Shown here: piece by piece, positions 1 through 64,000 of the stretch
How the letters are laid out: each line of letters begins with the position of its first letter
Numbering within the stretch: the first letter of the stretch is position 1
Assembly: GCA_963842815.1 (NCBI GenBank)
Contig: CAWJHU010000001.1
Span: 94,497 to 158,496, forward strand
Reading direction: 5' to 3'
Origin: Candidatus Nomurabacteria bacterium
GTDB lineage: Bacteria; Patescibacteriota; Minisyncoccia; Phycocordibacterales; UBA9973
Length of the DNA: 64,000 nucleotides
Program-made: the position numbers and the translations under genes
The notes under the pieces: model-generated
Seen by the model: the letters and a program-made list of their open reading frames with translations, nothing else
What the model was told of the DNA's origin: nothing
Databases searched by the model: none

Positions 1-400
1 TTTCTACTCCATAGGCCCCAATATTCTGTACAGGAGCGGCTCCCACAGTCCCAGGAATAAATGACAAATTCTCAATACCCCAATATCCGCGATTAACTGC
101 AAACATCATCAGGTCATGCCACATTTCTCCGCCCATGGCTTTTATAAAAACGTTTTCGGAATCTTCTTTGATTACTTCTATGCCTTTCAATTTATTCAAA
201 ACAACCATGCCCTTAAAATCTTTGGTAAATAAAATGTTGCTTCCTCCGCCCAAAAATAATTTTTCATTATTTTTAAATTCCGGAGATGAAAAAAGTTCTT
301 TCAAATCGGATTCGTTGTTCAATTCGACGAAAAATTTCGCCCGGACGAATATTCCGAAGGTGTTCAATTTGGTCAAATCATAATTTTTCTTGATTTCCAT
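1..400 (-). CDS. murB: UDP-N-acetylenolpyruvoylglucosamine reductase MurB, N-terminal part (gene runs off the window start)
   Basis: Minus-strand translation from ATG at 398-400 gives MEIKKNYDLTKLNTFGIFVRAKFFVELNNESDLKELF...LFLGGGSNILF...NLSFIPGTVGAAPVQNIGAYGVE, which carries the MurB FAD-binding signatures. The plus-strand ORF 135..383 is its shadow. Confidence 0.7.
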   Translation of the reverse strand, partial: MEIKKNYDLTKLNTFGIFVRAKFFVELNNESDLKELFSSPEFKNNEKLFLGGGSNILFTKDFKGMVVLNKLKGIEVIKEDSENVFIKAMGGEMWHDLMMFAVNRGYWGIENLSFIPGTVGAAPVQNIGAYGVE

Positions 401-402
401 AA

Positions 403-1791
403 TTAAGTGAAGATAAAAATTATCGTGCCAAGACTAACGATACACAACAACCCTACTGTAAACCATCCCAAGATATTAGCAACTTTTCTATTTTTAAATT
501 GCCCCATCACTTCTTCGTTAGCGCTTAAACGCAGGATAAAAAACAAAATAACCGGCGAAATGACGCCATTCAAAACAGCCGAATAAATAAGGGTTTTTAT
601 GGGGTCAAGCCCGACAAAATTCAAAATTATTCCCAAAAGCATAGCTACTATTATTACTCCATAAAAAGAAGTGGCCTGTTTTAATTTTCTATACAATCCG
701 TCCTTCCAATTAAATGCTTCGGACAAGGCATAGGAAGCCGAACCGGCTAAAATTGGAATAGCCAGAAGTCCCACACCTAAAATTCCGATGGCGAATAAAG
801 TGAAAGCAAAACTGCCGGCGAAAGGCCGTAATGCCAACGCCGCATCGGCAGCTGTTCCTATGTTCGTGATACCACCGGCAAATAAAGTGGCTGCGCAGGT
901 GGCAATAATGAAAAACATTATGAGGTTGGAAAGAAACATGCCGGACCAAACATCTATTCTCATTTTGTGAATATCTTTATTTGTAGTTAAAGCCCGTCGG
1001 GATTCTTCTGTTTTCTCTCCTTTTAGTATTTGCTCTTCCACCTCCTGGGAAGTTTGCCAGAAAAATAAATACGGGGAAATAGTGGTGCCAAAAGCCGCAC
1101 AAATCAAAATAATTTCATCTTTTGAAAAAGAAATTGCCGGAATAACTAAATGCTTGAACACATCTGCCCAGTTGATGGCCACCGAGAAGGCCGAAAACAC
1201 GTAGGCAAAAAGAACCAGAGACAAATATTTCAAATATCTTGAATATTTCTTATAGGAAACAAAAATTTGAAGACAAAGAGAGAGCACAGCAAAACCTAAA
1301 ACCAAAAAAGTGAATCCCATTTGAGGAAAAATGAGCTGAGCGCCCTTGGCCATAGCTCCCAGGTCCGCCCCGATATTGAATACGTTGGCAAAAAGAAGTA
1401 GTGCGGTGCAAAAATATAAAACTTTTTTTGAAAAATGCCTTTTAATGTTGGAGGCAAGTCCGGCTCCGGTTGCGAGTCCGATGCGGGCACACATTTCTTG
1501 AATAATTGCCATTAAAGGGAAAGAAAAAAGCGAAAGCCAAATCAAATTAAAACCCCGGGACGCTCCCATTTGCGAATAGGTGGCAATGCCCGACGGGTCG
1601 TCGTCGGCTGCACCTGTGGTCAATCCCGGACCCAAGGTTTTCCAATATTCTTCCGCTTCTTTTACCGGCTTTTCGTTTCCAATATCTTTTTTTATTTCCT
1701 GTTCCACTTCCACGCCCCTTTCCAACACTTCCGCCGGCGCGCTAAATATTTTTTCCAAGATGCTTCTTTTCATATTGTAATTATGACACAT
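403..1791 (-). CDS. mntH: NRAMP-family divalent metal cation transporter (MntH-like)
   Basis: GPGLTTGAADDDPSGIATYSQMGA...LMAIIQEMCARIGLATGAGLASNIK matches the NRAMP motifs (compare E. coli MntH IQEMSARLGIATGKSLAENIR); multiple TM helices. Confidence 0.8.
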   Translation of the reverse strand: MCHNYNMKRSILEKIFSAPAEVLERGVEVEQEIKKDIGNEKPVKEAEEYWKTLGPGLTTGAADDDPSGIATYSQMGASRGFNLIWLSLFSFPLMAIIQEMCARIGLATGAGLASNIKRHFSKKVLYFCTALLLFANVFNIGADLGAMAKGAQLIFPQMGFTFLVLGFAVLSLCLQIFVSYKKYSRYLKYLSLVLFAYVFSAFSVAINWADVFKHLVIPAISFSKDEIILICAAFGTTISPYLFFWQTSQEVEEQILKGEKTEESRRALTTNKDIHKMRIDVWSGMFLSNLIMFFIIATCAATLFAGGITNIGTAADAALALRPFAGSFAFTLFAIGILGVGLLAIPILAGSASYALSEAFNWKDGLYRKLKQATSFYGVIIVAMLLGIILNFVGLDPIKTLIYSAVLNGVISPVILFFILRLSANEEVMGQFKNRKVANILGWFTVGLLCIVSLGTIIFIFT

Positions 1792-1805
1792 TTAAAGCAC
1801 TGATT

Positions 1806-2816
1806 CTAATGTTTAGAACTTGCCCGCTCTAGTCTGTCCATAATTGCTACACCAAGGCCTTTTGAGAGGAATTTTTGGCAAAGAATGACATCCACATCGC
1901 GCGCATCAAAGAATCGTAGGGCGCTGTATAGGTTTTTTGATATTTCTTCCAAATTATTTTCATCACCCAAGACAAAAATATTCGGCAGATATTTTTCAAA
2001 AAGATTTTTATTTTGCTCAGTTGCCATAATCCCGACTTTTAAATTTTTATTTTTTAGAATTTCTGCCTGATTTTTCATTTCCTTTTTTGAAACAATTTCC
2101 AATTTGGCTTTGGGCGCATAATGCCTGTATTTCGTGCCCGGAGAAGCCTGCAAATCATTTTTATTTTTCGCAAAAACAACCGACAGAGAAATAACTTTTT
2201 CTATCATTTCTTTTGTGATTTTCCCCGGTCGGAGAATCAGAAGACTATCGTCATTTATTTTTACCACAGTCGATTCTACTCCGATATTTGAAGGCCCCGT
2301 ATCAATAATCATTTCTATTTCCCCGGATAAATCGTCATAAATATCTTGTCCTGTTGTTCCGCTCGGCCGGCCAGAAATGTTTGCCGACGGCGCGGCGATA
2401 GGTACGCCAGCCAATTTAATAAGTTCGTGTGCAAAAATATTGGACGGCATTCGCACAGCAATAGTCGGAAGCCCTCCGGAAACAATATTAGAAATATCTT
2501 TTTTCTTTTCAAAAATAATAGTGAGCGGACCCGGCCAAAATGCGTCTATTAATTTTTTTTGATTTTCTGAAACATTATCCGTTAGTTTTTTCAACTGTTC
2601 TTTTTCGCCAACGTGCACGATTATTGGATTGTCGCTGGGCCTGCCTTTAGCCAGAAATATTTTTGCCAAAGCTTTTTCGTCAAAAACATTCGCTCCCAAC
2701 CCATATACTGTCTCCGTCGGGAAAACCACCAATTCTCCATTTTTTATAATGTTTGCCGCTTTACTCAAAACTTCTTTACTATTTTGTTCCGTAATTTTAA
2801 CAATTTCCGTTTGCAT
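1806..2816 (-). CDS. tsaC: L-threonylcarbamoyladenylate synthase Sua5/TsaC (with C-terminal Sua5 domain)
   Basis: VVFPTETVYGLGANVFDEKALAKIFLAKGRPSDNPIIVHV is the YrdC/Sua5 signature; the 336-aa length fits the long Sua5 form. Confidence 0.85.
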   Translation of the reverse strand: MQTEIVKITEQNSKEVLSKAANIIKNGELVVFPTETVYGLGANVFDEKALAKIFLAKGRPSDNPIIVHVGEKEQLKKLTDNVSENQKKLIDAFWPGPLTIIFEKKKDISNIVSGGLPTIAVRMPSNIFAHELIKLAGVPIAAPSANISGRPSGTTGQDIYDDLSGEIEMIIDTGPSNIGVESTVVKINDDSLLILRPGKITKEMIEKVISLSVVFAKNKNDLQASPGTKYRHYAPKAKLEIVSKKEMKNQAEILKNKNLKVGIMATEQNKNLFEKYLPNIFVLGDENNLEEISKNLYSALRFFDARDVDVILCQKFLSKGLGVAIMDRLERASSKH

Positions 2817-2828
2817 AGAAAAAGTTTA

Positions 2829-3323
2829 TTATTTTAATTTTTTAATAAATTTTTCTTCTATATCCTTGTCATGATGAAGTAAAAAATGGCAATTATGACA
2901 AAGCCAGGCTAGGTTTAAAACGGAATTATTTTTTCTATCGTGGTCAATGTGATGCACTGCCAATACTCTAACATCTTTTGTTCCACAAATCCCGCAAATT
3001 TTAGGAACTTTATACCTATTTAATACACTTCTATACGCAAATTTTCCCTCCTTCCAATTTGCGTGCTTGGGGCCAATAAAAACAGTATTCCGCCATTTTG
3101 TTTGGCAAGATTTTGTACAAAAATAAGTTTTGCTTTTGGAAACACGCAATGCTTTCTTCGTTTTATATACTTCCTTGCCACAAGAATGACAACTCACTAT
3201 TTTCCCAGTTCTACTACCGATACGCATACATTCTTGGGAACAATATTTTGCATGTCCTCTTTTCAGAAAAAAGGGCTTGCCATAGAATTTCTTTGAACAA
3301 ATTTTGCATTCAACTATAGGCAT
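2829..3323 (-). CDS. HNH endonuclease with several CxxC zinc ribbons, free-standing
   Basis: The C-terminus LAVHHIDHDRKNNSVLNLAWLCHNCHFLLHHD is an HNH motif; N-terminal repeated CxxC...CxxC pairs. Confidence 0.6.
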   Translation of the reverse strand: MPIVECKICSKKFYGKPFFLKRGHAKYCSQECMRIGSRTGKIVSCHSCGKEVYKTKKALRVSKSKTYFCTKSCQTKWRNTVFIGPKHANWKEGKFAYRSVLNRYKVPKICGICGTKDVRVLAVHHIDHDRKNNSVLNLAWLCHNCHFLLHHDKDIEEKFIKKLK

Positions 3324-3536
3324 CTAGTAATTTTACCAAGGAAAATGCTAGATGTAAAATATACGGCTTGTGGATTAAAACCACAGAGCCAGTCTTTAAT
3401 AATAAACTTTTTATTAATTGGGAGACATGTGAGATTCGCACTCACGATAACTCCTCCACAGGGAGCTGTGTTACTACTACACTAATGTCTCCATACAAAG
3501 GTATTTATACCAAAAAATATAGACAAATGCTACTTT

Positions 3537-4091
3537 TTATTTGTAGTCCGGACTCTCTTCCCTTATGCCGGATTTATAGTTTGCCAGCCTGGCTAGGGCA
3601 TAAAGAAGGCTGGAAAGACGATTTAAGTATGCCAGAGTAGATTCTTTTACGGAAACTTTGCCTTCTTCTTTCACTTCCACCACTCTTCTTTCCGCCCGGC
3701 GGGAAATAGTGCGAGCAATGTCAAAAACGGTAGCCAATTCAGTGCCCCCAGAAATGAAAAAAGATTTTATCGGAGGCAATTCTTTTTCAATGTAATCTAT
3801 TATGACTTCTATTTCTTTTATTTTTTCTTCATCAATGGACATGGAGGCTCCGGCCAATTCCGCCTGGACAATAAATAAATTTTTTTGAACTTCGTGGATT
3901 GTTGAATCTATTTTTATATTCCCCGATGTTTTAAGTTCTTCTCTTTTTGCTTTTATCTTGCAAAATCCCAGAAAAGAATTTATTTCATCCAGTGAACCCA
4001 GGGCTTCGGCAATGACGGAACTTTTGGAAATCCGCTGGTCGCATCCGAATGTTTTAGTTGTTCCCTTGTCTCCCTTTCTGGTGTAAAACAT
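3537..4091 (-). CDS. ATP:cob(I)alamin adenosyltransferase, PduO-type (MMAB family)
   Basis: N-terminal MFYTRKGDKGTT matches the PduO-type TRxGDxGxT signature; size about 184 aa. Confidence 0.65.
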   Translation of the reverse strand: MFYTRKGDKGTTKTFGCDQRISKSSVIAEALGSLDEINSFLGFCKIKAKREELKTSGNIKIDSTIHEVQKNLFIVQAELAGASMSIDEEKIKEIEVIIDYIEKELPPIKSFFISGGTELATVFDIARTISRRAERRVVEVKEEGKVSVKESTLAYLNRLSSLLYALARLANYKSGIREESPDYK

Positions 4092-4102
4092 TTTATAAAA
4101 AA

Positions 4103-4777
4103 TTAACGTTTTATAATCAATTCTTCTTCGGGAATATCTTTTTTGAGATTTTCTACGATTTTACCGGCCACATAGTCCGGGCTCATAAATTCTCCATAAT
4201 TTTCCGGCTTTTTTTCATCAAATAAATTGGTTTGCATGCCTCCCGGATAAATAGCCATCACTTTGATATTTTTTCCATTCACTTCTTTTCTGAGAGATTT
4301 TGTAAATCCCATGGCGGCAAATTTGCTTGCACAATAAGCTGTTTCATTCATCTTTCCCTCCAAAGCGCTTGTGGAAAGAATATTTATTATAGAGCCAAAA
4401 CCTTGTTTCCTCATTTGGGACAGAGCTACCTTAGAACCATAAACCACACCGAATAAATTAACCTCCATTAAATCATGAGCTCTTTTCCAGTCCGTTGTTT
4501 CAATGGGCATATGTGGCAACCAAATACCGGCATTATTGATCCAGATATCTAATTTCCCAAATTTTTCTTGAACAAAATTAACGATATTCTGCATTTCATC
4601 CTCTTTCGTGACATCCGCTTTTATTCCTATAATATTTTCTTCCAGATTTTTAAGTTCATCATCATTTTTAGAACACACCACAACCCTTGAGCCCTCTTTC
4701 AAAAAACGAAGAGAAAGGGCTTTACCCAAACCTTTTGTTCCTCCCGTAATAACCACTACTTTATTTTTCAGTTCCAT
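4103..4777 (-). CDS. SDR-family short-chain dehydrogenase/oxidoreductase
   Basis: VVVITGGTKGLGKALSLRF Rossmann TGxxxGxG motif, NNAG motif and the catalytic YCASK (YxxxK). Confidence 0.8.
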   Translation of the reverse strand: MELKNKVVVITGGTKGLGKALSLRFLKEGSRVVVCSKNDDELKNLEENIIGIKADVTKEDEMQNIVNFVQEKFGKLDIWINNAGIWLPHMPIETTDWKRAHDLMEVNLFGVVYGSKVALSQMRKQGFGSIINILSTSALEGKMNETAYCASKFAAMGFTKSLRKEVNGKNIKVMAIYPGGMQTNLFDEKKPENYGEFMSPDYVAGKIVENLKKDIPEEELIIKR

Positions 4778-4800
4778 AAGTTAATTATAGCAAATTATTC

Positions 4801-4885
4801 TGGTGCCCAGGGGGGGACTCGAACCCCCATGCCTCTCGGCGCTACCACCTCAAGGTAGTAAGTCTACCAGTTTCTCCACCTGGGC
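4801..4885 (-). tRNA. tRNA-Leu (anticodon GAG), long variable arm, CCA encoded
   Basis: Reverse complement GCCCAGGTGGAGAAACTGGTAGACTTACTACCTTGAGGTGGTAGCG...GGTTCGAGTCCCCCCCTGGGCACCA folds into a cloverleaf with a 7-bp acceptor stem, anticodon loop CTTGAGG and T-loop GGTTCGAGTCC. Confidence 0.8.
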
Positions 4886-4899
4886 AAAACAAAGGGTTT

Positions 4900-5304
4900 T
4901 TATTTTTCTACCTTTTCTGTTTCTTCGTCATCGTCCGCAACGAATGAGCGTAATTTTCGGCGAACGTCTTTTACTGCCTTGGCGCGAACATAGTAAAGTT
5001 TTGATTTGCGAGCTCGAGATTCTTTGGTAATTTCAATTTTATCAACAGCTGGAGAATAGAGCGGAAAAATTCTTTCCACCCCGACCCCGGAAGCAACCCT
5101 TCGGACAGTAAAAGTCGCCCCGATTTCTGTACCATGTTTGCGAGCTAAAACTATGCCTTCAAAAGCCTGAAGTCGTGTCTTCCCTTTTTCATCCAAGACT
5201 TTAGACCAAACACGCACCGTGTCCCCGGCGTTAAATTTAAGCTTTTTTCTTTCTTCAACATTAACAGAAGTAAGTTTCGTTTTATCTATTTTATTTCCTG
5301 CCAT
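4900..5304 (-). CDS. rplS: 50S ribosomal protein L19
   Basis: GDTVRVWSKVLDEKGKTRLQAFEGIVLARKH...VRRVASGVGVERIFPLYSPAVDKIEI is a typical L19 sequence. Confidence 0.9.
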   Translation of the reverse strand: MAGNKIDKTKLTSVNVEERKKLKFNAGDTVRVWSKVLDEKGKTRLQAFEGIVLARKHGTEIGATFTVRRVASGVGVERIFPLYSPAVDKIEITKESRARKSKLYYVRAKAVKDVRRKLRSFVADDDEETEKVEK

Positions 5305-5360
5305 AATCGTTTTAATCTAACATAAACGAATTTCAAAGGCAAATTTGGGTTTTTATAAAA

Positions 5361-6023
5361 TTATTTCAACATTTTCTCAAATTCTTTAGGCAGAGGTGAT
5401 TCTACTTTAGTTTTTTTACCTTTTAAGTCTTTAAATTCTATGGACTTCGCGTGAAGTGCCAGTCTTTTAAAACCCTTTGGACAGGGCTTGCCCGGATTAT
5501 AAAGAGAATCACAGGCCACTGGATGATTTATAAATTTCATATGCACTCGTATTTGATGCGTCCGACCGGTTTTAGGGTGAATTTCTAAATATGAAAATTT
5601 ATTTTTTGAATCTTCAAATCTTTTTAAAACCCTGTATTCCGTAATAGCTTCCCGAAGTTCTCCCCTCACCCCGCGGCCGGCCAGATGCCGACGAAAATCT
5701 TTCGGACTTCGGCCAATGGGTTTGTTTATAGTATCGTGGTCATTTTTCACAAATCCCGAAACGATGGCGTGATAGGTTTTTTTTATTTCTCTTTCTTTAA
5801 ATTGATTTTTCAAAAATTCATAGGCTTTTTGGTTTTTCGCTAAAAGCAAAACACCGGATGTTTCTTTGTCTAAGCGATGAACTATTTCTATTTTGGGATA
5901 TTTTTTGATAAATAAATCCAGAATTGTTTTTTCTCTGCTTTTTTGGTCTGGGTGCACCAAAATACCCGAAGGTTTGTCTATGGCTAAAATATCTTTATCT
6001 TCATATAGGATTTTGATTTTCAT
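5361..6023 (-). CDS. RluA-family pseudouridine synthase
   Basis: HRLDKETSGVLLLAKN catalytic Asp motif; about 220 aa. Confidence 0.85.
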   Translation of the reverse strand: MKIKILYEDKDILAIDKPSGILVHPDQKSREKTILDLFIKKYPKIEIVHRLDKETSGVLLLAKNQKAYEFLKNQFKEREIKKTYHAIVSGFVKNDHDTINKPIGRSPKDFRRHLAGRGVRGELREAITEYRVLKRFEDSKNKFSYLEIHPKTGRTHQIRVHMKFINHPVACDSLYNPGKPCPKGFKRLALHAKSIEFKDLKGKKTKVESPLPKEFEKMLK

Positions 6024-6122
6024 TGATTAACCTTTATTTTAACAGAAATTCTTGAAATTTTCTATGAAAAATAAAAACACTCACAGATCATTGACCTGCG
6101 AGTGCTACTTATCTTAACTTAA

Positions 6123-6968
6123 TCAAAGCTTGAGATATTGCGACAAACTGTCCAGCATTCTTTGATAACTGCTGGGGATGGCAACTTCTCCAATAAAATC
6201 ATTGGAGGGGGTGCATTCCTCCATTGTCTCCATCTTACATTTATCAAGAAGAGTGATGGCCTGGCAACTAAAATGAGTCGCCAGTGCGGTGTTACCATTC
6301 TGACGATAGTGTTCCGAAATTGCATAAGCATATTCCGCAGCGTTTCTAGGATCCGTCTCTTTGCATGCTTCAAAAATTTCCTCAAGATCCGTATATCTCT
6401 CCCAAGAAAAAATTTCCGAAGGATCAAACCAATTGCTAATCTCATGTTTTGCATCAAATGTGTTTTTTGATGCGTGGATGAGATTCATCACCGAACGTTC
6501 CTCTTTGTTCGCCGATATCGGAGAATCAATCGAAAAATCTCCCCTGATTGTGCCAGGCTCCGCCAAATAAGGCAACGTATGCCCAACAATTTTGCGCGCC
6601 GTATCAACGGCATGGACACCCTGAAACACCATCGGCATTATGAGACCGGAAGATAAATAACAGAAATTCCACTTCTTTATCTTTTGTCCGATAACAAATG
6701 GATCTTCGCTGCCAAAAGTATCAACAACATTGGCTTTGTACTTTTGACAAGTTTTCAGAGTATTATCTCCTAACCCGCGAATCCAGTCATCCGTACTGGG
6801 GAAATGCCCTTCAAGTTGTTTTTTTGTTGCAAAAATTAATTTGCAAGCAACCATTTTAAGCCCTGGTTGTTCCAGTCTTTTAATTATTTTACCGACCAAT
6901 CCACGTTTTATTGCATCGGTCTTAATAATTACTAGTGTTTGTTCGCCAATTCCTTGTCGATTTTTCAT
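6123..6968 (-). CDS. ndk: Nucleoside-diphosphate kinase with an internal insert and a C-terminal extension of about 110 aa
   Basis: N-terminal EQTLVIIKTDAIKRGLVGKIIKRLEQPGLKMVACKL, then PGTIRGDFSID...NLIHASKNTFDAKHEISNWF with the catalytic His. At 281 aa it is about twice the normal NDK length. Confidence 0.75.
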   Translation of the reverse strand: MKNRQGIGEQTLVIIKTDAIKRGLVGKIIKRLEQPGLKMVACKLIFATKKQLEGHFPSTDDWIRGLGDNTLKTCQKYKANVVDTFGSEDPFVIGQKIKKWNFCYLSSGLIMPMVFQGVHAVDTARKIVGHTLPYLAEPGTIRGDFSIDSPISANKEERSVMNLIHASKNTFDAKHEISNWFDPSEIFSWERYTDLEEIFEACKETDPRNAAEYAYAISEHYRQNGNTALATHFSCQAITLLDKCKMETMEECTPSNDFIGEVAIPSSYQRMLDSLSQYLKL

Positions 6969-7170
6969 CGATTCCTCCTTTTAATGAACGATTTTTAAAA
7001 CCCTTAATGGATTTCTTCTGATGTGGAACATACCACACTCTATAGTTTTATACAAGAGCTGGCAGGGGTATGTTATTATTCTTTTCTTAAATTGTGCCCC
7101 CTCATGGTCTCGGATATTGTAAGGTGAGACGTTGTAAGGGTTTCTTCAGCAATTTTAGTATATCACAATC

Positions 7171-7190
7171 AGCCCTCTCGGTCGGGTCTG
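7171..7190. repeat. Left copy of a direct repeat (AGCCCTCTCGGTCGGGTCTG); putative attL-side boundary of the integrated element
   Basis: Shares the exact GC-rich core CCTCTCGGTCGG plus TCT with 24502-24520, which sits next to the 3' end of tRNA-Arg(TCT); a GC-rich 12-mer is unlikely by chance in this AT-rich DNA. Confidence 0.5.
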
Positions 7191-7294
7191 AAATAGACAC
7201 AATGCACACTATAAAAAAGAGGTGCGTTTTGAAATGCCAACAAATGCCAATAAAATGAACTTTTGAAGATTCCTAAATATGATAGAATCAATTT

Positions 7295-7912
7295 ATGCAG
7301 AAAGATCAAAAACAAAAAATAACGGTCTCTCGTCACCTAAAAGCCATGAAGCTATATTCTGGTGTAAAAAAGATCCAAGATAATTTCTTAAAAGAGATAA
7401 AGAAAAGGTACACGGACTCAATTAAAAAAGAAATAAAGAATCTATTTAAGAAAGTAAATCCTAATAAGGAAGATTTAGAATTTTTCGGTAGACATCTTAA
7501 AGGAGCAGTATTTCCAGATACAAAAAATATAATAATTCAAATAACAAACGATGCTATTCAAAATGAAATAATAAGAAAGTATTCTGAAAGTAATAAAATA
7601 ACAATTTATCTTTCTAAAAGTGGCGACTTGTATTTAGAACCGAAAGATGAACACTGCTATAAAATGGAAAAGGGCTCTATCCGTCATCAAATTATCTTGA
7701 CTCTAAAAGATAAAGATAATCCATATTCAACACAAGAAATAATGAATGATTCCGAGGCAAAAAACACCAGAGCTATCAGAGATGCAATTGGTCATATAAA
7801 TAAAAACGCTGATAAATTCCTTTCAATTCACAATACAGAAACAAGGAGGCTTATTGTAAACAAAAGTGACGGCTATCAGATTAATAATCTATACTGTATT
7901 TTCGAAAAGTAG
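7295..7912 (+). CDS. Hypothetical protein (Lys-rich, no recognisable domain)
   Basis: 205-aa ORF and the first gene inside the putative island; no motif recognised. Confidence 0.4.
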   Translation: MQKDQKQKITVSRHLKAMKLYSGVKKIQDNFLKEIKKRYTDSIKKEIKNLFKKVNPNKEDLEFFGRHLKGAVFPDTKNIIIQITNDAIQNEIIRKYSESNKITIYLSKSGDLYLEPKDEHCYKMEKGSIRHQIILTLKDKDNPYSTQEIMNDSEAKNTRAIRDAIGHINKNADKFLSIHNTETRRLIVNKSDGYQINNLYCIFEK

Positions 7913-8027
7913 CACATGCCGTCTCGGTGACGTGTTAATAATTCTTAAAAAAACCTTTAAATAAGGTGTTTTTTTGATTTAAGTGGTTAGACAACGTATA
8001 GGAGTGTCGTGGTAATTTTTATTAATA

Positions 8028-9422
8028 GTGGTTGTCCCCACTTTTAATGTTTTAAAAAAAATTATGAATACTAAATTTGTAACAAAAACAAAACTTGTTT
8101 GGACAATGACCAAGCGGAAAGTTAAAGATATTCTCCCAGCTTCGTATAATCCGAAAACCATGACAGAGAATGAACGTCGAGATCTTGAAGATTCAATCAA
8201 GGAATTTGGAACTGCTGTGCCTGTGGTTTTAAATATTGGAAGTCGAAACAATTTTCTGATAAATGGCCACCAGCGTCTAATTATTTATGCTGATCTTGGC
8301 ATCGACGAAATTGACGTCATGGTTCCCAGTCGAGAATTAAGCGAAAAAGAAGAGATGACGTTAAATTTAAGATTGTCAAAAAATTTAGGTTCATGGGATG
8401 AAACAAAACTTAAAGACCTAGATATGAACCTACTTCTTGAGGTGGGTTTCGGAGACGATGAATTACAGAATCTATTCGATAACGTAGATGTGATTGATGA
8501 TGAGTTTGATGTTGGAAAAGCCATCCGAGAAACAAAGATAGCTAGAGTAAAACCAGGAGAAATTTGGGAACTGGGAGATCATAAATTACTTGTGGGAGAT
8601 TCAACTTCGCCGGAGCAAGTGCAAAAATTGATGGCCAACGAATTAGCTGATGTCATTTATTGTGATGGACCCTACAATATAGGGTTAAGCTATTCTGACG
8701 GAATTGGCACTAAAGGAAAATACGGAGGAGAATATGGCAGCCATACAAGAAGAGATGAGGCGAAAGATTTTCCAGATTTGAAATTCAAAAATATGAAAAT
8801 GTCGGACAGTAAAACGGTGCAGAAATATACCGAATTCATGGACAGCTCCATAAAAAATGCCATCAGTGTAGCTAAACCAAATTGTCATATATTTTATTGG
8901 TGCGATGAAAAATATATTTGGCTAATTCAAACATTATATGCTCAAAATAAAATTGAGAATAAGCGAGTTTGTTTGTGGATAAAAAATAATCAAAATTGTA
9001 CTCCGCAGGTAGCATTCAACAAAGCATATGAACCATGCGTTTACGGAGTTATTGGAAAACCGCATCTCAATAAAAATATCAAAAATGCTAATGAAATGTT
9101 AAATCAAGAAATTGGCAGCGGCAACCAGGTGCATGAAGAAATCATAGACATGCTAAATATTTGGCTAGAAAAAAGAGATAACGCTCAAGACTATGAGCAT
9201 CCAACCCAAAAACCGGTGACCCTAAATGAAAAGCCATTGAAAAGATGCAGTGCTCCAGGGCATATTGTGTTTTCTGGATTTGCCGGTGGTGGCAGTGATT
9301 TAATCGCCTGCGAACAACTTGGTAGAAAATGGCGAGGGGTTGAGATTGATTTGATTTTCGCTACGGTTTGTATCGACCGTTGGGAAAAATTTACCAACAA
9401 AACAGCGAAACTAATATCATGA
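8028..9422 (+). CDS. ParB-like nuclease domain fused to a DNA methyltransferase (N6-adenine/N4-cytosine, PF01555-type)
   Basis: N-terminal NPKTMTENERRDLEDSIKEFGTAVPVVLNIG...FLINGHQRL is a ParB/Srx fold; then DVIYCDGPYNIG (DPPY-like motif IV) and HPTQKPVTL. The true start may be an internal Met (around 8064 or 8106). Confidence 0.8.
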   Translation: MVVPTFNVLKKIMNTKFVTKTKLVWTMTKRKVKDILPASYNPKTMTENERRDLEDSIKEFGTAVPVVLNIGSRNNFLINGHQRLIIYADLGIDEIDVMVPSRELSEKEEMTLNLRLSKNLGSWDETKLKDLDMNLLLEVGFGDDELQNLFDNVDVIDDEFDVGKAIRETKIARVKPGEIWELGDHKLLVGDSTSPEQVQKLMANELADVIYCDGPYNIGLSYSDGIGTKGKYGGEYGSHTRRDEAKDFPDLKFKNMKMSDSKTVQKYTEFMDSSIKNAISVAKPNCHIFYWCDEKYIWLIQTLYAQNKIENKRVCLWIKNNQNCTPQVAFNKAYEPCVYGVIGKPHLNKNIKNANEMLNQEIGSGNQVHEEIIDMLNIWLEKRDNAQDYEHPTQKPVTLNEKPLKRCSAPGHIVFSGFAGGGSDLIACEQLGRKWRGVEIDLIFATVCIDRWEKFTNKTAKLIS

Positions 9423-10183
9423 ATATTCAACAAGGAGACATTTATAAATTAGGTGAACATATTATTGCTTGTGGTGACTCACTGGATGCTTCTTTCGTTA
9501 ACCAAGTGATTGGCGACAAAAAGATCAGAGCCATAATTTCTGATCCACCTTACGGAGTTGCATATGTCGAAGGCAAGAAGGCCTTCAATAAATTAGGGGT
9601 GGATAGCGACAAAGTGATCATTGGGGATCAGCTTCAATCTGACGGAGAATACGCCAAATTCAATCAAGTATGGCTTGAAGCAGTAAAACCATACCTTGAG
9701 TCATATAACGCCTGCTATATCTTTAACGGCGACATGATGTATCCTGCCCTACGGGTTGGAATGCAAGAAGCCGGATTCTACTATAGCCAAATGATTATAT
9801 GGCTTAAAAACCATGTGGTGCTGGGACGGAAAGATTATCTGCCAATGTTTGAACTCATCGCTTACGGCTGGCATGGTAGACATAAAATGGAAAGGTCTAA
9901 AGCCAAGAGTGTGATTTTTTATCCCAAACCAAATGCCTCAAAATTACACCCTACTCAAAAACCTGTCGGACTACTCCGTAAACTGATACCAAACTCCACA
10001 AAAATAAACGAATACATTTATGATCCGTTTCTTGGAAGTGGAAGTACTGCTGTTGCCTGTGAGCATCTCGGTCGAAGATGTATTGGCATCGACCTTGATC
10101 CAGAATATGTTATAACGGCAATCACTCGTCTGGAAAAACTAACTGGTAAAACAGCAGAAAAAGTATGGTCGGTGAAAGCATAG
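9419..10183 (+). CDS. DNA methyltransferase (N6A/N4C, PF01555-type), translationally coupled to the upstream fusion gene
   Basis: IISDPPYGV (DPPY) and HPTQKPVGLLRKLI motifs; ATG at 9419 overlaps the upstream TGA (ATGA). The tracked ORF starts earlier at 9368. Confidence 0.8.
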   Translation: MNIQQGDIYKLGEHIIACGDSLDASFVNQVIGDKKIRAIISDPPYGVAYVEGKKAFNKLGVDSDKVIIGDQLQSDGEYAKFNQVWLEAVKPYLESYNACYIFNGDMMYPALRVGMQEAGFYYSQMIIWLKNHVVLGRKDYLPMFELIAYGWHGRHKMERSKAKSVIFYPKPNASKLHPTQKPVGLLRKLIPNSTKINEYIYDPFLGSGSTAVACEHLGRRCIGIDLDPEYVITAITRLEKLTGKTAEKVWSVKA

Positions 10184-10554
10184 ACAATAGAAGATCAGGA
10201 GTCTATAAAAAACAGGATTTTGATTCCTATGTTCTTTGGAAATCCTTACCCTCGGTGTTAAGAGGCCAACCAAGACAAATGCTTGAAAAATTTGGAATCG
10301 ATGATGAGATGGCAATTAGTTTACTGGAAATCAAAACCCAAGCTGAATTTGCCAAACGATTTGATATTAAGGATCCGGCCACACTAACAGACTGGAATAA
10401 AAGAATAGAAAAAGATGGATTGGTTCCCAGTATAAATGAATGGGCTCGAAAATTAACACCAAATGTCCTTCTCTCTTTGTATAAAGCTATTGCAAAAAAC
10501 GGCAAAGCATCAGAAGTAAAAGCTTGGTATCAGATTGTCGAGGGAATTATATAA
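10165..10554 (+). CDS. Hypothetical protein
   Basis: 129-aa ORF overlapping the methyltransferase stop, co-directional with it; no motif recognised. Confidence 0.4.
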   Translation: MVGESIDNRRSGVYKKQDFDSYVLWKSLPSVLRGQPRQMLEKFGIDDEMAISLLEIKTQAEFAKRFDIKDPATLTDWNKRIEKDGLVPSINEWARKLTPNVLLSLYKAIAKNGKASEVKAWYQIVEGII

Positions 10555-10765
10555 AAATATGGAAAATCAAAATACAAAAATGAGTACAGAAGAAATGGCA
10601 AAACTTCTTTCTCAAACCATGAGAGATGTGGTGGCAAGAAAGATTACCCTACGTCATGCCTTGGCAGTTTCTCGTATTGCCACTTCTTTAGCCAGAGTAA
10701 TTGAAATTACAGACTTAAATAAGAGGATTGAATTTTTAGAACAAGTTTTAAAAAAGAGAAAATAA
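10535..10765 (+). CDS. Hypothetical small helical protein
   Basis: 76-aa ORF; overlapping start and stop codons with its neighbours suggest an operon. Confidence 0.35.
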   Translation: MSRELYKNMENQNTKMSTEEMAKLLSQTMRDVVARKITLRHALAVSRIATSLARVIEITDLNKRIEFLEQVLKKRK

Positions 10766-10766
10766 T

Positions 10767-11528
10767 ATGAGAAAATTTGTTAATCTATTTGAAAAAGGAA
10801 ATTTAACCCCCAGAGAACGGTATCTGATGTTGATGCAAAATAACTTCACTAAAGTAATCACTGGTGAAGAATCTTTAACTGTAGCCGATAAAGGTGCTTT
10901 AGAAAGCTGGAAACCAAAAAATAATAGAGAGGTGGATGAATGGAATAAATATGGCGAGGGTGATCTACTGATTAGTAATGCTGGTTTGGAAGTAGAAATT
11001 TTATATTTACAAGCCAAGGCAGAATATTTCAGGAAATTTTCTCTGGATATGCAATTAAGTTTCTATCCTTCTAATCAAAGAATTGAAAATATTTTAGAAG
11101 AATTAGAGATAATAAAAGTTGGAAATGTTAAAGATGACATATTAATACTAAAAACAATTTTCAAATCAATGCAGTTTATCAAGAAAATTGAAGAAAATGG
11201 CGAAACTATTTTGGACTTTACTGAGACAGCAAAAATCATTTTCAAAGAAACACGAGAAAACCTTATTGATTACTATTCTAAATTATTGGCTTTTCAAAAA
11301 ATATTTAAAAGGTTGTCAATAGTTTACGAAGTGGATATGCTTTATTTTATTAATGATCACATAAAAGATGTTACCCGTTTTATAGAAGGCAACAACGACG
11401 CCTTAAACAGGGCAGTTTTGAAGATGAAAGATAATTTACTTATAGACAAAGACAGTATCTTGCCAGATACCGAAACATTGGAAATCTGGACTAAAAAATT
11501 TACTGAGATTTTGGGCGATGAATTTTAG
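10767..11528 (+). CDS. Hypothetical protein
   Basis: 253-aa ORF; its start abuts the stop of the upstream ORF. Confidence 0.4.
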   Translation: MRKFVNLFEKGNLTPRERYLMLMQNNFTKVITGEESLTVADKGALESWKPKNNREVDEWNKYGEGDLLISNAGLEVEILYLQAKAEYFRKFSLDMQLSFYPSNQRIENILEELEIIKVGNVKDDILILKTIFKSMQFIKKIEENGETILDFTETAKIIFKETRENLIDYYSKLLAFQKIFKRLSIVYEVDMLYFINDHIKDVTRFIEGNNDALNRAVLKMKDNLLIDKDSILPDTETLEIWTKKFTEILGDEF

Positions 11529-11539
11529 GGAAAATACTT

Positions 11540-12073
11540 TTATTTAGCGTGAGAAATAAAGTTTATGTTTGCTCCCCAAAAGTGCTTGAAGTCGATACTG
11601 CATTTACTCATTTGCGGATTGTTTGTCATCATAACTTTAAATGGAGACGTCTGCCCGGGCATAATCGGATTATAGTCGATTAAAGAATCCGAAGAATTTA
11701 CAAATTCTCCGGTTTTAGTATATGCAGTGCCCAATGCTTCTACATCCTTTAATGATTGACCGCTGATATTTTTCACTTGCCCAACGATTTGGAAATAATC
11801 ATATTCTTCGTAACACCTATAACTAAGCAATTCTAGCTGTGGTTCATTATTAGCGACGGAGTTTGTTGTCGATTGAGAACTACTAGAACCCACTGGTACG
11901 TTGCTTGAACTACTATTGATCACAATAATGAGAAATACAAAAATAATAATCCCGGCCGTTATCTTTTTACCTTTTGTCCAAACATACATTTTCCCCTGGC
12001 AATGAGGACACCTAGTTGCCATTAAATCTACTTCCTTTTTACAATGCTTGCACAGTTTATTTTTTTCTTCCAT
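11540..12073 (-). CDS. Zinc-ribbon membrane protein (N-terminal CxxC...CxxC, one TM helix, extracytoplasmic C-terminus)
   Basis: CKHCKKEVDLMATRCPHCQGKMY, then the hydrophobic segment IIIFVFLIIVI, then a Ser-rich linker. Confidence 0.4.
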   Translation of the reverse strand: MEEKNKLCKHCKKEVDLMATRCPHCQGKMYVWTKGKKITAGIIIFVFLIIVINSSSSNVPVGSSSSQSTTNSVANNEPQLELLSYRCYEEYDYFQIVGQVKNISGQSLKDVEALGTAYTKTGEFVNSSDSLIDYNPIMPGQTSPFKVMMTNNPQMSKCSIDFKHFWGANINFISHAK

Positions 12074-12189
12074 AAAATTATTTTTTAATTGATAATATTC
12101 GACGACCCACCATCCTAGCTTAGATTGATTGATTTGTGTAGCGGAGTTACCAACAGGTCAAAATATCAAGCACTTTAAGTATTTTTGGG

Positions 12190-13143
12190 CTATTTGTTGT
12201 ATTCATAGCTTTGTTTAATAAGCCCCATAACTTTATCTATGTCCTCTTTTCTTTCAAGTTTTACCTCGTAGTCGCCATTACCCCAATGGCCGATTACTTT
12301 AGGTTTTGTTAGATTACGGGCCATGCCAGCTGGATTATCTAGTTCTCCACTTGGCACATTTAAGAAAATTTTCAGCAAATCGTGCAGAATAACTATGTCG
12401 CAAAAATTAGTGGTTAATTTATAGGCAATATATTTTGATTTAGGTTCTTCGATGATTGATTCATCTAAAGCTGATATCCTCTCTTTAAGGACTGCAAATA
12501 TTTCCTTAACATTAATGTTGGCAGATTTAAGGTGATCATCAATGGTATATTGTATTTTTTCCTTGAATACACTTTTTTGTTTTTCTCCTTTTCCAAAAAT
12601 TTCAGAGGTGGAAATTTTCACTTTGCGTTGGTTCTCTGATTCCACCAGCAGGATATTATTCTCATAGAGCCGGTAATGAAGAAGCTCAATATTCATAGGC
12701 AGTAAATCAGCTGTATCTAAATCGAATTTGTTATAACTTTCCGCAACACAGATTACTCGAGGTGACGCCCAATCAATCTCTATATTAATATTCGCTTTAT
12801 GTACTAATGCCTCAAAAGCATCTTTGTGATCCAACAGCCAACGTAAATATGATAGTCCTTGATTGATGACGTTCTCGTTCTGAGATAATTTATATTCAAT
12901 GATAACCGGTGAGCCGTTGTTATCAATTCCCACCGTATCCATTCTCCCACCGAAGCTAGTTGAATATTCAGTTGCTAAAAATGTAATGTTCAATATCTCG
13001 TCAAGATTTTTCTCGAAGATTTTTTGAATATCCTTTTCAAGACCAACTTTAACGATTGGGATCTTTTTTGCTTTTTCGTTTTGGGTAAAAAATAACGCCA
13101 TGTGTTTATTCCTGGCGTGAGGTTTAAACACTAAACCCCGCAC
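12190..13143 (-). CDS. NucS/DUF91-like PD-(D/E)xK nuclease-domain protein (paralog of 13916..15007)
   Basis: GRMDTVGIDNNGSPVIIEYK...NVINQGLSYLRW shows a D...ExK motif followed by a QxxxY motif, as in NucS/RecB-family nucleases. Confidence 0.5.
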   Translation of the reverse strand: MRGLVFKPHARNKHMALFFTQNEKAKKIPIVKVGLEKDIQKIFEKNLDEILNITFLATEYSTSFGGRMDTVGIDNNGSPVIIEYKLSQNENVINQGLSYLRWLLDHKDAFEALVHKANINIEIDWASPRVICVAESYNKFDLDTADLLPMNIELLHYRLYENNILLVESENQRKVKISTSEIFGKGEKQKSVFKEKIQYTIDDHLKSANINVKEIFAVLKERISALDESIIEEPKSKYIAYKLTTNFCDIVILHDLLKIFLNVPSGELDNPAGMARNLTKPKVIGHWGNGDYEVKLERKEDIDKVMGLIKQSYEYNK

Positions 13144-13273
13144 CAGCTAGGTCTTGCGACCCCATACCAGTTTCCCGATACGGCCCTTGGAAGAGTTGCT
13201 GAACGCGGGGTTCAGTATCTTCCAAGGGTCTTTGGATCATGCCGTAAACTACTTCACGGTTTAGATCACTCAT
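13121..13273 (-). CDS. Possible small ORF (50 aa) upstream of 12190..13143
   Basis: Minus-strand ATG at 13271-13273 gives MSDLNREVVYGMIQRPLEDTEPRVQQLFQGPYRETGMGSQDLAGAGFSV; it overlaps a GC-rich nested hairpin (13184-13228). It may be non-coding. Confidence 0.2.
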
Positions 13274-13375
13274 ATTTAATTTTACTCTATAAATGTATCA
13301 AAAAATGTGATATATGGCAATGATTCTTAGAATTTTTTCGTGGTATTTTAGATGTTTTTTTGTTAGAGTTAACTC

Positions 13376-13897
13376 ATGATTCTTCCACTAGAACTAACAC
13401 CCTCAGACATAATGACTGTACCTTTACCATCTGGAAATACAGTGGACTTGCCTGTTTGTCACCCTACTTTTTCAAGCTGGTCAGAAAAATTGCCAAACTT
13501 TGATTTTGGAAAGAAACCTATCGTGAATTATAAAGGAAAAGGTGTTTTTGCTGAACTTGCTATTTTAGGATTACTTATTGACTCGGGATGGAATGGCATT
13601 TGGGTGGAAACATATGGAGGTATTCACTTTCTAAAAGATATGCCGACTAGTTGGAAATTATCACAACATAATATATCTATAACATTAGACAAAGAAACTT
13701 TACTTAAAAATATTTGGAAAACCGGAAAAACCACAGCTTGTTTTGATGTTTTCGCGTGGAAAGATAATGACATTCTTTTTTGTGAAGGAAAGCATAAAGG
13801 TAAAGATAGATTAACTAAAGCACAAACTAAATTTATTGAAGGAGCGTTGGCTTGTGGAGTACCAATACAATCTTTAGTGATTGTTGAATGGAACTAA
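13376..13897 (+). CDS. VRR-NUC-like PD-(D/E)xK nuclease (putative)
   Basis: C-terminal FDVFAWKDNDILFCEGKHKGKDRLTKAQTKFIEGALACGVPIQSLVIVEW fits the VRR-NUC pattern (D...ExK, Lys, conserved Gln, then G-hydrophobic). Confidence 0.45.
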   Translation: MILPLELTPSDIMTVPLPSGNTVDLPVCHPTFSSWSEKLPNFDFGKKPIVNYKGKGVFAELAILGLLIDSGWNGIWVETYGGIHFLKDMPTSWKLSQHNISITLDKETLLKNIWKTGKTTACFDVFAWKDNDILFCEGKHKGKDRLTKAQTKFIEGALACGVPIQSLVIVEWN

Positions 13898-13915
13898 AAA
13901 GATTTTGTTGTTCTT

Positions 13916-15007
13916 TTATTCATTTAATATATTAATTTCTGGTTCTAAAATTTCGATAACGGTTTTCATTTTATTCACTGCCCAATTTTTTAATTCATCA
14001 GTCATCTTTCCTTCATTTTTTTCTATATACATCCTAGACCAAGTTTTCCCCCAATCTTTTTCAACAATAACTTTTTCATTTGTTGCTTGTTCAATTTTTT
14101 CTTTCAATTTTTCAACTCTCCTAAGGGCTGTTTCATTAAATTGCTTGTTTCCTTTTTCAAAATGAACCTCAACACCAAAACTATTTCGTGGCCTACCGTG
14201 GAATCCCCACTCAAAATGTACTCCACTCACTACTGTTGGTATTTGGCAGTATGATTTTGTGGTTGGATTTGCATTATAGCTCGGAAGAACTGCGTTTAGT
14301 TTATTTTTAAGTTCACTGTAAAAATTAAGGTATTCTTCTTGTGAAAGAGTTTTAACATGTTCCATATTTTCTTTCTTTTCAGATTGAATTATATAGTCTT
14401 TTGCCTCTGGAAGTGGAATTAAAATTGTTGATTCAAAACCGATTGTATCATTATCTAATTCATAAGGAGTTAATTTTATACAAGTTATATCGATTCCAAA
14501 ATTTCTTAACCATAAAACAGATGCCGTAACTTCAGTTCTATATTCTTTTGATACAATAATTATTCTAGGACGATCTGACAGTTCTTCAAACTCATTATTT
14601 TCTATAAAATCAACAATTTGTTTTTTAGCTTCTTCTTCGTTAGTTATTTTCCCTTTTTTAGAAAGATAATTTTGATATTCTCTTACAACTTCACTTAAAG
14701 TTAAAGTGGAGCAATATGCTGCATATTGTATTGCCTGTAATTCAACATTTTTTCCACTATCATCACGTTTTAACTCAACCACAACCAAATTGCCGTCCTT
14801 ATCTAGTGCCAATAAGTCTAATCTTTCATTTGTCTTATCAAATTTATTATACTCAGTACTAATTATTAGCAACTCTTCACCTAAAATATCTGGATAATTT
14901 TCAACCCATTTCTCTATATCTTGTCTTTCAAGAATATTATGAGTTTTTAAGTCTGTTTCATTGTAGGTAGATATTTTTTTTGAGTTTTTATTATATGTAA
15001 ATAACAT
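13916..15007 (-). CDS. NucS/DUF91-like PD-(D/E)xK nuclease-domain protein (paralog of 12190..13143)
   Basis: ERLDLLALDKDGNLVVVELKRDDSGKNVELQAIQYAAY shows D...ELK plus QxxxY, the classic DUF91/RecB-like nuclease core. Confidence 0.5.
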   Translation of the reverse strand: MLFTYNKNSKKISTYNETDLKTHNILERQDIEKWVENYPDILGEELLIISTEYNKFDKTNERLDLLALDKDGNLVVVELKRDDSGKNVELQAIQYAAYCSTLTLSEVVREYQNYLSKKGKITNEEEAKKQIVDFIENNEFEELSDRPRIIIVSKEYRTEVTASVLWLRNFGIDITCIKLTPYELDNDTIGFESTILIPLPEAKDYIIQSEKKENMEHVKTLSQEEYLNFYSELKNKLNAVLPSYNANPTTKSYCQIPTVVSGVHFEWGFHGRPRNSFGVEVHFEKGNKQFNETALRRVEKLKEKIEQATNEKVIVEKDWGKTWSRMYIEKNEGKMTDELKNWAVNKMKTVIEILEPEINILNE

Positions 15008-15024
15008 ATTTTTATTATATCACT

Positions 15025-15156
15025 TTATAATTCTTGCCAAACCTCTAATGCTTCATCTCCCTCAAGTCCTGTTTCATCTTTAAAATCCTGAAGTTCTTCG
15101 GCTTCTTCTAGACTCAAATCATTCTCCTTGGCTGTTTCAAATGTTTCTTCGTCCAT
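15025..15156 (-). CDS. Small, highly acidic protein (43 aa) between the DUF2726 gene and the NucS-like gene
   Basis: Minus-strand ORF MDEETFETAKENDLSLEEAEELQDFKDETGLEGDEALEVWQEL, about 40% Asp/Glu; too short for the provided ORF track. Confidence 0.35.
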   Translation of the reverse strand: MDEETFETAKENDLSLEEAEELQDFKDETGLEGDEALEVWQEL

Positions 15157-15162
15157 GTTTTT

Positions 15163-15675
15163 TTATTTTAATTTCTCTAAAACAAGACGCCTTATTTCTT
15201 CTTTATTAAAATTCCCATTATTCCCAAATCGTAAAAGTGGCAAACCAGCGTCACTTAAAATACGCTCAACTTCTGCATCTCGCATACTTCTATTCTCTTG
15301 TTCGTGTGTTCTATCATCTAATTCAATCGTAAGGAGTGGTTTAATATACGCTTTATCACAAATAACAAAATCAACTGATTTTTCGTCGATATGGCGAAAT
15401 GCGCCCTTCCAATTCTGTCCTACAACCTTATTATCTAAAATAGTTGGTAAATGTATTTGAGGGAAAACATAATATTGAATTCCTACTATATCAACAAGAA
15501 TATCAAAAAATTCATGCTCTGCTCGGCTCATCAAAAAATCTTTTCGCTTATAACGGTAAAAAGGTTTATTTTCTTTGCCCGAAAGTCCTTCAGGAATAAA
15601 TACCTTAAAAGCTATGACGACAACTATTACTAAAACTATAAAAATTGTTAACATTCCCATAAAATTATTTATCAC
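15163..15675 (-). CDS. DUF2726-domain protein (PD-(D/E)xK-like, restriction-associated) with an N-terminal TM helix
   Basis: SRAEHEFFDIL...VFPQIHLPTIL...DFVICDKAYIKPLLTIELDDRTHEQ...RDAEVERILSDAGLPLLRF matches the DUF2726 signature; its start overlaps the res stop by 11 nt. Confidence 0.6.
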   Translation of the reverse strand: MINNFMGMLTIFIVLVIVVVIAFKVFIPEGLSGKENKPFYRYKRKDFLMSRAEHEFFDILVDIVGIQYYVFPQIHLPTILDNKVVGQNWKGAFRHIDEKSVDFVICDKAYIKPLLTIELDDRTHEQENRSMRDAEVERILSDAGLPLLRFGNNGNFNKEEIRRLVLEKLK

Positions 15676-16444
15676 CGAATAAACTGATCAATTCTTTAAA
15701 GTCTTTTGCTTTGTATTTCTCCCAAACCTCTTGTTTAACATATAATGCTTTATATACCGCTCTACTCTGTCGAGCATTCACATCTTCACACCACAACTGA
15801 AGTCTTTCAAATTTAATTTTATCGTCCTCTTCTTCTCTACCTTTCGTTTCAATAATATAAATTGTTTTGTCATTAACTTTAACAAAGAAATCGGGGTAAT
15901 ATGTCGCAATTAATCCTTCAGCATTTTTATACTCAATTCTTAAAGCATTGGCTTCCTTATTGATAAAATTCTTTGCAAAAGAAATAACATCGTCACAACC
16001 CTCTAAAAATTCAGCAAAAACTAATTCAAAATTACTATCACCAGCAATCCTATTAAATACTGACTTCTTAGGTATCAAGAAGGATTTATCATTGACCACA
16101 AATGGTCTTGATTCACTAATCTTTATGTAATTTTTTATTTCTGTATCTCCCTTATCTTTAATAGTCAATTCATTAATAGCTTTCTTGAAAGATTCCTTAA
16201 TTGCCCTAGTGACTTCTATCTCTGATAAATTAGTTAATATATTTAGATCATTTAAATCTACTTCCTTCTCAAAAAGATAATGCTGTATAAATTCTTTTAC
16301 TTTCCCATATAAAACATCATAACAACCGAAAAGACGAAGGTCCCGCATAATTGCTTGCGTAAAGAATCCAACCACTCTTTGATAATCTACATTGATATTT
16401 CCATCGAGTTCCGTCTTGTGATGGAATTCTTCTCCCAACAACAT
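15665..16444 (-). CDS. res: Type III restriction enzyme Res, C-terminal endonuclease part, in a different frame from the helicase part
   Basis: YYPDFFVKVNDKTIYIIETKGREEEDDK is a PD...ExK endonuclease motif. Its frame opens just after a TAA around 16492 and overlaps the end of the helicase ORF. Confidence 0.6.
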   Translation of the reverse strand: MLLGEEFHHKTELDGNINVDYQRVVGFFTQAIMRDLRLFGCYDVLYGKVKEFIQHYLFEKEVDLNDLNILTNLSEIEVTRAIKESFKKAINELTIKDKGDTEIKNYIKISESRPFVVNDKSFLIPKKSVFNRIAGDSNFELVFAEFLEGCDDVISFAKNFINKEANALRIEYKNAEGLIATYYPDFFVKVNDKTIYIIETKGREEEDDKIKFERLQLWCEDVNARQSRAVYKALYVKQEVWEKYKAKDFKELISLFGDK

Positions 16445-18356
16445 CTTTAAAGATAATCTCTCTCTTTTCTTGTTCGCTGAATGTCTTTATTTTTACTTTT
16501 TTAATTTCAAATTTAGACACATCCAAGTCTGAAAGATTTTTATACTCTCTTTGAATTCTTGCTGACATTGCTGGTATCTCAATATCGAGTTTCTCAATAT
16601 CTTTTTTAGGATTATCTTTATCAACCTCAATAACCATCGGAGTAATTGGTTTTGCTCCAGTACCCATTAATCTCTTTTCAAGCAAAACTCCTTCACCCTT
16701 AATAGATTTAACAAAATCCATAAAAGCAGGTGTTCCTATAACACTTACATATTCTTCTACACTCTCATCGCCAAAATACATTCTTCTTAAACCTCTTCCA
16801 AGTGTTTGTTCTGGAAGAATCTTTGCATCAGATGTATATGGACGAAGTCCGACAATAGTCGTCACATTTTTTACATCCCAACCCTCTTTGAGCATCAAAA
16901 CAGAAACAATAACCTTAAAAGGACTTTCCCAACTATCTATTTCATTGGCTTGCTTTCTTAATATATCTAATTCTTCTTTACTCTTTCCAGTTACACTTTC
17001 TGAAATTTCACCGCTTTTATTAGTATGAATAGTTAAAACTGCATCTTTTAAATCAGAGAAACTACCTCTAATATATTCTGCCACATCATCACAATTCTTA
17101 GTATCGTCTGTCATGATAAAAAGAATAGATTTCTTTCCCGTTGGTTTTAGATATTCATATGTTTTTCTCCATTCTTCTACTCCTAAATTTATATAATCAC
17201 GATACTTCTCACTAAACAATGAGCTTTGATTCTCTTTTAATTTTCCACAACTTGCTTCGTCTGGCACAACAGGATTTTTAACAATTCTTTGATGTATGGC
17301 TTCAACTAAAGGATAGTCTGAAATTGTTTGCACAAAAATAGATCCATCATTCTTTTTTGGAGTAGCTGTCATATCTACTTGTAAAGCAAGTTTTGTGCCT
17401 TTACCTTTTAAACGATTGTGAATATCTTGGATAGACTTAAACCAAGCCATCTTTTCATCGTGAATATGGTGAGCTTCGTCGTTGATAATAATAAGCTCAT
17501 CAATATCACGAACAATCATTCCTAAATCAACTTTAGAATCATTTGTTTTTGCAACTGGTTTCTCTCCAAGAAAATACTCACTTGTATCTTCGTCTTCTGC
17601 ACTTGAAACAGAAACATCGCTTTCATAAACTCTGTGTATGTTTGTTAAAAAGATATTACCTGTATCTGAAACACTTTTTAATTCGTCCTGTAAGTGTAAT
17701 GTTATTTGAAAATCATCATTCCAATTTTGTCCTGCATAACCATTCTCTGGCAACACAGGATCATTATGGAATATTTTTAATCCTTCAAAATCATTCTTTA
17801 TTCTTTCGAAGACAATAACGTTGGGCGTTATCAAAAGAAAGTTTTTAGCCAACTTAGAATCTTCTTCATATTTCTTATGGAAATAGGCCCAAGCGATAAC
17901 TAAACTCATTACTTTTGTTTTACCTGCACCTGTTGCCATTTTAACCACAAAACGAAGCCAGTCTTCAGTAAACATATCTGCGCTTAATACTCCAGTAGAA
18001 TTGTATCTAAGTAAATCATATTTATCTTTTACCTTAGCAACTTCATAAAGCCAAATGATAGTTTCCATGGCTTCTCTTTGCGCAAAATAATATCGGAAAT
18101 TATAAAAAGAGCCATCTTTGTTATAGATAATATGTTCTTCTTTAAACCAGTAATTCAAAAGTGCCTTGGATGTATCACTAGCATCTTCGTATTTTTTATC
18201 TCTCCATTCTTTTACTTTCTTTCTAAGGTCAGCAACAAGAGGAGGAATAAGTTTATCAAATCCTTTTTCTCGCAGATCTTCGTCAGCAGGAAACCACCTA
18301 ATGCTAGGGTCTAAGATTGCGTATGGGTCTTTTGGAAAATTTTTATGCAGTGCCAT
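16317..18356 (-). CDS. res: Type III restriction enzyme Res, helicase (SF2) part
   Basis: VVKMATGAGKTKVM (Walker A) and IIINDEAHHI (DEAH box), with helicase C-terminal domain motifs; directly downstream of mod. Confidence 0.8.
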   Translation of the reverse strand: MALHKNFPKDPYAILDPSIRWFPADEDLREKGFDKLIPPLVADLRKKVKEWRDKKYEDASDTSKALLNYWFKEEHIIYNKDGSFYNFRYYFAQREAMETIIWLYEVAKVKDKYDLLRYNSTGVLSADMFTEDWLRFVVKMATGAGKTKVMSLVIAWAYFHKKYEEDSKLAKNFLLITPNVIVFERIKNDFEGLKIFHNDPVLPENGYAGQNWNDDFQITLHLQDELKSVSDTGNIFLTNIHRVYESDVSVSSAEDEDTSEYFLGEKPVAKTNDSKVDLGMIVRDIDELIIINDEAHHIHDEKMAWFKSIQDIHNRLKGKGTKLALQVDMTATPKKNDGSIFVQTISDYPLVEAIHQRIVKNPVVPDEASCGKLKENQSSLFSEKYRDYINLGVEEWRKTYEYLKPTGKKSILFIMTDDTKNCDDVAEYIRGSFSDLKDAVLTIHTNKSGEISESVTGKSKEELDILRKQANEIDSWESPFKVIVSVLMLKEGWDVKNVTTIVGLRPYTSDAKILPEQTLGRGLRRMYFGDESVEEYVSVIGTPAFMDFVKSIKGEGVLLEKRLMGTGAKPITPMVIEVDKDNPKKDIEKLDIEIPAMSARIQREYKNLSDLDVSKFEIKKVKIKTFSEQEKREIIFKDVVGRRIPSQDGTRWKYQCRLSKSGWILYASNYAGPSSFRLL

Positions 18357-18359
18357 ATA

Positions 18360-18992
18360 TTAGTATACTTTTTGGATAAGAGAAATAAATCTATCTAATT
18401 TTTCAATTAATTCATCAACTGATTCTTTTATTACAACATTTTTTGTATATGAAGCATTGGCACTATTCAGACTTTTAGGGTGAATTGTATTTCTTAAATG
18501 ATTTATATCATCAAGGTAAGTTTTCCAACTTTGATTTCTGAAAAAACCCGCTTTATTGAATATATCTAATAAATATCCCAATCCCGTATTTTTATTGCTT
18601 AGTTTTTCAGAAGCAATGACACTACATAAATCATTTTTCTTTTTTGCGTTTGTTCTGTGTTCAAACAAATCAAAAAGCAATCCTTCATATATGGAAGCAG
18701 ACAACTGACAAAGAACAAGTTTGTGTTGCCAACCAAAAGTAAGTCCTGGTTTTAGAAATTCATATACACTTCTATGATAATCTAAACACATTCTTAGTTC
18801 AGCGAGATTATTTCTTAATTCAAAATCTTTTACAAAAGAAAACATAGGACGATAATGACTACCTAAATTTTTACTTATTTTTCTACCATCAGATAATTTC
18901 ATTTTCCAATAGCAAAATCTATCTGGTAAAGATTGCAAATTATCGTGCACTGTCATAAAACAATCTTCGGTTGAATGTTCTACACTACTCAT
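18360..18992 (-). CDS. Hypothetical 210-aa protein inserted between mod and res
   Basis: Overlaps the mod stop by 4 nt and ends 4 nt before the res start; no recognisable domain. Confidence 0.45.
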   Translation of the reverse strand: MSSVEHSTEDCFMTVHDNLQSLPDRFCYWKMKLSDGRKISKNLGSHYRPMFSFVKDFELRNNLAELRMCLDYHRSVYEFLKPGLTFGWQHKLVLCQLSASIYEGLLFDLFEHRTNAKKKNDLCSVIASEKLSNKNTGLGYLLDIFNKAGFFRNQSWKTYLDDINHLRNTIHPKSLNSANASYTKNVVIKESVDELIEKLDRFISLIQKVY

Positions 18993-21112
18993 ATTTTCAC
19001 ATCAATTACTCTAGTAGTATCATTCCCGAAAATATCGACTACTTTTACAGCCACTTTATAAGTTCCCTTAGGTAATTCTTTTGGAGTAGAAACTAATTCA
19101 AGATTTCTTTTCTTCTTGGTTCTAAATTCTTGCCATTCATTGTCAAAAACATAATCGCCAGTCCAAACTTCTTTCTCTTTGCCATCCTCAATAACTTTTA
19201 CAATTTCTTGTCTACTAGAAAAATCATAATCAACTGCCCAATAATCAATCCAATCACTCCATTTTTTAGTCAAAGTTTCTCTTTCCACAAGTTCAGTTTT
19301 CTTATCTTTACTTATCTTTATTACTTGACCATTTTCAACAACAACCTTTGAGCTTCCAGCCTTCAATCCCTCCTCTATTTCTCCAGTATTGTCTTGATTA
19401 TAGAAAACAGAGAAATCTGTTAACTCAATAGAAAGCTCTTTGTTATTTCCTTTACCTTTGATAATTGGCTTTATTTCAATAAACGCAACATCGTAGAATT
19501 TTACTTGTCCTTTTTCTACAGCTCTTTTATCAAACACTTCTCTAGGAATTATTTTGAAGGCAATATCAATTCCTTCATCTTTATATTCCTGGAAATCCAA
19601 ACCCATTTCGTAATCAAAACCAAGCACATCAATTTTGGTAATGCTCTTTTCTTTGCACTCTTTAACTATATCTTTTACTAACTCATGAGAAACAGGAGTA
19701 TTTATTGGACCAACGGCAATCAACCGATCTCTTTTCTTCCCAACAATATTTACAAATGATTCTACTGGTTCAGCTTTATAGGCAGAAATAATTAATTTAA
19801 TAAATTCTCTTTCTTTTCTTTCAGCTTGTTTAGCTTTTTGTTCTGCCCTTAAATCATTATTTAATTCAAGAAAACTTTCTCTTTCATATTTACCAACATT
19901 TAGGATTTCAAAAGCTCTAAAATTCTTACCTTCTTTTTTAAGTTCTCTTTGAACTCCAATAAGTCTCTTCCTTGAGGTATGAGTAGCAAATTTACCTAAA
20001 TCAGATCCAATCCACTTTCTATTGAGTTTTTCAGCAACAGCCATAGTTGTTCCAGAACCACAGAAAAAATCAGCAATTAAATCACCTTCGTTTGAAGATG
20101 CATTTATAATTCTCTCTAATAATTTTTCAGTTTTTTGTGTTGGATAACCTAATCTTTCCTGAGAAGTAGAAATCTGTTGAAACGACATAATATCACTCCA
20201 AACATCCCCAATTGCTTTACCTTTAGCAAGAGTTTCATCTAAATATCTTTTTTCTCCACGACCACCAAAATATCTTCTACCATCTTCATCAATTTTATCA
20301 AATCTATCTATATATTCTTTTCTATGTTCAGTTGATAATTTATTAAAAATAAAAGAATCTTTATTTTTTGAATAAAAAAGAATAGTATCGTGACCCCTTA
20401 TCCAATTTCTTGCAATACTCTTGTATCCACTTAAAACACTTATATCCCAAATTATTTCTCTTTGGAAATTATCTGCCCCAAAAAGCTCATCTAAAACTAA
20501 GCGAATATGGCTATTTACCCTGTGGTCACAATGAACATAAATACTTCCATCTTCTGCAAGTAAATCATACATCAATCTTAACCGTTCATAAATCATGGAA
20601 ATAAAACTATTTGCTCCATTACCCCAAGTATCACGAAAAGCAACCTCTTCTATTACTGAAGGTTTTTTAGTAAAACTTTCCTCTTCCTCACCATCACCAA
20701 TTTTTATATCCATAGAAAAATCTGCCCCAACATCAAAAGGTGGATCAATGTAAACAAGTTTAAGTCCTCCTTGTGCTTCTATCTCTTTTCTAAGTGGTCC
20801 GTTTTTAAGAGAAGAAAGGATAAGCTTGTTATCGCCCCAAATAAGTTTATTAGTCCAGCCAGTTACTTGTCTTCCAGACATATCAAAAAGAGAATCCTGT
20901 AATCCAATTTTATCTTCTCCTCTAGGCTCATCAATTTGTTCAATAGTTTGAAAAGGTAAAACGGTAGTCGTTACGTCATTTGTTTTACCATTCCAAACAA
21001 GCTCTACTTCTCTGTCATCCTTGAATAGCAAAAACCGATATTTATCTGGTAATGACTTACCAGCTTCTAAGAATTTTACTATATCTCGTTTTTCATTGTC
21101 AGATAGTTGCAT
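18989..21112 (-). CDS. mod: Type III R-M Mod subunit (beta-class N6-adenine DNA methyltransferase) with a C-terminal extension of about 250 aa
   Basis: KLVYIDPPFDVGADFS (motif IV, DPPF), then GYPTQKTEKLLERII and FFCGSGTTMAVAEKLNRKWIGSD (motif I); the IV-to-I order marks the beta class. Confidence 0.8.
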   Translation of the reverse strand: MQLSDNEKRDIVKFLEAGKSLPDKYRFLLFKDDREVELVWNGKTNDVTTTVLPFQTIEQIDEPRGEDKIGLQDSLFDMSGRQVTGWTNKLIWGDNKLILSSLKNGPLRKEIEAQGGLKLVYIDPPFDVGADFSMDIKIGDGEEEESFTKKPSVIEEVAFRDTWGNGANSFISMIYERLRLMYDLLAEDGSIYVHCDHRVNSHIRLVLDELFGADNFQREIIWDISVLSGYKSIARNWIRGHDTILFYSKNKDSFIFNKLSTEHRKEYIDRFDKIDEDGRRYFGGRGEKRYLDETLAKGKAIGDVWSDIMSFQQISTSQERLGYPTQKTEKLLERIINASSNEGDLIADFFCGSGTTMAVAEKLNRKWIGSDLGKFATHTSRKRLIGVQRELKKEGKNFRAFEILNVGKYERESFLELNNDLRAEQKAKQAERKEREFIKLIISAYKAEPVESFVNIVGKKRDRLIAVGPINTPVSHELVKDIVKECKEKSITKIDVLGFDYEMGLDFQEYKDEGIDIAFKIIPREVFDKRAVEKGQVKFYDVAFIEIKPIIKGKGNNKELSIELTDFSVFYNQDNTGEIEEGLKAGSSKVVVENGQVIKISKDKKTELVERETLTKKWSDWIDYWAVDYDFSSRQEIVKVIEDGKEKEVWTGDYVFDNEWQEFRTKKKRNLELVSTPKELPKGTYKVAVKVVDIFGNDTTRVIDVKI

Positions 21113-21116
21113 ATAA

Positions 21117-21512
21117 TTATCTAGAACTTGGTGGAGATCTTTTTATAAACATTGGACGATAATTGGGGTCAATTTGTACACTTTTATTTTTACATAAAGG
21201 GCAATCAAAAAAGGCAGGATTTCCACACGGTTGCATTCTTATGGTCTTTTTATTATCATCCCAACAACTAGAACAAAGTGGACCATCTTTCTTGCCATCC
21301 TTAATAATCCAGTATGCATTATTCTCGTAAGCTAGGCTCTCTTTCGTTTCTAATTTTTCTTTTAAAACTCGATTTTCTGTATCTAGCTCAGAAATTTTAT
21401 TCTGCATTTCTAAGAGTTTTTCCTGTATACCCAAAATTTGCTCATATTGTGGGATTTTGTCTGCTTCTCTAAGAGTTCCTGCTATGGATTTTAGTTCGTC
21501 AAAAATTACCAT
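21117..21512 (-). CDS. Hypothetical coiled-coil protein with a C-terminal 4-Cys zinc ribbon; first gene of the mod operon
   Basis: LEMQNKISELDTENRVLKEKLE coiled coil, then CSSCWDD...CGNPAFFDCPLCKN; its stop lies 4 nt before the mod start. Confidence 0.4.
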   Translation of the reverse strand: MVIFDELKSIAGTLREADKIPQYEQILGIQEKLLEMQNKISELDTENRVLKEKLETKESLAYENNAYWIIKDGKKDGPLCSSCWDDNKKTIRMQPCGNPAFFDCPLCKNKSVQIDPNYRPMFIKRSPPSSR

Positions 21513-21636
21513 AATATTTTTATCCTAGCACTTTTTGACCTAAAAATAAAGGAGTTTTTGATGAAATTAGTTACCAACATTTTACCAACTTACCCCTCCT
21601 AGACTCTCAGGCGGGGTTGCGTCATTCCTTAGGTAT

Positions 21637-22956
21637 ATGAATACATCACAAATGCCAGTTGGAGCTATGGCGAGAGAAATACAAGCCCCAGTAAAGGTGA
21701 AATATTGCCTTTATGCTAGAAAATCTACGGAAAGTGAGGAGGCTCAAATACTTTCCATAGATAGCCAGATTAAAGAAATGTTACAGATGGCGGAACGCGA
21801 TCACCTTGAGGTAATAGAAATAAAAAAAGAATCACACTCGGCGAAGGAAGCCGGACAGCGGCCAGTTTTTAATGAAATTGTTGATGAGATCAAACAAAAG
21901 AAATTCAATGGAATCCTAACATGGAACGCAGATCGTATTTCCAGAAACGCTGGAGATCTTGGAAGAATTGTAGACTTGATGGACGCAGGAATATTACACG
22001 AGATACGTACCTTTGGGCAGAAATTTTCAAACAGTCCGAATGAGAAATTTCTGCTGATGATTTTAGGGTCACAAGCTAAATTAGAGAATGATAACAAAGT
22101 AGTAAATGTTAAAAGAGGACTCCGAGCAAGATGTGAAATGGGTCTCTGGCCATGCACTGCCCCGACTGGATATCTCAGCAGTAAAAACACCGACAAACGA
22201 TGTCATGTTGAAATTGACCCACATCGGGCGCCGATTATCAAAAAAATGTTTGAGAAAGTGGCATATGAAAAATGTAGCGGGCGAAGATTGCACGCATGGT
22301 TAAAAGATGAAATGAAATTTAAGACTAGGAACGGAAAAATTTTCAGCATCAGCAATATTTACATAACTCTCAGAAATACTTTCTACTACGGCAGTTTTGA
22401 ATATCCAAAGGGTGGCGGGCAATGGTACACCGGCAAGCATACGCCAATAATTTCTAAAGAATTATTTGATAAGGTACAAGAACAAATGATGGAGTACACA
22501 AGGAATAGTGAACACAAAGAATTTGCCTTTACTAAATTAATGACCTGCGGACTGTGTGGATCGGGCATAACGGCTGATGAGAAATTCAAAAAACAAAACA
22601 ATGGAAATGTGCATCGGTATGTTTACTACGGATGTTGCAGATTCCAGGACAAAAATTGTAAATCGGGTTACATGCGAGAAGAAGATTTGATTGAGCAACT
22701 TGCAGGACTGATGGATGAAATTGACCTTGATGAGATCGGGATGAAGCAGAAGATTAAAGACGAAATTGAGCGACATAAGAGATTCAATATAGGCATACTC
22801 GGACTAAAAGAAGCAACCGTCAAAGTTGCAGATGTTGATATACGAAATTATGCTAAACATGTTCTGCGAGGTGGTAGCCTGGAAGAGAAACGAGAATTGC
22901 TGACTTGTTTAAGAAGTAAAGTGGTTATGAATAATAAAGAAGTAAGAATTAGTTAA
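21637..22956 (+). CDS. Large serine recombinase (resolvase/invertase catalytic domain, recombinase domain and zinc ribbon)
   Basis: YCLYARKSTESEEAQILSIDSQ carries the catalytic Ser; also LTWNADRISRN and C-terminal CGLCGSGITADEKF...CCRFQDKNCKSGYMREEDLIEQ (zinc ribbon plus coiled coil). Confidence 0.85.
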   Translation: MNTSQMPVGAMAREIQAPVKVKYCLYARKSTESEEAQILSIDSQIKEMLQMAERDHLEVIEIKKESHSAKEAGQRPVFNEIVDEIKQKKFNGILTWNADRISRNAGDLGRIVDLMDAGILHEIRTFGQKFSNSPNEKFLLMILGSQAKLENDNKVVNVKRGLRARCEMGLWPCTAPTGYLSSKNTDKRCHVEIDPHRAPIIKKMFEKVAYEKCSGRRLHAWLKDEMKFKTRNGKIFSISNIYITLRNTFYYGSFEYPKGGGQWYTGKHTPIISKELFDKVQEQMMEYTRNSEHKEFAFTKLMTCGLCGSGITADEKFKKQNNGNVHRYVYYGCCRFQDKNCKSGYMREEDLIEQLAGLMDEIDLDEIGMKQKIKDEIERHKRFNIGILGLKEATVKVADVDIRNYAKHVLRGGSLEEKRELLTCLRSKVVMNNKEVRIS

Positions 22957-22972
22957 AAGTATCTGGGCTTTT

Positions 22973-24472
22973 TTGTCATTCCTGCTACAATGCGCTAATA
23001 ACCTGATGAAAATACAAGATGTAAAAATTGGAAGAAACGACCCTTGTCCATGCGGCGAACTTAAACCAGATGGAAAGCCAAAGAAGTATAAAAACTGTTG
23101 CTTAAATAAGGAAACGCCTAATAAAAAGAAAATGGTTAAAATGACGATTAGTAGAAGAGATTTCATATCTGGACCATATAAACAGTGCCCAAAATGCCTA
23201 AGGAAGAGCTCATTTGGGGTCTTTATACCAACCTCTGGTACACATAGCTATTCTAGAGAGTGTGTTGAGTGCGGACACAAACAAGGATACCCATTGCCGA
23301 AAATAAAAAAGAAGATTTTATATTTAGATCAATTTGTAATAAGCAATTTAATTAAATTTCTGGATAAAGATCACCCAAGTCACGAAAAAATTAAAAAGGA
23401 TCCTTTTTGGAAAGAATTATTTATAAAACTGGAAGCTGCTTCAAAATCACAAGCAATCGTTTGCCCGGACAGTTTTTATCACCGAGACGAATCGCTTGTC
23501 GGATCCACTGATTTTAAACTAATGAAAAGACTCTATGAGCATTTTTCAAGCGGAAAAACTCTTCATTCTGGTAACGAGATACAACGAATGCAAATTTATG
23601 AACACTTTGAGAAGTGGTTGCAGGGACAAAAGGCAAAATTTAATTCTGATCCAAAATATATATCTTCAGAAGATTTAGACACTTGGTCGGTAGGATTGCA
23701 TATAACAGTAAATATGCGCCCATTCCCCGGAGAAGTAGATAACCTTCGAGCTACAAACACTAGCACAAGAGAACAACTAAAGAATATATGGTCTATGTGG
23801 CAATCAGAAAAAGATTTCAAATTTACAAATAAAGTAAAAGAAGAAACTCTAGGATTGGGGAAAGGGCTGATAAGCGTAGCTCAAAAATTCCAGCAGAAAA
23901 GAGCTGACGCAATGAAAAAAATGGAATCTGGTGAAGACTATACTCTTGATCTTAACGATATTTTACCACCTGAATCTAACGGAATTCTTGATGATTTATT
24001 AAGACTTTCCAGAACGCATGGTATTTCTGAAGAAAATCTCTTAGGTACTATTATAAAATACTTCAACGATGTTGATGCCCTTTTAGAAATACCTAAAATC
24101 CGTATAAGCTCAGTGATGTTTGCGGGTTTAGCCAGAAGAGCCCAAATGGGTAAGAAAGAACCCCCAAAATCTTTTACGGATGTTGAGTTCATATCAAGCT
24201 ATTTACCATACTGTGATGCAATGTTTGTAGATATAGAATCCGCAACGATTTTAAAAGAACCTCCCAAAGAAATACCATTAAACTTAAAACTAAAAGAATT
24301 CCCAGCAAAAATATTTTCGCTAAATCAAAAGAAAGAATTTTTAGATTACCTTGACCAACTAGTTAAAAAAATTCCAGCGGAGCAAATGGAAATTTTGAAA
24401 GACGTAACCGGCGACAACCATGACAAGCCCTATTGGGATATTATTGAACACGAAAAGAGAGAAAGAGACTAA
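22973..24472 (+). CDS. SEC-C motif / zinc-ribbon protein (499 aa), function unknown
   Basis: GRNDPCPCGELKPDGKPKKYKNCC is a SEC-C metal-binding motif; a second CxxC...CxxC ribbon follows. The start may be the internal Met at 23006. Confidence 0.5.
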   Translation: MSFLLQCANNLMKIQDVKIGRNDPCPCGELKPDGKPKKYKNCCLNKETPNKKKMVKMTISRRDFISGPYKQCPKCLRKSSFGVFIPTSGTHSYSRECVECGHKQGYPLPKIKKKILYLDQFVISNLIKFLDKDHPSHEKIKKDPFWKELFIKLEAASKSQAIVCPDSFYHRDESLVGSTDFKLMKRLYEHFSSGKTLHSGNEIQRMQIYEHFEKWLQGQKAKFNSDPKYISSEDLDTWSVGLHITVNMRPFPGEVDNLRATNTSTREQLKNIWSMWQSEKDFKFTNKVKEETLGLGKGLISVAQKFQQKRADAMKKMESGEDYTLDLNDILPPESNGILDDLLRLSRTHGISEENLLGTIIKYFNDVDALLEIPKIRISSVMFAGLARRAQMGKKEPPKSFTDVEFISSYLPYCDAMFVDIESATILKEPPKEIPLNLKLKEFPAKIFSLNQKKEFLDYLDQLVKKIPAEQMEILKDVTGDNHDKPYWDIIEHEKRERD

Positions 24473-24501
24473 TTCTTTTTTTACAATTAAAAAACACTTT
24501 T

Positions 24502-24520
24502 AAGCCTCTCGGTCGGTCTC
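24502..24520. repeat. Right copy of the direct repeat (AAGCCTCTCGGTCGGTCTC), 10 nt from the tRNA-Arg 3' end; putative attR side
   Basis: See 7171-7190. Confidence 0.5.
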
Positions 24521-24529
24521 ACTAACGTG

Positions 24530-24601
24530 TGCCCCTGGTAGGAATCGAACCTACATCGACGGCTTAGAAGTCCGCAGTTCTATCCATTGAACTACAGGGG
24601 C
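24530..24601 (-). tRNA. tRNA-Arg (anticodon TCT); no encoded CCA
   Basis: Reverse complement GCCCCTGTAGTTCAATGGATAGAACTGCGGACTTCTAAGCCGTCGATGTAGGTTCGATTCCTACCAGGGGCA; anticodon loop CTTCTAA is identical to E. coli tRNA-Arg(UCU), with one A.G mismatch in the anticodon stem. Confidence 0.7.
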
Positions 24602-24602
24602 C

Positions 24603-24678
24603 TGGTGCGCGGTAAGGGACTCGAACCCCTGACCTTCCCGGTGTAAACGGGTTGCTCTACCAACTGAGCTAACCGCGC
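24603..24678 (-). tRNA. tRNA-Val (anticodon TAC), CCA encoded
   Basis: Reverse complement GCGCGGTTAGCTCAGTTGGTAGAGCAACCCGTTTACACCGGGAAGGTCAGGGGTTCGAGTCCCTTACCGCGCACCA gives a perfect cloverleaf. Confidence 0.85.
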
Positions 24679-24699
24679 AATAAACTAAAATTAGCATCT

Positions 24700-25005
24700 T
24701 TACAACGACGGGTCAACGATGGGCGAAGGAGAATTTAATATCTCAGTGGATTTTTTTTCACGTTCTATAAAATATTCCAGCACTTTATCAATTCTTTCTT
24801 TCTTTATCATATCTTGTCCGCTGATATTCGCGACTGGAGAAACAGGTTCTTTATTTATTTCCATAAAAAGATACAGGCCAAAAGCAAAAGCAAAAAGAAT
24901 CAGGATAAAAGTTGCGGAAAGAATATATTTCCAATAAAGATCGGGTTTAATCCAGGTGCCTCCTTTTCTAAATTTTTTCTTCTTTTTTAAAAATTTTATT
25001 TCCAT
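24700..25005 (-). CDS. Small membrane protein, last gene of the pilMNO-like operon
   Basis: 101 aa, one TM helix (ILSATFILILFAFAFGLYLF); operon position only. Confidence 0.35.
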   Translation of the reverse strand: MEIKFLKKKKKFRKGGTWIKPDLYWKYILSATFILILFAFAFGLYLFMEINKEPVSPVANISGQDMIKKERIDKVLEYFIEREKKSTEILNSPSPIVDPSL

Positions 25006-25015
25006 ATTTATTAAT

Positions 25016-25567
25016 TTACTGATTTAAAAAACTCAAAAGATTTATTTGAAAAGTCGCCGTCCATTGCGGAACTTTAGTTTTGCTATTTTTCCCGGCAGAG
25101 GAATCTCCCCCGTTGGCATTCTGAATATCCACCGAAACAAATTCAAGGTCGTAGGGAGAATTTTCCAAAAGGGTTATTAATTTATAAATAACACCAAAAC
25201 TTCCCATTGTTTTCATTTCAACCATAAGCGAAGAATTATCCTTGGCGGGTCCAACGGAAGTAACTTCAGCGACAATTCCCACTTCCTTGGCTAATTTTTC
25301 AATGGTGTCCAGGAAAGGCACAACATCGGAATTTTTTACAAAATGTGTTTCCAATAGGGCTCTTTCGGGCTCTATCACTTTGATGGAATTGGCCAAAGAT
25401 ATTGTATTTTCCCTCTGCGCATTTTCTATCTGCCATTTTTCCTGCGCCAGTTGGGACACTTCTTTAATACTTCTTATATTCGTATATAAAAAGATAAAAG
25501 CAAAACAGGAAAAAACAAAAAGTATTATTGAGAAAATCAGCGCCTTTTTTTGAAAAATAAATTTCAT
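25016..25567 (-). CDS. PilO-like type IV pilus assembly protein (putative)
   Basis: N-terminal TM helix plus coiled coil; located downstream of the PilM and PilN-like genes. Confidence 0.4.
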   Translation of the reverse strand: MKFIFQKKALIFSIILFVFSCFAFIFLYTNIRSIKEVSQLAQEKWQIENAQRENTISLANSIKVIEPERALLETHFVKNSDVVPFLDTIEKLAKEVGIVAEVTSVGPAKDNSSLMVEMKTMGSFGVIYKLITLLENSPYDLEFVSVDIQNANGGDSSAGKNSKTKVPQWTATFQINLLSFLNQ

Positions 25568-25568
25568 A

Positions 25569-26117
25569 TTATGATGGAATTAGGCTTAAATTAAATTTAA
25601 TGTTGGACCCCTGCACAAAATTTGAAATCGGCAAATCCACTTTGGAAAAAGCAGTATCGTCTTCAAGCGCCTGGCGGAATAAAAGCAGAGCTTCGCGGTT
25701 GGGCGCTATACCATGAACATTTATGGTTTCCCCCGTTTGTAAATCCTTTTGGTAGGAAATCCCCACAATTTTAATTTGAGGTGTTTTTTTGAGAATAATT
25801 TCATTTATCACTCTTTGGGAAAAAGTTAATTCATTTTTTTGCGCATTTTCAATCAGAGTCAATTTATTTTTTAAATCTTTAATGACTGTTAAGGTTTTTT
25901 GGTCGGGCAAGATATTGGATTCACTCGCCTGGGATTTTAATTCCGTATTGATGGAATTTTCTTCCGCCGAAGAAATAAAATAGGATGGCAAAATGGCTAT
26001 GGAGGCAATCCACAGAGAAACACTGAGCATTATAAAAACCACCGTGGTAAGTCTAAAATAAAAATCTTTAGACATTTTCTTCTTATCTTCATTTGGAATT
26101 AAATTAATCATGTTCAA
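25569..26117 (-). CDS. PilN-like type IV pilus assembly protein (putative)
   Basis: N-terminal TM helix and about 180 aa; overlaps the PilM stop. Confidence 0.45.
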   Translation of the reverse strand: MNMINLIPNEDKKKMSKDFYFRLTTVVFIMLSVSLWIASIAILPSYFISSAEENSINTELKSQASESNILPDQKTLTVIKDLKNKLTLIENAQKNELTFSQRVINEIILKKTPQIKIVGISYQKDLQTGETINVHGIAPNREALLLFRQALEDDTAFSKVDLPISNFVQGSNIKFNLSLIPS

Positions 26118-27201
26118 AATCCCTCAGGGCAAGCCCCAAAGTGGTGGCAAAGGCCAATGATTGGTTAAATTTCATTTCCGGGGTATGTTTTTCCGTTTCT
26201 GTTATATTTATCCAGACATTGGCCACCTCTACTCCAATTTTCATGCTGGTGGAAAGATATTCCGGAAGCCCTATTAAATTGGAATCGCCACCGCAGAGAA
26301 TTATTTTTTTAATGGGTGGCCTGTCTTTCCCTTCTTCATCTTTGTGGGTATGCCAATATAAAAAATGTTTCATCACTTCATCCCGCAAAACGGAAATACC
26401 ACTTAAAAGCAAGGAGGAAGTTTCAGCACTGCAGGTATTATTTTTCAGTCCACACTCTATTTTCTTTTTTTCCGCTTCTTCAAAAGTTATTTTTAAATCT
26501 TTTTCAAGCATGTTGGTAAGCATCACTCCGCCCATGTCCAAAGTGGAAGTAAATATAACGATGCCATCAGATACGATAAAAATACCTGTGCGTTTTTTCC
26601 CAAAATCCACTATCATGTAGGTTCCCGGGTCGCCCCTTTTTACAACTGCCCGAACAATAGCCTGGGCTTCCAGTTCAAACGATTTGGCGGATATCATGGA
26701 ATTTTTAAAAATAGAAAGATAGCCTTCAATCACATTTTTGGGAATGGCGGCCACCTGCAGTCTTAAATTTTGCTCATCTTCGCTCAATAATTCGTAATCA
26801 AATATCGTATCCTGGGCTGAAATGGGTATATATTCTTCAAGAGAAAGTTCTATGGCCTCCCGAACATTTTCCAATCCCGGCTTCCCCAATTTAAGATTAA
26901 AAAGATATACCTGTTCCTCCGGCAGAGAAACGCGGACAGACCTCAATCCCTCTTCTTTCCGGAGCAGTGTTAGAATTTCTTCCATTTTCTTGGAATCCTT
27001 AATCTTGCCGGATTCAATAATCCCCGGCGGAATTTTTTTCTCTCCAAAACGGTTTAACCGGATGCTGTTTTTTGTTTTAACAAGTTCTATAAATTTAATG
27101 GACTCGTCCGAAATGTCCAGACCGAAAGAGGGCAATACGAGAAATTTAGGCGTTGGGAAAAATCTTTTTAATACGTTTCTGAACATTCTAATATTATACA
27201 A
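26104..27201 (-). CDS. pilM: Type IV pilus assembly protein PilM (actin-like ATPase fold)
   Basis: About 365 aa, starting FGLDISDESIKFIELVK, with the typical PilM/FtsA-like architecture; followed by N- and O-like genes. Confidence 0.65.
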   Translation of the reverse strand: MYNIRMFRNVLKRFFPTPKFLVLPSFGLDISDESIKFIELVKTKNSIRLNRFGEKKIPPGIIESGKIKDSKKMEEILTLLRKEEGLRSVRVSLPEEQVYLFNLKLGKPGLENVREAIELSLEEYIPISAQDTIFDYELLSEDEQNLRLQVAAIPKNVIEGYLSIFKNSMISAKSFELEAQAIVRAVVKRGDPGTYMIVDFGKKRTGIFIVSDGIVIFTSTLDMGGVMLTNMLEKDLKITFEEAEKKKIECGLKNNTCSAETSSLLLSGISVLRDEVMKHFLYWHTHKDEEGKDRPPIKKIILCGGDSNLIGLPEYLSTSMKIGVEVANVWINITETEKHTPEMKFNQSLAFATTLGLALRDFEHD

Positions 27202-27226
27202 TATCTTCTATGTTCCTGCTATTGTT

Positions 27227-27556
27227 TTATCTCGCCTTGGCCCCGGCTGGAATTTCATTGTTCGGCTCCAGAAGAGAAAATTTGCCGTCTTCGGTGGAAA
27301 CCGCCAAAATCATTCCTTGGCTTTCAATCCCACGTATTATTCTCGGTTCCAAGTTGGCCACAAACATGCATTTTTTGCCAACCAAAACGCTGCAATCCGG
27401 AAAATACAACGAAATACCTGAAACTATTTGCCTCGGTTTTTCTTCTCCCAAATCAACGGACAATTTCAAAAGTTTATCTGTCTCAGGAATTTTTTCCGCG
27501 GATAAAATTTTACCCGTCGCAATCTCAATTTTTTTAAAATCTTCAATGGAAATCAT
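27227..27556 (-). CDS. tRNA-binding protein (CsaA/YgjH, EMAP/Myf domain)
   Basis: KIEIATGKILSAEKIPETDKLLKLSVDLGEEKPRQIVSGI is the OB-fold tRNA-binding signature. Confidence 0.75.
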   Translation of the reverse strand: MISIEDFKKIEIATGKILSAEKIPETDKLLKLSVDLGEEKPRQIVSGISLYFPDCSVLVGKKCMFVANLEPRIIRGIESQGMILAVSTEDGKFSLLEPNNEIPAGAKAR

Positions 27557-27557
27557 A

Positions 27558-28001
27558 TTATTTTTTTATATTATTTATTTTATCCAAATATCTTTGCAAA
27601 ATCAACGCCGCCGCCGAGGCATCTATGCGTCCGCTTTTAATTTGCTTTAATTTGCTGTGCGCCTGTGATTGACTTAAGTTTTTTTTAGTATCTCTGGAAT
27701 TACGAGCCTCCACCGAGGTTAAAAATTCTTTCTGCTTATGAACCGGCAGTTCAAATTTATTTTGAAGTTCCTTTATAAAAATTTCAATCCTGGCCGATAA
27801 AACATTTAATTTGCCGGAAAAATCAACCGACTCTCCCACCACAATTTCCGAGATATTTTCTGTTTTTATAATTTCCCCGATTTTTTTAAAACTATTCGGG
27901 TCATTGGCTACAATTTCTTTCGGAAAAGCCAACATACTCTCCTCGTCCGAGATAGCTATGCCGATTCTTTTTGTCCCATAATCAATGCCTAAAAACTTCA
28001 T
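27558..28001 (-). CDS. ruvX: Holliday-junction resolvase-like RuvX/YqgF
   Basis: MKFLGIDYGTKRIGIAISDEE is a typical YqgF N-terminus. Confidence 0.85.
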   Translation of the reverse strand: MKFLGIDYGTKRIGIAISDEESMLAFPKEIVANDPNSFKKIGEIIKTENISEIVVGESVDFSGKLNVLSARIEIFIKELQNKFELPVHKQKEFLTSVEARNSRDTKKNLSQSQAHSKLKQIKSGRIDASAAALILQRYLDKINNIKK

Positions 28002-28047
28002 ACATTGATACTAGCATAAAATTTTACTTCTGGTATAATATATCATT

Positions 28048-28311
28048 ATGAATCAATATAATTTGTTTTTGGCGGGTAATAGCTGGGTACTTATTCCTAT
28101 TATGTTATGGGTCTTGTTTTGGAAAGGCTGTTCTTTGTGGATAGCCGGCAAAAGAGACCAGAAATGGTGGTTTGCAGCGCTTCTTGTGTTTAACACCGTT
28201 GGCATCTTAGAAATCGTGTATATTTTCTTCGTAGCCAAAAAGAAATGGAGCGACATAAAAGAACTCTTTGCTAAAAAAGCACCAGTTCAAAATCCACCAA
28301 TGAATCAATAA
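28048..28311 (+). CDS. Small membrane protein
   Basis: 87 aa with two hydrophobic helices; followed by a terminator-like hairpin plus T-tract at about 28318-28342. Confidence 0.4.
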   Translation: MNQYNLFLAGNSWVLIPIMLWVLFWKGCSLWIAGKRDQKWWFAALLVFNTVGILEIVYIFFVAKKKWSDIKELFAKKAPVQNPPMNQ

Positions 28312-28388
28312 TCTAAAAGCCTCCACAAGGGGGCTTTTTAGTTTCCAAAACTTGTAAAAACTCTTATAATAAAGTAGGGTTATGAAAC

Positions 28389-28470
28389 GGAGGGTTCGCC
28401 TAATGGTATGGCAATAGTCTTGAAAACTATCGGGAGCAATCCTTTAGAGGTTCGACTCCTCTACCCTCCG
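28389..28470 (+). tRNA. tRNA-Ser (anticodon TGA), long variable arm, no CCA
   Basis: GGAGGGTTCGCCTAATGGTATGGCAATAGTCTTGAAAACTATCGGGAGCAATCCTTTAGAGGTTCGACTCCTCTACCCTCCG: anticodon loop CTTGAAA, a long extra arm, and acceptor 3' ACCCTCC. Confidence 0.75.
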
Positions 28471-28761
28471 CAAGCGAAAAACATTATCAAGGACGATATG
28501 GTATAATTCTTAGAGTCTAATATTTTATTAACTTAACCTAACTATAAAAATATGATAAAAGGAAACTTTCTTGGTGCGGCGATTGTTGCGATAATTTACA
28601 CGATTTATATTTTAATGAATCCTGGCGCAATGCATTCAAAAACAGCATTTGTATTGGCATTAGTGATTTTGAATGCTTTGACTATCGTGTTGCTGGCTTT
28701 TGCATTCAAATGACAGATATTTTCAAACAGATATCGCAAATAAATTTGATATAATACAAAC

Positions 28762-29055
28762 ATGAATGAATTTTTAAAGAACAAACAGGAGGACTTGGGG
28801 GCTTTTCACGCCGAAATAGCCATGTTAAAAAAGTTGGAGGAAAGAGAAAATGTAGCCCATCTTCAGAAATGCAATCCAGCCGAATTGGGAGAAGAAGATA
28901 AAAAAATTTATGAAAAATTAAAATCAGGCAGTTTGACCAAAGAAGAATTGTGGAAACACCGGGACGAAGTGTTGGAATCCGGCAATGAAAGTCGGGATGC
29001 CTTGGCTTCCTATGCGGCAAATAAAATTATGATAAAAAATATTTTAAAGAAATAA
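28762..29055 (+). CDS. Hypothetical protein
   Basis: 97-aa ORF ending before the bidirectional terminator. Confidence 0.35.
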   Translation: MNEFLKNKQEDLGAFHAEIAMLKKLEERENVAHLQKCNPAELGEEDKKIYEKLKSGSLTKEELWKHRDEVLESGNESRDALASYAANKIMIKNILKK

Positions 29056-29112
29056 TTATGAAATTTTTATTATCCATAAATTATATTGTTTGGTTTGAAT
29101 ATAAAAAAATAA

Positions 29113-29139
29113 TAAATAAAAAAGACAGACGTACGGCGT
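29113..29139. terminator. Bidirectional rho-independent terminator
   Basis: AAGACAGACG-TACG-GCGTCTGTCTT stem flanked by A-runs and T-runs, between convergent genes. Confidence 0.6.
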
Positions 29140-29168
29140 CTGTCTTTTTTATTTTAAACTAAATTAAA

Positions 29169-29954
29169 TTAAAAACCGAACAAATGCGAGAAGAAGGAAC
29201 CGATTGTGCCGAAGAATCCTTTGTGTTCTCCATTATTTGTTCCCGATGTTGCAACCGGCTTGGTTTGGTCAATGATGCTTGAAGCTGTTACTGAAGTGCC
29301 ATTAATTGCCCCTTGGACAACTATGTTGTCCCCTACTTTAACATTGGAAATTGTGGCGCTTGTTACCCCTATTACAACAAACTTAGCGCTTGAAACATCT
29401 ACCGCATAGGTGATATTGCTTTTATTTGTGATGGTAATAGTGTTTCCATTTATTGCAGTTATGCTTCCTGCAATCACCGGTTGTCCATTGCCAACAATTG
29501 TGGAAAGGTCTTGATTTGGTTTGTCGGTATTATCCGGTTTCTTCATATTGCCCGAAGCGCCATTCATAACGCCATCACGAATTGTCGTGGCCACAATATT
29601 TGTGCCGGTCATTGTCCCTTGCACAGCAATCGTATCTCCTACAACTATACTTGCGATAGTTCCCGCAGCATTATTTTTTGTAATTTTTGCGTTGGTTGTA
29701 TCCACCGTATATGTGGCAGTAGTTGAATTTGCGCCGAAGCCTTGTCTGCCAGCCATGGTTATAATGTTGCCACTTACGGCTGAAACTGTGCCAAACACGG
29801 AAGGCTTCATTGTTCCCCGGCCATGCATTCTTCCGTTAAAAGAAGCGTTATTGCCTGGCTGATTGTCCTCCTGGGCGGAAACAGAAACTGCCCCAGCCAA
29901 GGTTGCTATGGCTATTAAAGCTATTAAGGTATAAACATATTTCTTATTTTTCAT
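29169..29954 (-). CDS. Secreted protein with three DUF5666-like repeats
   Basis: Signal peptide MKNKKYVYTLIALIAIATLAGAVSVSA; repeated ...ITxNxxxxxIxxVxVGDxIxVQGxxNGTxVTAxxI units similar to 43302..43805 and 47480..47965. Confidence 0.5.
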   Translation of the reverse strand: MKNKKYVYTLIALIAIATLAGAVSVSAQEDNQPGNNASFNGRMHGRGTMKPSVFGTVSAVSGNIITMAGRQGFGANSTTATYTVDTTNAKITKNNAAGTIASIVVGDTIAVQGTMTGTNIVATTIRDGVMNGASGNMKKPDNTDKPNQDLSTIVGNGQPVIAGSITAINGNTITITNKSNITYAVDVSSAKFVVIGVTSATISNVKVGDNIVVQGAINGTSVTASSIIDQTKPVATSGTNNGEHKGFFGTIGSFFSHLFGF

Positions 29955-30088
29955 ATATTTTTTTATTAACTAATAATATTGATACAAAATATAGCATATT
30001 CTGTATGTACGGATATATACGTTAAATGGGGCTAAAATGGTGCATAAAAATGTGGATTAAAAACAAATACTGAGGTATAATTAAATTA

Positions 30089-30556
30089 ATGGATCCGAAC
30101 AAAAAATTGGAATGGACTGCATTAGAATACGAGGAAAAGGAACGAGGAAATGATTGGTTCTGGGCGCTCGGCGTTATCGTAGTGGCAGGTTCTGTCGCTT
30201 CATTTATTTACAGCAATTATTTTTTCGGCTTGCTTTTAATCATCGGTGGAATATTGCTTGGGACTTTTGCCGTTAAAAAACCGGATTTGGTTTTTTACGA
30301 ACTGAATGAAAAAGGATTAAAAATAAAAAACCGCCTCTACCCCTACGAAAATATAAAAGCTTTTTGGATAAAGGAAATGGGAGAAAAGCCCGTGCTTTTC
30401 ATAAAATCGGAAAGATTATTTATGCCCATAATCTCCATGCCCATAAAACAAAATCTGGCGGGAGAAATAAAAAATCTGATGCTAAAAAACGATGTCTCGG
30501 AAGAAGAAATGAAAGAACACGTATCCGAAAAAATAATGGATTCTCTGGGCTTCTGA
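30089..30556 (+). CDS. Hypothetical membrane protein
   Basis: 155 aa with two TM helices. Confidence 0.4.
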   Translation: MDPNKKLEWTALEYEEKERGNDWFWALGVIVVAGSVASFIYSNYFFGLLLIIGGILLGTFAVKKPDLVFYELNEKGLKIKNRLYPYENIKAFWIKEMGEKPVLFIKSERLFMPIISMPIKQNLAGEIKNLMLKNDVSEEEMKEHVSEKIMDSLGF

Positions 30557-30604
30557 TTTGAGTTTTTTAATAAAAACTGTTAGTCTTCAATTGCGGAAAA
30601 TAAC

Positions 30605-30679
30605 GCCCTCATAGTTTAATGGATAGAATGCGAGCTTGCGGAGTTTGCGATGTAGGTTCGATTCCTACTGAGGGCACCA
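30605..30679 (+). tRNA. tRNA-Arg-like paralog (my fold gives anticodon GCG; the weak anticodon stem may mean degeneracy), CCA encoded
   Basis: GCCCTCATAGTTTAATGGATAGAATGCGAGCTTGCGGAGTTTGCGATGTAGGTTCGATTCCTACTGAGGGCACCA. The D-arm and the whole variable/T-arm (CGATGTAGGTTCGATTCCTAC) are identical to tRNA-Arg(TCT) at 24530-24601; perfect acceptor and T stems. Confidence 0.6.
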
Positions 30680-30884
30680 TTAGGGAACTCATCGGTTTTT
30701 TGGAAGCCAAAATGCGGGACGCGCGAAGCGCGTCCCAAGGATTCCCGCCGAATTCCCCCAACGAATTCAGAATTTTTGGCGCGCTGGCGCGCACTGTTTT
30801 TTCGCCAAGAAGCAGGTTCGAGCCAAAGATTTCTTTGGCTACAGACCTTTTTAGCAAAAAGGTCGGAATCAGAATGCAATTTTG
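30675..30884 (+). repeat. Repeat X1: GC-rich, hairpin-dense repeat starting at the tRNA CCA (inverted partner at 32394-32558)
   Basis: About 95% identical to the reverse complement of 32394-32558 apart from a 43-nt insertion; contains perfect hairpins GGGACGCGC-GAAG-GCGCGTCCC and GGCGCGC-TG-GCGCGC. Confidence 0.8.
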
Positions 30885-32215
30885 TCCAATGCTTGTGCGT
30901 CTTTTACCCAGTTTTGGAAAGGTTCGAGCCAATCATTTTGCTTGTGTGAAAGAGAAGTCATTTCTTCTTCGAGCGACTTCTTTTGCAAAAGTAGTTTTCC
31001 TTTTTCAGAACGATAAATTTCTTTTTCAATATCTTGGTCAAGATATCCAGTAAGAAGTCGCTCTAATTTTTTTGAAATGAAGATATTTTTTCTTCTTTCT
31101 CTTTCACACAAGCAGTCAAAGACTGGGCGGAATTTTTGTGGTCTTTTTCTGCCATTTTCAATAATTCCTCCGCCCAGTCTTTGGGCAAAGAAACTTTTTG
31201 AATGAGTGATGATAACTGATTATCTAATTTTTCTTGGCGAATACAAGGTTCGGGACACTTCAAACTTTTAGTTTTTCTTCGTGCAGTGATAATAAACATA
31301 TTCGTGAACATTTCCATTTTTCTGTTTCTTCACCTTGTATTCGCCAGTTATCATCATTCCGCATGAAGCACAGGAAATAAGTCCGCAAAAAGGTTGAGGT
31401 TCATTTTTTGGTTTTCGTTCAGGTTGTACCACGTTGTTTCAACATTTCCTGTGCTTCATCAAAAAGTTTCTTTGAAATGATTGGCTCGTGCTTTCCTTCG
31501 TGGAGTTCACCACCATATTTAAATAATCCGATGTAAAAAGGATTTGAAAGAATAAAAGACGCTCTGGTTTTGTGAGATTCTCTTTCCGGTTCTTGAATAT
31601 AATGCCGGTTTTCGCCAAAAAGTTTGAAATATCTTCCAGCCGTATGATTTCCTTTCACGTATTTTCAAAAGCCAAGCGGATAATTTTAGATTTCTTTTTA
31701 TCAACCACAATATGTTTTTGTTCTGCGAATCGTTTAAATATCCCACTGGCGCTTGGCTTGGAAATATTCCCATTTCTAACTTTTTGGCGAAGTCCGCGTT
31801 TCGTATTTTCGGAAAGAGAATCTACATAGTATTTGCTTTGTCCGAAAGCCATATTCAACATAAATTTTCCTTGTGATGTGTTATCACACCAAAATGTTGG
31901 AAATTTTAGGCTCGCAAGTTTCCCTGTGTCGAGGAGATAAATAACTTTGACCTCCGTCCACCGAATTGCGGGCAAGACGATCGGGATTCCATGCGAGAAT
32001 GTTTCCGCCGAATTTTTCAATCTCATCTCATCATTTTATTAAAAATCGGACGACCTGGAATTTTCGCAGATTGTTTTTCAATACTATTCGGCGGAAATTT
32101 CAATATTTTCTCGCTTGGCATACTCCCGCAATTCGGTGAGTTGCGCGTCAATACTTAAAACTTGTTTATCCTCGACATCAGTGGACTTGCGAGCATACAA
32201 AAAGAATTTTTGCAT
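30869..32215 (-). pseudogene. Large serine recombinase pseudogene (at least five fragments separated by frameshifts and stops)
   Basis: Fragments: 32215->32095 MQKFFLYARKSTDVEDKQVLSIDAQLTELREYAKRENIEISAE* (catalytic-Ser region); 32026->31655 ...YVDSLSENTKRGLRQKVRNG; 31658->31419 ...GLFKYGGELHEGKHEPIISKKLFDEAQEM; then 31317->31063 and 31111->30869 (zinc ribbon and coiled coil). All align to the intact recombinase at 21637..22956. Confidence 0.75.
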
Positions 32216-32393
32216 ATATTTTTTTATAAAGCAGAAATGGCTACTCTAGTGTTGAAACCTTAACGAAAAGTTAAGATAGCTAGAATAGCCATTTCTGCTA
32301 ACTTTTCTAATAATCGGTTTCAACATTTCTAGTATACCAAAAAATATTTTATATCAAAAATTCTTTTTGTATTTTCTGACAAAGCAAATTCGT

Positions 32394-32558
32394 CAAAATT
32401 GCATTCTGATTTCGAACCTGCTTCTTGGCGAAAAAATAGTGCGCACCAGCGCGCCAAAAATTCTGAATTCGTTGGGGAAATTCGGCGGGAATCCTTGGGA
32501 CGCGCTTCGCGCGTCCCGCATTTTGGCTTCCAAAAAACCGATGAGTTCCCTTATGGTG
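32394..32558 (-). repeat. Repeat X2 (inverted copy of X1), joined at its outer end to repeat Y1
   Basis: Reverse complement matches X1; its outer end ...GAGTTCCCTTATGGTG abuts Y1. Confidence 0.8.
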
Positions 32559-32873
32559 TCTCTATTGTACCAAGTTAGAACCTATTTTCAAAACAAAGTA
32601 TCCTAGCGTTCCCCCGCGTGCTAAAGCACCTCTGTGCAGAAGCACAGAGCTTTCTCAAAGAGAAAGTGCGGGGAAAACGCTGAACGGCTCAAATACTGGG
32701 AAATGAGCCGTTCAAGAAAAAATGGACTCGGTTTTGCGAAACAATTTTGCGGGAGGAAGGATTCGCAAAACCGAGACTAAAGTTTTTTGAAATTCGGCGG
32801 GATTCGGGTTTCCGCCCCGCAGGAGGGTGCGGGAGGAATGCGGGGCGGGCATTTTGGATTTTTGGGCGGGCAA
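32554..32873 (+). repeat. Repeat Y1: about 320 bp, GC-rich and structured (inverted partner at 34644-34961)
   Basis: About 95% identical to the reverse complement of 34644-34961; hairpins CTCTGTGC-AGAA-GCACAGAG, GAACGGCTC...GAGCCGTTC and CTCGGTTTTGCGAA...TTCGCAAAACCGAG. Confidence 0.8.
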
Positions 32874-32909
32874 GTAGAAAAAGAAATACAAAAATGGTAA
32901 AATCTTTCT

Positions 32910-33299
32910 ATGAAAGATTTTGATCAATGGAATGAGCTAAAAAAGAAAATTGAAGCCGAGAAAAATAATCCTGAAAAATTTCCCAAAGAGGGAGAAGTTT
33001 GGATGAGTAATGTTGGCAAAAATATTGGCTTTGAACAAAATGGAAGCGGAGATAATTTTTCTCGTCCTGTTTTAATTGTGAAGAAATTTAACAATCATAT
33101 GTTTTGGGCTATATCACTTTCTACCAAACAAAAAGATTTTGATTTTTATTTCAATTTTACTGATTCAAATAATCAAAAAGTTTCCGCTATTTTGGCACAA
33201 ATGAAATTGATTAGTGTTAAAAGATTGAAAAGAAAACTTTATGATATTCCAAATGAACTTTTTGATGAAATGAAACAAAAATTAAAATCTTTTCTCTAG
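32910..33299 (+). CDS. PemK/MazF-family toxin-like protein with no adjacent antitoxin
   Basis: GEVWMSNVGKNIGFEQNGSGDNFSRPVLIVKKFNN...ISLSTK resembles Kid/PemK GEIWLVSLDPTAGHEQQGTRPVLIV...VVPVTS; followed by the hairpin terminator GAAACCCCGC-TTTTG-GCGGGGTTTC. Confidence 0.55.
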   Translation: MKDFDQWNELKKKIEAEKNNPEKFPKEGEVWMSNVGKNIGFEQNGSGDNFSRPVLIVKKFNNHMFWAISLSTKQKDFDFYFNFTDSNNQKVSAILAQMKLISVKRLKRKLYDIPNELFDEMKQKLKSFL

Positions 33300-33302
33300 A
33301 AA

Positions 33303-33330
33303 CTCGAAACCCCGCTTTTGGCGGGGTTTC
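33303..33330 (+). terminator. Rho-independent terminator after the MazF-like gene
   Basis: GAAACCCCGC TTTTG GCGGGGTTTC. Confidence 0.55.
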
Positions 33331-33644
33331 TCGGAGCCTTTCGGCACTTTGTATACTAAGTATAGCAAGCCAATAGACAAAGTCAAGCGAAATTTTTGAA
33401 TTACTAAAAGCTTGGCTTTTTGGCTTGTTTTTTATATAATAAAAGCACAATTTAATATGAAGACCTAACCCTTTGTTTTTTCATTGGCATGGTCAAAGAA
33501 ACTCGCTACAAGATAAAAAACTCCTCGTCAGAGTACTTGTAGCGAGTCATAGCTGGAAACGGCTGTGGGTAGTCTTTGGACTATCGGCTGGCGGGGATTT
33601 TTGTCAAAGTTTTCTTCTAGTTAAAATAAAAATCTCGCTACAAT

Positions 33645-34625
33645 ATGAAAAATAAATTTTTAAATTATTGTCTCATTTTTTCCTTAATATTGGTTGGTTA
33701 TTTTTTCTTTATTTCTAAAACATCAGCCGAAGAATCATGCACAGTACAGAATGCAAGTTTTTCACCCAGTGGAACTTTGCCAGATTTCTTAAATTCGGGT
33801 GGTAATATCAGTATTAATGTTGAAACTAATAACTGTGCTGGAAAAACAATTTTACTCACAGTTTTTGGAACACATGAACATTGGATCGGGCAAACTTCAC
33901 TTGCGGGGCAACTAACATCACCACTTGATGTTTCCGGTTTGCATAATAAACCTATTACTGTTCCAAACTCTGAAAACTTTAAAATTGATTTAATTGCAAA
34001 TGAGGAATCTTGTATAGGCCGTAATTCTTTTGTTAGTACATTGGGTGGACAAGCAATATATGCCACTTATGACTGTGCCTATTATTTTGAATTTGGTGGA
34101 GCAACAAATTTTAGTTCAATATCTTTTCCAAGTGGTGGAATAATTTATAACTGTAACGGTGAATGTGAAGATCAACAAAAACCTTGGAGTTTTATTTCAA
34201 TGACTGAACTTACAGCAGGTGGTGGAGGTGGTGGAGGACAAGGAGGTGGTGGTTCAGGTGGAGGTGGAGGAAGTGGTGGTGGAAATTATACTCCACCAGA
34301 ACCTGTTGATCTTTCAACAAGCGGAGGAGGTTTAAGTGCGGCTTGTCCAAAAACTGGATGTGGATTTAATGAATTAATGGAAATGGTTAATAAAGTTATT
34401 CACTTCATACTTTTTGATTTAGCTATGCCAATCGCGGCTATAATATTTGCATATGTAGGATTTTTACTTATTACAAGCGGAGGTAATCCAGAAACAAAAA
34501 ACAAAGCCAAGAAAATTTTTTGGAATGTATTTATTGGATTTGTTATTGCTTTAGCCGCTTGGTTGATTGTTAAAACAATTCTTTCAACTTTAGGATATAC
34601 TGGCACATCTTTTTTGGCTGATTAA
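33645..34625 (+). CDS. Secreted protein with a Gly-rich linker and a C-terminal TrbC/VirB2-like pilin domain
   Basis: Signal/TM at the N-terminus; GGGGGGGQGGGGSGGGGGSGGG linker; C-terminal LAMPIAAIIFAYVGFLLITSGGNPETKNKAKKIFWNVFIGFVIALAAWLIVKTIL is the two-helix VirB2/TrbC-type pilin pattern. Confidence 0.5.
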   Translation: MKNKFLNYCLIFSLILVGYFFFISKTSAEESCTVQNASFSPSGTLPDFLNSGGNISINVETNNCAGKTILLTVFGTHEHWIGQTSLAGQLTSPLDVSGLHNKPITVPNSENFKIDLIANEESCIGRNSFVSTLGGQAIYATYDCAYYFEFGGATNFSSISFPSGGIIYNCNGECEDQQKPWSFISMTELTAGGGGGGGQGGGGSGGGGGSGGGNYTPPEPVDLSTSGGGLSAACPKTGCGFNELMEMVNKVIHFILFDLAMPIAAIIFAYVGFLLITSGGNPETKNKAKKIFWNVFIGFVIALAAWLIVKTILSTLGYTGTSFLAD

Positions 34626-34643
34626 AATAATTTTAATCTTTTG

Positions 34644-34961
34644 TTGCCCGCCCAAAAATCCAAAATTCTCGCCCCGCATTCCTCCCGCACCCTCCTGCGG
34701 GGCGGAAACCCAAATCCCGCAGAATTTCAAAAATCTTTAGTCTCGGTTTTGCGAATCCTCCCTCCCGTAATATTGTTTCGCAAAACCGAGTCCATTTTTT
34801 CTTGAACGGCTCATTTCCCACCATTTGAGTCGTTCGGCGTTTCCCCGCACTTTCTCTTTGAGAAAGCTCTGTGCTACTGCACAGAGGTGCTTTAGCACGC
34901 GGGGGAACGCTAGGATACTTTGTTTTGAAAATAGGTTCTAACTTGGTACAATAGAGACACA
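34644..34961 (-). repeat. Repeat Y2 (inverted copy of Y1); its outer end resembles a degenerate tRNA 3' half
   Basis: Reverse complement matches Y1. The outer terminus GGTTCTAACTTGGTACAATAGAGACAC resembles the tRNA-Arg 3' half GGTTCGATTCCTACTGAGGGCACCA. Confidence 0.8.
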
Positions 34962-34983
34962 ATTTGAAAATTAATTTCTATTT

Positions 34984-37206
34984 TTACTCCGCGTTCATTT
35001 TTATTTTAGTCTTCGCTCCCACAAGACCATCGGCTACCAAGCCTTGGGCTTTTTGCCATTTCTTGATGACAGCAATTGTCTTCGGACCTAGTTTCCCATC
35101 TACCGCCAAGCCCAGACTTAATTTATCATTCAGGAATCTTTGCAATTCCATAACGGCTGCTCCTCTGCTTCCGTTTTTCAAGGTGACCGTACCGAAGTTG
35201 TAAGTAGCTGTTACGCCTGTGCCTGCGTTTCCCGCACAGGATACGCCGGTGGTTGTGCTGAAGCCGGTGGTTCTATTGTCACAGCCGGGGATGGTGGTTT
35301 TCGTACTGAGAGAAGTTGTTGTTGTTGCCGGAGGATAGTACCCTCCTCCACTTCCGCCGCCTCCGCCGCCAGTAGTGGTAGTTGAGGAATTTGTGTTGCT
35401 TCCACTATTATTGCCAGTATTAGTGGTGCTTGTTGAAGTTGAAGGAGGGGTGGTTGTAGTGGAAGAAGGAGGAGTGGTGTCAGTTGCGGGAGGAGATGCA
35501 ACAACAACAGTAGTATTCCCAACCGATTGAGCTACGGCTTCCCATAATGGATTAGAAGTTTGCAAAGTAGATTTATTCGGAAGCCAACCGGCCGGAAAAT
35601 CATAAATCATAAAACCGCCGAAGTTTTTTTGCTTGACCCATTGCATAATTGCGCTGACAGACTGGGGAGTTTGCACGTCATATAAATAATTATTCCACAA
35701 TGCCCAGGAAGCTTCGGCTGAACTGTCCCATTGAAAAACAGCGGATGGGTCGTTTCGCATGTCGTTTCTCGCTTGAACGTAAGCCCAGGAAGTGTATTTG
35801 TCTCCTGGTTTTGTTGCTCCTCCAAATTTTATAGATTCAAAAGAAATTGAAATGGCCATTTTGGACACATCATAGCCCCCGGTGATGAAACTAATTGCAT
35901 TATCATTTAAAGTACATCCTGCCAATCCAAGATACTGGGTTGATTTATATACGGGCGTTCCATATCCGGCGACGGGACCTCCGCAATTAACCCACATGGT
36001 ATAGGTCATCGCATACATTTGGTCTAAATCCGCGTTCATCACAAGCGGGTCGTAAGCATTATGAAATGTTGCCATATCCAAGGACTCAACCAGAATTCCG
36101 CGCGTCGGCCATTTGTTAAGTTCCGTACGATAATCATTCAAAAGATAACTATGCTCGCTTTTAACATTGGGCCATTCCCAGTCAATTTCAATTCCGTCAA
36201 ACCCATTGGCTTGGGCATAGGCGGAAGATTGCTGAACCAGCATATCAATTTTGGCCGGGTCGGAAGAAATGGCATTGAGGTTCGTCCCCGGATATACGCT
36301 CGCGACACTTAGCAAAACTTTCACGTTATGACTATGAGCTGCCGCAATGGTTCGGCTCAAATAGGACCTTCCGGAAGAATCTTTGAAATCCAAACCGGAA
36401 GATGAAAAATATGGAGCGCTTGTAATTACTCCTCCCCCTGTAAACAAAACCATGTGAGTCATGCCGGTCCAATCTATATTTTCCGGGTCCAAAGTGCCCC
36501 ACCACCAATCTGGATAATATCCCACAAGCCACATTCCACTTGAAGATGATGAACTGCCGCCGGAAGTAGTGCCGGAAGAAACAGGAGGGGTTGAACCGGA
36601 ATTCGTGTTGTCCACGGGAGGAGGATTAGAAACCACCGGCGGAACAGTCCCCGAAGGAGCAGAAGACCCGGCCGGGACAAATTGAATTTCATCCAGATAA
36701 AATGTTCTCGGTTGCCCACTTGTCTCGGTAATATAAAAACTATTTATCGGATGATTTTCCGGGTCAAGGGTGCTCATCGGTATATTAAAAAGAGTCCAGA
36801 TATTGGCTGGAGCGCTGGCAGTATATCCAGGGAAAGAATCTCCGGCATCGTTTTCAAATTTAAACTGAAGGGCAGCGCCCTGGGTTCCTCCATAGACAGC
36901 GACGGAAAAAAAAGAATATTGGCTGGAAAGAATATTGTTATGAACCCCCCAATTGCCATTTCTTGCCCTGAAAGCTCCCCAGATGCCGTTGATTACTTTT
37001 ATGGATGTGGTTCCGGCATAGGCCTGTTCGGTACTGTTAATTACCCTGGAGCTGGCATAGGAAACATCCATCCAGGGAGAATTAAGAGATGAATCCTGAT
37101 AAACATAAAGGGGGGCTGTTTGACCATGAACGAAAACAGCCGTTCCTATAAAAATTAAAGTTAGGATAAAAAGAAGCGCATAAAATTTTTTTGTTAATAT
37201 TTCCAT
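34984..37206 (-). CDS. Secreted GH18-like glycoside hydrolase with a C-terminal peptidoglycan-binding domain (PG_binding_1) and Ser/Thr/Gly-rich linkers
   Basis: Signal peptide; NGFDGIEIDWEWP is the GH18 DGxDxDWE catalytic motif; C-terminal GSRGAAVMELQRFLNDK...VDGKLGPKTIAVIKKWQKAQGLVADGLVGAKT is the peptidoglycan-binding repeat. Confidence 0.7.
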   Translation of the reverse strand: MEILTKKFYALLFILTLIFIGTAVFVHGQTAPLYVYQDSSLNSPWMDVSYASSRVINSTEQAYAGTTSIKVINGIWGAFRARNGNWGVHNNILSSQYSFFSVAVYGGTQGAALQFKFENDAGDSFPGYTASAPANIWTLFNIPMSTLDPENHPINSFYITETSGQPRTFYLDEIQFVPAGSSAPSGTVPPVVSNPPPVDNTNSGSTPPVSSGTTSGGSSSSSSGMWLVGYYPDWWWGTLDPENIDWTGMTHMVLFTGGGVITSAPYFSSSGLDFKDSSGRSYLSRTIAAAHSHNVKVLLSVASVYPGTNLNAISSDPAKIDMLVQQSSAYAQANGFDGIEIDWEWPNVKSEHSYLLNDYRTELNKWPTRGILVESLDMATFHNAYDPLVMNADLDQMYAMTYTMWVNCGGPVAGYGTPVYKSTQYLGLAGCTLNDNAISFITGGYDVSKMAISISFESIKFGGATKPGDKYTSWAYVQARNDMRNDPSAVFQWDSSAEASWALWNNYLYDVQTPQSVSAIMQWVKQKNFGGFMIYDFPAGWLPNKSTLQTSNPLWEAVAQSVGNTTVVVASPPATDTTPPSSTTTTPPSTSTSTTNTGNNSGSNTNSSTTTTGGGGGGSGGGYYPPATTTTSLSTKTTIPGCDNRTTGFSTTTGVSCAGNAGTGVTATYNFGTVTLKNGSRGAAVMELQRFLNDKLSLGLAVDGKLGPKTIAVIKKWQKAQGLVADGLVGAKTKIKMNAE

Positions 37207-37276
37207 ATTTTTAAATTATAATATTATTTTTTATTTATTTCCATAAAACTTCCGATATTTGTGTTATATTTAACTT

Positions 37277-37852
37277 ATGTCATTTGATGAAAATGATGAA
37301 GAAATAATTATTTTATATAAAAATGGCGAGGAAGAAGCATTTAAGGGTCTGATAGACAAATACACTCCCCTCCTTTACAATTTTGCCGCACGCTTGACCG
37401 ACCGAAATAACGCCTCTGATGTAGTTCAGGAAACTTTTATAAAAGTTTGGAAAAACTTGCACCATTTTGATTCTTCCAAGGCCAGTTTCAAGACTTGGGT
37501 TTTTACCATTGCCAAAAATACCGCCACCGATTTTTTAAGGAAAAAAAAGAGCCTGCTTTTCTCCGAGATGGACAAGGGTCTGGATAAAGACAACGATGAA
37601 CATAACGTTTCTTTCTCTGAAAATATACCCGATGAAAAATTAATTCCTGATGAAGCTCTGCAAAAATTACAAGATTCGGATTTGCTCAATAAAATACTGG
37701 ATAAACTGCCAATAAGTGAAAAAATTATTCTGGTGCTCCACTATCAGGAAGAGATGACTTTTGATGAAATAAGTAAAATTTTAAGCAAACCTTTAAATAC
37801 AGTCAAAAGCCAGCATCGCCGGGCCATAACAAAACTCCGTAAAATGCTATAA
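37277..37852 (+). CDS. ECF-subfamily RNA polymerase sigma-70 factor
   Basis: The region-2 and region-4 pattern (FKTWVFTIAKNTATDFLRKK...ILVLHYQEEMTFDEISKIL). Confidence 0.8.
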   Translation: MSFDENDEEIIILYKNGEEEAFKGLIDKYTPLLYNFAARLTDRNNASDVVQETFIKVWKNLHHFDSSKASFKTWVFTIAKNTATDFLRKKKSLLFSEMDKGLDKDNDEHNVSFSENIPDEKLIPDEALQKLQDSDLLNKILDKLPISEKIILVLHYQEEMTFDEISKILSKPLNTVKSQHRRAITKLRKML

Positions 37853-37860
37853 TAAACTTC

Positions 37861-38436
37861 ATGTCTTACATTTTGGCTTTGCTCATACAATACAAATATC
37901 TGATTCTTTTCCCGGTTATTGTCATTGAGGGCCCTTTCGCCACAGTTATCAGCGGTTTTTTAATTTCTTTGGGAATTTTTAATGTCTTTATCGCCTATCC
38001 GATAATAATTCTCGGGGATTTGGCTTCCGATTCCATTTTTTATTTTATCGGGAGATTCGGCAGTAAATCAATCAATAAATGGATGCTTTACTTCGGGGTT
38101 ACGCCGGAAAAACTTGAAAATGCAAAAACATATTTTACAAACAACAGCAATAAAGCCATCGTCGCTTCAAAATTTATTCATGGCGTGGGAGTAAGCGGAC
38201 TGATGGCTGCAGGATTATTAAAAATTTCGTATTTTAAATATGCCAGAGTTTGCTTAATCACGGACATATTGCAATTCGGAGTCTTTCTCGCAATAGGATT
38301 TTTCTTCGGCCACGCCTACAAACAGATAGCAATTTATTTGGATAATTATGCTAAGATAGCAAGCATTGTCGCCCTGGTAATCATTCTTTTGGCAGTGGTA
38401 ATATATAAATTCAGAAAAAGAGAAAAAACAATTTAA
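37861..38436 (+). CDS. DedA/VTT-family membrane protein
   Basis: Multi-TM protein of about 190 aa with a DedA-like layout. Confidence 0.6.
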   Translation: MSYILALLIQYKYLILFPVIVIEGPFATVISGFLISLGIFNVFIAYPIIILGDLASDSIFYFIGRFGSKSINKWMLYFGVTPEKLENAKTYFTNNSNKAIVASKFIHGVGVSGLMAAGLLKISYFKYARVCLITDILQFGVFLAIGFFFGHAYKQIAIYLDNYAKIASIVALVIILLAVVIYKFRKREKTI

Positions 38437-38442
38437 GATTTT

Positions 38443-39633
38443 ATGCAAGCTAAGAAAGAGGAGAAGAAAAAATTAAGCATAGCTATGATTTGCGACCCCA
38501 TCGGCAATAATAAATCCGGCGTAGTTGTTTCCACCTTGCGATTCGCAAAATTATTGAAGGAACGGGGACACAATGTCATTTTTATTGCTGCCCGTTCCAA
38601 AGAGCACAAAAAACACAGCTATCACGACGGCATAAAAGCGTATCGCTACAGAAGCCTTCCCGTGCCAAAATCATGCGGATGGTATCTGGCCTTTCCCACC
38701 GTTAAAGAATTAAAAAAAGTTTTTCAGGAAGAAAATATAAATATCGTGCATATTATTTTACCCATGTCCGGCTCAATCATCGCCATAAAGGCGGCTCGTT
38801 CGCTTAATATTAAAATAGTGGCCCACTCCCACTCCCAACCGGAAAATCTTTTCATGGATATGCCGAAATTAATACGACCAACTTTGAATCGCATGTGGAA
38901 TTCATATCTCATGTGGACCTATGGCAAAGCTGAAGCTTTGATTTATCCGTCAGAGATGGCTCGCTCATTATTGAATAAGCTGAGTAAAAAAAATCAGACA
39001 TCGCATGTTATCAGCAACGGTATAAATATAAAAGAATTCAGGCCTCTTCCCATTGGAGATTTTCATGAAAGATTCGGCATTCCAAAGAGCACGATTAAAC
39101 TGCTTTTTGTCGGCCGTTTGTTCCCGGAAAAATCCGTTGATACCATTCTTAGGGCAACGCCTCATATCCTTAAAAAACATCCAAATATTCATGTAATGAT
39201 TGTGGGCGATGGCTATCTAAGGTCAAAACTGGAAAAATTAGCCCGCGGTCTTGGCATAGAAAAATTTATAACCTTTCTGGGATTGGTCAGCGAAGAAGAT
39301 AAAATTTTGGCCTATAATGCCAGCGATATTTTTGTGCTTCCCTCTTTTGCGGAACTTGAAGGAATGGCTGTTCTGGAAGCCAAAGCCTGTGGTAAACCCA
39401 TTATTATTTCCGATTCCGAAATGAGCGCTTCCCGTTTCTTTGTGGACGGCAACGGTTTTCTGTTTGAAACAAAAAATCATGAGGACCTGGCAGAAAAGGC
39501 AATTCAATTGATTGCCAACGCGGAGCTTCGTGAAAAAATGGGGAAAGTGAGTTTGGAAAAAAGCAAGAATTACGACATAGAAAAAAGCGTTGATAAGTTG
39601 GAAGAAGTTTATTGTTTAGTTTTAAAAAAATGA
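38443..39633 (+). CDS. GT4-family glycosyltransferase
   Basis: LFVGRLFPEKSVDTILRA...EGMAVLEAKACGKPIISD is the GT4 EX7E-type signature. Confidence 0.85.
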   Translation: MQAKKEEKKKLSIAMICDPIGNNKSGVVVSTLRFAKLLKERGHNVIFIAARSKEHKKHSYHDGIKAYRYRSLPVPKSCGWYLAFPTVKELKKVFQEENINIVHIILPMSGSIIAIKAARSLNIKIVAHSHSQPENLFMDMPKLIRPTLNRMWNSYLMWTYGKAEALIYPSEMARSLLNKLSKKNQTSHVISNGINIKEFRPLPIGDFHERFGIPKSTIKLLFVGRLFPEKSVDTILRATPHILKKHPNIHVMIVGDGYLRSKLEKLARGLGIEKFITFLGLVSEEDKILAYNASDIFVLPSFAELEGMAVLEAKACGKPIIISDSEMSASRFFVDGNGFLFETKNHEDLAEKAIQLIANAELREKMGKVSLEKSKNYDIEKSVDKLEEVYCLVLKK

Positions 39634-40442
39634 TGCACGAATTATTTTTTAAAGAAAAAGGGCTCTATTACAGGATAAACGATTTCAAAAAAGACAGGCC
39701 GACGATAGTTTTTGTGCACGGCGTGTATGGCAGTTCTTCGGCCTGGGCAAAACATGAAAAAGAATTTTCCCAAAAATATAATGTTTTGAATTACGATATG
39801 CGGGGACACGGAGAATCCCGGGTATATAGAAAATTTGAAGATTATGAAATAGAAAAATTCGTGGAAGATTTGAATGACCTGGTTAAATTTCTAAAAATAG
39901 AAAAATTTATTTTAATCGCCCACTCCATGGGTTCTCTGATAGTCTTGGACTATCTGCTCAAACACCAGGAAAAAGTAATTTCCGCGATACTATTGAGCCC
40001 AAATATAAATACAGGAAACGAATGGCTGAAAATTGTCATTAATAAACCTTTGATGTGTCTGATAACAGCCATAGAAAATAAATTACCCAAATGGAGATTG
40101 GGCGGACATGTTGATTATTCCAAGTACCCGAATTCCAGCGATTGGGCTGTAAAAAGATCTATAGCCGATTTGAAAAATACCGGGCTTTCCACTTATTTAT
40201 ATTGTGTAAAACATTTTTGCGGTTATGACCGCAGAAATTGTTTGGGAAATATAAAAGTGCCGGTTCTTATCGTTCATGGAAGAAAAGATAGCATTTTCCC
40301 GGTAAAAAATTCCATAGAAATGGCCCAAAAAATTCCCAAATCCAAACTTGTCATCCTAGAAAACGCCGACCATATAATTGTCATCAATCATTTTGACGAA
40401 ATTTCTAAGATAATTGAAGGTTTTATAGAAGAGACAAAATAG
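39612..40442 (+). CDS. Alpha/beta-fold hydrolase
   Basis: FVHGVYGSS...IAHSMGS nucleophile elbow (GxSxG). Confidence 0.8.
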   Translation: MFSFKKMMHELFFKEKGLYYRINDFKKDRPTIVFVHGVYGSSSAWAKHEKEFSQKYNVLNYDMRGHGESRVYRKFEDYEIEKFVEDLNDLVKFLKIEKFILIAHSMGSLIVLDYLLKHQEKVISAILLSPNINTGNEWLKIVINKPLMCLITAIENKLPKWRLGGHVDYSKYPNSSDWAVKRSIADLKNTGLSTYLYCVKHFCGYDRRNCLGNIKVPVLIVHGRKDSIFPVKNSIEMAQKIPKSKLVILENADHIIVINHFDEISKIIEGFIEETK

Positions 40443-40557
40443 CTTGATTTTTAAAGGATGTTATCTATTCTATTTGACATTTTGTTTCATGTATGCTATA
40501 CTGTACAAAAGTACATAATAAATAATCATTTCCCACAAAACTCATCATGGAGGTTTT

Positions 40558-40794
40558 ATGAAAAAATCTGAGATTTATATGCAAAAGACAGTAAGCTATT
40601 TCGACAGAAATTGGCTTATTATTATGAGCGGTTCGTTTGGGGTAGGCGGGGCAATTGGAGTAGTAAGAAATGTTGCTTCTGGTGATTACAGACGAATTAT
40701 TTTAGGTCTTGTGATTGGCCTTCTTGTCGGAAAGATTTTAGATGTAATTATAAAAATTTTGATGAGAAGGGAAACCAAAAAAATCGAAGGGTAA
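40558..40794 (+). CDS. Small membrane protein
   Basis: 78 aa with two TM helices. Confidence 0.35.
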   Translation: MKKSEIYMQKTVSYFDRNWLIIMSGSFGVGGAIGVVRNVASGDYRRIILGLVIGLLVGKILDVIIKILMRRETKKIEG

Positions 40795-40898
40795 GCCTAA
40801 TAATAAAATTACCCAAAAAGCTAACAAAAATTTGTTGGCTTTTTTTATTTGTAAAAACTATTATTGATTATAAAGTATTTTAGTAGTAAACTTCAAAT

Positions 40899-42197
40899 AT
40901 GGGAATGGAAAATAATTTTAATAATCCTATCAAAACTAAAGAAAAACCGGAACAAATAACATTTCCTCATGCGGAATACGGTTTGAAGTTATATGAAAAA
41001 GAATATGGGAATAACCCAGAAGAGATCAAAAGAGTAAAAGAAATTTTTGACACTTTTTTAAATCAAGAAATAGAAAATATTAAAATTTATAATTCGGAAA
41101 AATTCGGTGTTTCTCTCCCCTACACCAGCATCAATGCAGGCGATTTTGCAAAAAAGTTTTATGAAAAATACACCGGGGAAAAAGCGGAAATAAAAACTCC
41201 AAAAGAGAGTCTCGTAGTAGAAGGTAATAAAAAACATATAAGCAATGAATATATGTTTCCCGGGGCTCCTCTCAACATGGAATTGCTTGATAATGGTCCA
41301 TTCCACTACGTGGGAGAATCCATGCGCCAATGCATAGAAAAACTTCCTGCCGCTCTTGAAAAAATAAAAAATGGTGAAGAACCCGATGAATTTGAGGTAT
41401 TTACGATGGGCACACCAATCAACGAACTTGGCAAAATGTCGCCGGGATTTTTGGAAATTTTCAAGAAAAATCCGACCGGAGTGATGAGCGAGGTTTTTGC
41501 GGAATTCATAAAGAAAAATAGTGAAACAAAATACAATATGGGGAAATTGGATATTGAACTTTTTGGAATCTCATGGGGAGGAGGTGTTGCTTCAATAGCC
41601 GGTGAAAAACTCTTGGAAACTGGCGAATTTACGCAAGATTCCGAAGAATCAGAAGAAAAAGGAATCCCGAAAATCGCGATAAAAGCACAAAACCCCGTTT
41701 CGCTCAGCCGTTCAAAGATAAAGGGTCCGCAAATTTGGTTTGGTTCTCCTTTAAACGATCCTGTTTCGGGAGATCAGTATGGACCGACTATGGGCAAAGA
41801 AAATCCGGAATTCGCAAAACAAATAAATAAAATCCTGGAAAAACGCGGAATATATGCAAATAAATCCGAAGAACAGCAAAAAATGAAAAAGAAAGCGATG
41901 CTGGATATTATTCTCTCTTTCAGAAAAGGATTAAAATTAAAACCGGAAACAAAAATAACTGAAATCTATGGTTTGCATGATTTGACAACCAAAACTTCCA
42001 GTCTTACAAAAGAAGTAAAAGAGCAAATGAAATCTCATCCTGATTCTCTGGGACAAAATTTGGCAAAACCCCAAAGAGAAAATTCAAGGGTTTTCGGTGC
42101 TGATATGTTTCATGAGTTTCCTTGGTTTAGAGAGACCGAATTAAGAAAAATTAAAAAAGCCGCAGAAAAATTAGAAGAATTAGAAAAATCGAAATAA
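40899..42197 (+). CDS. Hypothetical protein with a GxSxG motif (possible serine hydrolase)
   Basis: ELFGISWGGGVASIAGEKL gives a GISWG nucleophile-elbow-like motif. Confidence 0.35.
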   Translation: MGMENNFNNPIKTKEKPEQITFPHAEYGLKLYEKEYGNNPEEIKRVKEIFDTFLNQEIENIKIYNSEKFGVSLPYTSINAGDFAKKFYEKYTGEKAEIKTPKESLVVEGNKKHISNEYMFPGAPLNMELLDNGPFHYVGESMRQCIEKLPAALEKIKNGEEPDEFEVFTMGTPINELGKMSPGFLEIFKKNPTGVMSEVFAEFIKKNSETKYNMGKLDIELFGISWGGGVASIAGEKLLETGEFTQDSEESEEKGIPKIAIKAQNPVSLSRSKIKGPQIWFGSPLNDPVSGDQYGPTMGKENPEFAKQINKILEKRGIYANKSEEQQKMKKKAMLDIILSFRKGLKLKPETKITEIYGLHDLTTKTSSLTKEVKEQMKSHPDSLGQNLAKPQRENSRVFGADMFHEFPWFRETELRKIKKAAEKLEELEKSK

Positions 42198-42199
42198 TC

Positions 42200-42835
42200 A
42201 TGAAAATCTGGATGCAAAAATGGAAAGACTTGGCGCAGGATAAAGAATTTATTAAATCTTTGATAATTGGATTTCTGCTTCTTGTTTTGAGCCTAATAAT
42301 CAATTATATCGCCGGCACCTACGCCACGGAAAAAGCCAGCCTGCCGGTAACTGATATTATTTTGAGCAACATTCCCGTTTTTGACGTTGATGGCATTTTT
42401 ATTTACGGGTCAATCATTTTTTGGATTTTCGCCATAGTAGTATTTTTTTACAACCCTAAAAAAATCGCTTTTGGTTTAAAGTCTATCGCTCTTTTTGTCA
42501 TCATCCGGTCAATTTTCATCAGTTTGACCCACCTTGGGCCATTCCCAACTCAAATGGTTGTTGACAACGTAAGTCTTTTCAATAAACTCACTTTCGGTGG
42601 AGATTTATTTTTTTCAGGGCATACGGGTCTTCCCTTTCTGCTGGCTCTGACTTTCTGGCAAGAAAAATATTTGCGCTATATTTTCATAATTTCATCAATT
42701 ATATTTGCCGCAGTTGTTTTGATGGGACATCTGCATTATTCCATAGATGTTCTGGCTGCCTTTTTCATTACCTATGCCATCTTCCATATGGCAGAATTTT
42801 TGTTTAAAAAAGATAGGGAGAAATTTTTGAGTTAA
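42200..42835 (+). CDS. PAP2-like membrane protein (PAP2_C / sphingomyelin-synthase-like)
   Basis: GDLFFSGHTG and HLHYSIDVLAAFF motifs within a multi-TM protein. Confidence 0.5.
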   Translation: MKIWMQKWKDLAQDKEFIKSLIIGFLLLVLSLIINYIAGTYATEKASLPVTDIILSNIPVFDVDGIFIYGSIIFWIFAIVVFFYNPKKIAFGLKSIALFVIIRSIFISLTHLGPFPTQMVVDNVSLFNKLTFGGDLFFSGHTGLPFLLALTFWQEKYLRYIFIISSIIFAAVVLMGHLHYSIDVLAAFFITYAIFHMAEFLFKKDREKFLS

Positions 42836-42873
42836 ATGCACCAAAATGAGCTTTCCGCCGTATATACAAACAT

Positions 42874-43278
42874 ATGGAAAAGGAGCTAAAAAAAGTATTT
42901 CAAAAGGCTAAATATGAAGAGAGCTCCGGCTTAGCTTCGGGTATTTGGCAAAACATAGCTATACGTAGTAAACGTAAGGCTCGTTTTGAGTTATGGGCTT
43001 TTTCTTTTATAGGAATTATTTCCTTAACAGGGCTTGTCCCAGCTTTGAAAGCACTGTCGAACAATCTGGTTCAATCCGGTTTTTATGAGTACTTCTCTTT
43101 AATATTCTCTAACAGCAGTTCCCTTCTTTCCTACTGGAAAGAACTCGCCTTTTCCATTGCCGAATCATTGCCGGTAATGAGCATTGTTTTGTCCCTTTCC
43201 CTTGTTTTTATTTTCTTTTTGTCAATCAAATATGCAACCAGGCAAGTTATTAGAGGTCAATTATCATTATCATTTTAA
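42874..43278 (+). CDS. Hypothetical membrane protein
   Basis: 134 aa with two TM helices. Confidence 0.35.
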   Translation: MEKELKKVFQKAKYEESSGLASGIWQNIAIRSKRKARFELWAFSFIGIISLTGLVPALKALSNNLVQSGFYEYFSLIFSNSSSLLSYWKELAFSIAESLPVMSIVLSLSLVFIFFLSIKYATRQVIRGQLSLSF

Positions 43279-43301
43279 TTAAGCAGTTTTCATAAAATAA
43301 T

Positions 43302-43805
43302 ATGAAAAAAATATACGAGGACATAAAGAAAATTTTTGACTCAAAAATTTCAACCGGCATTTTGGCCGCCGTCGGATTTTTTATAATCGCTGTTTTAATT
43401 TTTTCTGCCGGAGTTGCCGTCGGTTTTCACAAAGCCTCTTTTGGCCGGGCCTGGGGAGAAAATTATGAACGCAATTTCGGCATGAGACCCGACCGTCCCA
43501 TCTTGGGCGAAGATAACTTTCCGAATGCCCACGGCGCCATAGGTAAGATTATAAAAATAGAATTGCCGACAATAATAGTGCAGGACAGCAAAGATAATAC
43601 GGAAAAAGTGGTTTTGATAAAAAGCGATACGCAAATACAGAAAATGATGACAACTGCAAAGACAAGCGACCTTTCCATTGATGATTTTGTTGTTGTAATC
43701 GGTTCGCCGGACAATCAAGGCCAGATAGAAGCGAAGTTTATCAGAGTAATGCCGGCCGGGATGCCTGTTCCTCCGCCGTCGCAAACGCCTGCCCCCATAA
43801 AATAA
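43302..43805 (+). CDS. Membrane-anchored DUF5666-like protein
   Basis: N-terminal TM helix; C-terminal TIIVQDSKDNTEKVVLIKSDTQIQ...IDDFVVVIGSPDNQGQIEAKFIRV is a paralog of 47480..47965. Confidence 0.45.
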   Translation: MKKIYEDIKKIFDSKISTGILAAVGFFIIAVLIFSAGVAVGFHKASFGRAWGENYERNFGMRPDRPILGEDNFPNAHGAIGKIIKIELPTIIVQDSKDNTEKVVLIKSDTQIQKMMTTAKTSDLSIDDFVVVIGSPDNQGQIEAKFIRVMPAGMPVPPPSQTPAPIK

Positions 43806-43806
43806 T

Positions 43807-45516
43807 ATGAAAAACTATTTTGATAAAATCAAAGCTTATATTTTTCTGCATAAAGTTTGGAGCGCAATTATTTTGATAGCGGTCTTACTGGTAGGTTATT
43901 GGGGATATGGAAAAATGACAAGCACCAGCGGGGAAACCAGATATGTTTTGGCTGCCGTCACCAAAGGAACTATTATCTCATCTGTTTCCGGAAGCGGCCA
44001 AGTTTCCGCTTCGGATGAAATTAATATCAACCCGAAGGTTTCAGGCACCATTACCAGCGTAAATGTTAATCCGGGAGACCAAGTCAAAGCCGGCAGATTG
44101 CTTTTTGTGATTGACGATACAAATGCGCAGAAAACAGTTCGCGATGCAGAATTAAGCCTGCAAAATGCAAATTTGTCTTTGCAAAAACTTCAAATTCAGA
44201 ATTCGGATACGAATTTGAATGCCAATTTATCAAAAGCCTATGATGACAGTTTCAACACTGTTTCAAATGCATTTTTGGATATGCCTTCCATTATGAACGG
44301 GCTTACCAGTATGTTCTTTCAAAGCGACCCCAAAATTGACGGCCAATGGTATGCCAACTGGTATGCCGGACAAGTTTGGAAAACAGATGTGGATGCTGCT
44401 CTTGTCTATAAGCAAGATTTGATAGACTCATACAATCTTGCTCTGAGCGCATACAATAAAAATTTTAATGATTACAAAGCAATTTCGCGAACTTCGGATT
44501 CGTCTGCCATTGAAAATTTAATATCTGAAACCTATGATACAACCAAACTTTTAGCTGACGCCATAAAGAGCGCCAATAATTATATTGATTTTGTAAATAA
44601 TTCAATGCAAACAAATAGTTTTACCATCCCGGCCATAATAAACACCCACAAGGCCGTGTTAAATACCGACACATCTCAAATTAATTCACACTTAAGCGAC
44701 CTTCTTTCGGCAAAAACAAATATTCAGAGCAGCAAAGACGCCTTTTCAAATTCTGACCTTACCACCAAGACCACCGAGCTCAGCATCAAACAAGCGGAAA
44801 ACTCTTTATCCGATGCGCAACAAAATTTATCCGATTATTATGTAAGAGCTCCTTTTGACGGAGTAATAGCAAGTGTTCCCGTTCAAAAAGGAGACAATGC
44901 AAGTTCCGGCACAACTCTGGGAACAATTATTACCTCACAGCAGGTGGCAGTAATTTCTCTAAACGAAGTGGATGTGGCAAAAATAGCGCTTGGAGAAAAA
45001 ACAACTCTCACTTTTGACGCTATCCCAGATTTAACAATTTCAGGAAAGGTTGTCCAAATTGATTCTTTGGGTACTGTTTCCCAGGGAGTCGTCAACTACA
45101 ACGTAAAAATAAGTTTTGATATGAACGACGCCAGGGTTAAACCGGGAATGAGTGTCAGCGCTGAAATTATTACCAGCGTAAAACAGGATGTTTTGACGGT
45201 TCCCAATAGCGCCATAAAAAATCAAGGAGGCACAAGCTATGTACAAATGTTTGACACCGCCCTGCCCGCTCCGGCAACCGGAGTACAGGGTTCTGTTTCC
45301 GTTACTCCTCCCATAAATCAAACAGTTCAGATTGGCGTTTCTGACGACACCTCTACGGAAATCGTTTCGGGATTGAAAGAAGGCGACCAAGTAGTAACTA
45401 AAACAATTACTTCTGCCACTTCTACAACTTCTTCTACCCCCAGCTTACTTAATGCGGTAAGTGGAAATAGAGGAACAACAGGAGGCGGGGCTACCAGAGT
45501 GCTAAGAGGCGATTAA
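43807..45516 (+). CDS. HlyD/MacA-like periplasmic adaptor (membrane fusion protein)
   Basis: N-terminal TM; KVSGTITSVNVNPGDQVKAGRLLFVIDD biotinyl/lipoyl-like hairpin; long coiled coil; beta-barrel-like C-terminus. Confidence 0.75.
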   Translation: MKNYFDKIKAYIFLHKVWSAIILIAVLLVGYWGYGKMTSTSGETRYVLAAVTKGTIISSVSGSGQVSASDEININPKVSGTITSVNVNPGDQVKAGRLLFVIDDTNAQKTVRDAELSLQNANLSLQKLQIQNSDTNLNANLSKAYDDSFNTVSNAFLDMPSIMNGLTSMFFQSDPKIDGQWYANWYAGQVWKTDVDAALVYKQDLIDSYNLALSAYNKNFNDYKAISRTSDSSAIENLISETYDTTKLLADAIKSANNYIDFVNNSMQTNSFTIPAIINTHKAVLNTDTSQINSHLSDLLSAKTNIQSSKDAFSNSDLTTKTTELSIKQAENSLSDAQQNLSDYYVRAPFDGVIASVPVQKGDNASSGTTLGTIITSQQVAVISLNEVDVAKIALGEKTTLTFDAIPDLTISGKVVQIDSLGTVSQGVVNYNVKISFDMNDARVKPGMSVSAEIITSVKQDVLTVPNSAIKNQGGTSYVQMFDTALPAPATGVQGSVSVTPPINQTVQIGVSDDTSTEIVSGLKEGDQVVTKTITSATSTTSSTPSLLNAVSGNRGTTGGGATRVLRGD

Positions 45517-45533
45517 AATTCTTAAAATAAATA

Positions 45534-46247
45534 ATGATTGAAGTAAAAAATATCACAAAAGTATATAAAACGGGCGATGTTGAATTTCAGGCTCTTGCCG
45601 GAGTAAGTTTTGTCATAAAAGACGGAGAGTTTGTGGCCATCATGGGTCCGTCCGGGTCCGGAAAATCAACTTTGATGCATATCCTGGGCGCCCTGGACAG
45701 TCCCACCAGCGGAATATATTTTTTGGACGGAAAAGATGTTTCCACTTTGTCCGACGATGAACTTGCGGACATCCGAAAAGACAAAATCGGTTTCGTGTTT
45801 CAATCATTTAATTTATTGCCCCGAACAACAGTGCTTCGCAACGTAATCCTCCCGCTTGTTTATGATGGTATAGATAAAAATGAAAGAGAAAAAAGGGCAA
45901 AAAAATCATTATTTTTGGCCGGACTTGATGAAGAGCATTTTCACAATCTTTCCAATCAGCTTTCCGGCGGACAGATTCAGCGGGTGGCCATAGCTCGGGC
46001 TCTGGTAAACGAACCATCTCTTATTTTAGCGGACGAACCCACAGGAAATCTTGATTCTAAAACAAGCGAAATTGTTCTGGGCACTTTTCAAAAACTAAAC
46101 AAAGAGCTCGGACGCACCATCGTGCTCATTACCCATGAACAAGACATTGCCGAGCATGCTGACAGAATTCTTTTTATCAAGGACGGCCTTTTGCTTGAAG
46201 ACCGCACCACTCATGTTAAAAGAATAGCCAATCAAAATTTAAAATAA
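45534..46247 (+). CDS. ABC transporter ATP-binding protein (MacB/LolD-like)
   Basis: GPSGSGKST (Walker A), LSGGQIQRVAIARAL (signature) and ILADEPTGNLD (Walker B). Confidence 0.9.
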   Translation: MIEVKNITKVYKTGDVEFQALAGVSFVIKDGEFVAIMGPSGSGKSTLMHILGALDSPTSGIYFLDGKDVSTLSDDELADIRKDKIGFVFQSFNLLPRTTVLRNVILPLVYDGIDKNEREKRAKKSLFLAGLDEEHFHNLSNQLSGGQIQRVAIARALVNEPSLILADEPTGNLDSKTSEIVLGTFQKLNKELGRTIVLITHEQDIAEHADRILFIKDGLLLEDRTTHVKRIANQNLK

Positions 46248-46251
46248 ATAT

Positions 46252-47475
46252 ATGAAAACTTACGACATTTTACATGAAACATTTTCTTCTTTGACCGCCA
46301 ATAAAGCCAGGTCCGGACTTACCATGCTTGGTATTATTATAGGCATCGCCTCGGTGATTGCCATGACTGCCATCGGCCAAGGGGCGCAAAATTCCATATC
46401 ATCCAGCATTCAATCAATCGGAGCAAATTTGGTTATGGTTATGCCCGGAGCTGCCCGCACTTTTGGCGGACCGAGCGGGGGCCGCGGAGGAGCACAGTCC
46501 CTCACGGTGGAAGATGCCGACGCAATTTCTTCGCAGGTTTCAAACGTGGCCGGAGTGGTACGCGAAGTATCTTCCCGCAAGCAGGTGGTGGCCACCGGAA
46601 CAAATACGAACACAAGCATTATCGGCACAGAACCTTCCTATGAAACGGTTAGAAATGTTTCCATTGACGAAGGAAATTTTATATCGGACCAAAACGTATC
46701 CAATGGAGCGAAGGTGGCCGTGTTGGGGCCGACCACTAGAGATGATTTGTTTGGTGTGGGCGCCACAGGAGTGGTTGGACAAAAAATCCGCATAGCCGGC
46801 ATAGAATACAATGTAATCGGAATAACTTTATCCAAGGGCGGTTCCGGTTTTAGCAACGCCGATGATGTAATTTATATTCCCTACACCACTGCCCAACGAT
46901 ATCTTACCGGAAATAAATATTTAAGCGAGATTGATGTTTCGGCGCAAAGTTCCGATGTCTCGGCACAGGTACAAGCTGACATAACCACATTGCTGACCCA
47001 GAGGCATAATATTACGGACCCGACAAAAGTTGATTTTAATACGCTCAATCAAGCCGATATCATAGCAACCGCTTCAAGTGTTACCAGCACTTTCACCACG
47101 TTGCTTGCCGCCGTAGCCGGCATTTCCCTTCTGGTGGGCGGAATCGGCATTATGAATATGATGCTTACCACCGTTACCGAACGCACCAGGGAAATAGGTT
47201 TGCGAAAAGCCATCGGCGCAAAAAAACGCGACATTAACACACAATTTTTGACGGAAGCGATTCTGCTTACTTTTACCGGAGGATTTATCGGAGTAGTTCT
47301 GGGATGGCTCATATCATTCGGCGTGGGATATTTTAATATTCTACAGGCTTCTGTTTCTCTGTCTTCTATTATTCTTGCTTTCGGAGTATCAGCCCTTATC
47401 GGTATTATTTTCGGTTATTATCCTGCCCGTCGAGCAGCCAACTTAAATCCGATAGATGCTTTGAGATACGAATAG
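46252..47475 (+). CDS. ABC transporter permease, FtsX/MacB-like
   Basis: N-terminal TM helix, a large periplasmic domain, then a C-terminal 3-TM FtsX domain (REIGLRKAIGAKKRDI). Confidence 0.85.
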   Translation: MKTYDILHETFSSLTANKARSGLTMLGIIIGIASVIAMTAIGQGAQNSISSSIQSIGANLVMVMPGAARTFGGPSGGRGGAQSLTVEDADAISSQVSNVAGVVREVSSRKQVVATGTNTNTSIIGTEPSYETVRNVSIDEGNFISDQNVSNGAKVAVLGPTTRDDLFGVGATGVVGQKIRIAGIEYNVIGITLSKGGSGFSNADDVIYIPYTTAQRYLTGNKYLSEIDVSAQSSDVSAQVQADITTLLTQRHNITDPTKVDFNTLNQADIIATASSVTSTFTTLLAAVAGISLLVGGIGIMNMMLTTVTERTREIGLRKAIGAKKRDINTQFLTEAILLTFTGGFIGVVLGWLISFGVGYFNILQASVSLSSIILAFGVSALIGIIFGYYPARRAANLNPIDALRYE

Positions 47476-47479
47476 CTGA

Positions 47480-47965
47480 ATGCCGAGAAAAAATTTATTA
47501 TTAATTAACAAAAATAAAATTATGAGTAAAAATAAAAAAATTGTTTTCATAGTGGTGGGTATTATAGTTCTAGTGGGAGTGTTTTTTATAGGTATGTCTT
47601 TCGGGAAAAGCCAAACAACAGCCGGCGGAGCAAATCGAACCGGCCAATTTAGCGGAATGAACAGAAATAACAGAACAGCCGGCGGAGGATTTGTCTCCGG
47701 GCAAATTATTTCCAAGGATGCCAACAGCATCACCGTGCAAATTATGAACGGAGACCCGACTGCAACCAATACTTCAACCGGGTCAAAAATTATTTTCCTT
47801 GATACGAGTACGGCGATTTCAAAAATGGCTACCGGGTCCTTGAACGACTTGGCAACCGGCACAGAAGTTTCAGTTACCGGCACCACAAATGCCGATGGAA
47901 GTATCACTGCAAAATCCATTCAGATAAGACCTCAAATAAAACCGGGTATGCCAGCTCAGCAATAA
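47480..47965 (+). CDS. Membrane-anchored DUF5666-like protein
   Basis: See 43302..43805; ends TEVSVTGTTNADGSITAKSIQIR. Confidence 0.45.
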   Translation: MPRKNLLLINKNKIMSKNKKIVFIVVGIIVLVGVFFIGMSFGKSQTTAGGANRTGQFSGMNRNNRTAGGGFVSGQIISKDANSITVQIMNGDPTATNTSTGSKIIFLDTSTAISKMATGSLNDLATGTEVSVTGTTNADGSITAKSIQIRPQIKPGMPAQQ

Positions 47966-47999
47966 AAATTAGAGTTAAAAAGTTGTTTTTTCTAAAAAG

Positions 48000-48040
48000 T
48001 CAGCCCCGCCAGCTAAAAAACGGCGGGGTTGACTTTTTTG
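48000..48040 (+). terminator. Rho-independent terminator
   Basis: GTCAGCCCCGCC...GGCGGGGTTGAC stem followed by TTTTTT. Confidence 0.6.
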
Positions 48041-48106
48041 CACGAAATGATATACTGATAGCAGAAAATTATTAATTCTTGTTCATCAAAATGAAAGGGT
48101 TGGTAT

Positions 48107-48853
48107 ATGAAAAATGTCTTTGTTTTGTTGATGTTTTTGGGGATAACACAGTGTTTGTGTTTCACCCAAGAAGAAATAAGGAAACAAAATATGTGGGTGA
48201 CCAAAGATTCTTGTGTTAACGCATATGGATCAAATGCGTATATTTTTTATCAATCAAAAGATTTCCGCAACAAAAGGAAAAACCCCGCAAACGGGAAAGA
48301 TCGAGTGGTAGCTCCCACCACTGAAAATTATGGATTCGAAATGATAACAACCAGCGGTCGCCGGTTTGTAATACTTGAAGCCGGAACTATGTTGCGTTGG
48401 CAAAAACAAAAGGATAATACTTTTATGCCTTATGCAAAAGATGATTGTGGAAACAAAATTTTTTCATATTTTTCACTGACAAATAAGCCGGGGGAAATGG
48501 TAAAAAAAGAAGTTCCTGCAAAAAAATCAAGTGCTCCCCTATTTTCCCATTTTCGGATTCCTGAATCAAAAAATTTTCATAGGGAAAATTTTCACCGAAA
48601 GGAAATAGCTGAGATTAAATCTTTTTCCCCCACCCCGTATATTATTGGAGGGTTGATTGTTGGCGGGATAGTCTATGCTGTTTTAAGTAGTCGTCATCAC
48701 AACAATAACGACTATCAAAATTATTATTCGCCAACTCCACAAGGCCCTGGAGTTATTACTGGGCCAGCAGGCCCCGGAGTAAATACTGGGAGTGCAACAA
48801 AAATATCTCCCAGACCCATCCCCATTTCGGTGGGGATTAGAATAGGTTTTTAA
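48107..48853 (+). CDS. Hypothetical protein with a signal peptide and a C-terminal TM helix
   Basis: 248-aa ORF; hydrophobic at the N-terminus and near the C-terminus. Confidence 0.4.
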   Translation: MKNVFVLLMFLGITQCLCFTQEEIRKQNMWVTKDSCVNAYGSNAYIFYQSKDFRNKRKNPANGKDRVVAPTTENYGFEMITTSGRRFVILEAGTMLRWQKQKDNTFMPYAKDDCGNKIFSYFSLTNKPGEMVKKEVPAKKSSAPLFSHFRIPESKNFHRENFHRKEIAEIKSFSPTPYIIGGLIVGGIVYAVLSSRHHNNNDYQNYYSPTPQGPGVITGPAGPGVNTGSATKISPRPIPISVGIRIGF

Positions 48854-49008
48854 TTTTTAGAGAAGAGTATAGAAAGAAATTTTTAACTCTTCTCTACTCT
48901 TCAAAGCTATGAATACAAAAAATAAGCGCTTGTATCCATATTTTTGAAGAGTAAAAGTTATTTTTACTTTTAATTTTAAAAAATTTTAACAATTTATAAG
49001 AAAAAATT

Positions 49009-52000
49009 ATGAGCACAAAAACAAAATTATTTATAGTCAGTTTGATAACCCTTTGGGGAATTTTTGCCAGCGGGAGCCTGGCTCTTGCCCAAACCGTTGT
49101 TCCAACCTGCAACAGCGCCACAATTTATGGAACGGTCACAACAAATGGCAATCCGACCGACGCTTGGTTTGAATGGGGTCCTACCCAGTCTCTTGGCAAT
49201 TCAACAGCGCACCAAACTTTTTATTCGGATTCAAATTTTAGCCAATCAATTTCCGGCCTTGCCCAAAATACTACCTACTATTACAGAGCAATGGCTTCAA
49301 ATGTTTATGGAACTGCCGTTGGCACTATAAAATATTTCACAACATCTACGTGTTCCGTTACCCCCATAACCAATCCAACCGCTAGTTTAACCGCCGATAA
49401 TACAAATTTGACTTACAACGGTTCCACTTATTTGCATTGGTCATCCACCAACGCTACTTCCTGTGTAGGAACAGGTTTCAATACCAACAACACTACTTCC
49501 GGAAACTATTACACAGGGGCTTTAACCAACACCACAACCTACGGTATCACCTGTTATGGCGGAACCAGTACAACTCCTGCCTATTCTTCGGTAACGGTCA
49601 TCGTAAACCAACCTGTTGTAAATCCTCCAACTGTCACTTTAACAGCGGACAATCAGAATGTTCCCTATGATGGTTCAACATATATTCACTGGACACCTAC
49701 CAATGCCACTTCCTGCACCGGAAGCGGTGGAGCAAATGGATGGTCGGGAACAAAAAGTATTACCGGTGGAAGTTTTTATACCGGCGCTTTAACTTATACG
49801 GCAACCTACAATATCAATTGTACAAACAGCGCCGGGCAAGCAAATGCTTCGGTAACGGTAAATGTGCCCAGCCAATCCATAATGTCCGGAACTCTTGCCT
49901 TAAATCCATCTTCTTGCATCATTCAATCCGGAAGCGGAACTTGTAGCTCAATTCTTTCCTGGAGCACTACTAATCCGCAGGGAACTTCTGTTGTTACTTC
50001 TTCTTATCCCAGCAGCAACACACCCGTTGCCACGGGAAATTCGGGTAGCCAGTCGGTAGCTATTCCATATAGTTCCAGGTCATTTTATCTTTACAATAAT
50101 AATATTCTTCTTGACCAAAAAACGGCGACATCCAGCTGCGCCTCCAATACTTCTTGGAATGGCAGTATCTGCGCGCCTTCCACTTCGCAAAATCCAACCG
50201 TCAGTTTGACGGCGGACAATCAAAATGTTTCCTATGGCGGTTCAACTTATCTTCATTGGTCATCTGCCAATACTACTTCCTGCGTGGGAACAAATTTTAA
50301 TACCAACAGCGCCACTTCCGGAAGTTATTACACCGGCGCTTTAACTAACACAACTACCTATAGTATTATTTGTTACAACACAAATGCTATTGGCAATCCT
50401 TCCATCAGCGACTCGGTAACCATCACGGTAGGAGGCCAGCCCGTTTCAAATCCAACCGTCAGTTTGACGGCGGATAATCAAAATGTTTCCTATAATAGCG
50501 CCACATATCTTCGTTGGTCATCCACTAATGCGACATCCTGTGTTTCAAACGGCGGAAATTGGAACGGCAATCAGGCTTTGTCCGGAAATTTTTACACCGG
50601 AATTTTACTTAACACCACAACCTACAACATAACCTGCACGAACGGCAATGGTTCAGCCACCGCTTCCACAACAGTTACAGTTGACAATCAACCTTCTTCA
50701 AATCCAACGGTCACTTTAACGGCAATCAATCAAAATGTTTCCTACAATGGTTCAACATATATTCATTGGACATCCACCAGCGCAACTTCCTGCGTAGGGA
50801 CAGGATTCAACACAAGCGGAGCAATTTCCGGAAGTTATTATACCGGCGCCCTAACCAACACTATGAATTACGGCATTATTTGTTACGGAGCCAATGGCAC
50901 TTCAGCCAACGCTTCCACAACCGTCGTTGTTGGGAATCAGCCATACGGAAACATAAATATCACCACAAATGGAGCCACCAATGTGGGCACCAGCTATGCA
51001 ACTCTTAATGGTTTTGTCAGTTCCAATGGCACCATTAGTGTAAATGCCTGGTTTGAATGGGGAACGAGTTCATCCTTCGGCAATCAAACAAATCAAATAA
51101 ATTATGGCATGACCAGCGGCACCAGTTACAACTATTATTTAAGCGGCCTCATGCAAAATACAACTTACTATTATCGAGCGGTGGCCCAGGGCAATGACGG
51201 TCAAATCGCTTACGGCAATTCAATGTCTTTTACAACCACAAATGATTACAGCGGATGTACTTACAATTGTTATTCGGGTCAGCCCATGGTGACCACCTAT
51301 TCCGCTACCACAACCAGCACCACCAGCGCTATTTTGAATGGCTTCGTTGACCCAAACGGTTCTTCCGCCACAAGGTGGTTTGAGTGGGGCAATTCTTACA
51401 GTTATTTATACACTTCAACAAATAAAACATATCAGGGGTCCTATGCAAGCAACTTCAGTGAATCAATATACAATCTTGTACCCAATACCATTTATTATTA
51501 TCGGGCAGCGGCTCAGGGCAGTAATGGAGTAATTATTTATGGCAACACTTTGACTTTTACCACTTCTTATTCCGGCGGTATATATAACTATAACAATGTC
51601 TGCGATTCCTACGGCGGCGGTTATTACGGTTATGGTACCTGTACTCCGACAGCTACCACCACTCTTGCCACAAATATTGGACAATCCAGCGCCAGATTGG
51701 GCGGCCTCGGCTTGGTAAACGGTAATATTTACACTTCCGGATATTTTGAGTACGGAACATCTCAGGCGTTTGGAAGCACAACCACCACCATGAGCATAGG
51801 TACTGCTTCATCCAATCCATTTTTCGCAGATGTATATAATCTCGCATCCGGCACCACCTATTATTACCGAGCAGTAGTTACGAATCAATATGGAAGTTCC
51901 TACGGAGATACTTTGAATTTCACCACTCTCAGTCCGACTTATGTTAATTCAAATCCGGGACCTGTTTATACAAAGACAACGGTCGTTACGAATACGAGTA

Positions 52001-52584
52001 CTGCCGGTACCGCGGTAAATTCAAAATCATCTTTGGCGCTACTTTCTGTCAGCCGGGATGGTGAAAATATAACCAAAGGAGACACCGTTGAATATGTAAT
52101 TAATTATAAAAATGTTTCCTCAAAAAATCTTAAAAATGTTGTTCTGCAGGTTGCTATTCCCAAAGAACTGGAATTCGTAGAAACAAACAGGGGTTATTTT
52201 TCCACGGACAACGGCACGGTGATAGCCAATATCGGCGGTCTTAATTCCCAAGAAGAAGGAAGTGTAAGCATTAGAATAAAAGTAACAACCGATGCCCAAA
52301 CAGGAAAGATTGTTGTGATCACAGCGAATCTGGCCTACACAAGAACCGACAATAATACCCAGGAAGAAGTTTTCGCCTATGCTAAAAATACCGTTCAGGA
52401 TTCGGGAGCAGTTCAACAGGGAGCCTTGGCTTTCTTGTTCGGAAACGGTTTCTTGCCAACAACTCTGATTGGCTGGCTTCTGCTTATTTTATTGCTTACT
52501 TTGGTTGTTCTCGCCGTAAAAAAAGCATACTCTGAAGCCAACTTTGTTTTAGCTCCCAAAAGTTCAACAAAGAGCCATAGCTAA
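49009..52584 (+). CDS. Large cell-surface protein: signal peptide, five tandem domain repeats of about 86 aa, FN3-like modules, a DUF11/CARDB-like domain and a C-terminal TM anchor
   Basis: Repeats T(V/A)SLTADNQNV(S/P)Y(N/G)GSTY(L/I)HW(S/T)STNATSC(V/T)GTGFNT...YYTGALTNTTTY(N/G)I(T/I)CY; WFEWG...YYYRA motifs; C-terminal LLGWLLLILLLTLVVLAV. Confidence 0.6.
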   Translation: MSTKTKLFIVSLITLWGIFASGSLALAQTVVPTCNSATIYGTVTTNGNPTDAWFEWGPTQSLGNSTAHQTFYSDSNFSQSISGLAQNTTYYYRAMASNVYGTAVGTIKYFTTSTCSVTPITNPTASLTADNTNLTYNGSTYLHWSSTNATSCVGTGFNTNNTTSGNYYTGALTNTTTYGITCYGGTSTTPAYSSVTVIVNQPVVNPPTVTLTADNQNVPYDGSTYIHWTPTNATSCTGSGGANGWSGTKSITGGSFYTGALTYTATYNINCTNSAGQANASVTVNVPSQSIMSGTLALNPSSCIIQSGSGTCSSILSWSTTNPQGTSVVTSSYPSSNTPVATGNSGSQSVAIPYSSRSFYLYNNNILLDQKTATSSCASNTSWNGSICAPSTSQNPTVSLTADNQNVSYGGSTYLHWSSANTTSCVGTNFNTNSATSGSYYTGALTNTTTYSIICYNTNAIGNPSISDSVTITVGGQPVSNPTVSLTADNQNVSYNSATYLRWSSTNATSCVSNGGNWNGNQALSGNFYTGILLNTTTYNITCTNGNGSATASTTVTVDNQPSSNPTVTLTAINQNVSYNGSTYIHWTSTSATSCVGTGFNTSGAISGSYYTGALTNTMNYGIICYGANGTSANASTTVVVGNQPYGNINITTNGATNVGTSYATLNGFVSSNGTISVNAWFEWGTSSSFGNQTNQINYGMTSGTSYNYYLSGLMQNTTYYYRAVAQGNDGQIAYGNSMSFTTTNDYSGCTYNCYSGQPMVTTYSATTTSTTSAILNGFVDPNGSSATRWFEWGNSYSYLYTSTNKTYQGSYASNFSESIYNLVPNTIYYYRAAAQGSNGVIIYGNTLTFTTSYSGGIYNYNNVCDSYGGGYYGYGTCTPTATTTLATNIGQSSARLGGLGLVNGNIYTSGYFEYGTSQAFGSTTTTMSIGTASSNPFFADVYNLASGTTYYYRAVVTNQYGSSYGDTLNFTTLSPTYVNSNPGPVYTKTTVVTNTSTAGTAVNSKSSLALLSVSRDGENITKGDTVEYVINYKNVSSKNLKNVVLQVAIPKELEFVETNRGYFSTDNGTVIANIGGLNSQEEGSVSIRIKVTTDAQTGKIVVITANLAYTRTDNNTQEEVFAYAKNTVQDSGAVQQGALAFLFGNGFLPTTLIGWLLLILLLTLVVLAVKKAYSEANFVLAPKSSTKSHS

Positions 52585-53237
52585 TGGAAAATCTATATCC
52601 GATGAGGATAAATAAATACCTAGCTCTTAAAAAAATCTCCACCAGGAGAGGGGCAGATGAATTGGTAGAAAAAAAGAAAGTTTTTATCAATGGCAAATTG
52701 GCAATTCTCGGCAGCAAAGTGAAGGAAAATGACGTGGTAGAAATAAAAGGAGCGGAAAAGAAAAAATATATTTATTTCGCTTACAATAAACCCATAGGAA
52801 TTGAAACCGGCTCTCCCAGAGAAGGATTGTTCCCTCTGGGAAGATTGGATAAGGCTTCCCATGGACTCATGATTTTAACCAACGATGGACGTATTACGGA
52901 CCAATTGTTAAATCCAAAATATTTTCATGAAAAAGAATATGTGGTTAAAACTCTGAATAAATTACGTTCAAATTTCAAACAAAAAATGGAAGCCGGAGTA
53001 AATATTGAAGGCTACCTGACAAAAAAATGCAAGATAAAAATCCTGGATGATTTTACTTTCAGAATAGTGTTAACCGAAGGTAAAAAACACCAAATCCGCA
53101 GAATGTGTTCAAATTTATTCCAAGAAGTGGCTGATTTAAAACGGGAAAGAATTATGAATATAAAATTGGGTAATTTGAAGCCCGGTGCTTTGCGAGAAAT
53201 AAAAGGCGATGAATTGGCCACCTTGTTGACAAATTGA
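52584..53237 (+). CDS. RsuA/RluB-family pseudouridine synthase with an N-terminal S4 domain
   Basis: MRINKYLALKKISTRRGADELVEKKKVFING is an S4 domain; GRLDKASHGLMILTNDG carries the catalytic Asp. Confidence 0.8.
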   Translation: MENLYPMRINKYLALKKISTRRGADELVEKKKVFINGKLAILGSKVKENDVVEIKGAEKKKYIYFAYNKPIGIETGSPREGLFPLGRLDKASHGLMILTNDGRITDQLLNPKYFHEKEYVVKTLNKLRSNFKQKMEAGVNIEGYLTKKCKIKILDDFTFRIVLTEGKKHQIRRMCSNLFQEVADLKRERIMNIKLGNLKPGALREIKGDELATLLTN

Positions 53238-53333
53238 TTACAATATACTATACTTATAGGACAAAGTAGGTGCGAAAAGAGTCGATTTCTAAAGCAATCT
53301 TAATTTGTATTTAACAACTTAATTAAAAAATCA

Positions 53334-53531
53334 ATGACTGGTACAATAAAAAGACTCACTGATAAAGGTTTCGGTTTCATCACCGGAGAAGGCCTACAGA
53401 AAGATTTATTCTTTCATAGTAATTCTCTCGTCGGCGTAAGCTTTGACGAATTGCATGAAGGCGATGCTGTTTCTTTTGAAACAGAGCAATCCCCAAAAGG
53501 ATTGAATGCGGTAAACGTTCAGCGCGCATAA
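53334..53531 (+). CDS. Cold-shock protein (CspA family)
   Basis: MTGTIKRLTDKGFGFITGEG...FFHSNSL matches RNP1/RNP2. Confidence 0.9.
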   Translation: MTGTIKRLTDKGFGFITGEGLQKDLFFHSNSLVGVSFDELHEGDAVSFETEQSPKGLNAVNVQRA

Positions 53532-53547
53532 TAACCTTTCCATTAAA

Positions 53548-53575
53548 AAAGCCCCCGCTTGGGGGCTTTTTTAAT
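53548..53575 (+). terminator. Rho-independent terminator after csp
   Basis: AAAAGCCCCCGCTTGGGGGCTTTTTT. Confidence 0.65.
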
Positions 53576-53650
53576 TTTATGATATAATTCTCCCGTGTCT
53601 AATATTATTGAGGTAAAAAATTTAAAAAAGCATTTGATGATTTTGTCGCC

Positions 53651-54399
53651 GTGGATAATATTTCCTTTGAAGTCAAAACAGGGGAAATTTTTGCTTTTTT
53701 GGGGCCAAATGGCGCCGGGAAATCCACCACCATAAAAATGCTGACTACTCTGCTTCATCCGACTTCCGGCGACATACAATTAAATGGCAATAATCCTGTA
53801 AACAATCCTAACGCGGTGCGCCATTCATTCGGCATTGTTTTTCAGGATCCGAGTTTGGATGATGAATTGACCGCTTGGGAAAATTTGGAATTTCACGGAG
53901 TGCTTTACAACATACCCAAGGCCATGCGCCGAAAGCGAATTGAAGAATTGATGAATTTTGTGGAATTGTGGGATAGAAAAGACAATTTGGTTAAAGAATT
54001 TTCCGGCGGAATGAAACGCCGTTTGGAAATAGCCCGCGGTCTTTTGCATCACCCAAAAATTTTGTTCTTGGATGAACCGACCCTAGGGATTGGACCCGCA
54101 AACCAGAAACCATATGTGGACATATTTGGAAGAACTGAATAAAAGCGAAGGCATAACGGTTTTTTTTACCACTCATTATATGGAAGAAGCCAGCCGTATT
54201 GCGCAACGTATTGCCATTATTGACCACGGAAAAATTATTGCCACCGGAACTTCCAGATGAACTTCAAGCTAAAACGGGGACCGCTTCCCTGGAAGAAGCA
54301 TTTTTAAAATTTACCGGCAATGTCATCCGCGACGAAGGGGCCAGTTCCACCGACCGTCTCCGGGCGCACAGGCATTGGCGGGGCGGAGGAAGAAGATAA
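53651..54399 (+). pseudogene. ABC transporter ATP-binding gene disrupted by two frameshifts (around 54084-54092 and 54250-54256)
   Basis: Frame a: GPNGAGKSTTIKML...FSGGMKRRLEIARGLL...LDEPTLG. Frame b, after a shift near [61 protein letters not shown]. Frame c: PDELQAKTGTASLEEAFLKFTG. Confidence 0.6.
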
Positions 54400-54421
54400 T
54401 AAATAATAATTTAAAATTTTT

Positions 54422-55168
54422 ATGAAAACTATTTACATCATGTGGCTTCGGGAAATCAAACGCTATCTGCGTTCCAAATCCAGAATTATCGGTTCGCTGG
54501 GCCAGCCGCTTCTTTTTTTGCTGGCCTTGGGTTATGGATTGGGGTCGGTATTCCAAAAAGCCGGCCAAGGAAATTACATTGATTTTTTAGCTCCGGGTAT
54601 CGTCGGTATGAGTATTATTTTTACTTCTATTTTTTCCGGTATTCAGGTTATTTAGGACCGCCAGTTCGGATTTTTAAAAGAAACCATGGTTGCCCCGGTA
54701 TCGCGTTTTAACATTATGATCGGCAGAACTTTAGGCGGAGCAACCGTGGCTACCATTCAAGGAATCATAGTTTTATTGCTGGCTTTAATCCCCGGCTTTC
54801 GCCCCCAAAATTGGTTTATGATTTTCCCTTTAATTTTGGTAATGCTTTTGGTTGGGACAATGTTCACGGCTCTGGGCACAGCCATCGCATCCCAGCTTGA
54901 AGATATGCAAGGCTTCCAATTGATTATGAACTTTTTAGTCATGCCATTATTCTTTTTATCCGGCGCGATATTTCCTCTCTCGGGACTTCCGCCGGTTTTG
55001 ATTACCATTACAAAATTTGATCCATTGTCCTATGGCATAGATGCGTTTAGAGTTATCTTGTCCAATTCCGGACACTACAGTTTGACCTTGGACATATCCA
55101 TCTTGGCAGTAATTACTTTAGTATTTTTATCTATCGGAAGTTATTTGTTCTCCAAAGTACAAATATAA
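54422..55168 (+). pseudogene. ABC-2-type permease interrupted by an in-frame TAG at 54653-54655
   Basis: ...GIQVI(TAG)DRQFGFLKETMVAPVSRFNIMIGRTL is continuous across the stop; the two ORFs (54422..54655 and 54686..55168) are the two halves of a single permease. Confidence 0.55.
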
Positions 55169-55169
55169 A

Positions 55170-55193
55170 ACGGACGCCAAGCGTCCGTTTTTT
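55170..55193. terminator. Bidirectional terminator between the permease and rpsT
   Basis: ACGGACGC-CAA-GCGTCCGT followed by TTTTTTT. Confidence 0.6.
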
Positions 55194-55444
55194 TATTTAA
55201 CTAGTCTTGCTAAACGGGATTTCTTGCGGGCAGCATTGTTTTTCTTAATAACGCCATTCTTGGCTGCTTTATCTATAATAGCAAAAGCGGGACTCAATAA
55301 TTTAACTGCCTTTCCCTTATCCGTTTTGGCGGTTTTTTCAATCTTTTTGATTACATCTTTCATGGCATGCTTTTGGCGGTCATTAAAGGCTTTCTTTCGC
55401 AGAGAACCGCGAATTGCTTTTTTAGCTGATTTTATTATAGGCAT
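55193..55444 (-). CDS. rpsT: 30S ribosomal protein S20
   Basis: MPIIKSAKKAIRGSLRKKAFNDRQKH... is a typical S20 N-terminus. Confidence 0.85.
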   Translation of the reverse strand: MPIIKSAKKAIRGSLRKKAFNDRQKHAMKDVIKKIEKTAKTDKGKAVKLLSPAFAIIDKAAKNGVIKKNNAARKKSRLARLVK

Positions 55445-55527
55445 CTATGTAATCTAACAGAAAATTTTATAAAATGCAAATTAAATTCGGATGAAACTCT
55501 AACTTTTTTATATGCTATAATTAGACT

Positions 55528-56094
55528 ATGATTGGAAGTATAAAGGGAAAAATAATTCTAAAAACCGACAAGTTTTTGATAGTGGAAACGGGCGGGGTGG
55601 GCTATAAAATAAGCGTATCGCCGGACACATTATCTAAATTAAAGAAAACAAACGAGGAAGTTTTTCTGTGGATCCATACCCATGTGCGCGAAGATATATT
55701 AGATCTTTATGGATTTCTGGACCGCCAAGAGTTGGACTTTTTTGAAATGCTCATAAATGTTTCAGGCATTGGGCCTAAAGGAGCCCTTAGTATTTTAGGT
55801 GTTGCTTCCATTGAAACACTAAAAAAGGCCATCGGCACCGGGGACACGGCCTATCTTACGAAAATTTCCGGTATTGGCAGAAAAACTGCTGAAAAAATAG
55901 TGATTGAACTTAGAGATAAAATGGGTGAAGAAAAAACCGGCTCTTCCCTGCAGGGAGAATTGGATGCTTTGGAAGCATTGAAGTCTCTCGGCTATTCTCA
56001 AAATGAAGCCCGCGAAGCCTTGAAGAAAGTTTCTCCCGAGGCAAATACAAATATCAAAATCCGCGAAGCGCTAAAAATATTATCTAGTAAATAA
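55528..56094 (+). CDS. ruvA: Holliday-junction branch-migration protein RuvA
   Basis: MIGSIKGKIILKTDKFLIVETGGVGYKISVS...LINVSGIGPKGALSIL (HhH motif). Confidence 0.9.
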   Translation: MIGSIKGKIILKTDKFLIVETGGVGYKISVSPDTLSKLKKTNEEVFLWIHTHVREDILDLYGFLDRQELDFFEMLINVSGIGPKGALSILGVASIETLKKAIGTGDTAYLTKISGIGRKTAEKIVIELRDKMGEEKTGSSLQGELDALEALKSLGYSQNEAREALKKVSPEANTNIKIREALKILSSK

Positions 56095-56096
56095 TC

Positions 56097-56978
56097 ATGC
56101 CCGAATTACCAGAGGTAGAAACGACAGTGAGAGCTTTAAAAAAGACAGTTGTGGGTCTTGTTATAAAGGATGTTTGGACAGACCTCAATACAAAAGATAA
56201 ACGCAAGATAGACACGGTTGCAAATCCCAAATATTTTAAATTTTTTAAAAAAGAAGTCATCGGTAAAAAAATTCTATCCGCAGAAAGACAAGCAAAAAAT
56301 ATTTTAATAAATTTGTCCGGCGGCAAAACCATTCTGATTCACATGAAAATGACCGGACATTTGCTTTACAACAACCGCGACAAATATGTTCATGCTCTTT
56401 TTACCCTGTCGAACGGAAAACCCCGAACTAGAGCAAGCTCAGGACAGGACAAGTTTTTGGCTTTTTCGGATATTCGTAAATTTGGCAAGATAACTTTGCT
56501 CCATACAAAAACCGCCCACGACTCAAAGCATCTGGCTGGAATAGGTCCGGAACCTTTGGATAAAAAATTCACCCTACAAGATTTTACAGATAGATTAAAA
56601 AAGAAACCGAATGGAAAAATTAAAACGGTTTTGATGGACCAATCGGTAATAGCCGGCATCGGCAACATTTATTCCGATGAAATACTTTGGAAAACTACGG
56701 TGCATCCGGAAAGAAAAGTTTCAAAAATAAAAGAAAAAGAGTTTAAAGAAATGTTTAAAGCAATGCGAGAAATTCTGGCCAAAAGCATAAAGCTTGGTGG
56801 AGATTCAATGTCTGATTATATAAATCTATCCGGGAAAAAAGGGAAATTCCAGTTTTACCATGAGGCCTATAAGAGAACCAGCGAAAAATGCAGAAAAAAG
56901 GGCTGTAGGGGCATCATAAAAAGAAAAGTTGTTAATGTCCGCAGTGCGCACTTTTGCTCTATACACCAAGTACTCTAA
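56097..56978 (+). CDS. mutM: Formamidopyrimidine-DNA glycosylase (Fpg/MutM family)
   Basis: The MPELPEVE N-terminus (catalytic Pro2 and Glu3) and a C-terminal zinc finger (CRKKGCRG...HFCSIHQ). Confidence 0.85.
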   Translation: MPELPEVETTVRALKKTVVGLVIKDVWTDLNTKDKRKIDTVANPKYFKFFKKEVIGKKILSAERQAKNILINLSGGKTILIHMKMTGHLLYNNRDKYVHALFTLSNGKPRTRASSGQDKFLAFSDIRKFGKITLLHTKTAHDSKHLAGIGPEPLDKKFTLQDFTDRLKKKPNGKIKTVLMDQSVIAGIGNIYSDEILWKTTVHPERKVSKIKEKEFKEMFKAMREILAKSIKLGGDSMSDYINLSGKKGKFQFYHEAYKRTSEKCRKKGCRGIIKRKVVNVRSAHFCSIHQVL

Positions 56979-57438
56979 ACAAAACTATTCCGCAAGCGAC
57001 AGAAACATTTAAAGATTCTTTTTGGCCCCGCATTGGGATTTCGGCGATTATATTGCACTTTTTTAAAATGTTTTTTGGGATTCCAGGCACTTCGCTACCC
57101 AGAATAAAGGCATTCTTCCTTTGCAATTTCACTTTTTTATAATCAATGGAATTTTTCGCCTGTTCCACGCCGATAATCAAATATTTTTTTCGTTTTAATT
57201 TGGCAAGCAGAGCAGAAATACTTTTTTTATATTCCCAGGGCACGAATTTTTCCGCCCCCAGGGCGGATTTGGTCATATCTTTGCGGATTCTGCCAAAACG
57301 GTCCAGCGGAGTAGGCGTATAGCCCGTCAAATAAATTTTATTTATACCCACCGCATCGGCAGTCCGAAACATCGCCCCCACATTGGTCACACTCCTGACA
57401 TTATGAATTATTAAAATATTTTCCTGATTCTTTTGCAT
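56959..57438 (-). CDS. SpoU/TrmH-family RNA 2'-O-methyltransferase
   Basis: IIHNVRSVTNVGAMFRTADAVGINKIYLTG is the SPOUT motif. Confidence 0.75.
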   Translation of the reverse strand: MQKNQENILIIHNVRSVTNVGAMFRTADAVGINKIYLTGYTPTPLDRFGRIRKDMTKSALGAEKFVPWEYKKSISALLAKLKRKKYLIIGVEQAKNSIDYKKVKLQRKNAFILGSEVPGIPKNILKKCNIIAEIPMRGQKESLNVSVACGIVLFRVLGV

Positions 57439-57445
57439 TTTTTAA

Positions 57446-58078
57446 TTAAAACAGCCTGGCTTGAACATCTTCCATTCTTTTCTGCGGTTCAACATTTTTT
57501 CCCTCCACTTTTGTAAAATCGCCCTTGTCTATTTTGGCGAGCGCGCCGGGGATTCTTTTAAAACTTTCCTCGAACATTTTCATATTTTCATTGCCCCGCA
57601 GGGCGGCAGCCGGGTGGAGCAGGGGCAGAATAAAATGTTTTTCAACCTCAAAGAGTTTGCCCTGGTCCCTCGTAATTTTAGCCATGGGTAAAAAATAATT
57701 CATAGAAAATCGTCCGAGAGGAACAATGATTTTTGGATTTATTATTTCTATCTGCTTGGCCAAATACGGTTTATATTTTTCTATTTCTTCTTCATTCGGG
57801 TCGCGATTTTCCGGAGGCCTTCGCTTTACTATATTTGTGATATACACATCTTCTTCTTTCCAACCCAACTTGCGTATATTGGTTCGGAGTAATTGCCCGG
57901 CCCGGCCGACAAAAGGGCGCTTTTGCACGTCTTCATTAAAACCCGGCGCTTCGCCTATAAAGAGAATTTCGCAATCCGGACTGCCTTCGCCAAAAACAAG
58001 ATTGGAGTCCTGCAGGGGTAAGGTTTTGTCTTCCGCCATTTCCTGTTTTAATTTGTCGAGTTCGACAAGTTTGTTCAT
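57446..58078 (-). CDS. Uracil-DNA glycosylase, family 4
   Basis: ILFIGEAPGFNEDVQKRPFVGRAGQLL matches the GEAPG...PFVG.AG.LL signature. Confidence 0.85.
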   Translation of the reverse strand: MNKLVELDKLKQEMAEDKTLPLQDSNLVFGEGSPDCEILFIGEAPGFNEDVQKRPFVGRAGQLLRTNIRKLGWKEEDVYITNIVKRRPPENRDPNEEEIEKYKPYLAKQIEIINPKIIVPLGRFSMNYFLPMAKITRDQGKLFEVEKHFILPLLHPAAALRGNENMKMFEESFKRIPGALAKIDKGDFTKVEGKNVEPQKRMEDVQARLF

Positions 58079-58089
58079 ATTTATTTTTG

Positions 58090-58162
58090 TCCGCCCGCTC
58101 GGGATCGAACCGAGGACCTTATCCTTAAAAGGGATCTGCTCTACCAGCTGAGCTACGGGCGG
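58090..58162 (-). tRNA. tRNA-Lys (anticodon TTT), no CCA
   Basis: Reverse complement CCGCCCGTAGCTCAGCTGGTAGAGCAGATCCCTTTTAAGGATAAGGTCCTCGGTTCGATCCCGAGCGGGCGGA; anticodon loop CTTTTAA. Confidence 0.8.
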
Positions 58163-58184
58163 ATGCTCTCATCCTAACAGATTT

Positions 58185-58832
58185 TTAAAAAGCATCAAGT
58201 AAAAACTGTTCAAAGACTGTTTCCGCATCAAGTCCTTTTTTGCGTGCCTCCGGTAAAAGATAAGAAAGTTTGCGAGCAAATTTTTTAAGTTCCTCCTCGG
58301 AAAACTTGTTAAAATCTTTCTTTAGCATCATATCTTTAACCTTCCAAAAAAGAACCCCGATAAGCGCTTCCATTTCTATTCCCCTTTCTAGCGCCTGCCG
58401 AAAATAAATCCACAGATTAAGCTTGTCTCTGCTGCCAAAGGCATTGGCCAGCAAAAAACTGTTAAATTTTTCTATTTTCCCTTTGGGTAATTCAAAAACA
58501 TTGATCTCCGCTCTGGCTTTTTTAAAAGCGTCCAATATTGATTTGTTTAATTTCCCTTCTAAAAAAATAAAGTCGTTCTTTGATTCGCCCATGAGATTTA
58601 ATTTATTCAAAATGAAATTTAATGTTTCTTCTTTTTCAAAAATATCCGTAAAAATTACCATGCATTTTGTAAAAAAAAGTCCGGAGCCGGAGTATAAGCT
58701 TTCAATTTCCATCGGGTCAAAATCATTTTTGCCTATAAAAAAAGTCTCTGTGCCCTCCGCCACAGATTTTATAAATTTTTCATAACTGGAATGCTTATTT
58801 TTTACATCCTCCCCGCAAAAAAGATAAATCAT
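58185..58832 (-). CDS. holA: DNA polymerase III delta subunit (HolA-like, short form), putative
   Basis: N-terminal MIYLFCGEDVKNK... with a clamp-loader delta-like layout; weak similarity only. Confidence 0.45.
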   Translation of the reverse strand: MIYLFCGEDVKNKHSSYEKFIKSVAEGTETFFIGKNDFDPMEIESLYSGSGLFFTKCMVIFTDIFEKEETLNFILNKLNLMGESKNDFIFLEGKLNKSILDAFKKARAEINVFELPKGKIEKFNSFLLANAFGSRDKLNLWIYFRQALERGIEMEALIGVLFWKVKDMMLKKDFNKFSEEELKKFARKLSYLLPEARKKGLDAETVFEQFLLDAF

Positions 58833-58833
58833 A

Positions 58834-59325
58834 TTAGAATTTTATCGATTTTTTGTATTCCAAATAAGGGGCGCCATACTTTTCCGCAAGAATTTTTTCT
58901 TCTTTTCTAAGAAATACAAACTTGCCTAAAATAAGTGAAATGATTGAAAAAACAACCACAAAAAGGGCGTTGGTTATAATGCCAAAGCCAAACACCAAAA
59001 AGAAAAGTCCCAGGTGCGTTGGACCCCTGGTATAGCGATAGGGACCCTGACAAAATGTTTCTTTGCTCAAATTTTCTTTATCCAAATCCAGAGAAGTTCG
59101 CTGGGCCCAAAATATTAAAAATGTTCCCAGGGCCAAAAAGAAAACACCTGCCAGAGAGAAGGCGTAATTTTCAAAAACTTTAAGCGGGAAAAGAAAATCC
59201 AAAAAAAGGCTGAATAAAAATAAAAGGAAAAAGGATAGGTAGGAATAGGCTAAAACTTTATGCACTTTATTTTTGTGCGAATTCTCAGTCCCCGGTTGTT
59301 CTGTTGTGTTTCCTATTTCCATCAC
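58834..59325 (-). CDS. ICMT/PEMT-family membrane methyltransferase
   Basis: GPYRYTRGPTHLG...FLRKEEKILAEKYGAPYLEYKKSIKF matches the isoprenylcysteine carboxyl methyltransferase family C-terminal motif. Confidence 0.6.
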   Translation of the reverse strand: MMEIGNTTEQPGTENSHKNKVHKVLAYSYLSFFLLFLFSLFLDFLFPLKVFENYAFSLAGVFFLALGTFLIFWAQRTSLDLDKENLSKETFCQGPYRYTRGPTHLGLFFLVFGFGIITNALFVVVFSIISLILGKFVFLRKEEKILAEKYGAPYLEYKKSIKF

Positions 59326-59349
59326 TTTATTGTATCACAAAATATACCC

Positions 59350-61761
59350 TTATTTAACCTCTCCCAGATTATTCCCCGAGCCGGAATGCACTATCAAAGG
59401 AATCTCGGTTTTATAATGCAAATAGGACCGTTCCAGCACCGTTTGCATGGCATTTTTGATTATTTTTTCGGCCTCCGAAAGCGCTTTTTCTTCCACTTCA
59501 TAAACCAATTCATCATGTATTTGAAGCACCAAATGCACCCTGTCCAGAAAACTTTTTCTTTTTAAATCTTCTTCCGCAAATCTTATGGCCAGCTTTATTA
59601 TGTCTGCCGTGGCTGTCCCCTGAACCGGCGCGTTGGTGGCGGTACGCTCGGCCATGTTTTTCAAAAATGGAATTCTGGAATTTATATTCGGGAAATATCT
59701 GCGCCTGCCGAATAATGTTTCCGTGTAGGAATGTTTCATGGCAAAAATTTTTACCTCTTCCAAATAATCCCGCACTCCGGAAAATTGATTAAAATAATTA
59801 TCATAAAATTTCTGCGCTTCGGGACGAGTGCCTCCCAAACTTTTGCGTAAAGAAGAAACTCCCATGCCGTAAATAATGCCAAAATTTATTACTTTTGCCT
59901 TGCGACGCATTTCACTGTCTACTTTGTCCATGGGTACGCCAAAAACAAAGGAAGCCACTCCCGCGTGAATATCTTTTCCTTCGCGGAATATTTGGGTCAT
60001 TTTTTTATCCCCGGAAAGCATGGCCACCACCCGAAGTTCAATCTGGCTATAATCAAAAGCTAAAAGTTTGTTCCCTTTCCCTGCGACAAAACCATTTCGT
60101 ATTTTTTTGCCCAGTTCGGTTTTTATGGGCAAATTTTGCAGGTTAGGGTCCTGGGAAGAAAATCTTCCGGTGGTCGTGCCGTTTTGTAAAAATTTTGCGT
60201 GCAAGCGGCCGTCTTCGCTCACCATTTTAGGGATTACGTCAATGTAGGTGGAGAGCAATTTTTGCAACTCCCTATAAAATAATATTTCTTTTATGATTGG
60301 ATTTTCTTCTTCCAATTCTTCCAATACTGAAACCTTGGTAGAAAAGGAACCGCTGGCATTTTTCTTTTTGCTTGATTTCATTCCCATTTTGCCGAAAAGA
60401 ACTTCCCCCATTTGTTTGGGCGAATTAATATTAAATTCCGTGCTGGCCATTTTATAAATTTTAGCCGTTAATTTGTCCAATTCCTGGTGATATTCTTTTG
60501 ACAAGTTTTCAAAATATTTTTTATCTATGAGAATACCATAGTCCTCCATATCTTTTACTATGGGGATTATGGGTTTTTCTATTTCTTCATATACTTTATC
60601 CAGGTTCTTTTCTTTTAATTGCTTAAAAATATATTCGCGGGCCTTTTCAAAATCATCTGTTCTGGCAAAATGTAAAATATCTTCCAAAGATGGGTTGGTT
60701 ATGTCTGAATTTACAAGCCAAAGAGCGATGGAAGTTTCTTGGAGTTGTATGGGGGAAATTGGAGAAAGCAAAGTTTTCTCGGGTCCTCGGTTCCCTGGGT
60801 CCCCTACCCCAGCCAGACCAGCTCCAAAACTTTCTTTCTCCAATTTCCCAGAAAAAAAATTTTTTAATCTGGCAAACAGGCTTCTAAATTCAAATTCGGA
60901 AAAAACATTTTCAATTTTCTTCAAATCCGCATTTTCCCAAAAAGTTTTCTTGGGCAATTTAAAATTTATGGGCGCGTCGGTGCGGATTTTTGCCAAAGTT
61001 TTCGAAAAAAGCGCCTCTTCCTCATTGTTTTTTATAAGTTCCAGCATTCTCGGAGAAATTCCGCTTTTAACAAAATTATTTTCATCTTTTTTTAACTTTT
61101 TATAAATTTCTTCGATGGTTCCAAAATTGGTAATCAAACTGGTCGCGGTTTTTTCACCGATTCCCTTAATTCCTATGATATTATCCGACGGGTCGCCTCG
61201 CAAACCTTTATAATCCGGCAAAAGTTTCGGCTTAAATCCAAATCTTTCAACTACCTTGTCTTCATCGTATAAAATTGTGTCATTGATTCCCTTTTTAAGC
61301 GTGTATACTTTAACTTTTTCTCCATCTATCAATTGCATCGTATCCATATCGCCCGAGGCAATAATTATATTTGTATTTTTGTCTTTCTTTAATTCTTCTA
61401 CTATCGTACCTAACACGTCATCTGCCTCAAAACCCGGCGCATCATAAATAGGAATATTGAATGCGTCAAAAATCTGTCTGGAATTTTTTAATTGCACCAC
61501 AAGGGCTTCGTCAGCCTTGGCTCTCCCGGCTTTGTATCCCGCATAGGCTTCATGCCTGAAAGTTTTTTGAGGAAGGTCATAGCAGGCTACAATATAATCC
61601 GGTTTTAGGTCGGTAATTATCTTCATCAGCATGGTGGAAAGCCCGTACAAAGCCCCTGTGGGCTCTCCTTTGGTGGACAAAAACTCCGGCAAGGCATGAT
61701 AAGCGCGGTGGATTATCGCATGGGCATCCAATAATACTAATGTCTTGTTTTCTTTAGCCAT
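59350..61761 (-). CDS. polA: DNA polymerase I (5'-3' exonuclease plus polymerase domains)
   Basis: Start at MAKENKTLVLLDAHAIIHRAYHAL (the tracked ORF extends upstream to 61893); the C-terminal polymerase motifs ...RRKAKVINFGIIYG and ...QIHDELVYEV are present. Confidence 0.9.
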   Translation of the reverse strand: MAKENKTLVLLDAHAIIHRAYHALPEFLSTKGEPTGALYGLSTMLMKIITDLKPDYIVACYDLPQKTFRHEAYAGYKAGRAKADEALVVQLKNSRQIFDAFNIPIYDAPGFEADDVLGTIVEELKKDKNTNIIIASGDMDTMQLIDGEKVKVYTLKKGINDTILYDEDKVVERFGFKPKLLPDYKGLRGDPSDNIIGIKGIGEKTATSLITNFGTIEEIYKKLKKDENNFVKSGISPRMLELIKNNEEEALFSKTLAKIRTDAPINFKLPKKTFWENADLKKIENVFSEFEFRSLFARLKNFFSGKLEKESFGAGLAGVGDPGNRGPEKTLLSPISPIQLQETSIALWLVNSDITNPSLEDILHFARTDDFEKAREYIFKQLKEKNLDKVYEEIEKPIIPIVKDMEDYGILIDKKYFENLSKEYHQELDKLTAKIYKMASTEFNINSPKQMGEVLFGKMGMKSSKKKNASGSFSTKVSVLEELEEENPIIKEILFYRELQKLLSTYIDVIPKMVSEDGRLHAKFLQNGTTTGRFSSQDPNLQNLPIKTELGKKIRNGFVAGKGNKLLAFDYSQIELRVVAMLSGDKKMTQIFREGKDIHAGVASFVFGVPMDKVDSEMRRKAKVINFGIIYGMGVSSLRKSLGGTRPEAQKFYDNYFNQFSGVRDYLEEVKIFAMKHSYTETLFGRRRYFPNINSRIPFLKNMAERTATNAPVQGTATADIIKLAIRFAEEDLKRKSFLDRVHLVLQIHDELVYEVEEKALSEAEKIIKNAMQTVLERSYLHYKTEIPLIVHSGSGNNLGEVK

Positions 61762-61799
61762 TGTGTAAATTATACCATTTAAGCTATAATTTATTATTA

Positions 61800-63497
61800 A
61801 TGGCAGACTTTGACGAAGAAAAACAAAATAAACAGCTGGCTGATTTGCGCAGGCAAGAGGAGGAGGAATTGGTGGCAACATTGGCGGAATCAAAATATAA
61901 GCTTCCTTATATTGATTTGGCTCGTTTAGGCATAGACAATGAAGCGCTTCGGGCCATATCCGAAAAGGACGCCCGGGAAATGAAAGTTGCCCCCTTTAAG
62001 CTTTTTGGTAAAAATATTTTTATAGCCGTCCGTTCCCCTTCGGATGAACTTTTGGCAAAAATAAAAGACCAAATAGAAAGAGAAAATTTAATTCCCACTT
62101 TTTATATGGTATCCATGGCCAGCCTGGAAAAAGTTTGGGGCAGATACAAAGAACTTTCTCTGGCTGAAAGCTCAAAAATTGGAGGAATAGATATTTCCGG
62201 AGAAGTTTTGATAGAAATCGCCAAGGACATCAAAACAATGAAAGATATAGAAAAATTAATTCTGGACACGACCCAGGGAAAATCAATCCATAAAATTTCT
62301 CATATGTTGGAAATAATATTGGCCGGAGCCATCGCCATCAAGGCTTCCGATATACACATAGAACCGGAACAGGACAGAAGCAGACTGCGACTCCGTCTGG
62401 ATGGCGTTCTTCACGACCTGATGTTTTTTGAAAATAATATTTATCATCTGCTGAATTCAAGAATTAAACTGCTTTCCGGAATGAAATTAACCACCACCAT
62501 CGCCCAGGATGGACGTTTTAGCATTATGGAAGGAAAAGAAGAGTTGAGTATTCGTACTTCTCTTATTCCCGGCGCCTATGGCGAATCCATAGTGATGCGT
62601 ATTTTGGACCCGAAATCTATTCAGGTAAAACTTGAAGAGCTTGGCATAGAACCTTTTCTTTTTTCCGTCATAGAACAAGAAATTGCAAAACCGAATGGCT
62701 TGATTTTAGTTACCGGCCCCACCGGTTCCGGAAAAACGACCACTCTCTACGCATTTTTAAGGAAAATTTATTCTCCGGAAATAAAAATAATAACCATTGA
62801 AGACCCGGTTGAATATCATTTGAACGGTATAACTCAAACCCAAGTAAATGATGAAAAGGGCTATACTTTTTTGGAGGGATTGCGTTCCGCCCTGCGCCAG
62901 GACCCGGACGTGGTGATGGTTGGTGAAATCCGAGACGCCGAAACGGCCAAGACTGCCATAGAAGCGGCCTTGACCGGGCATATGGTTTTTTCCACTCTGC
63001 ATACCAACAACGCAGCCGGCGTTATCCCCCGTTTGATTGACCTGGGAGCAAATCCTAAAATTATGGTTTCTGCTCTTTCCCTTTCTATCGCCCAACGCCT
63101 GGTCCGCAAACTTTGTCCATTTTGTAAAATTGAAAAAGCTCCTACCGAAAACGAAACGAAAACTATGAAAATGATAATGGACGGAATAAAAGCGGAAGGC
63201 AAAAGTCTTGCCAATTATCATATAAATCCCGACGCACCCATTAAATTTTTCTCGCCTGTGGGTTGCGATAAATGCAATATGACCGGATACAAAGGACGAA
63301 TAGGTATTTTTGAAGCGATTAAAACCGACGAGGCCATAGAAAAAATAATGCCCCAGAATCCGAGCGAACGCGAAATAAAAAAAGTGGCGCGCGTTCAGAG
63401 AATACTTTCCATGCGCCAGGACGGCGTAGTAAAAATTTTAAACGGTATTACTTCCTTTGAAGAAGTGCTAAGTGTGGTTGATTTAAACGAAGAATAG
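61800..63497 (+). CDS. pilB: Type IV pilus / type II secretion ATPase (PilB/GspE family)
   Basis: LILVTGPTGSGKTTTLYAFL (Walker A), the Asp box, the His box and the C-terminal zinc-binding CxxC...CxxC; likely start MADFDEE at 61800. Confidence 0.85.
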   Translation: MADFDEEKQNKQLADLRRQEEEELVATLAESKYKLPYIDLARLGIDNEALRAISEKDAREMKVAPFKLFGKNIFIAVRSPSDELLAKIKDQIERENLIPTFYMVSMASLEKVWGRYKELSLAESSKIGGIDISGEVLIEIAKDIKTMKDIEKLILDTTQGKSIHKISHMLEIILAGAIAIKASDIHIEPEQDRSRLRLRLDGVLHDLMFFENNIYHLLNSRIKLLSGMKLTTTIAQDGRFSIMEGKEELSIRTSLIPGAYGESIVMRILDPKSIQVKLEELGIEPFLFSVIEQEIAKPNGLILVTGPTGSGKTTTLYAFLRKIYSPEIKIITIEDPVEYHLNGITQTQVNDEKGYTFLEGLRSALRQDPDVVMVGEIRDAETAKTAIEAALTGHMVFSTLHTNNAAGVIPRLIDLGANPKIMVSALSLSIAQRLVRKLCPFCKIEKAPTENETKTMKMIMDGIKAEGKSLANYHINPDAPIKFFSPVGCDKCNMTGYKGRIGIFEAIKTDEAIEKIMPQNPSEREIKKVARVQRILSMRQDGVVKILNGITSFEEVLSVVDLNEE

Positions 63498-63794
63498 AAG
63501 AGATAAAAAAACACTAATCTCTAAACAATCCTTTTGGGGCTAAGCCCCGAAAGTAACAAATCATTAGAGGATAGCCCCAGGAACTCGTGAGAGCACCAGA
63601 ACGTCCTACGCAAATTTATATAACCAAAGGCTGATTGCTTAGAGATTAGTATCTTCTTTTTTAAAAAACAAAAGAGATGTAATCTCTTTGTGAAAATAAT
63701 TATACTATGGTTCCAAATCAAGCAAATGCTATAATGTGGATATAGCTGTGGAAAGAGTGTTGATTACCCAACCACATATGAAGCATAGCATAAT

Positions 63795-64000
63795 ATGAAA
63801 AAAATGTCAAGCAAAAAAGCTAAAGAAAAAAAGGGGTCGCCTTTAGAGAAAGAATCCAATATTGGAGACTCTTTTCTGGATCAAGCCCTTCGCCCCACTC
63901 GTTGGGATGAATATATCGGCCAAAAACACATAAAAGACAACGTTAAAATCCTTTTACGGGCTGCGGAAGAAAGAGGACATATTCCGGAACATATCCTTTT
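63795..64000 (+). CDS. ruvB: Holliday-junction helicase RuvB, N-terminal part (runs off the window end)
   Basis: MKKMSSKKAKEKK...LRPTRWDEYIGQKHIKDNVKILLRAAEERGHIPEHIL is a RuvB N-terminus. Confidence 0.75.
   Translation, partial: MKKMSSKKAKEKKGSPLEKESNIGDSFLDQALRPTRWDEYIGQKHIKDNVKILLRAAEERGHIPEHIL

What the first reader, a model, noticed from the sequence alone, without database searches (positions are those of the whole stretch)
30675..34961. Two adjacent cassettes, each bracketed by long near-identical inverted repeats, starting at the 3' end of a tRNA-Arg-like gene
X1 (30675-30884) is about 95% identical to the inverse of X2 (32394-32558), and together they bracket a decayed serine-recombinase gene. 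Y1 (32554-32873) is about 95% identical to the inverse of Y2 (34644-34961), and together they bracket a MazF-like toxin plus a VirB2-like pilin gene. X2 and Y1 are fused at ...GAGACACCA, a sequence that mimics the tRNA 3' end GAGGGCACCA, and the outer end of Y2 resembles a degenerate tRNA-Arg 3' half. Read on the minus strand, the middle block is therefore Y + tRNA-like core + X, which is what an attP (or an intact tRNA::element junction) would look like, but it is inverted relative to the attL-like (tRNA|X) and attR-like (Y|core) ends. I know no standard integrase, IS or MITE model that predicts a 160-320 bp terminal repeat plus an internal inverted att copy. Possible explanations are a recombinase-driven inversion that trapped an attP, an invertible two-segment shufflon-like switch, or a new TIR-bearing element class that targets tRNA-Arg.
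Basis: seen in the sequence. Interest (0 to 1): 0.85.

Follow-up and report, generated by a model that had tools for sequence, protein, structure and literature searches.

The report
Decayed tRNA-targeting serine-recombinase element with inverted attP
The two repeat-bracketed cassettes are a dead copy of a very common, apparently undescribed small mobile element of CPR (Patescibacteria) bacteria that inserts at the 3' end of tRNA genes with a large serine recombinase and always keeps a second, inverted, intact copy of its own attachment site inside itself.

Summary
X1/X2 match at 97% over 147 nt, plus a 45-nt indel. Y1/Y2 match at 95% over 321 nt.

X is not a transposon end. It is the 3' coding end of the large serine recombinase (LSR) gene, whose reading frame runs antisense into tRNA-Arg.

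The same layout recurs in more than 60 independent CPR/Patescibacteria loci, at about 25 different tRNA genes: tRNA | X-rec-X' | Y'-cargo-Y | flank.

The three junctions share only 3-8 nt, covering the last acceptor base, the discriminator and C74. They read as:
- attL: tRNA|X
- an intact inverted attP: Y|X
- attR: Y|flank

The conserved Y end carries the tRNA T-arm motif GTTC 4 bp further from the core than the tRNA does. This resembles the attP/attB spacing rule of LSRs.

Cargo differs in every element. The recombinase segment occurs in both orientations. Derivatives without the recombinase exist.

The window copy is a fossil: its recombinase has about 7 frameshifts and several stops, and its repeats have diverged 3-5%.

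I infer, but could not show, a free circle carrying two inverted attP sites. The purpose of the second attP is unexplained. I found no published description.

The parts
30605..30679 (+). tRNA-Arg(GCG). Its T-arm and acceptor 3' strand form the B arm of the original attB. The gene is complete, and its CCA end is supplied by the element.
   Evidence: ARAGORN; Rfam tRNA 62 bits; junction comparison.
30675..30677 (+). attL core CAC (last acceptor base, discriminator A73, C74). These are the only bases shared by all three junctions.
   Evidence: Sequence. The same 3-nt minimal overlap occurs in L017, L019, L036 and L045.
30675..30884 (-). X1. This repeat arm is the 3'-terminal coding part of the recombinase gene (..AKEIFGSNLLLGEKTVRASAPKILNSLGEFGGNPWDALRASRILASKKPMSSLMV..). 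Its outer 20-25 nt are the P' arm of attL.
   Evidence: ORF 30609-30932 matches the conserved C-terminus of intact homologues; 82% identical to the P0047 tail.
30609..32215 (-). Large serine recombinase pseudogene. It needs about 7 frame changes and has several in-frame stops. In intact relatives the reading frame ends inside the antisense of the tRNA.
   Evidence: The closest solved structure is the A118 integrase.
30779..30802 (+). Terminator-like hairpin plus T run inside X1, read from the tRNA inward (GCGCGCTGGCGCGC ACTGTTTTTT). It is a likely replacement terminator for the tRNA. The same motif occurs in X2 at 32441-32454 on the minus strand.
   Evidence: A comparable hairpin plus T tract occurs in 33 of 48 relatives.
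32216..32393 (-). Spacer between X2 and the recombinase start codon. It contains a roughly 70-nt hairpin (about 32231-32300). Function unknown.
   Evidence: Sequence; self-match 32195-32372.
32394..32558 (+). X2. An inverted partial copy of the recombinase 3' end, with an in-frame 45-nt deletion relative to X1. It forms the P' arm side of the internal attP.
   Evidence: The equivalent copy is present upstream of the recombinase in 61 of 83 relatives, and is 100% identical to its partner in 32 of them.
32530..32592 (-). Internal, intact, inverted attP. On the minus strand it reads P arm (Y end GAAAATAGGTTCTAACTTGGTACAATAGAGA), then core CAC(CA), then P' arm (TAAGGGAACTCATCGG..).
32556..32873 (-). 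Y1. A conserved non-coding structured module (several hairpins, one resembling a bidirectional terminator). Its outer 35 nt are the P arm.
32910..33299 (+). Cargo: PemK/MazF-like toxin ORF, 129 aa, intact.
   Evidence: Pfam PF02452, E 1.5e-8. The gene is shared with the related elements L007 and L004.
33462..33585 (+). Cargo: LOOT RNA (Rfam RF03000), 60 nt upstream of the pilin-like ORF.
   Evidence: 78.2 bits against a gathering score of 46.4, E 4e-14.
33645..34625 (+). Cargo: secreted protein with a C-terminal T4SS pilin (TrbC/VirB2-like) domain, 326 aa, intact.
   Evidence: Pfam PF18895, E 9e-10.
34644..34960 (+). Y2. The inverted partner of Y1. Its outer end plus core CAC (34958-34960) form the P-O part of attR.
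34925..34952 (+). Outward-facing promoter-like site inside the Y end (TTGAAA, 16-nt spacer, TG-extended TACAAT). The same site occurs at 32591-32564 on the minus strand, where it points through the attP core into X2.
   Evidence: It is canonical only in the window-type subfamily (9 of 48 Y arms; 0 of 41 tRNA arms).
34961..34990 (+). B' flank: the original sequence downstream of the tRNA. The inferred ancestral attB is ..GAGGGCAC|AATTTGAAAATTAAT.
   Evidence: Inference from the three junctions. The empty site was not found in metagenome contigs.

Best explanation
**What it is.** Window 30675-34960 (about 4.3 kb) is an integrated, now inactive member of a large family of small integrative elements of CPR/Patescibacteria. 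The elements are moved by a large serine recombinase (LSR).

**How it integrates.** The element inserts at the 3' end of a tRNA gene, with the crossover inside N72-N73-C74. The result has three junctions:
- attL = tRNA|X, the B arm joined to P'
- attR = Y|flank, the P arm joined to B'
- between them, a second complete attP (Y-core-X) in inverted orientation

**The modules.**
- X is the last 115-185 nt of the recombinase gene. The attP core therefore lies just before the recombinase stop codon, and integration swaps the protein's last residues.
- Y is a conserved structured non-coding module. Its outer 35 nt carry a GTTC motif like that of the tRNA T-arm, but 4 bp further from the core.
- Between the Y copies lies freely exchangeable cargo. 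Here it is a MazF-like toxin, a LOOT RNA and a pilin-like protein.

**Shown.** The anatomy, its conservation, the use of many tRNAs, both orientations of the recombinase segment, and the decay of this copy.

**Inferred.**
- The free form is a circle with two inverted attP sites embedded in long inverted repeats. Integration through one attP leaves the other intact.
- Integration through either attP, or later flipping across the repeats, gives the two observed isomers.
- Gene conversion or flipping keeps the arms identical in live copies.
- The terminator in X replaces the tRNA's own terminator.
For: 1. **X is the recombinase tail.** The intact homologue consensus ..AKEIFGSNLLLGEKTVRA.AP...W..LR....LAS.KP.SS.LV...G.EP equals the X1-encoded ORF.
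2. **The layout is conserved.** It is seen in 61 of 83 loci with an intact recombinase plus an X pair. About 20 of these also have the abutting Y pair, with a 3-7 nt overlap between X2 and Y1.
3. **Many tRNAs are used.** The adjacent tRNAs are of at least 13 amino-acid types and about 25 anticodons.
4. **Minimal shared core.** The three junctions share only CAC, CTC, AGC and the like, and this always matches the tRNA discriminator. Flanks after attR are unrelated between loci and are often tRNA terminators or the next tRNA.
5. **Spacing shift.** GTTC lies 22 nt from the core in about 45 Y arms and 18 nt in the tRNA arms. This parallels the 5-bp inward shift of the ZD motif in attB relative to attP of LI integrase (PMC3783163).
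6. **Recent mobility.** Recombinase bodies 95-100% identical carry different tRNA-encoded or Y-encoded tails, for example P0047/P0049/P0051 and P0116/P0120.
7. **Both orientations occur.** 73 of 120 homologues end in a tRNA-antisense tail and 28 of 120 in a Y-antisense tail. A tRNA lies directly upstream of X2-rec in L006, L015, L038, L062 and L065.
8. **Cargo is unrelated between elements.** There are no shared families among 16 loci. Examples include an aminotransferase, a HaeII restriction-modification pair, a reverse transcriptase, alanine racemase, a radical SAM enzyme and a type IV pilin.
9. **Recombinase-less derivatives keep both sites.** They retain 20-nt P' arms (L198, L125, L159).
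10. **LSR domains.** Resolvase, Recombinase and Zn ribbon domains are present, and the closest solved structure is A118 integrase.
Against: - No free circular form and no empty site of this locus were found. The double-attP circle is therefore a deduction from the integrated form.
- Canonical LSRs do not recombine attL x attP or attP x attP. In-situ inversion by the recombinase would be non-canonical, and homologous recombination across the repeats is an untested alternative.
- The B' arm shows no conservation, which is unusual for an LSR attB.
- The spacing shift is 4 bp, not the published 5 bp.
- The purpose of the second attP and of the long identity (115-185 nt plus 150-400 nt) is unexplained.
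- The copy in the window cannot act by itself, because its recombinase is a pseudogene.
Confidence: 0.75

Rival explanations
1. A host-domesticated, tRNA-linked double invertible switch (shufflon- or Hin-like). The recombinase's job would be to flip the two segments in place, to phase-vary expression of the cargo or of the recombinase. Integration and excision would no longer occur.
For: - Both orientations of the recombinase segment are common.
- The recombinase gene lies inside an invertible segment, as hin does.
- The arms are often 100% identical.
- There is an outward promoter-like site in the Y end and a terminator-like hairpin in X.
Against: - Cargo is unrelated between elements and has no alternative gene ends.
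- About 25 different tRNAs are used, and 95-100% identical recombinases sit at different tRNAs.
- The enzyme is a 520-540 aa LSR, not a roughly 190 aa invertase.
- Many copies are decayed or truncated, including this one.
- Several elements can occur in one genome (L016 and L024; L034 and L048).
Confidence: 0.12
2. Two independent transposons with terminal inverted repeats sit side by side: X-rec-X' as an autonomous unit, and Y'-cargo-Y as a separate unit.
For: Each cassette is bracketed by its own long inverted repeat.
Against: - X is coding sequence of the recombinase itself.
- The bases outside each cassette are inverted complements (CACCAT..ATGGTG), not a direct target duplication.
- X2 and Y1 always overlap by the core.
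- The recombinase segment always lies next to the tRNA and the cargo segment always lies distal.
- There is no second copy in the window.
- No DDE transposase is present.
Confidence: 0.04
3. A one-off rearrangement in this genome: an inversion that trapped an attP, or two elements that recombined with each other.
For: The window copy is decayed, so rearrangement would be plausible in isolation.
Against: The identical layout is found in more than 60 independent assemblies from many CPR classes and many tRNAs.
Confidence: 0.03
4. An assembly collapse or a chimeric join across repeats.
For: - The repeats do break short-read assemblies. Logan contig L001 ends 56 nt into both Y arms.
- They can also create fold-back contigs. 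L202 is a perfect 2387-nt palindrome.
Against: - The arms in the window differ by 3-5% and by a 45-nt indel, so they were not collapsed.
- The same order and the same junctions recur in dozens of independent assemblies.
Confidence: 0.01

Closest known systems
Large serine recombinase (serine integrase) integration modules of phages and ICEs (A118/LI, Bxb1, phiC31, TP901-1; the transposon LSRs TnpX/TndX; CcrAB of SCCmec)
   Same: - Resolvase, Recombinase and Zn-ribbon architecture.
- attP x attB logic with only a few shared core bases.
- A shared outer motif lies closer to the centre in attB than in attP (PMC3783163).
   Different: - The target is the 3' end of essentially any tRNA gene whose discriminator matches the core.
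- The B' arm is not conserved.
- The attP core lies inside the 3' end of the recombinase gene.
- A second, inverted, intact attP with hundreds of bp of flanking identity is retained in the integrated element.
- No RDF candidate was identified.
- The family is essentially absent from viral contigs (one distant hit).
tRNA-integrating genomic islands and prophages with tyrosine integrases (the kind of island catalogued in the Islander database of tRNA/tmRNA-gene islands)
   Same: - Insertion at the 3' part of a tRNA gene.
- The tRNA is kept intact by element-supplied sequence.
- Small cargo of accessory genes.
   Different: - The recombinase is a serine enzyme, not a tyrosine enzyme.
- There is no long direct repeat of the tRNA 3' part. 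Only 3-8 nt are shared, and the displaced end (Y) is tRNA-like only in motif.
- Long inverted repeats are present.
Yeast 2-micron plasmid (Flp/FRT) and similar circles with an inverted repeat plus a recombinase
   Same: - The predicted free circle would have two long inverted repeats, each holding the recombinase target.
- These would split the circle into two unique segments, one of which encodes the recombinase.
- Two isomers would exist.
   Different: - A serine recombinase, not a tyrosine recombinase.
- No replication gene or origin was found in the cargo.
- The circle itself was not observed.
- The element lives integrated in a chromosome.
Hin/Gin/Cin invertible segments and shufflons
   Same: - The recombinase gene sits inside, or abuts, a segment bracketed by inverted crossover sites.
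- Both orientations are found in nature.
   Different: - An LSR, not a small invertase.
- Repeats of 115-400 nt, not about 26 bp.
- No alternative gene termini.
- Cargo unrelated between copies.
- Clear signs of integration into many tRNAs.
Elements whose attP lies inside a gene so that integration changes the protein's C-terminus (integration-dependent immunity of mycobacteriophages; recalled from memory, not checked here)
   Same: Integration swaps the recombinase's last residues. The Y-encoded tail ..LLYQVRTYFQNK is replaced by the tRNA-antisense tail ..xxxG[ILF]EP...
   Different: - Here the affected gene is the recombinase itself, and only its extreme tail changes.
- A functional consequence is not shown.

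Membership tests
Large serine recombinase integrative element | Recombinase with an N-terminal resolvase catalytic domain, a recombinase domain and a zinc-ribbon domain | tested here: met
   Pfam PF00239, PF07508 and PF13408 match the reconstructed window protein and all 120 listed homologues. The A118 integrase structures 4KIS and 6DNW are the best PDB matches.
Large serine recombinase integrative element | Conserved catalytic serine motif near the N-terminus | tested here: met
   YARKSTD is invariant in 20 homologues (R9 K10 S11) and is present in the window remnant MQKFFLYARKSTDVED. Catalysis itself is not testable here.
Large serine recombinase integrative element | attL and attR are hybrids of attP and attB that share only a short crossover core | tested here: met
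   The three-junction comparison in the window and 21 loci gives a minimal shared core of 3 nt (CAC or CTC). Everything outside the core is hybrid.
Large serine recombinase integrative element | attB half-site carries the outer recognition motif shifted toward the centre relative to attP (5 bp in LI integrase) | tested here: met
   GTTC lies 18 nt from the core in tRNA arms and 22 nt in Y arms in about 45 loci, a 4-bp shift. Published rule: PMC3783163. That this motif is the ZD-binding site is inferred.
Large serine recombinase integrative element | Functional recombinase gene in this copy | tested here: not met
   About 7 frame changes and several in-frame stops. The window copy is a fossil.
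Large serine recombinase integrative element | Excised circular form and restored empty site | tested here: inconclusive
   The predicted empty-site sequence was absent from metagenome contigs. No circular contig was found. The repeats break or fold back assemblies.
Serine invertase switch / shufflon | Small (about 190 aa) invertase acting on about 26-bp inverted sites, with alternative gene ends or a promoter inside the segment | tested here: not met
   The recombinase is 515-580 aa. The repeats are 115-400 nt. Cargo is unrelated between loci.
Serine invertase switch / shufflon | Both orientations of the segment occur | tested here: met
   There are 73 tRNA-tail and 28 Y-tail recombinases. 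A tRNA lies upstream of the recombinase in L006, L015, L038, L062 and L065. Within-population switching could not be tested.
TIR transposon / IS / MITE | Terminal inverted repeats with a direct target-site duplication, and multiple dispersed copies | tested here: not met
   The flanks are inverted complements, not direct repeats. There is no other X or Y copy in the window. X is recombinase coding sequence.
Tyrosine-integrase tRNA island | Tyrosine recombinase, and a direct repeat of the tRNA 3' part at the far end | tested here: not met
   The only recombinase is a serine enzyme. Only 3-8 nt are shared between the tRNA end and the far junction.
2-micron-like inverted-repeat plasmid | Autonomous circle with two inverted repeats, each holding the recombinase target, plus a replication origin | tested here: inconclusive
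   Two inverted att-bearing repeats are deduced from the integrated form. No circle was seen, and no replication gene occurs in 16 cargos.

The most novel reading that the evidence does not exclude
These elements would form a distinct class of serine-recombinase mobile element.
- The transposition intermediate is a 2-micron-like circle with two inverted attP sites.
- The recombinase reads the generic 3' half of a tRNA gene (T-arm motif plus acceptor end). It can therefore enter almost any tRNA gene whose discriminator matches its core.
- The internal attP stays active in the chromosome, so the two segments can flip and cargo can be swapped between elements by cassette exchange.
- The swap of the recombinase tail (Y-encoded versus tRNA-encoded) and the X antisense/terminator unit report the integration state.
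Probability: 0.3. Interest if true: 0.85.

Novelty: new variant of a known kind. Interest (0 to 1): 0.7.

Why it matters
**For CPR biology.** These bacteria have tiny genomes and few recognised mobile elements. Yet this one recombinase family gave more than 7,500 proteins at E<=1e-10 and at least 592 loci among species-representative genomes. Each element carries a different small cargo: restriction-modification systems, toxins, pilins, metabolic enzymes. It may therefore be a main route of gene exchange in the group. It also explains many short, broken contigs in CPR assemblies.

**For recombinase biology.** An LSR that recognises a universal tRNA feature, and needs only a matching discriminator/C74 core, would be a natural multi-site integrase with conserved landing sites in every organism. 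That is of direct interest for genome engineering. The constant retention of a second, inverted attP, and of an att core inside the recombinase gene, is not predicted by the standard serine-integrase model. It poses a clear, testable question.

Tried and rejected
- **Known RNA for X or Y.** Rfam on 30000-35500 found only the tRNA and LOOT.
- **Protein coding in Y.** The ORFs differ between the two copies and between relatives (33% identity with gaps for the two 136-aa ORFs). I treat Y as non-coding.
- **Other X or Y copies in the window.** None.
- **Same-genome contigs through flanking proteins.** Only short Logan contigs that break in the repeats came back.
- **Empty-site search in metagenome contigs.** Nothing.
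- **Free circles.**
  - L041 turned out to have a disrupted X1.
  - L086 and L002 are repeat-limited contigs.
  - L202 is a fold-back assembly palindrome.
  - Viral contigs hold only one distant relative.
- **Universal sigma70 promoter in the Y end.** It is canonical in only 9 of 48 arms, so I kept it as a subfamily feature.
- **IR identity as a marker of recombinase activity.** The data set held almost only intact genes, so no test was possible.
- **Literature.** Eight full-text searches and two papers read in part gave no description of this architecture.

Full report
**1. Observation.**
- X: arms 30675-30821 and 32412-32558 are 97% complementary over 147 nt. Alignment shows that X1 has 45 extra bases, after which another 18 nt match, giving 30675-30884 against 32394-32558.
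- Y: arms 32553-32873 and 34644-34963 are 95.3% identical over 321 nt.
- Neither repeat occurs elsewhere in the window.
- tRNA-Arg(GCG) ends at 30679.
- The three junctions read GAGGGCAC|CATTAGGG (tRNA|X), GAGACAC|CATAAGGG (Y|X, minus strand) and GAGACAC|AATTTG (Y|flank).

**2. Contents.**
- Between the X arms lies a large serine recombinase gene on the minus strand. It has Resolvase, Recombinase and zinc-ribbon domains. It is broken by about seven frame changes and several stops.
- Between the Y arms lie an intact PemK/MazF-like ORF and a 326-aa protein with a T4SS pilin domain.
- A LOOT RNA (RF03000, 78 bits) sits 60 nt upstream of the pilin-like ORF.

**3. What X is.** Intact homologues of the recombinase are very numerous: 7,585 of the 8,000 scored candidates reached E<=1e-10, and the best is 75% identical.
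- Their conserved C-terminus is exactly what X1 encodes on the minus strand.
- X is therefore the 3' coding end of the recombinase gene. The reading frame continues across the junction into the antisense of the tRNA, where 'G[ILF]EP' is the antisense translation of the T-loop.
- X2 is an inverted partial copy of that gene end.

**4. The layout is a design, not an accident.** A scan of one genome per species returned at least 592 relatives. I examined 80 loci from many Patescibacteria classes.
- In 61 of 83 loci with enough sequence, an intact recombinase is flanked by an inverted copy of its own last 114-219 nt, lying 100-350 nt upstream of its start. In 32 cases that copy is 100% identical.
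- Where the contig continues, a second repeat pair abuts X2 with a 3-7 nt overlap. It brackets 1.2-5.2 kb of other genes.
- The recombinase 3' end abuts a convergent tRNA of at least 13 amino-acid types.
- Many contigs stop inside X or Y, which is how such repeats break short-read assemblies.

**5. The junctions follow serine-integrase logic.**
- In 21 loci the three junctions share only the last acceptor base, the discriminator and C74, sometimes with the rest of CCA and a few more bases. The minimum is 3 nt (CAC or CTC) in five independent cases, including the window.
- The core always matches the discriminator of the tRNA used.
- The sequence after the far junction is unrelated between loci. 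It is often a terminator hairpin or the next tRNA, as expected for the original tRNA flank.
- The outer 35 nt of Y are conserved across the family whatever the tRNA, and contain GTTC like the T-arm. This motif sits 22 nt from the core in about 45 Y arms and 18 nt in the tRNA arms.
- For LI/A118 integrase, the zinc-ribbon-domain motif of attB is shifted 5 bp toward the centre relative to attP (PMC3783163).
- I therefore read tRNA|X as attL, Y|flank as attR, and Y|X as a complete attP in inverted orientation.
- The inferred ancestral attB of the window is ..GAGGGCAC|AATTTGAA... The element supplies the tRNA's CCA.

**6. Mobility and cargo.**
- Recombinase bodies that are 95-100% identical carry different tRNA-derived tails, so they sit at different tRNAs.
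- The cargo of 16 elements shares no protein family. It includes an aminotransferase, a glycosyltransferase, a HaeII restriction-modification pair, a reverse transcriptase, alanine racemase, a radical SAM enzyme, a type IV pilin, an HTH protein and an SDR. No replication gene was seen.
- Only one distant relative was found in viral contigs.
- The MazF-like gene of the window is shared with the two closest elements, L007 and L004.

**7. Two orientations.**
- Of 120 homologues, 73 end with a tRNA-antisense tail and 28 with the tail ..LLYQVRTYFQN[KR], which is the antisense of the Y end.
- In L006, L015, L038, L062 and L065 the tRNA lies directly upstream of X2-rec, the flipped state. L086 and L002 are compatible with that state.
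- L084 shows a recombinase segment between two different Y ends. It looks as if an element had entered the tRNA-like Y end of another.
- Assemblies cannot tell whether the isomers arise by inversion in place or by integration through either attP of a circle.

**8. Other features.**
- Y is non-coding but conserved. It is 88-90% identical over about 320 nt between the window, L002 and L007.
- Y folds far better than shuffles (z -7.8 read inner to outer). It shows 13 compensatory pairs in seven sequences, including a hairpin flanked by an A run and a T run.
- Read from the core inward, X holds a GC hairpin followed by a T tract in 33 of 48 loci. This is a plausible new terminator for the tRNA.
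- The Y end of the window-type subfamily is also an outward extended -10 promoter-like site. It could drive a short RNA antisense to the recombinase 3' end. This is inference only.
- Recombinase-less derivatives keep both sites, separated by a 43-nt palindrome made of two 20-nt P' arms (L198, L125, L159).

**9. Mechanism.**
- Shown: an integrated LSR element with attL, an inverted attP and attR, belonging to a large mobile family and decayed in this window.
- Inferred: excision between attL and attR would give a circle with two inverted attP sites inside long inverted repeats, like a 2-micron plasmid in outline.
- Inferred: integration through one attP regenerates the observed structure, and integration through the other gives the flipped isomer.
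- I could not find the circle or an empty site.
- I cannot say why a second attP is kept.
- Canonical LSRs do not recombine attL with attP, so in-place flipping may rely on homologous recombination.

**10. Comparison and novelty.**
- By domain content and att logic this is a member of the LSR integrative elements.
- It is not a serine-invertase switch, a TIR transposon, or a tyrosine-integrase tRNA island. Defining features of each were tested and not met.
- Four features appear in none of the papers my searches returned:
  - generic tRNA targeting by an LSR;
  - the att core inside the recombinase gene;
  - the tRNA-mimicking P arm;
  - the constant internal inverted attP with long repeats.
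- The large LSR survey PMC10083194 does not mention tRNA at all.
- I rate it a new variant of a known kind. It is of good interest as a family, although the copy in this window is a fossil.

Noticed in passing
window 33462-33585 (+): A LOOT RNA (Rfam RF03000, 78 bits, E 4e-14) lies inside the cargo. It is 60 nt upstream of the T4SS-pilin-like ORF and follows a MazF-like toxin gene that has no visible antitoxin. Its role (leader of the pilin gene, or an RNA partner of the toxin) is unknown.
   Followed up: no
window 18989-24678: A second, unrelated large serine recombinase ORF (21637-22956 +, 439 aa, 37% identical to the family). It sits beside a 707-aa methyltransferase-like ORF and a 499-aa ORF that ends 57 nt from tRNA-Arg(TCT)/tRNA-Val(TAC). 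There are no long inverted repeats. This is possibly a second, simple LSR island at another tRNA.
   Followed up: partly
L198 2021-2066; also L125 and L159: Recombinase-less derivatives. The Y end and the convergent tRNA are separated only by a perfect palindrome of two 20-nt P' arms with a 3-nt loop. Both att-type sites survive without the recombinase segment.
   Followed up: partly
window 32556-32873 and 34644-34957; L002, L007, L004, L017, L024: Y is a conserved, GC-rich, structured non-coding module of about 250 nt inside the P arm. It shows 13 compensatory base pairs in seven sequences, C-rich (TCCTCCC) hairpin loops, and a hairpin that resembles a bidirectional terminator. It is a candidate new RNA or DNA structural motif.
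   Followed up: partly
L202 1-7572: The contig is a perfect palindrome (1-2387 is the reverse complement of 5186-7572), with the tRNA and recombinase at both ends. This is a fold-back assembly artefact caused by the Y-core repeat. It is a warning for anyone looking for circles or dimers of these elements.
   Followed up: yes
L084 8560-10755: A recombinase segment is flanked by two different Y ends and no tRNA, on a 49-kb contig. This suggests integration into the tRNA-like Y end of another element, giving nested or tandem arrays.
   Followed up: partly
window 32231-32300: A roughly 70-nt hairpin (AGCAGAAATGGCTACTCTAG...CTAGAATAGCCATTTCTGCT) lies immediately upstream of the recombinase start codon. 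Function unknown.
   Followed up: no
window 30715-30737 (and 32496-32518): The conserved protein motif W-D-A-L-R-A-S-R of the recombinase tail is encoded by a perfect GC hairpin. The hairpin covaries between family members, so selection may act on the nucleic-acid hairpin rather than on the peptide.
   Followed up: partly
L001 (Logan ERR10755942), equivalent to window 32818-34699: An independent assembly of the same cargo ends exactly 56 nt into both Y arms, at the first run of identity longer than the assembler's k-mer. This confirms that the repeats exist in another data set and explains the many 1.7-2.2 kb recombinase-only contigs.
   Followed up: yes

What the first reader, a model, noticed from the sequence alone, without database searches (positions are those of the whole stretch)
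30675..30884. The X and Y repeats are GC-rich, hairpin-dense islands in AT-rich DNA and may be structured RNA or protein-binding arms
X contains the perfect hairpins GGGACGCGC-GAAG-GCGCGTCCC and GGCGCGC-TG-GCGCGC, and (in X1 only) GCCAAAGA-TTTC-TTTGGC and GACCTTTTTAGC-AAAAAGGTC. Y contains a junction-like cluster of stems, CCCCGCG[TGC-TAAA-GCA][CTCTGTGC-AGAA-GCACAGAG][CTTTCTC-AAA-GAGAAAG]TGCGGGG, plus GAACGGCTC...GAGCCGTTC and CTCGGTTTTGCGAA...TTCGCAAAACCGAG. X and Y also share the motif TCCCGCCGAATT in opposite orientations. Such dense secondary structure is atypical for simple att arms; it could be a recombinase-accessory RNA, a DNA cruciform or a recombination directionality site. The ORFs called across these regions (30609..30932, 32367..32606, 34633..34962 and others) are mirror artefacts of the inverted repeats.
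Basis: partly seen in the sequence, partly recalled or inferred. Interest (0 to 1): 0.6.

Follow-up and report, generated by a model that had tools for sequence, protein, structure and literature searches.

The report
Duplicated attachment-site arms of tRNA-targeting element
The two GC-rich repeat pairs are the two arms of the attachment site of a small mobile element that a large serine recombinase inserts at the 3' end of almost any tRNA gene in CPR bacteria; the element unusually keeps a second, inverted, intact copy of that site, and the hairpins in the arms are conserved and look like transcription terminators, not a known RNA.

Summary
X (30675-30890 / 32388-32558) and Y (32553-32873 / 34644-34963) are 48-54% GC inverted repeats in 33-38% GC DNA and fold far better than shuffles.

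They are not a known RNA. The layout is tRNA-Arg | X1 | dead large serine recombinase gene | X2-core-Y1 | cargo | Y2 | flank. X is the 3' coding end of the recombinase gene. Y is non-coding.

In 80 related loci from CPR genomes the same double inverted repeat recurs. The gene's 3' end abuts the 3' end of a tRNA gene in 54 of 67 testable loci, covering 25 tRNA species. The junctions read as attL and attR plus an intact inverted attP inside the element.

The Y arm copies the tRNA T-loop motif GTTCGA, placed 4 nt further from the crossover. That is the attP/attB offset known for these enzymes.

X hairpin 1 and the Y four-way junction keep pairing through compensatory changes, with no strand bias. 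Most X arms carry terminator-like hairpins.

Identity as att arms is well supported. Terminator function is inferred. Why attP is duplicated is unresolved. I found no published description.

The parts
30605..30679 (+). tRNA-Arg(GCG) gene, the integration target (B arm of attL); its last 5 nt (CACCA) overlap X1
   Evidence: ARAGORN; Rfam tRNA 62 bits
30675..30680 (.). attL crossover region CACCAT (shared core CAC)
   Evidence: junction comparison: attL gagggCACCATtaggg, inner agagaCACCATaaggg, attR agagaCACAATttgaa
30675..30890 (-). X1: the P' arm of the att site, which is also the 3'-terminal coding region of the recombinase gene
   Evidence: repeat; coding tail conserved and kept open
30716..30736 (.). 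X hairpin 1, GGGACGCG-cgaag-CGCGTCCC; terminator-like on the minus strand (tail CATTTTGG); encodes WDALRAS
   Evidence: 94% paired, 5 of 9 pairs with compensatory changes in 28 loci
30778..30792 (.). X hairpin 2, GCGCG-ctgg-CGCGC followed by ACTGTTTTTT; terminator-like on the plus (tRNA-sense) strand
   Evidence: variant stems at the same place in other loci, read by eye because the alignment register slips
30822..30864 (-). Two palindromes present in X1 only, GCCAAAGATTTCTTTGGC and GACCTTTTTAGCAAAAAGGTC. They encode the most conserved C-terminal motif DLFAKKV..AKEIFG. X2 lacks this 45-nt stretch.
30609..32215 (-). Large serine recombinase pseudogene (Resolvase + Recombinase + Zn_ribbon_recom), broken into at least eight ORF pieces in three frames
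32216..32387 (-). Unique AT-rich leader (26% GC) between X2 and the recombinase start; contains a 20-nt palindrome pair at 32230-32249 / 32280-32299
   Evidence: (pair I13)
32388..32558 (+). X2: inverted copy of X1, upstream of the recombinase gene
   Evidence: its mirrored ORF has no conserved start
32553..32558 (.). Core of the intact inner attP-like site (ATGGTG, the complement of CACCAT), where X2 and Y1 join
32553..32873 (-). Y1: the P arm, non-coding, read towards the core on the minus strand
32564..32591 (-). Promoter-like TTGAAA-16-TGgTACAAT inside the P arm, firing across the core through X2 towards the recombinase gene; contains the tRNA T-loop mimic GGTTCTAAC
32606..32680 (.). Y1 four-way junction (closing stem plus three hairpin arms)
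32910..33299 (+). Cargo: PemK/MazF-like toxin gene
33462..33585 (+). Cargo: LOOT RNA (RF03000), upstream of the pilin-like gene
33645..34625 (+). Cargo: 326-aa secreted protein with Gly-rich linker and C-terminal T4SS_pilin domain
34644..34963 (+). Y2: the P arm at the right end of the element (attR side)
34837..34910 (.). Y2 four-way junction
34925..34952 (+). Promoter-like TTGAAA-16-TACAAT in Y2, firing out of the element into the flank
34958..34963 (.). attR crossover region CACAAT

Best explanation
X and Y are the two arms (P' and P) of the attachment site of a ~4.3-kb integrative element (30675-34963). A large serine recombinase inserted it at the 3' end of tRNA-Arg(GCG).

Shown. The element reads tRNA | core | X1 | recombinase gene | X2 | core | Y1 | cargo | Y2 | core | flank. 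Its outer junctions are therefore attL (tRNA + X) and attR (Y + flank). It also holds an intact, inverted copy of the joined site (X2-core-Y1) between the recombinase gene and the cargo. That is why X and Y each appear as an inverted pair. X is also the last ~70 codons of the recombinase gene, whose frame runs across the crossover. Y is non-coding.

Inferred. The enzyme recognises the universal T-loop DNA (GTTCGAnTCC) plus the acceptor end of any tRNA gene. The Y arm mimics this with GTTCGA placed 4 nt further out, which is the attP versus attB geometry of this enzyme class. The crossover lies in the last acceptor base, the discriminator and C74.

The GC-rich hairpins are conserved secondary-structure elements. 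They most likely act as intrinsic terminators or insulators in three ways. They end the tRNA transcript that has lost its own downstream region. They stop recombinase and tRNA transcription from colliding. In the inner copy they attenuate transcription from the promoter-like P arm into the recombinase gene.

The inner attP copy probably serves as the recombinase's promoter and operator, and as an alternative attP. In this window the recombinase gene is dead, so the element is a relic.
For: - Recombinase family: the stitched pseudogene has Resolvase + Recombinase + Zn_ribbon_recom domains and more than 7,900 homologues, the best 75-85% identical and 515-550 aa long.
- X is coding: the homologues' C-termini equal translated X1. 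The reading frame is kept open through X in 48 of 50 loci, against 33-39% for other frames.
- Conserved architecture: in 80 loci from CPR genomes an X-type inverted repeat was found in 62. A Y-type repeat abuts it wherever the flank is long enough.
- tRNA targeting: a tRNA 3' end abuts the recombinase 3' end in 54 of 67 testable loci, covering 25 tRNA species. Near-identical X arms sit at different tRNAs.
- Junction cores: attL, inner site and attR share CAC, CTC, TAC or AGC, matching the host tRNA's discriminator.
- Empty site: tRNA-Val(tac) and tRNA-Arg(tct) are adjacent in the window but separated by a 5-kb homologous element in L017.
- T-loop mimic: GTTCGA lies 19 nt from the core in the B arm and 23 nt in the P arm. 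Profile similarity peaks at a shift of +4. This matches the 4-5 bp DBD2 shift between attB and attP half-sites (PMC11722253).
- Hairpins: X hairpin 1 is 94% paired with 5 of 9 compensatory pairs. The Y junction is 98.9% paired with 11 of 28 compensatory pairs.
- Terminator-like hairpins occur in 38 of 51 X arms in the tRNA sense and 21 of 51 in the recombinase sense, against 1-2% of shuffles. In the window.
Against: - No circular form, no precise empty site for this very locus and no recombination activity was observed.
- The recombinase here is a pseudogene.
- Terminator function is inferred from shape only. In the window, hairpin 1 lacks a T tract on the tRNA-sense strand and hairpin 2 has only a 5-bp stem.
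- The Y four-way junction is not a canonical terminator. In Y1 it lies between the two promoter-like sites that the scan found diverging on either side of it.
- The promoter reading of the P arm is strong only in the window's subfamily: 24 of 48 arms against 24% of shuffles under loose criteria.
- Serine integrases need only about 50 bp of attP. This explanation does not account for 150-400-nt arms kept 92-100% identical within each element.
- The lack of strand bias in wobble pairs fits a DNA-level role as well as it fits terminators.
Confidence: 0.7

Rival explanations
1. X and/or Y are genes for, or parts of, a structured non-coding RNA that assists the recombinase.
For: Strong folding z-scores. 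Compensatory changes in X hairpin 1 and in all three arms of the Y junction. In 7 of 8 copies the Y junction folds somewhat better on the strand read towards the core.
Against: - No Rfam match, even at E <= 5.
- Wobble pairs are as frequent on one strand as on the other: 3 vs 2 and 5 vs 4.
- X is protein-coding.
- Y is modular, and whole hairpins come and go between subfamilies.
- Y1 lies between the two promoter-like sites that the scan found diverging on either side of it.
- Large serine recombinases are not known to use RNA (my own knowledge).
Confidence: 0.08
2. The inverted repeats are crossover sites of a DNA inversion switch, Hin/Gin-like or 2-micron-like. The recombinase flips the recombinase segment and/or the cargo segment, and that is why an inverted copy of the site is kept.
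For: - The recombinase gene lies between inverted sites, as hin does.
- Because X includes the gene's 3' end, the gene stays intact in either orientation (inference from the layout).
- Five loci, plus L012 by eye, have the tRNA on the 5' side of the recombinase gene.
- In L021 the gene reads across the core into Y.
- The copies are 92-100% identical within elements.
Against: - Orientation is strongly biased, 54 to 5.
- The HTH-XRE cargo gene sits next to Y1 in all 7 loci that have it, so the cargo does not flip freely.
- The enzyme is a large serine integrase, not a small invertase, and such enzymes normally pair only attP with attB (PMC11722253).
- The flipped state can equally arise by integration through the other attP copy or by homologous recombination.
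Confidence: 0.15
3. The hairpins act at the DNA level, either as cruciforms or as folded single strands. For example, they could mark or present the att site, or prime complementary-strand synthesis when the element is single-stranded.
For: Compensatory changes without strand bias. In a single-stranded circle the two inverted copies of the whole site would pair into a double-stranded attP (inference from the layout).
Against: - No relaxase, Rep or phage genes appear among the cargo ORFs listed for 22 loci; only the window's proteins were scanned against Pfam.
- Double-strand cleavage of a folded stem by a serine recombinase would leave hairpin-capped chromosome ends (my reasoning).
- Serine integrases have no known need for extruded DNA.
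Confidence: 0.1
4. Two unrelated elements with terminal inverted repeats (transposons or MITEs) happen to lie side by side, one with X ends and one with Y ends.
For: Each unit, taken alone, is flanked by inverted repeats.
Against: - The X2-Y1 abutment with a shared core recurs in at least 16 loci with both repeat pairs.
- There are no target-site duplications.
- The left end always lies at a tRNA 3' end.
- No transposase is present.
- X is the recombinase's own coding end.
Confidence: 0.02
5. The inverted repeats are assembly artefacts of metagenome-assembled genomes.
For: One related contig, L203, ends in a perfect 509-nt fold-back that looks artefactual. Many contigs break at these repeats.
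Against: The window's copies differ by 3-5% and by indels. The same architecture occurs in about 60 independent assemblies, with arm identities of 78-100% (most 89-100%).
Confidence: 0.01

Closest known systems
Large serine integrases of phages and integrative elements (phiC31, Bxb1, A118/LI, SPbeta)
   Same: Same domain set (Resolvase, Recombinase, zinc ribbon). The insertion is bounded by attL and attR with a short shared core. The outer binding motif lies 4 nt further from the centre in the element's arm than in the target arm, as in attP versus attB.
   Different: - The target is the 3' end of many different tRNA genes (25 species seen), not one site.
- The P arm mimics the tRNA T-loop.
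- The gene's reading frame runs through the P' arm and across the crossover.
- A second intact attP is kept in inverted orientation.
- The arms are 150-400 nt long and full of conserved hairpins.
- No directionality factor was identified.
Yeast 2-micron plasmid (FLP/FRT), and inc18 plasmids such as pSM19035 with beta recombinase
   Same: If excised, the element would be a small circle. Two long inverted repeats would divide it into two unique segments, each repeat holding a recombinase site, with the recombinase gene in one segment.
   Different: No free circle was seen and no replication genes were found. The enzyme is a large serine integrase. The element is found integrated at tRNA genes. 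Orientation is strongly biased rather than mixed.
Hin/Gin/Cin DNA invertase switches
   Same: A serine recombinase gene sits between inverted copies of its own site, as hin does in the H segment. Both orientations occur among loci.
   Different: The repeats are 150 nt or more, against 26-bp sites. The enzyme is a large integrase with no C-terminal HTH. No enhancer was identified. No gene is obviously switched. The sites are also integration junctions.
tRNA-targeting genomic islands and tycheposons (mostly tyrosine integrases)
   Same: A small cargo-carrying island at the 3' end of tRNA genes, with the tRNA 3' end rebuilt by the element.
   Different: Those elements usually duplicate 15-50 nt of one specific tRNA as direct repeats. 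Here only 3-6 nt are shared and the tRNA varies. The repeats are inverted and internal.
Intrinsic (Rho-independent) terminators
   Same: GC-rich stem, short loop and T-rich tail. Stems vary by compensatory changes. They sit at the ends of transcription units.
   Different: Here they lie inside the coding tail of a gene. They occur in both orientations through the inverted repeat. The Y four-way junction does not have terminator shape.

Membership tests
Large serine recombinase integrative element | Recombinase with Resolvase catalytic domain, Recombinase domain and zinc ribbon domain | tested here: met
   Pfam hits PF00239, PF07508 and PF13408 on the stitched pseudogene and on all top homologues
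Large serine recombinase integrative element | Insertion bounded by hybrid sites (attL, attR) that share a short core with the element's attP and the target attB | tested here: met
   Junction triplets in 15 loci and the window. The pair tRNA-Val(tac)/tRNA-Arg(tct) is adjacent in the window and split by the element in L017. No exact empty site was found for this locus.
Large serine recombinase integrative element | The outer (DBD2, zinc ribbon) motif lies 4-5 bp closer to the centre in attB than in attP half-sites | tested here: met
   GTTCGA is 19 nt from the core in tRNA arms and 23 nt in Y arms. Profile similarity peaks at shift +4. The rule is quoted from PMC11722253.
Large serine recombinase integrative element | Catalysis of attP x attB recombination; excision that depends on a directionality factor | not testable with these tools
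   No experiment was possible. The gene in this window is frameshifted. No directionality factor was recognised in the cargo.
Structured non-coding RNA (any Rfam family) | Match to a curated covariance model | tested here: not met
   No hit in X or Y at gathering score or at E <= 5
Structured non-coding RNA (novel) | Base pairs kept by compensatory changes, with strand-specific G-U pairs and a defined transcript | tested here: inconclusive
   Compensatory changes are present. Wobble pairs are not strand-biased (3 vs 2; 5 vs 4). Transcription could not be tested.
Intrinsic terminator | GC-rich stem-loop followed by a T-rich tract on the transcribed strand | tested here: met
   Window: minus-strand 30737-30715 and plus-strand 30779-30792, with mirror copies in X2. 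38 of 51 X arms in the tRNA sense and 21 of 51 in the recombinase sense, against 1-2% of shuffles. Termination itself was not tested.
Hin/Gin-type inversion switch | Small serine invertase with C-terminal HTH acting on short inverted sites, with both orientations in one population | tested here: not met
   The enzyme is a 515-550-aa large serine recombinase. Orientation across loci is 54 to 5. Mixtures within one population were not testable.
2-micron-like inverted-repeat plasmid | Autonomous circle with replication functions and two inverted repeats carrying recombinase sites | tested here: inconclusive
   The geometry of the inferred circle fits. No circular contig was found. No replication gene was evident among the cargo ORFs listed for 22 loci, but those were not scanned against a family library.
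Transposon or MITE with terminal inverted repeats | The element's two ends are inverted repeats of each other, with a target-site duplication | tested here: not met
   The element's ends are X1 and Y2, which are unrelated. There is no duplication beyond the 3-6-nt core.

The most novel reading that the evidence does not exclude
A very widespread family of CPR mobile elements uses a large serine integrase that recognises the generic T-loop and acceptor end of tRNA genes, so it can insert behind essentially any tRNA. It needs a second, inverted, intact attP for its life cycle. That copy might flip the recombinase and cargo modules, allow integration through either copy, or make integration reversible without a directionality factor because the P arm mimics the B arm. 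This would be a new operating mode for serine integrases, not just a new member.
Probability: 0.3. Interest if true: 0.85.

Novelty: new variant of a known kind. Interest (0 to 1): 0.62.

Why it matters
Serine integrases are prized genome-engineering tools because each inserts DNA at one defined site. A family that reads a universal feature of tRNA genes, and whose own site copies that feature with the textbook 4-bp offset, would be a natural test of how these enzymes tell attP from attB. It would also be a candidate for host-independent landing sites.

The family appears very common in CPR bacteria. The search found more than 7,900 homologues before hitting its cap. The elements carry varied cargo; in the loci examined the ORFs include candidate methyltransferases, toxins, pilin-like proteins and other enzymes. 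They may therefore be a main route of gene flow in a group with few known mobile elements.

Their inverted repeats also break many metagenome assemblies at tRNA genes.

The conserved inner inverted attP, and hairpins maintained inside a coding region, are unexplained features. Both can now be tested directly.

Tried and rejected
- Rfam at gathering score and at E <= 5: nothing in X or Y.
- Other copies of X or Y in the window: none.
- Look-ups of exact flanking proteins, to find an empty site or other contexts: only short Logan contigs of the same sample, broken at repeats, or no record.
- Metagenome scan with a 16-mer from the Y junction: 120 hits, mostly chance. About ten distinct new junction sequences were recovered, and eight were used.
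- Search for a free circle in 4-5-kb contigs: none. L203 is a close relative with an intact gene and the same cargo, but its end is a perfect 509-nt fold-back, probably an assembly artefact.
- Shared motif TCCCGCCGAATT as an accessory binding site: TCGGCGGG-like words are 4.5 times denser in the arms than outside. The arms are GC-rich and the motif's orientation differs between subfamilies, so this is inconclusive.
- The mirrored ORF in X2 as a small protein: no conserved start codon.
- Promoter in the P arm across the whole family: strong only in the window's subfamily.
- Covariation count for X hairpin 2: the MAFFT register slips between subfamilies, so only an inspection by eye is reported.
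- Literature: seven full-text searches and four papers read. No description of this element was found.
- Rejected outright: assembly artefact, and two side-by-side transposons (see rivals).

Full report
**Observation**

X is an inverted pair: 30675-30821 with 32412-32558 (97%), plus 30867-30890 with 32388-32411. X1 carries 45 nt that X2 lacks. Y is an inverted pair, 32553-32873 with 34644-34963 (95%).

The arms are 48-54% GC, against 37.7% for the window and 33-37% for the genes between them. They fold much better than dinucleotide shuffles, with z of -3.8 and -4.0 for X and -7.2 and -8.7 for Y. Both strands fold because the stems are palindromes. Neither repeat occurs elsewhere in the window. 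No Rfam family matches them.

**Anatomy**

- X1 starts inside the last five bases (CACCA) of a tRNA-Arg(GCG) gene at 30605-30679.
- Between X1 and X2, on the minus strand, lies a gene broken into at least eight ORF pieces in three frames. Stitched together it is a large serine recombinase with Resolvase, Recombinase and zinc-ribbon domains.
- X2 abuts Y1 with a 6-nt overlap, ATGGTG.
- Between Y1 and Y2 lie a PemK-like toxin gene, a LOOT RNA and a gene for a secreted protein with a T4SS-pilin domain.
- X2+Y1 is therefore one ~490-nt unit. Y2 and X1, if joined, would be its reverse complement.
- The three junctions read gagggCACCATtaggg (tRNA-X1), agagaCACCATaaggg (Y-X, inner copy) and agagaCACAATttgaa (Y2-flank). 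That is attL, an intact attP in inverted orientation, and attR, with CAC as the shared core.

**X is coding**

The stitched recombinase has more than 7,900 homologues at E < 1e-20. The best 120 are 75-85% identical and mostly 510-600 aa long, about 70 aa longer than the stitched core. Their extra C-terminus is X1 translated on the minus strand. An example is ...AKEIFGSNLLLGEKLVRASAPKILNSFGKFGGNPWDALRASRISASKKPSSSILV.

In related loci the reading frame stays open through X, across the crossover and into the antisense of the tRNA in nearly all cases. Over the last 150 nt before the core it is open in 48 of 50 loci, against 33% and 39% for the other frames.

The ORF across X2 has no conserved start codon in 46 loci. 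The 109-aa ORF across Y2 has no full-length counterpart in Y1. Those two are artefacts.

**The architecture is a family trait**

A scan of one genome per species returned 80 loci, nearly all from CPR (Patescibacteria) genomes.

- Self-comparison found the X-type inverted repeat in 62 of them. It consists of the last 115-170 nt of the gene, copied in inverted orientation 70-350 nt upstream of the start.
- Wherever the flank was long enough, a Y-type repeat of 150-400 nt abuts the upstream X copy. Its partner lies 1.2-5.2 kb away, beyond the cargo.
- Copies within one element are mostly 89-100% identical (down to 78%), while X differs widely between elements: mean column identity is 49%.
- Many public contigs end exactly at these repeats.
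- The cargo ORFs differ completely from locus to locus. By reading the translations (not scanned against a family library), they include what look like methyltransferases, dehydrogenases, an alanine racemase-like protein and membrane proteins. A small HTH-XRE-like gene lies next to Y1, in all 7 loci that have it.

**Target**

In 54 of 67 testable loci the gene's 3' end abuts, usually overlapping by 3-5 nt, the 3' end of a tRNA gene on the other strand. Twenty-five tRNA species are represented. Almost identical X arms sit next to different tRNAs. Examples are the L043, L046, L048, L053 and L056 group at Gly, Leu and Leu, and the window and L003 at two different Arg tRNAs. The breadth therefore belongs to single lineages.

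The shared core is the last acceptor base, the discriminator and C74. The inner copy carries the same core as the host tRNA.

An empty-site comparison is available. tRNA-Val(tac) and tRNA-Arg(tct) are directly adjacent in the window (24678-24529, minus strand). In L017 a 5-kb element, 73% identical to the window's, lies exactly between them.

**Recognition**

Arms were aligned on the core. tRNA arms have GTTCGAnTCC (the T-loop) starting 19 nt from the core. Y arms have a conserved T.AAAA...GTTCGA.....GT..TA.A with GTTCGA starting 23 nt from the core. Profile similarity between the two peaks at a shift of +4: 0.315 against 0.21-0.27.

For large serine integrases, the outer DNA-binding domain sits 4-5 bp closer to the centre on attB than on attP half-sites, and this is what distinguishes the two sites (PMC11722253). 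I infer that the enzyme reads the T-loop DNA of any tRNA gene and that Y is its attP-type mimic. This step is inferred, not shown.

**Hairpins**

- *X hairpin 1 (30716-30736).* It aligns without gaps in 28 loci. 94% of cells pair, against 34-56% when the partner is slid. Five of nine pairs show double compensatory changes, for example GGGACGCG, GGGCGGCG, GGGCGTGC, GGGCAGCC. RNAalifold recovers only this helix.
- *X hairpin 2.* It is present with different stems, such as GGCGCGG/CCGCGCC, GGCGGCC/GGCCGCC and CCCCGCC/GGCGGGG. The alignment register slips, so I did not count it.
- *Y four-way junction.* It occurs in 16 distinct sequences. 98.9% of cells pair, and 11 of 28 pairs, in all three arms, show double changes. 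Slid controls give 27-62%.
- *Strand bias.* Wobble pairs are as common on one strand as on the other (3 vs 2; 5 vs 4). The data do not point to an RNA of one strand.
- *Terminator shape.* Terminator-like hairpins with T tracts occur in 38 of 51 X arms read from the tRNA side and in 21 of 51 read in the recombinase sense, against 1-2% of shuffles. In the window, hairpin 1 is terminator-like in the recombinase sense and hairpin 2 in the tRNA sense, with mirror copies in X2.
- *Promoter-like P arm.* In the window's subfamily the P arm is also a near-consensus extended -10 promoter, TTGAAA-16-TGnTACAAT, firing across the core. In the inner copy it points through X2 into the recombinase gene. In Y2 it points out of the element. 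Across the whole family this promoter reading is weak.

**Interpretation**

Well supported: X and Y are the P' and P arms of the att site of a tRNA-targeting serine-integrase element, present twice because the element keeps an intact inverted attP.

Likely but inferred: the hairpins are terminators or insulators. They would separate tRNA, recombinase and cargo transcription, and attenuate transcription from the P arm into the recombinase gene.

Unresolved: why the arms are so long, why the two copies stay nearly identical, and what the inner attP is for.

Both orientations of the recombinase segment occur. Five loci, plus one by eye, have the tRNA on the gene's 5' side. In one locus the gene reads into Y. 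This fits integration through either copy, or occasional inversion. The 54 to 5 bias, and the fixed position of the HTH gene, argue against free flipping.

A single-stranded fold-back role is conceivable. However, it does not work simply with double-strand cleavage, and no cargo ORF suggested a single-stranded stage, though the cargo outside the window was not scanned against a family library.

**Novelty**

Seven full-text searches found no description of this element, of an inner inverted attP, or of a serine integrase that targets tRNA genes generically. The library is incomplete, so this is absence of evidence only.

I class it as a new variant of a known kind. For the finding as written, the verdict is that the structures are real and conserved, but they are parts of a recombination site and a coding tail, not an RNA gene. 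The copy in this window is a decaying relic.

Noticed in passing
window 33462-33585 (+) and 13149-13267 (-): Two LOOT RNAs (RF03000, 78 and 84 bits). One lies in the element's cargo, 60 nt upstream of the T4SS-pilin-like gene. The other lies directly upstream of an unrelated 317-aa ORF (12190-13143, minus strand). Both look like 5' leaders.
   Followed up: partly
L017 2540-2580 (minus strand, just after tRNA-Arg(tct)): A 25-nt scar, CACC-TTAAACGAACTAA-CCTATTTTCAAA: the first 13 nt of X joined to the -35 part of the Y arm. It suggests that an earlier element at this second tRNA was lost by internal deletion rather than by precise excision.
   Followed up: partly
L045 2958-3017 versus 6552-6611: The two Y copies of one element differ in the whole of junction arm 2 (CTCTGTGC/GCACAGAG against CACCACGC/GCGTGGTG). 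Both versions pair and both occur in other elements, which suggests exchange of Y modules between elements.
   Followed up: no
window 30670-30680; L017 11049-11060: The CCA end of tRNA-Arg(GCG) in the window is supplied by the element (core CAC, then CA from X). The unoccupied tRNA-Arg(gcg) of L017 ends ...GCAC-TAG without an encoded CCA, and the window's attR implies an ancestral ...CAC-AAT.
   Followed up: partly
L203 (JGI 3300000571, 4512 nt): A close relative of the window's element: 81% nt identity, the same PemK and pilin-like cargo, and an uninterrupted 544-aa recombinase ORF. The contig's last 509 nt are a perfect inverted copy of an internal stretch, probably an assembler fold-back at the repeat.
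   Followed up: partly
loci L003-L082 (table): Many public MAG contigs start or end within the X or Y repeats. This element family appears to be a frequent cause of assembly breaks at tRNA genes in CPR genomes. Several carrier contigs are binned as Gammaproteobacteria, Planctomycetes or Bacteroidetes, probably misbinned.
   Followed up: no
window 30822-30866 versus 32411/32412: The 45 nt missing from X2 are bounded in X1 by GGTTCGA and GGTCGGA, which fits a slippage deletion. The left boundary is the highly conserved GGTTCGAGCC (coding FGSNL). It is the same 9-mer as the T-loop mimic in the Y arm, and the X repeat ends there in most loci.
   Followed up: partly
window 32230-32249 / 32280-32299: A 20-nt inverted pair, 95% complementary, in the AT-rich leader just upstream of the recombinase start. 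It could be an operator. It was not compared across loci.
   Followed up: no
L042 3578-3690 / 8070-8183; also L011, L025, L034: Variant layouts. In L042 the partner of the upstream X copy lies 2.8 kb beyond the recombinase gene, next to tRNA-Ile. L011, L025 and L034 have no tRNA at the gene's 3' end. These could be rearranged or split elements.
   Followed up: no

Follow-up and report, generated by a model that had tools for sequence, protein, structure and literature searches.

A conserved convergent small-RNA gene, a candidate RNA antitoxin, at the 3' end of a MazF-family gene carried by a tRNA-Arg-integrated element of Patescibacteria

The segment at positions 32910 to 34625 of the window (the whole stretch of 64 kb of DNA that we analysed) is inverted-repeat-flanked cargo of a small integrative serine-recombinase element that sits at the 3' end of a tRNA-Arg gene and whose recombinase has decayed. 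The MazF-family toxin gene in this cargo is followed, directly and on the opposite strand, by a small-RNA gene whose linkage to MazF is exclusive within the sequence searched. Our joint reading, which we consider probable, is that the cargo consists of a MazF-sRNA toxin module, a LOOT RNA and a VirB2-like pilin protein gene. With clearly less confidence, we tentatively propose that the 129-aa MazF and its single-unit 55-nt sRNA belong to a widespread toxin-antitoxin class that we have not found described, and that LOOT acts as a cis-acting leader in which a pseudoknot and a U-run would serve as a conditional terminator and a strand of helix P2 would, in the pilin subfamily, compete with a start-codon mimic.

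The toxin gene occupies 32910..33299 on the + strand and starts 36 nt past the end of the upstream repeat arm at 32873. Judged by its sequence, the 129-aa product is a PemK/MazF-family RNase, as the first-pass annotation of this DNA had proposed: it matches the Pfam family PemK_toxin (PF02452) with 35.2 bits against a cut-off of 23.1 over residues 26-129, and a profile built from 38 homologues matches solved EndoA/MazF chains (4MDX at 3.4e-4, 4MZM and 1UB4; E 3e-4 to 5e-3). A profile was required for this match, as a single-sequence phmmer search of the toxin against PDB returned no MazF. The AF2 model has a pLDDT of 51.6, with an order of secondary-structure elements compatible with the MazF/Kid fold; Foldseek against PDB gave nothing at E<=0.001, and there was no match in PADLOC and none in NCBIfam. 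The GEVW core lies at residues 28-31 and is preceded by the 27-aa N-terminal extension that had been described, which is helical in this low-confidence predicted model. Among the 38 homologues R52-P53 are invariant and S71-T72 nearly invariant; R52 is aligned to the arginine of VRPVLV in B. subtilis EndoA, and T72 falls inside a segment aligned to a threonine-containing stretch of EndoA, where the residue-level register is uncertain. We take the catalytic arginine to be R25 in EndoA and R29 in E. coli MazF, and the threonine to be T48/T52. The search for MazF homologues yielded at least 968 sequences; among the best 120 listed, most have 129 aa, and identity is 76-98%.

We aligned 52 distinct homologous loci, from metagenome-assembled genomes labelled Patescibacteria/CPR and one labelled Saprospiraceae. 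In the window the MazF promoter (32875..32903, + strand) has an extended -10 box (TGgTAAAAT) that ends 6 nt ahead of the ATG; the promoter is kept across homologues, with the box 6 nt before the ATG in most of the aligned loci, which implies a leaderless MazF mRNA. Beyond this promoter, sequences upstream of the homologues are unrelated, and so are the called genes that adjoin the homologues. The claim that no antitoxin ORF precedes the toxin survived a check for MazE-like small ORFs: none of the seven in or beside 32712-32927 and 33165-33655 matches Pfam, even at E<=1, and the adjacent, co-transcribed MazE/PemI, AbrB or RHH-fold antitoxin of a type II system was not seen there. Calling MazF an orphan was thus correct as regards a protein antitoxin, but overlooked a conserved convergent small-RNA gene that lies directly 3' of it at every homologous locus examined.

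This gene, of ~55 nt, was found at the MazF 3' end in 52/52 aligned loci. Its covariance-model match in the window (33297..33356, - strand) scores 84 bits, and from promoter and structure we infer a transcript running from ~33352 to 33300 on the - strand (5'-ACAAAGUGCC-GAAA-GGCUCCGAG-[GAAACCCCGC..GCGGGGUUUC]-GAGUUU), with hairpin A at 33345-33336 and hairpin B at 33330-33306. The putative sigma-70 promoter (33359..33386, - strand) reads TTGACT-16-TATACT with TG; a promoter-like site is present in 50 of the 52 loci, its distance from the RNA start being constant, and an independent promoter scan finds the window copy. Across the 52-sequence alignment the order is the same, TTGAC-N16/17-TGnTAnnnT-N6-8-ACAAAG..., then hairpin A, then hairpin B, with the end at the MazF stop codon. 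The stems pair in 99.4% of alignment cells and show double-sided changes in 10 of 13 pairs, a covariation reached by 0/500 shuffles, and slid controls pair at 22-57%. Read on the antisense strand, hairpin A is capped by a GNRA loop in 47/52 sequences and by UUCG in 2/52; hairpin B is covarying and terminator-like. Searching 951 kb with the covariance model yielded 69 full-length matches, 67 of which lie directly 3' of, and on the strand opposite to, a MazF homologue, some of them at loci outside the set used to build the model, and 521 kb of related DNA without MazF yielded none. An exception that counts against the antitoxin reading is L071, where a divergent MazF paralogue and an sRNA-like copy share one strand, breaking the convergent layout. 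No Rfam family matches the sRNA.

We regard the sRNA as a candidate RNA antitoxin of MazF. The leaderless MazF gene and the convergent structured ~55-nt sRNA with its own sigma-70 promoter would make up a two-gene toxin module, in which the sRNA may bind MazF directly, in the manner of type III systems, or alternatively pair with the overlapping 3' end of the MazF mRNA, in a type I-like manner; the pair would stabilise whatever DNA carries it. Predicted pairing of the sRNA with the 5' end of the MazF mRNA was not above that of shuffled controls (mean z -0.24), which removes the commonest type I mechanism; a classical block of translation initiation by the sRNA was ruled out on this result. The same lack of pairing would also suit a reading that we think rather unlikely, in which the element 3' of MazF is no antitoxin but a bidirectional terminator with an antisense promoter (transcriptional interference), or an mRNA 3'-UTR stability element, and MazF is a solo regulatory RNase. 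Hairpin B, identical when read on both strands and abutting the MazF stop codon, fits such a role, but GNRA/UUCG loops of hairpin A occur on the antisense strand only (49/52), the invariant single-stranded motifs ACAAAG and CGAG would be superfluous for a terminator, the distance from promoter to RNA start is fixed in 50/52 loci, and the distribution of G.U pairs points to the antisense strand (6 G.U/U.G cells, compared with at most 4 non-standard cells).

Further points count against the antitoxin reading itself. Hairpin B, being palindromic, may be no more than a bidirectional terminator, and the sRNA has none of the tandem repeats of known type III antitoxins. Over half the members of large toxin families are 'solo' (PMC2701414), and solo MazF toxins under other regulation exist, e.g. 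in Myxococcus (cited in PMC2701414).

The MazF and pilin genes are separated by a spacer of 345 nt (33300-33644), the length given at first pass, and within it lies a LOOT RNA (Rfam RF03000; 33462..33585, + strand) that scores 78.2 bits against a gathering threshold of 46.4 and covers model positions 1-121 with helices P1 to P4. A hairpin with 23 nt between its arms had been reported here as part of an operator. The hairpin exists, with coordinates that were off by one: its arms, CTCGCTACAAG at 33502-33512 on the + strand and CTTGTAGCGAG at 33536-33546, are those of LOOT helix P2, and because the hairpin is P2 the operator reading is unsupported for it. In other LOOT copies the P2 sequences differ, with compensating changes. 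Past the end of the Rfam model, a 3' tail (33586..33606, + strand; GGCGGGGA) pairs with the P2 loop CUCCUCGUC, giving a 9-bp pseudoknot that covaries among the copies found here and is followed by a U-run. A candidate promoter, TTGGCT-17-TATAAT, precedes LOOT at 33412..33440 (+ strand), a second -10-like box, TAATAT, lies nearby at 33451-33456 (+ strand), and the window holds a second LOOT copy at 13149-13267. Among the eight copies with downstream sequence, seven are followed by a co-directional ORF within ~35-45 nt of the aligned tail.

LOOT and MazF occur together only in part of the loci. The first 14 related MazF loci held no LOOT, the only match of that search being L001, the window's own contig, and LOOT lies 3' of MazF in 6 of ~66 loci; linkage of the two as a rule was therefore ruled out. 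The LOOT motif reportedly comes from Weinberg et al. 2017, whose main text does not mention it, and in the literature read we found no function assigned to it. It is listed among metagenome-based RNAs in PMC7779021.

A third, exact copy of the motif CTCGCTACAA lies at 33634-33643, as annotated at first pass. It is on the + strand, like the 5' arm of P2, with the pilin ATG 1 nt further on at 33645, and the chance of an exact copy within 100 nt is ~6e-5. Recurrence of the motif gave a divided answer. Allowing one mismatch, the window as a whole holds 3 copies against 2.2 expected, which is not significant, but the start-codon copy is found in all four close loci (window, L025, L022 and L024). 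It is kept in L025 and L022 and carries in L024 one wobble-compatible change, a C-to-T that keeps a G.U pair with the P2 3' arm, and one further change. The order LOOT-spacer-motif-ATG is repeated in L025, L022 and L024, the P2 sequence is identical in all four pilin loci, and pairwise identity among the four is 86% for the motif against 46% for the spacer. The third copy is complementary to the P2 3' strand, a relation that makes an RNA-level reading of it appear more economical than a DNA operator.

That CTCGCTACAA is a repressor-bound DNA operator (inverted pair plus a third half-site) controlling the pilin gene, beside a MazF that is a true orphan, as first proposed, we hold to be very improbable. 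An exact motif at three places in 145 nt, touching the start codon and conserved in four loci, together with the lack of a protein antitoxin ORF, would agree with it; yet the inverted pair is a helix of a structure-defined RNA family whose other copies have differing, compensating P2 sequences, the cassette contains no gene for a DNA-binding protein, the L024 variant alters the motif but preserves RNA wobble pairing, and MazF has a conserved RNA-gene partner.

The start-codon copy of a P2 arm is absent at L031, at L028 and at the second LOOT of the window, so any role of the motif is specific to the pilin subfamily, and such a copy as a general feature of LOOT was ruled out. The motif would, on our reading, serve LOOT-linked RNA-level control specific to this subfamily, in which the P2 3' strand, or the LOOT tail, would pair with the pilin start region. 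Against this, P2 forms a closed helix of 11 bp, which would make a poor seed for acting in trans. It is possible, but in our view doubtful, that LOOT is instead a separate sRNA, trans-acting or structural, which moved together with the pilin gene, the third motif copy being a functionless relic of local duplication. Rfam classes LOOT as an sRNA gene, the RNA has -10-like boxes of its own, and a U-run after a covarying pseudoknot would fit termination ahead of the pilin gene; moreover, the P2 5' region resembles the pilin start over ~24 nt, as a duplication would leave, and other LOOT loci have no such copy. Against this reading, the motif is markedly better kept than the spacer across loci with proteins only 68-70% identical, and a co-directional ORF follows 7 of 8 LOOT copies.

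The gene behind LOOT (33645..34625, + strand) codes for a protein of 326 aa, for which the earlier VirB2/TrbC-like call was borne out: Pfam T4SS_pilin (PF18895) matches residues 257-312 with 38.9 bits against a cut-off of 26.6. TrbC/VirB2 (PF04956) scores 19.3, under its cut-off of 27.9, and the only NCBIfam match, Mbov_0395 pilin-like, scores 24.4, under its cut-off of 40. As read from the sequence, residues 1-28 are hydrophobic and signal-peptide-like (TSA/EE), ~30-190 form a Cys-containing beta-rich domain and 191-214 a Gly-rich linker. The AlphaFold model is of low confidence (pLDDT 56.1), with nothing found by Foldseek against PDB at E<=0.001; it places two C-terminal helices at 241-277 and 282-315 (pLDDT ~70), a VirB2-like domain spanning 241-315, and the signal peptide and two-helix hydrophobic hairpin of T4SS pilins are both predicted. 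Searching PDB with phmmer returned Gly-linker artefacts only, and PADLOC gave no match. The best explanation is that the product is secreted and anchored in the membrane, with a pilin domain of the VirB2-like type.

A scan of 24 further ORFs in the 64-kb window found no T4SS component; it did find genes of type IV pili, PilM and PilB-like. The first-pass annotation was right that T4SS genes are missing, but this is common rather than odd in Patescibacteria, where only 1,135 of the 1,948 assemblies with both genes have a VirB2-like gene close to virB4 (PMC12102498). The same study links VirB2-like pilins to host adaptation (PMC12102498). The Pam pilus, described in a preprint, is unrelated to VirB2-like pilins.

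The element that carries this cargo begins at tRNA-Arg(gcg) (30605..30679, + strand), whose 3' end (..GAGGGCAC/CA) is the left, attL-like junction, B.X. A large serine recombinase pseudogene (30654..32215, - strand) contains many frameshifts and in-frame stops and aligns over its length, with ~49% identity, to the intact 524-aa homologue of L012. It is bracketed by arm X1 (30675..30821, + strand), whose - strand codes the C-terminal residues of the recombinase, and arm X2 (32412..32558, + strand), the two being 97% complementary. The outer end of X2 meets the cargo arm Y1 at a common GTG/CAC, producing an internal inverted Y.X (attP-like) junction. Y1 (32556..32873, + strand) is 95% complementary to Y2 (34644..34960, - strand), contains many GC hairpins and has homologues in the Y arms of elements from other species; the outer end of Y2 (..GAGACAC/AATTTG) is the right, attR-like junction, Y.B'. 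The succession of B.X, inverted Y.X and Y.B' junctions is common to the window, L012, L030 and L031, and twin inverted-repeat pairs were found again in related elements. In metagenomes, inverted repeats surround the recombinase in 63 of 80 recombinase loci, and a tRNA lies <=250 nt from the end of the recombinase match in 59 of the 80. Intact homologues contain all three of the Resolvase, Recombinase and Zn-ribbon domains; with these, the att junctions and the tRNA, the features of a large serine recombinase integrative element are present, the window copy of the recombinase being a pseudogene.

The cargo differs from element to element, and the mobile cargo that we observed includes the pilin-like protein and a surface glycan esterase; the element has no replication genes. 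MazF accompanied the recombinase in 0/80 of the metagenomic recombinase loci, and it was accordingly ruled out as an obligatory part of such elements. An integron gene cassette (attC in direct orientation, IntI tyrosine integrase) was rejected because long inverted repeats flank the segment and its recombinase is a serine recombinase.

An outward promoter-like site in Y1 (32564..32591, - strand; TTGAAA-16-TACAAT with TG) points to the recombinase and has counterparts in L012, L030 and L031; a promoter scan places a second outward promoter inside Y2, at 34925-34952. The same outward promoter on both Y arms could suggest that the segment, far from being passive cargo of a dead element, inverts to switch MazF and pilin expression by phase variation, a reading that we consider quite unlikely. 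Orientation does vary: the cargo of the window, L030 and L031 is opposite, relative to the recombinase, to that of L012, and both orientations occur among contigs of identical sequence (L012 against L020, L015 and L016). Yet an assembled orientation is ambiguous where repeat arms are perfect, the recombinase of the window is a pseudogene and its repeat arms have diverged by 3-5%, and inversion would not switch the MazF and pilin genes because each has its own promoter inside the segment.

If the sRNA is the antitoxin, it would account for 'solo' MazF genes across Patescibacteria and might do so for related copies on plasmids and prophages of Campylobacterota. For one solo MazF clade, an RNA partner that is conserved and easy to recognise would be a testable answer for the whole lineage, and hidden RNA partners are worth seeking beside other orphan toxins; the sRNA is also an RNA family with clear covariation that is unlisted in Rfam. 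A cis-regulatory role of LOOT becomes testable through its fixed place ahead of co-directional genes, the new pseudoknot and U-run and, in one subfamily, the start-codon mimic. Twin-inverted-repeat serine-recombinase elements at tRNA genes, with single variable cargo modules, look like a common mobility route in the reduced genomes of Patescibacteria.

Among known toxin-antitoxin systems, the type II pairs MazEF/PemIK (EndoA/YdcE of B. subtilis, MazF of E. coli and S. aureus) share the Pfam toxin family with the present toxin, which differs in having no MazE/PemI gene, a monocistronic and apparently leaderless mRNA, a 27-aa N-terminal extension and a convergent sRNA gene in the place expected for the partner. 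Type III systems (ToxIN, CptIN, TenpIN) resemble it in the proposed principle, an endoribonuclease neutralised by RNA, and the ToxN fold is Kid/MazF-like. Known type III antitoxins are tandem repeats, encoded ahead of the toxin gene and co-directional with it, and the toxin processes them. The RNA here is a single unit, downstream and convergent, its toxin belongs to the PemK family (PF02452) and not to ToxN/AbiQ, and a repeat search of the interval, at the thresholds used, found none in tandem.

In classical type I systems the toxin is a small membrane peptide. The type I pairs with convergent, 3'-overlapping RNAs (txpA/RatA, bsrG/SR4) have a compact convergent layout like that of our pair, and a small cis antisense RNA with its own promoter, for which our sRNA is a candidate; here the convergent promoter and the structured RNA ending at the stop codon are conserved, and a transcript from it may overlap the toxin mRNA. 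The present toxin is instead a 129-aa RNase-family protein and not a small hydrophobic peptide, the overlap would span the 3' UTR only, and no pairing with the translation start was seen. Type I systems with nuclease-like toxins likewise have an antisense RNA opposite the toxin gene (SymE/SymR, PMC1891008). In Campylobacterota, the C. jejuni plasmid pVir (NC_005012) carries a 44%-identical member of this MazF subfamily without an annotated partner, and our CPR sRNA covariance model has no match on pVir. The plasmid is reported to have a validated sRNA-antitoxin system, CjrA/CjpT (PMC7826846, PMC10470494); we do not equate CjpT with the pVir PemK homologue.

The pilin-like protein shares the C-terminal two-helix hydrophobic domain of Patescibacteria VirB2/TrbC-like pilins (PF18895), whose genes are variable, multi-copy and often away from virB4 (PMC12102498). 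It differs in some 200 extra residues ahead of the pilin domain (the beta-rich Cys-containing domain and the Gly-rich linker) and in being mobile-element cargo behind a LOOT RNA. Compared with LOOT as modelled in Rfam, a covarying 9-bp pseudoknot and a U-run lie past the end of RF03000, and, unlike other LOOT copies, those of the pilin-linked subfamily are followed by a repeat of the P2 strand at the start codon downstream.

Finally, the element resembles phage-type integrases such as phiC31/Bxb1, and Tn4451, in its site at a tRNA 3' end and in its B.X and Y.B' junctions with a common CAC core, but large-serine-recombinase elements differ from it in that here there is an internal inverted copy of the attP-like junction and the repeat arms measure 100-490 bp. 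To our knowledge, such a twin-inverted-repeat layout has not been described. The yeast 2-micron circle, which FRT repeats divide into two segments, is alike in that the element is cut into two segments by long inverted repeats, and what sets the present element apart from known integrative elements is that one arm pair contains the C-terminal codons of its own recombinase.

The main interest of this region is a conserved small RNA (sRNA), the putative antisense partner of a Patescibacteria-wide clade of 'solo' MazF toxins. The toxin ORF (32910-33299, + strand, 129 aa in the ORF listing) is MazF/PemK-like, as the first-pass annotation had proposed: residues 26-129 matched the Pfam PemK_toxin profile (35.2 bits; cut-off 23.1). 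A protein search retrieved at least 968 matches; the best 120 of these were 76-98% identical and in most cases 129 aa in length, and all named entries among them were labelled Parcubacteria or Patescibacteria. R52-P53 were invariant and T72 nearly invariant in the homologues, and a profile alignment placed R52 on the VRPVLV arginine of solved EndoA and MazF chains. We then aligned the flanks of MazF from 66 loci, obtained from a scan with one genome per species. The sole conserved upstream feature was an extended -10 box, TGnTAAAAT, whose end is 6 nt from the ATG, which leaves no space for a co-transcribed antitoxin and implies that the predicted mRNA is leaderless and monocistronic.

Downstream, about 95 nt 3' of the MazF stop codon were conserved in every locus, even at 41-43% protein identity. 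Read on the strand opposite to MazF, this region consists of TTGACt, 16-17 nt, TGnTATACT, 6-8 nt, a small hairpin (ACAAAGUGCC-GNRA-GGCUCCGAG), a 10-bp GC-rich hairpin and finally GAGUUUCUA, the complement of the MazF stop codon. Base pairs were counted in 52 distinct sequences, using 500 shuffles and, as controls, partners slid by 1-3 columns. In the sRNA helices 99.4% of cells were paired, with both-sided changes at 10 of 13 pairs; none of the 500 shuffles matched the observed pairing, and the slid controls paired at 22-57%. We assigned the RNA to the strand antisense to MazF because only there does the small-hairpin loop read as GNRA (47/52) or UUCG (2/52), because the G.U pairs of the helices are valid on that strand, and because 50 of 52 loci have a promoter-like site at a constant distance from the sRNA. 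An independent promoter scan recovered this predicted site in the window at 33386 to 33359 (- strand, 10/12 matches with TG), and an Rfam scan of the window found no family at the sRNA site. A covariance model built from the sRNA sequences was searched against 951 kb of related DNA, yielding 69 full-length matches (35-86 bits), of which 67 directly followed the 3' end of a MazF homologue, on the strand opposite to it, 13 loci outside the model-building set included. The remaining two were an edge-of-locus match (L041, 73-132) and a copy in L071, and the model had no match in 521 kb of Patescibacteria DNA without MazF.

The sRNA-like L071 copy (6625-6685) lies 120 nt downstream of a divergent MazF paralogue of the REIWWCSLGVNVGYEQDG type (6804-7196, - strand) and on the same strand, the only departure from the convergent layout that was found. 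Two MazF homologues, L048 1862-2248 and L072 10001-10387, contain one in-frame stop each and are probably inactivated; the sRNA is retained in both. A further MazF-sRNA module (L041 10001-10447; protein 75% identical, sRNA 80.9 bits) is located on a 1.58-Mb contig labelled Saprospiraceae, which also bears the second, sRNA-like match at 73-132, reflecting either transfer outside Patescibacteria or mis-binning.

The gene had previously been described as an orphan MazF, which holds as far as a protein partner is concerned and overlooks the conserved antisense sRNA adjoining it. The presence of a toxin-family RNase without protein partner beside an obligatory, structured and separately promoted RNA gene argues for an RNA antitoxin; that this region is instead a terminator plus an antisense promoter, with no antitoxin role, we consider unlikely. 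MazF and the sRNA are thus best explained as a candidate toxin-antitoxin pair. Pairing of the sRNA with the 5' end of the MazF mRNA was no better than chance, so that a type I-like action would need the short 3' overlap. The invariant single-stranded motifs of the sRNA (ACAAAG at its 5' end and CGAG flanking the large hairpin on both sides) are not needed for cis-antisense pairing and suggest recognition by a protein, i.e. a type III-like action.

Members of this MazF subfamily, 34-44% identical and likewise bearing the N-terminal extension, were found in CJIE4 prophages and on plasmids of Campylobacter, Helicobacter and Nitratiruptor (hits H1-H19), with no annotated antitoxin. The copy on the C. 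jejuni plasmid pVir (L172, NC_005012 30630-31034) has a GC hairpin just past its stop codon and no annotated partner, and the CPR sRNA covariance model gave no match there. A validated sRNA-antitoxin system, CjrA/CjpT, is reported on pVir (PMC7826846, PMC10470494). This Campylobacter comparison bears on the novelty of the MazF-sRNA pairing, as CjpT may be the PemK homologue of pVir.

An Rfam scan detected a LOOT RNA (RF03000) between MazF and the next ORF (33462-33585, + strand, 78 bits against a gathering score of 46.4) and a second copy at 13149-13267 (- strand, 84 bits), the latter with a DUF5655-domain gene about 33 nt downstream (ATG near 13101). LOOT is among the metagenome-derived RNAs (PMC7779021), and we found no assigned function for it. 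The 64-kb window has three exact copies of the 10-mer CTCGCTACAA, two of which form an inverted pair at 33502-33511 and 33537-33546 (opposite strand). The first-pass annotation, whose sequence observations were otherwise correct, had placed this pair one base off and suggested that it was part of an operator. Alignment to the Rfam model identified CTCGCTACAAG and CTTGTAGCGAG as the two strands of LOOT helix P2. In the second window copy P2 is CCCTTGGAAGA/TCTTCCAAGGG, unlike the first copy, and in L031 it is CACGGTCTGTG/CACAGACCGTG, different again; the strands are complementary to each other in both, so a structured RNA explains the pair and the operator reading was abandoned. In the LOOT copies the P2 loop also pairs with a 3' tail outside the Rfam model, forming a 9-bp helix that is followed by a U-run (94.9% of cells paired, compensatory changes at three pairs, slid controls at 35-61%). 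This pseudoknot, detected by covariation, involves window positions 33586-33606 and 13134-13148 and is present in L022, L025, L031, L028 and L088. In 7 of the 8 copies with downstream sequence, a co-directional ORF comes within about 35-45 nt of the aligned tail.

The ORF behind the first LOOT (33645-34625, + strand, 326 aa, 345 nt past the MazF ORF) had been called VirB2/TrbC-like. Its C-terminus matches T4SS_pilin (PF18895, 38.9 against a cut-off of 26.6), which upholds a pilin-like identity, and its match to the TrbC/VirB2 family itself falls below the cut-off. By sequence, the N-terminus resembles a signal peptide and is followed by a domain of about 160 residues that contains Cys and then by a Gly-rich linker; the predicted model has beta strands in the middle domain (low confidence) and a pair of long helices at the C-terminus (241-277 and 282-315), and it returned no fold match. 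Only five relatives were found among 5.8 billion proteins, and DNA was compared for four of them (L025, L022, L024 and L023). The first three, whose proteins show 68-70% identity along their full length and 87% in the C-terminal third, share one order of LOOT, about 40 nt of spacer, the motif and the ATG; L023 (50% identical) has neither LOOT nor motif. L022 lacks MazF upstream, its neighbour being a Met-tRNA synthetase gene, which makes LOOT and pilin a separate unit.

The third CTCGCTACAA copy was confirmed as exact at 33634-33643, one base before the pilin ATG, the chance of an exact copy within 100 nt being about 6e-5. Pairwise identity among the pilin loci was 86% for the motif versus 46% for the spacer, and with the single C-to-T change in the motif of L024 a G.U pair to the 3' strand of P2 can still form; P2 is identical in all four close pilin loci (the window's included), leaving no covariation to read there. 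In L031, L028 and the second window copy, the gene behind LOOT lacks a copy of the P2 strand of that LOOT. In a thermodynamic fold of 33462-33690, P2 stays closed and the LOOT 3' tail pairs with AAAAAUCUCGC. We conclude that the motif is constrained in the pilin subfamily and is read most simply at the RNA level, where any role is putative.

Among the 24 other ORFs scanned in the window we found no T4SS component, in line with the first-pass remark that none is nearby, and type IV pilus genes are present. Its view that this is odd for a pilin gene did not hold for Patescibacteria: across 3,035 genomes, VirB2-like genes occur in 1,948 assemblies with VirB4 and near virB4 in only 1,135 (PMC12102498), often in variable arrays that the authors tie to host adaptation (PMC12102498).

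Both units are carried by what appears to be a decayed element with twin inverted repeats (30605-34984). One pair, X (30675-30821/32412-32558, 97%), surrounds a serine recombinase that aligns full length to intact homologues of 520-550 aa and has many frameshifts and stops; the other, Y (32556-32873/34644-34960, 95%), abuts X and surrounds the cargo. The tRNA junction joins GAGGGCAC to CATTAGGG (B.X, attL-like), the internal junction joins GAGACAC to CATAAGGG on the - strand (Y.X, attP-like) and the right end joins GAGACAC to AATTTG (Y.B', attR-like), and the same logic holds at other tRNA genes in L012, L030 and L031. The recombinase-side pair includes the C-terminal codons of the recombinase, and the two abutting pairs together yield an internal inverted copy of the attP-like junction. 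Members of this family of small, tRNA-integrated elements include L012/L013 5764-9481, L030 7943-11967 and L031 516-4832, as well as L094, L117, L122, L124, L128, L131, L136, L137 and L161. Near-consensus outward promoters (TTGAAA-16-TACAAT with TG) lie at the end of each Y arm, in Y2 (34925-34952, + strand) and in Y1 (32564-32591, - strand), the latter reading across the junction into the recombinase gene; L012, L030 and L031 have equivalent boxes.

Among 80 metagenome recombinase loci, inverted repeats surrounded the recombinase in 63, and a tRNA lay at most 250 nt from the end of the recombinase match in 59; at least 14 of the 24 long loci checked had a second repeat pair around variable cargo, such as an ABC transporter, a radical SAM enzyme, a glycan esterase or a CYTH-NUDIX-methyltransferase. 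MazF was absent from these surveyed cargoes and most MazF-sRNA loci have no recombinase nearby, which indicates that MazF-sRNA and LOOT-pilin are independent passengers sharing one cargo slot by happenstance. The L031 slot contains MazF-sRNA and LOOT together with another secreted protein in place of the pilin-like one.

Cargo orientation relative to the recombinase differs between loci, and both orientations occur in contigs of identical sequence (L012 versus L020, L015 and L016, in which the MazF segment is attached to the recombinase side the other way round). Because the repeat arms are perfect, assembled orientation is unreliable and a genuine inversion of the cargo segment is unproven. 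L012 and L013 are identical over 6.6 kb (5764-12390; element, tRNA and beyond) and wholly different past the outer Y-arm end, which could reflect recombination at that end or assembly ambiguity. An independent assembly of this cargo, L001 (Logan contig ERR10755942_5784485, equal to window 32818-34699), stops at symmetrical points 56 nt into each Y arm, the pattern expected of a repeat-bounded segment.

Elsewhere in the window, a second large serine recombinase (21637-22956, + strand, 439 aa, intact; Resolvase, Recombinase and Zn-ribbon domains), 38% identical to the element type, lies in a region with tRNAs at 24529-24678 (- strand) and is not flanked by long inverted repeats; action in trans by this enzyme is conceivable. 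A 1191-aa DUF11-domain protein (49009-52584, + strand) is made up of five tandem coding repeats of about 250 nt that are mutually 61-82% identical, and restriction-modification-like genes (ResIII helicase, two N6/N4 DNA methylases and one methylase with a ParB-N domain) lie at 16317-21112 (- strand) and 8028-9422 (+ strand).

Parts of the finding are explained by known families (MazF, LOOT, VirB2-like pilin and serine-recombinase element), and the twin inverted-repeat layout of these elements resembles that of the 2-micron circle.
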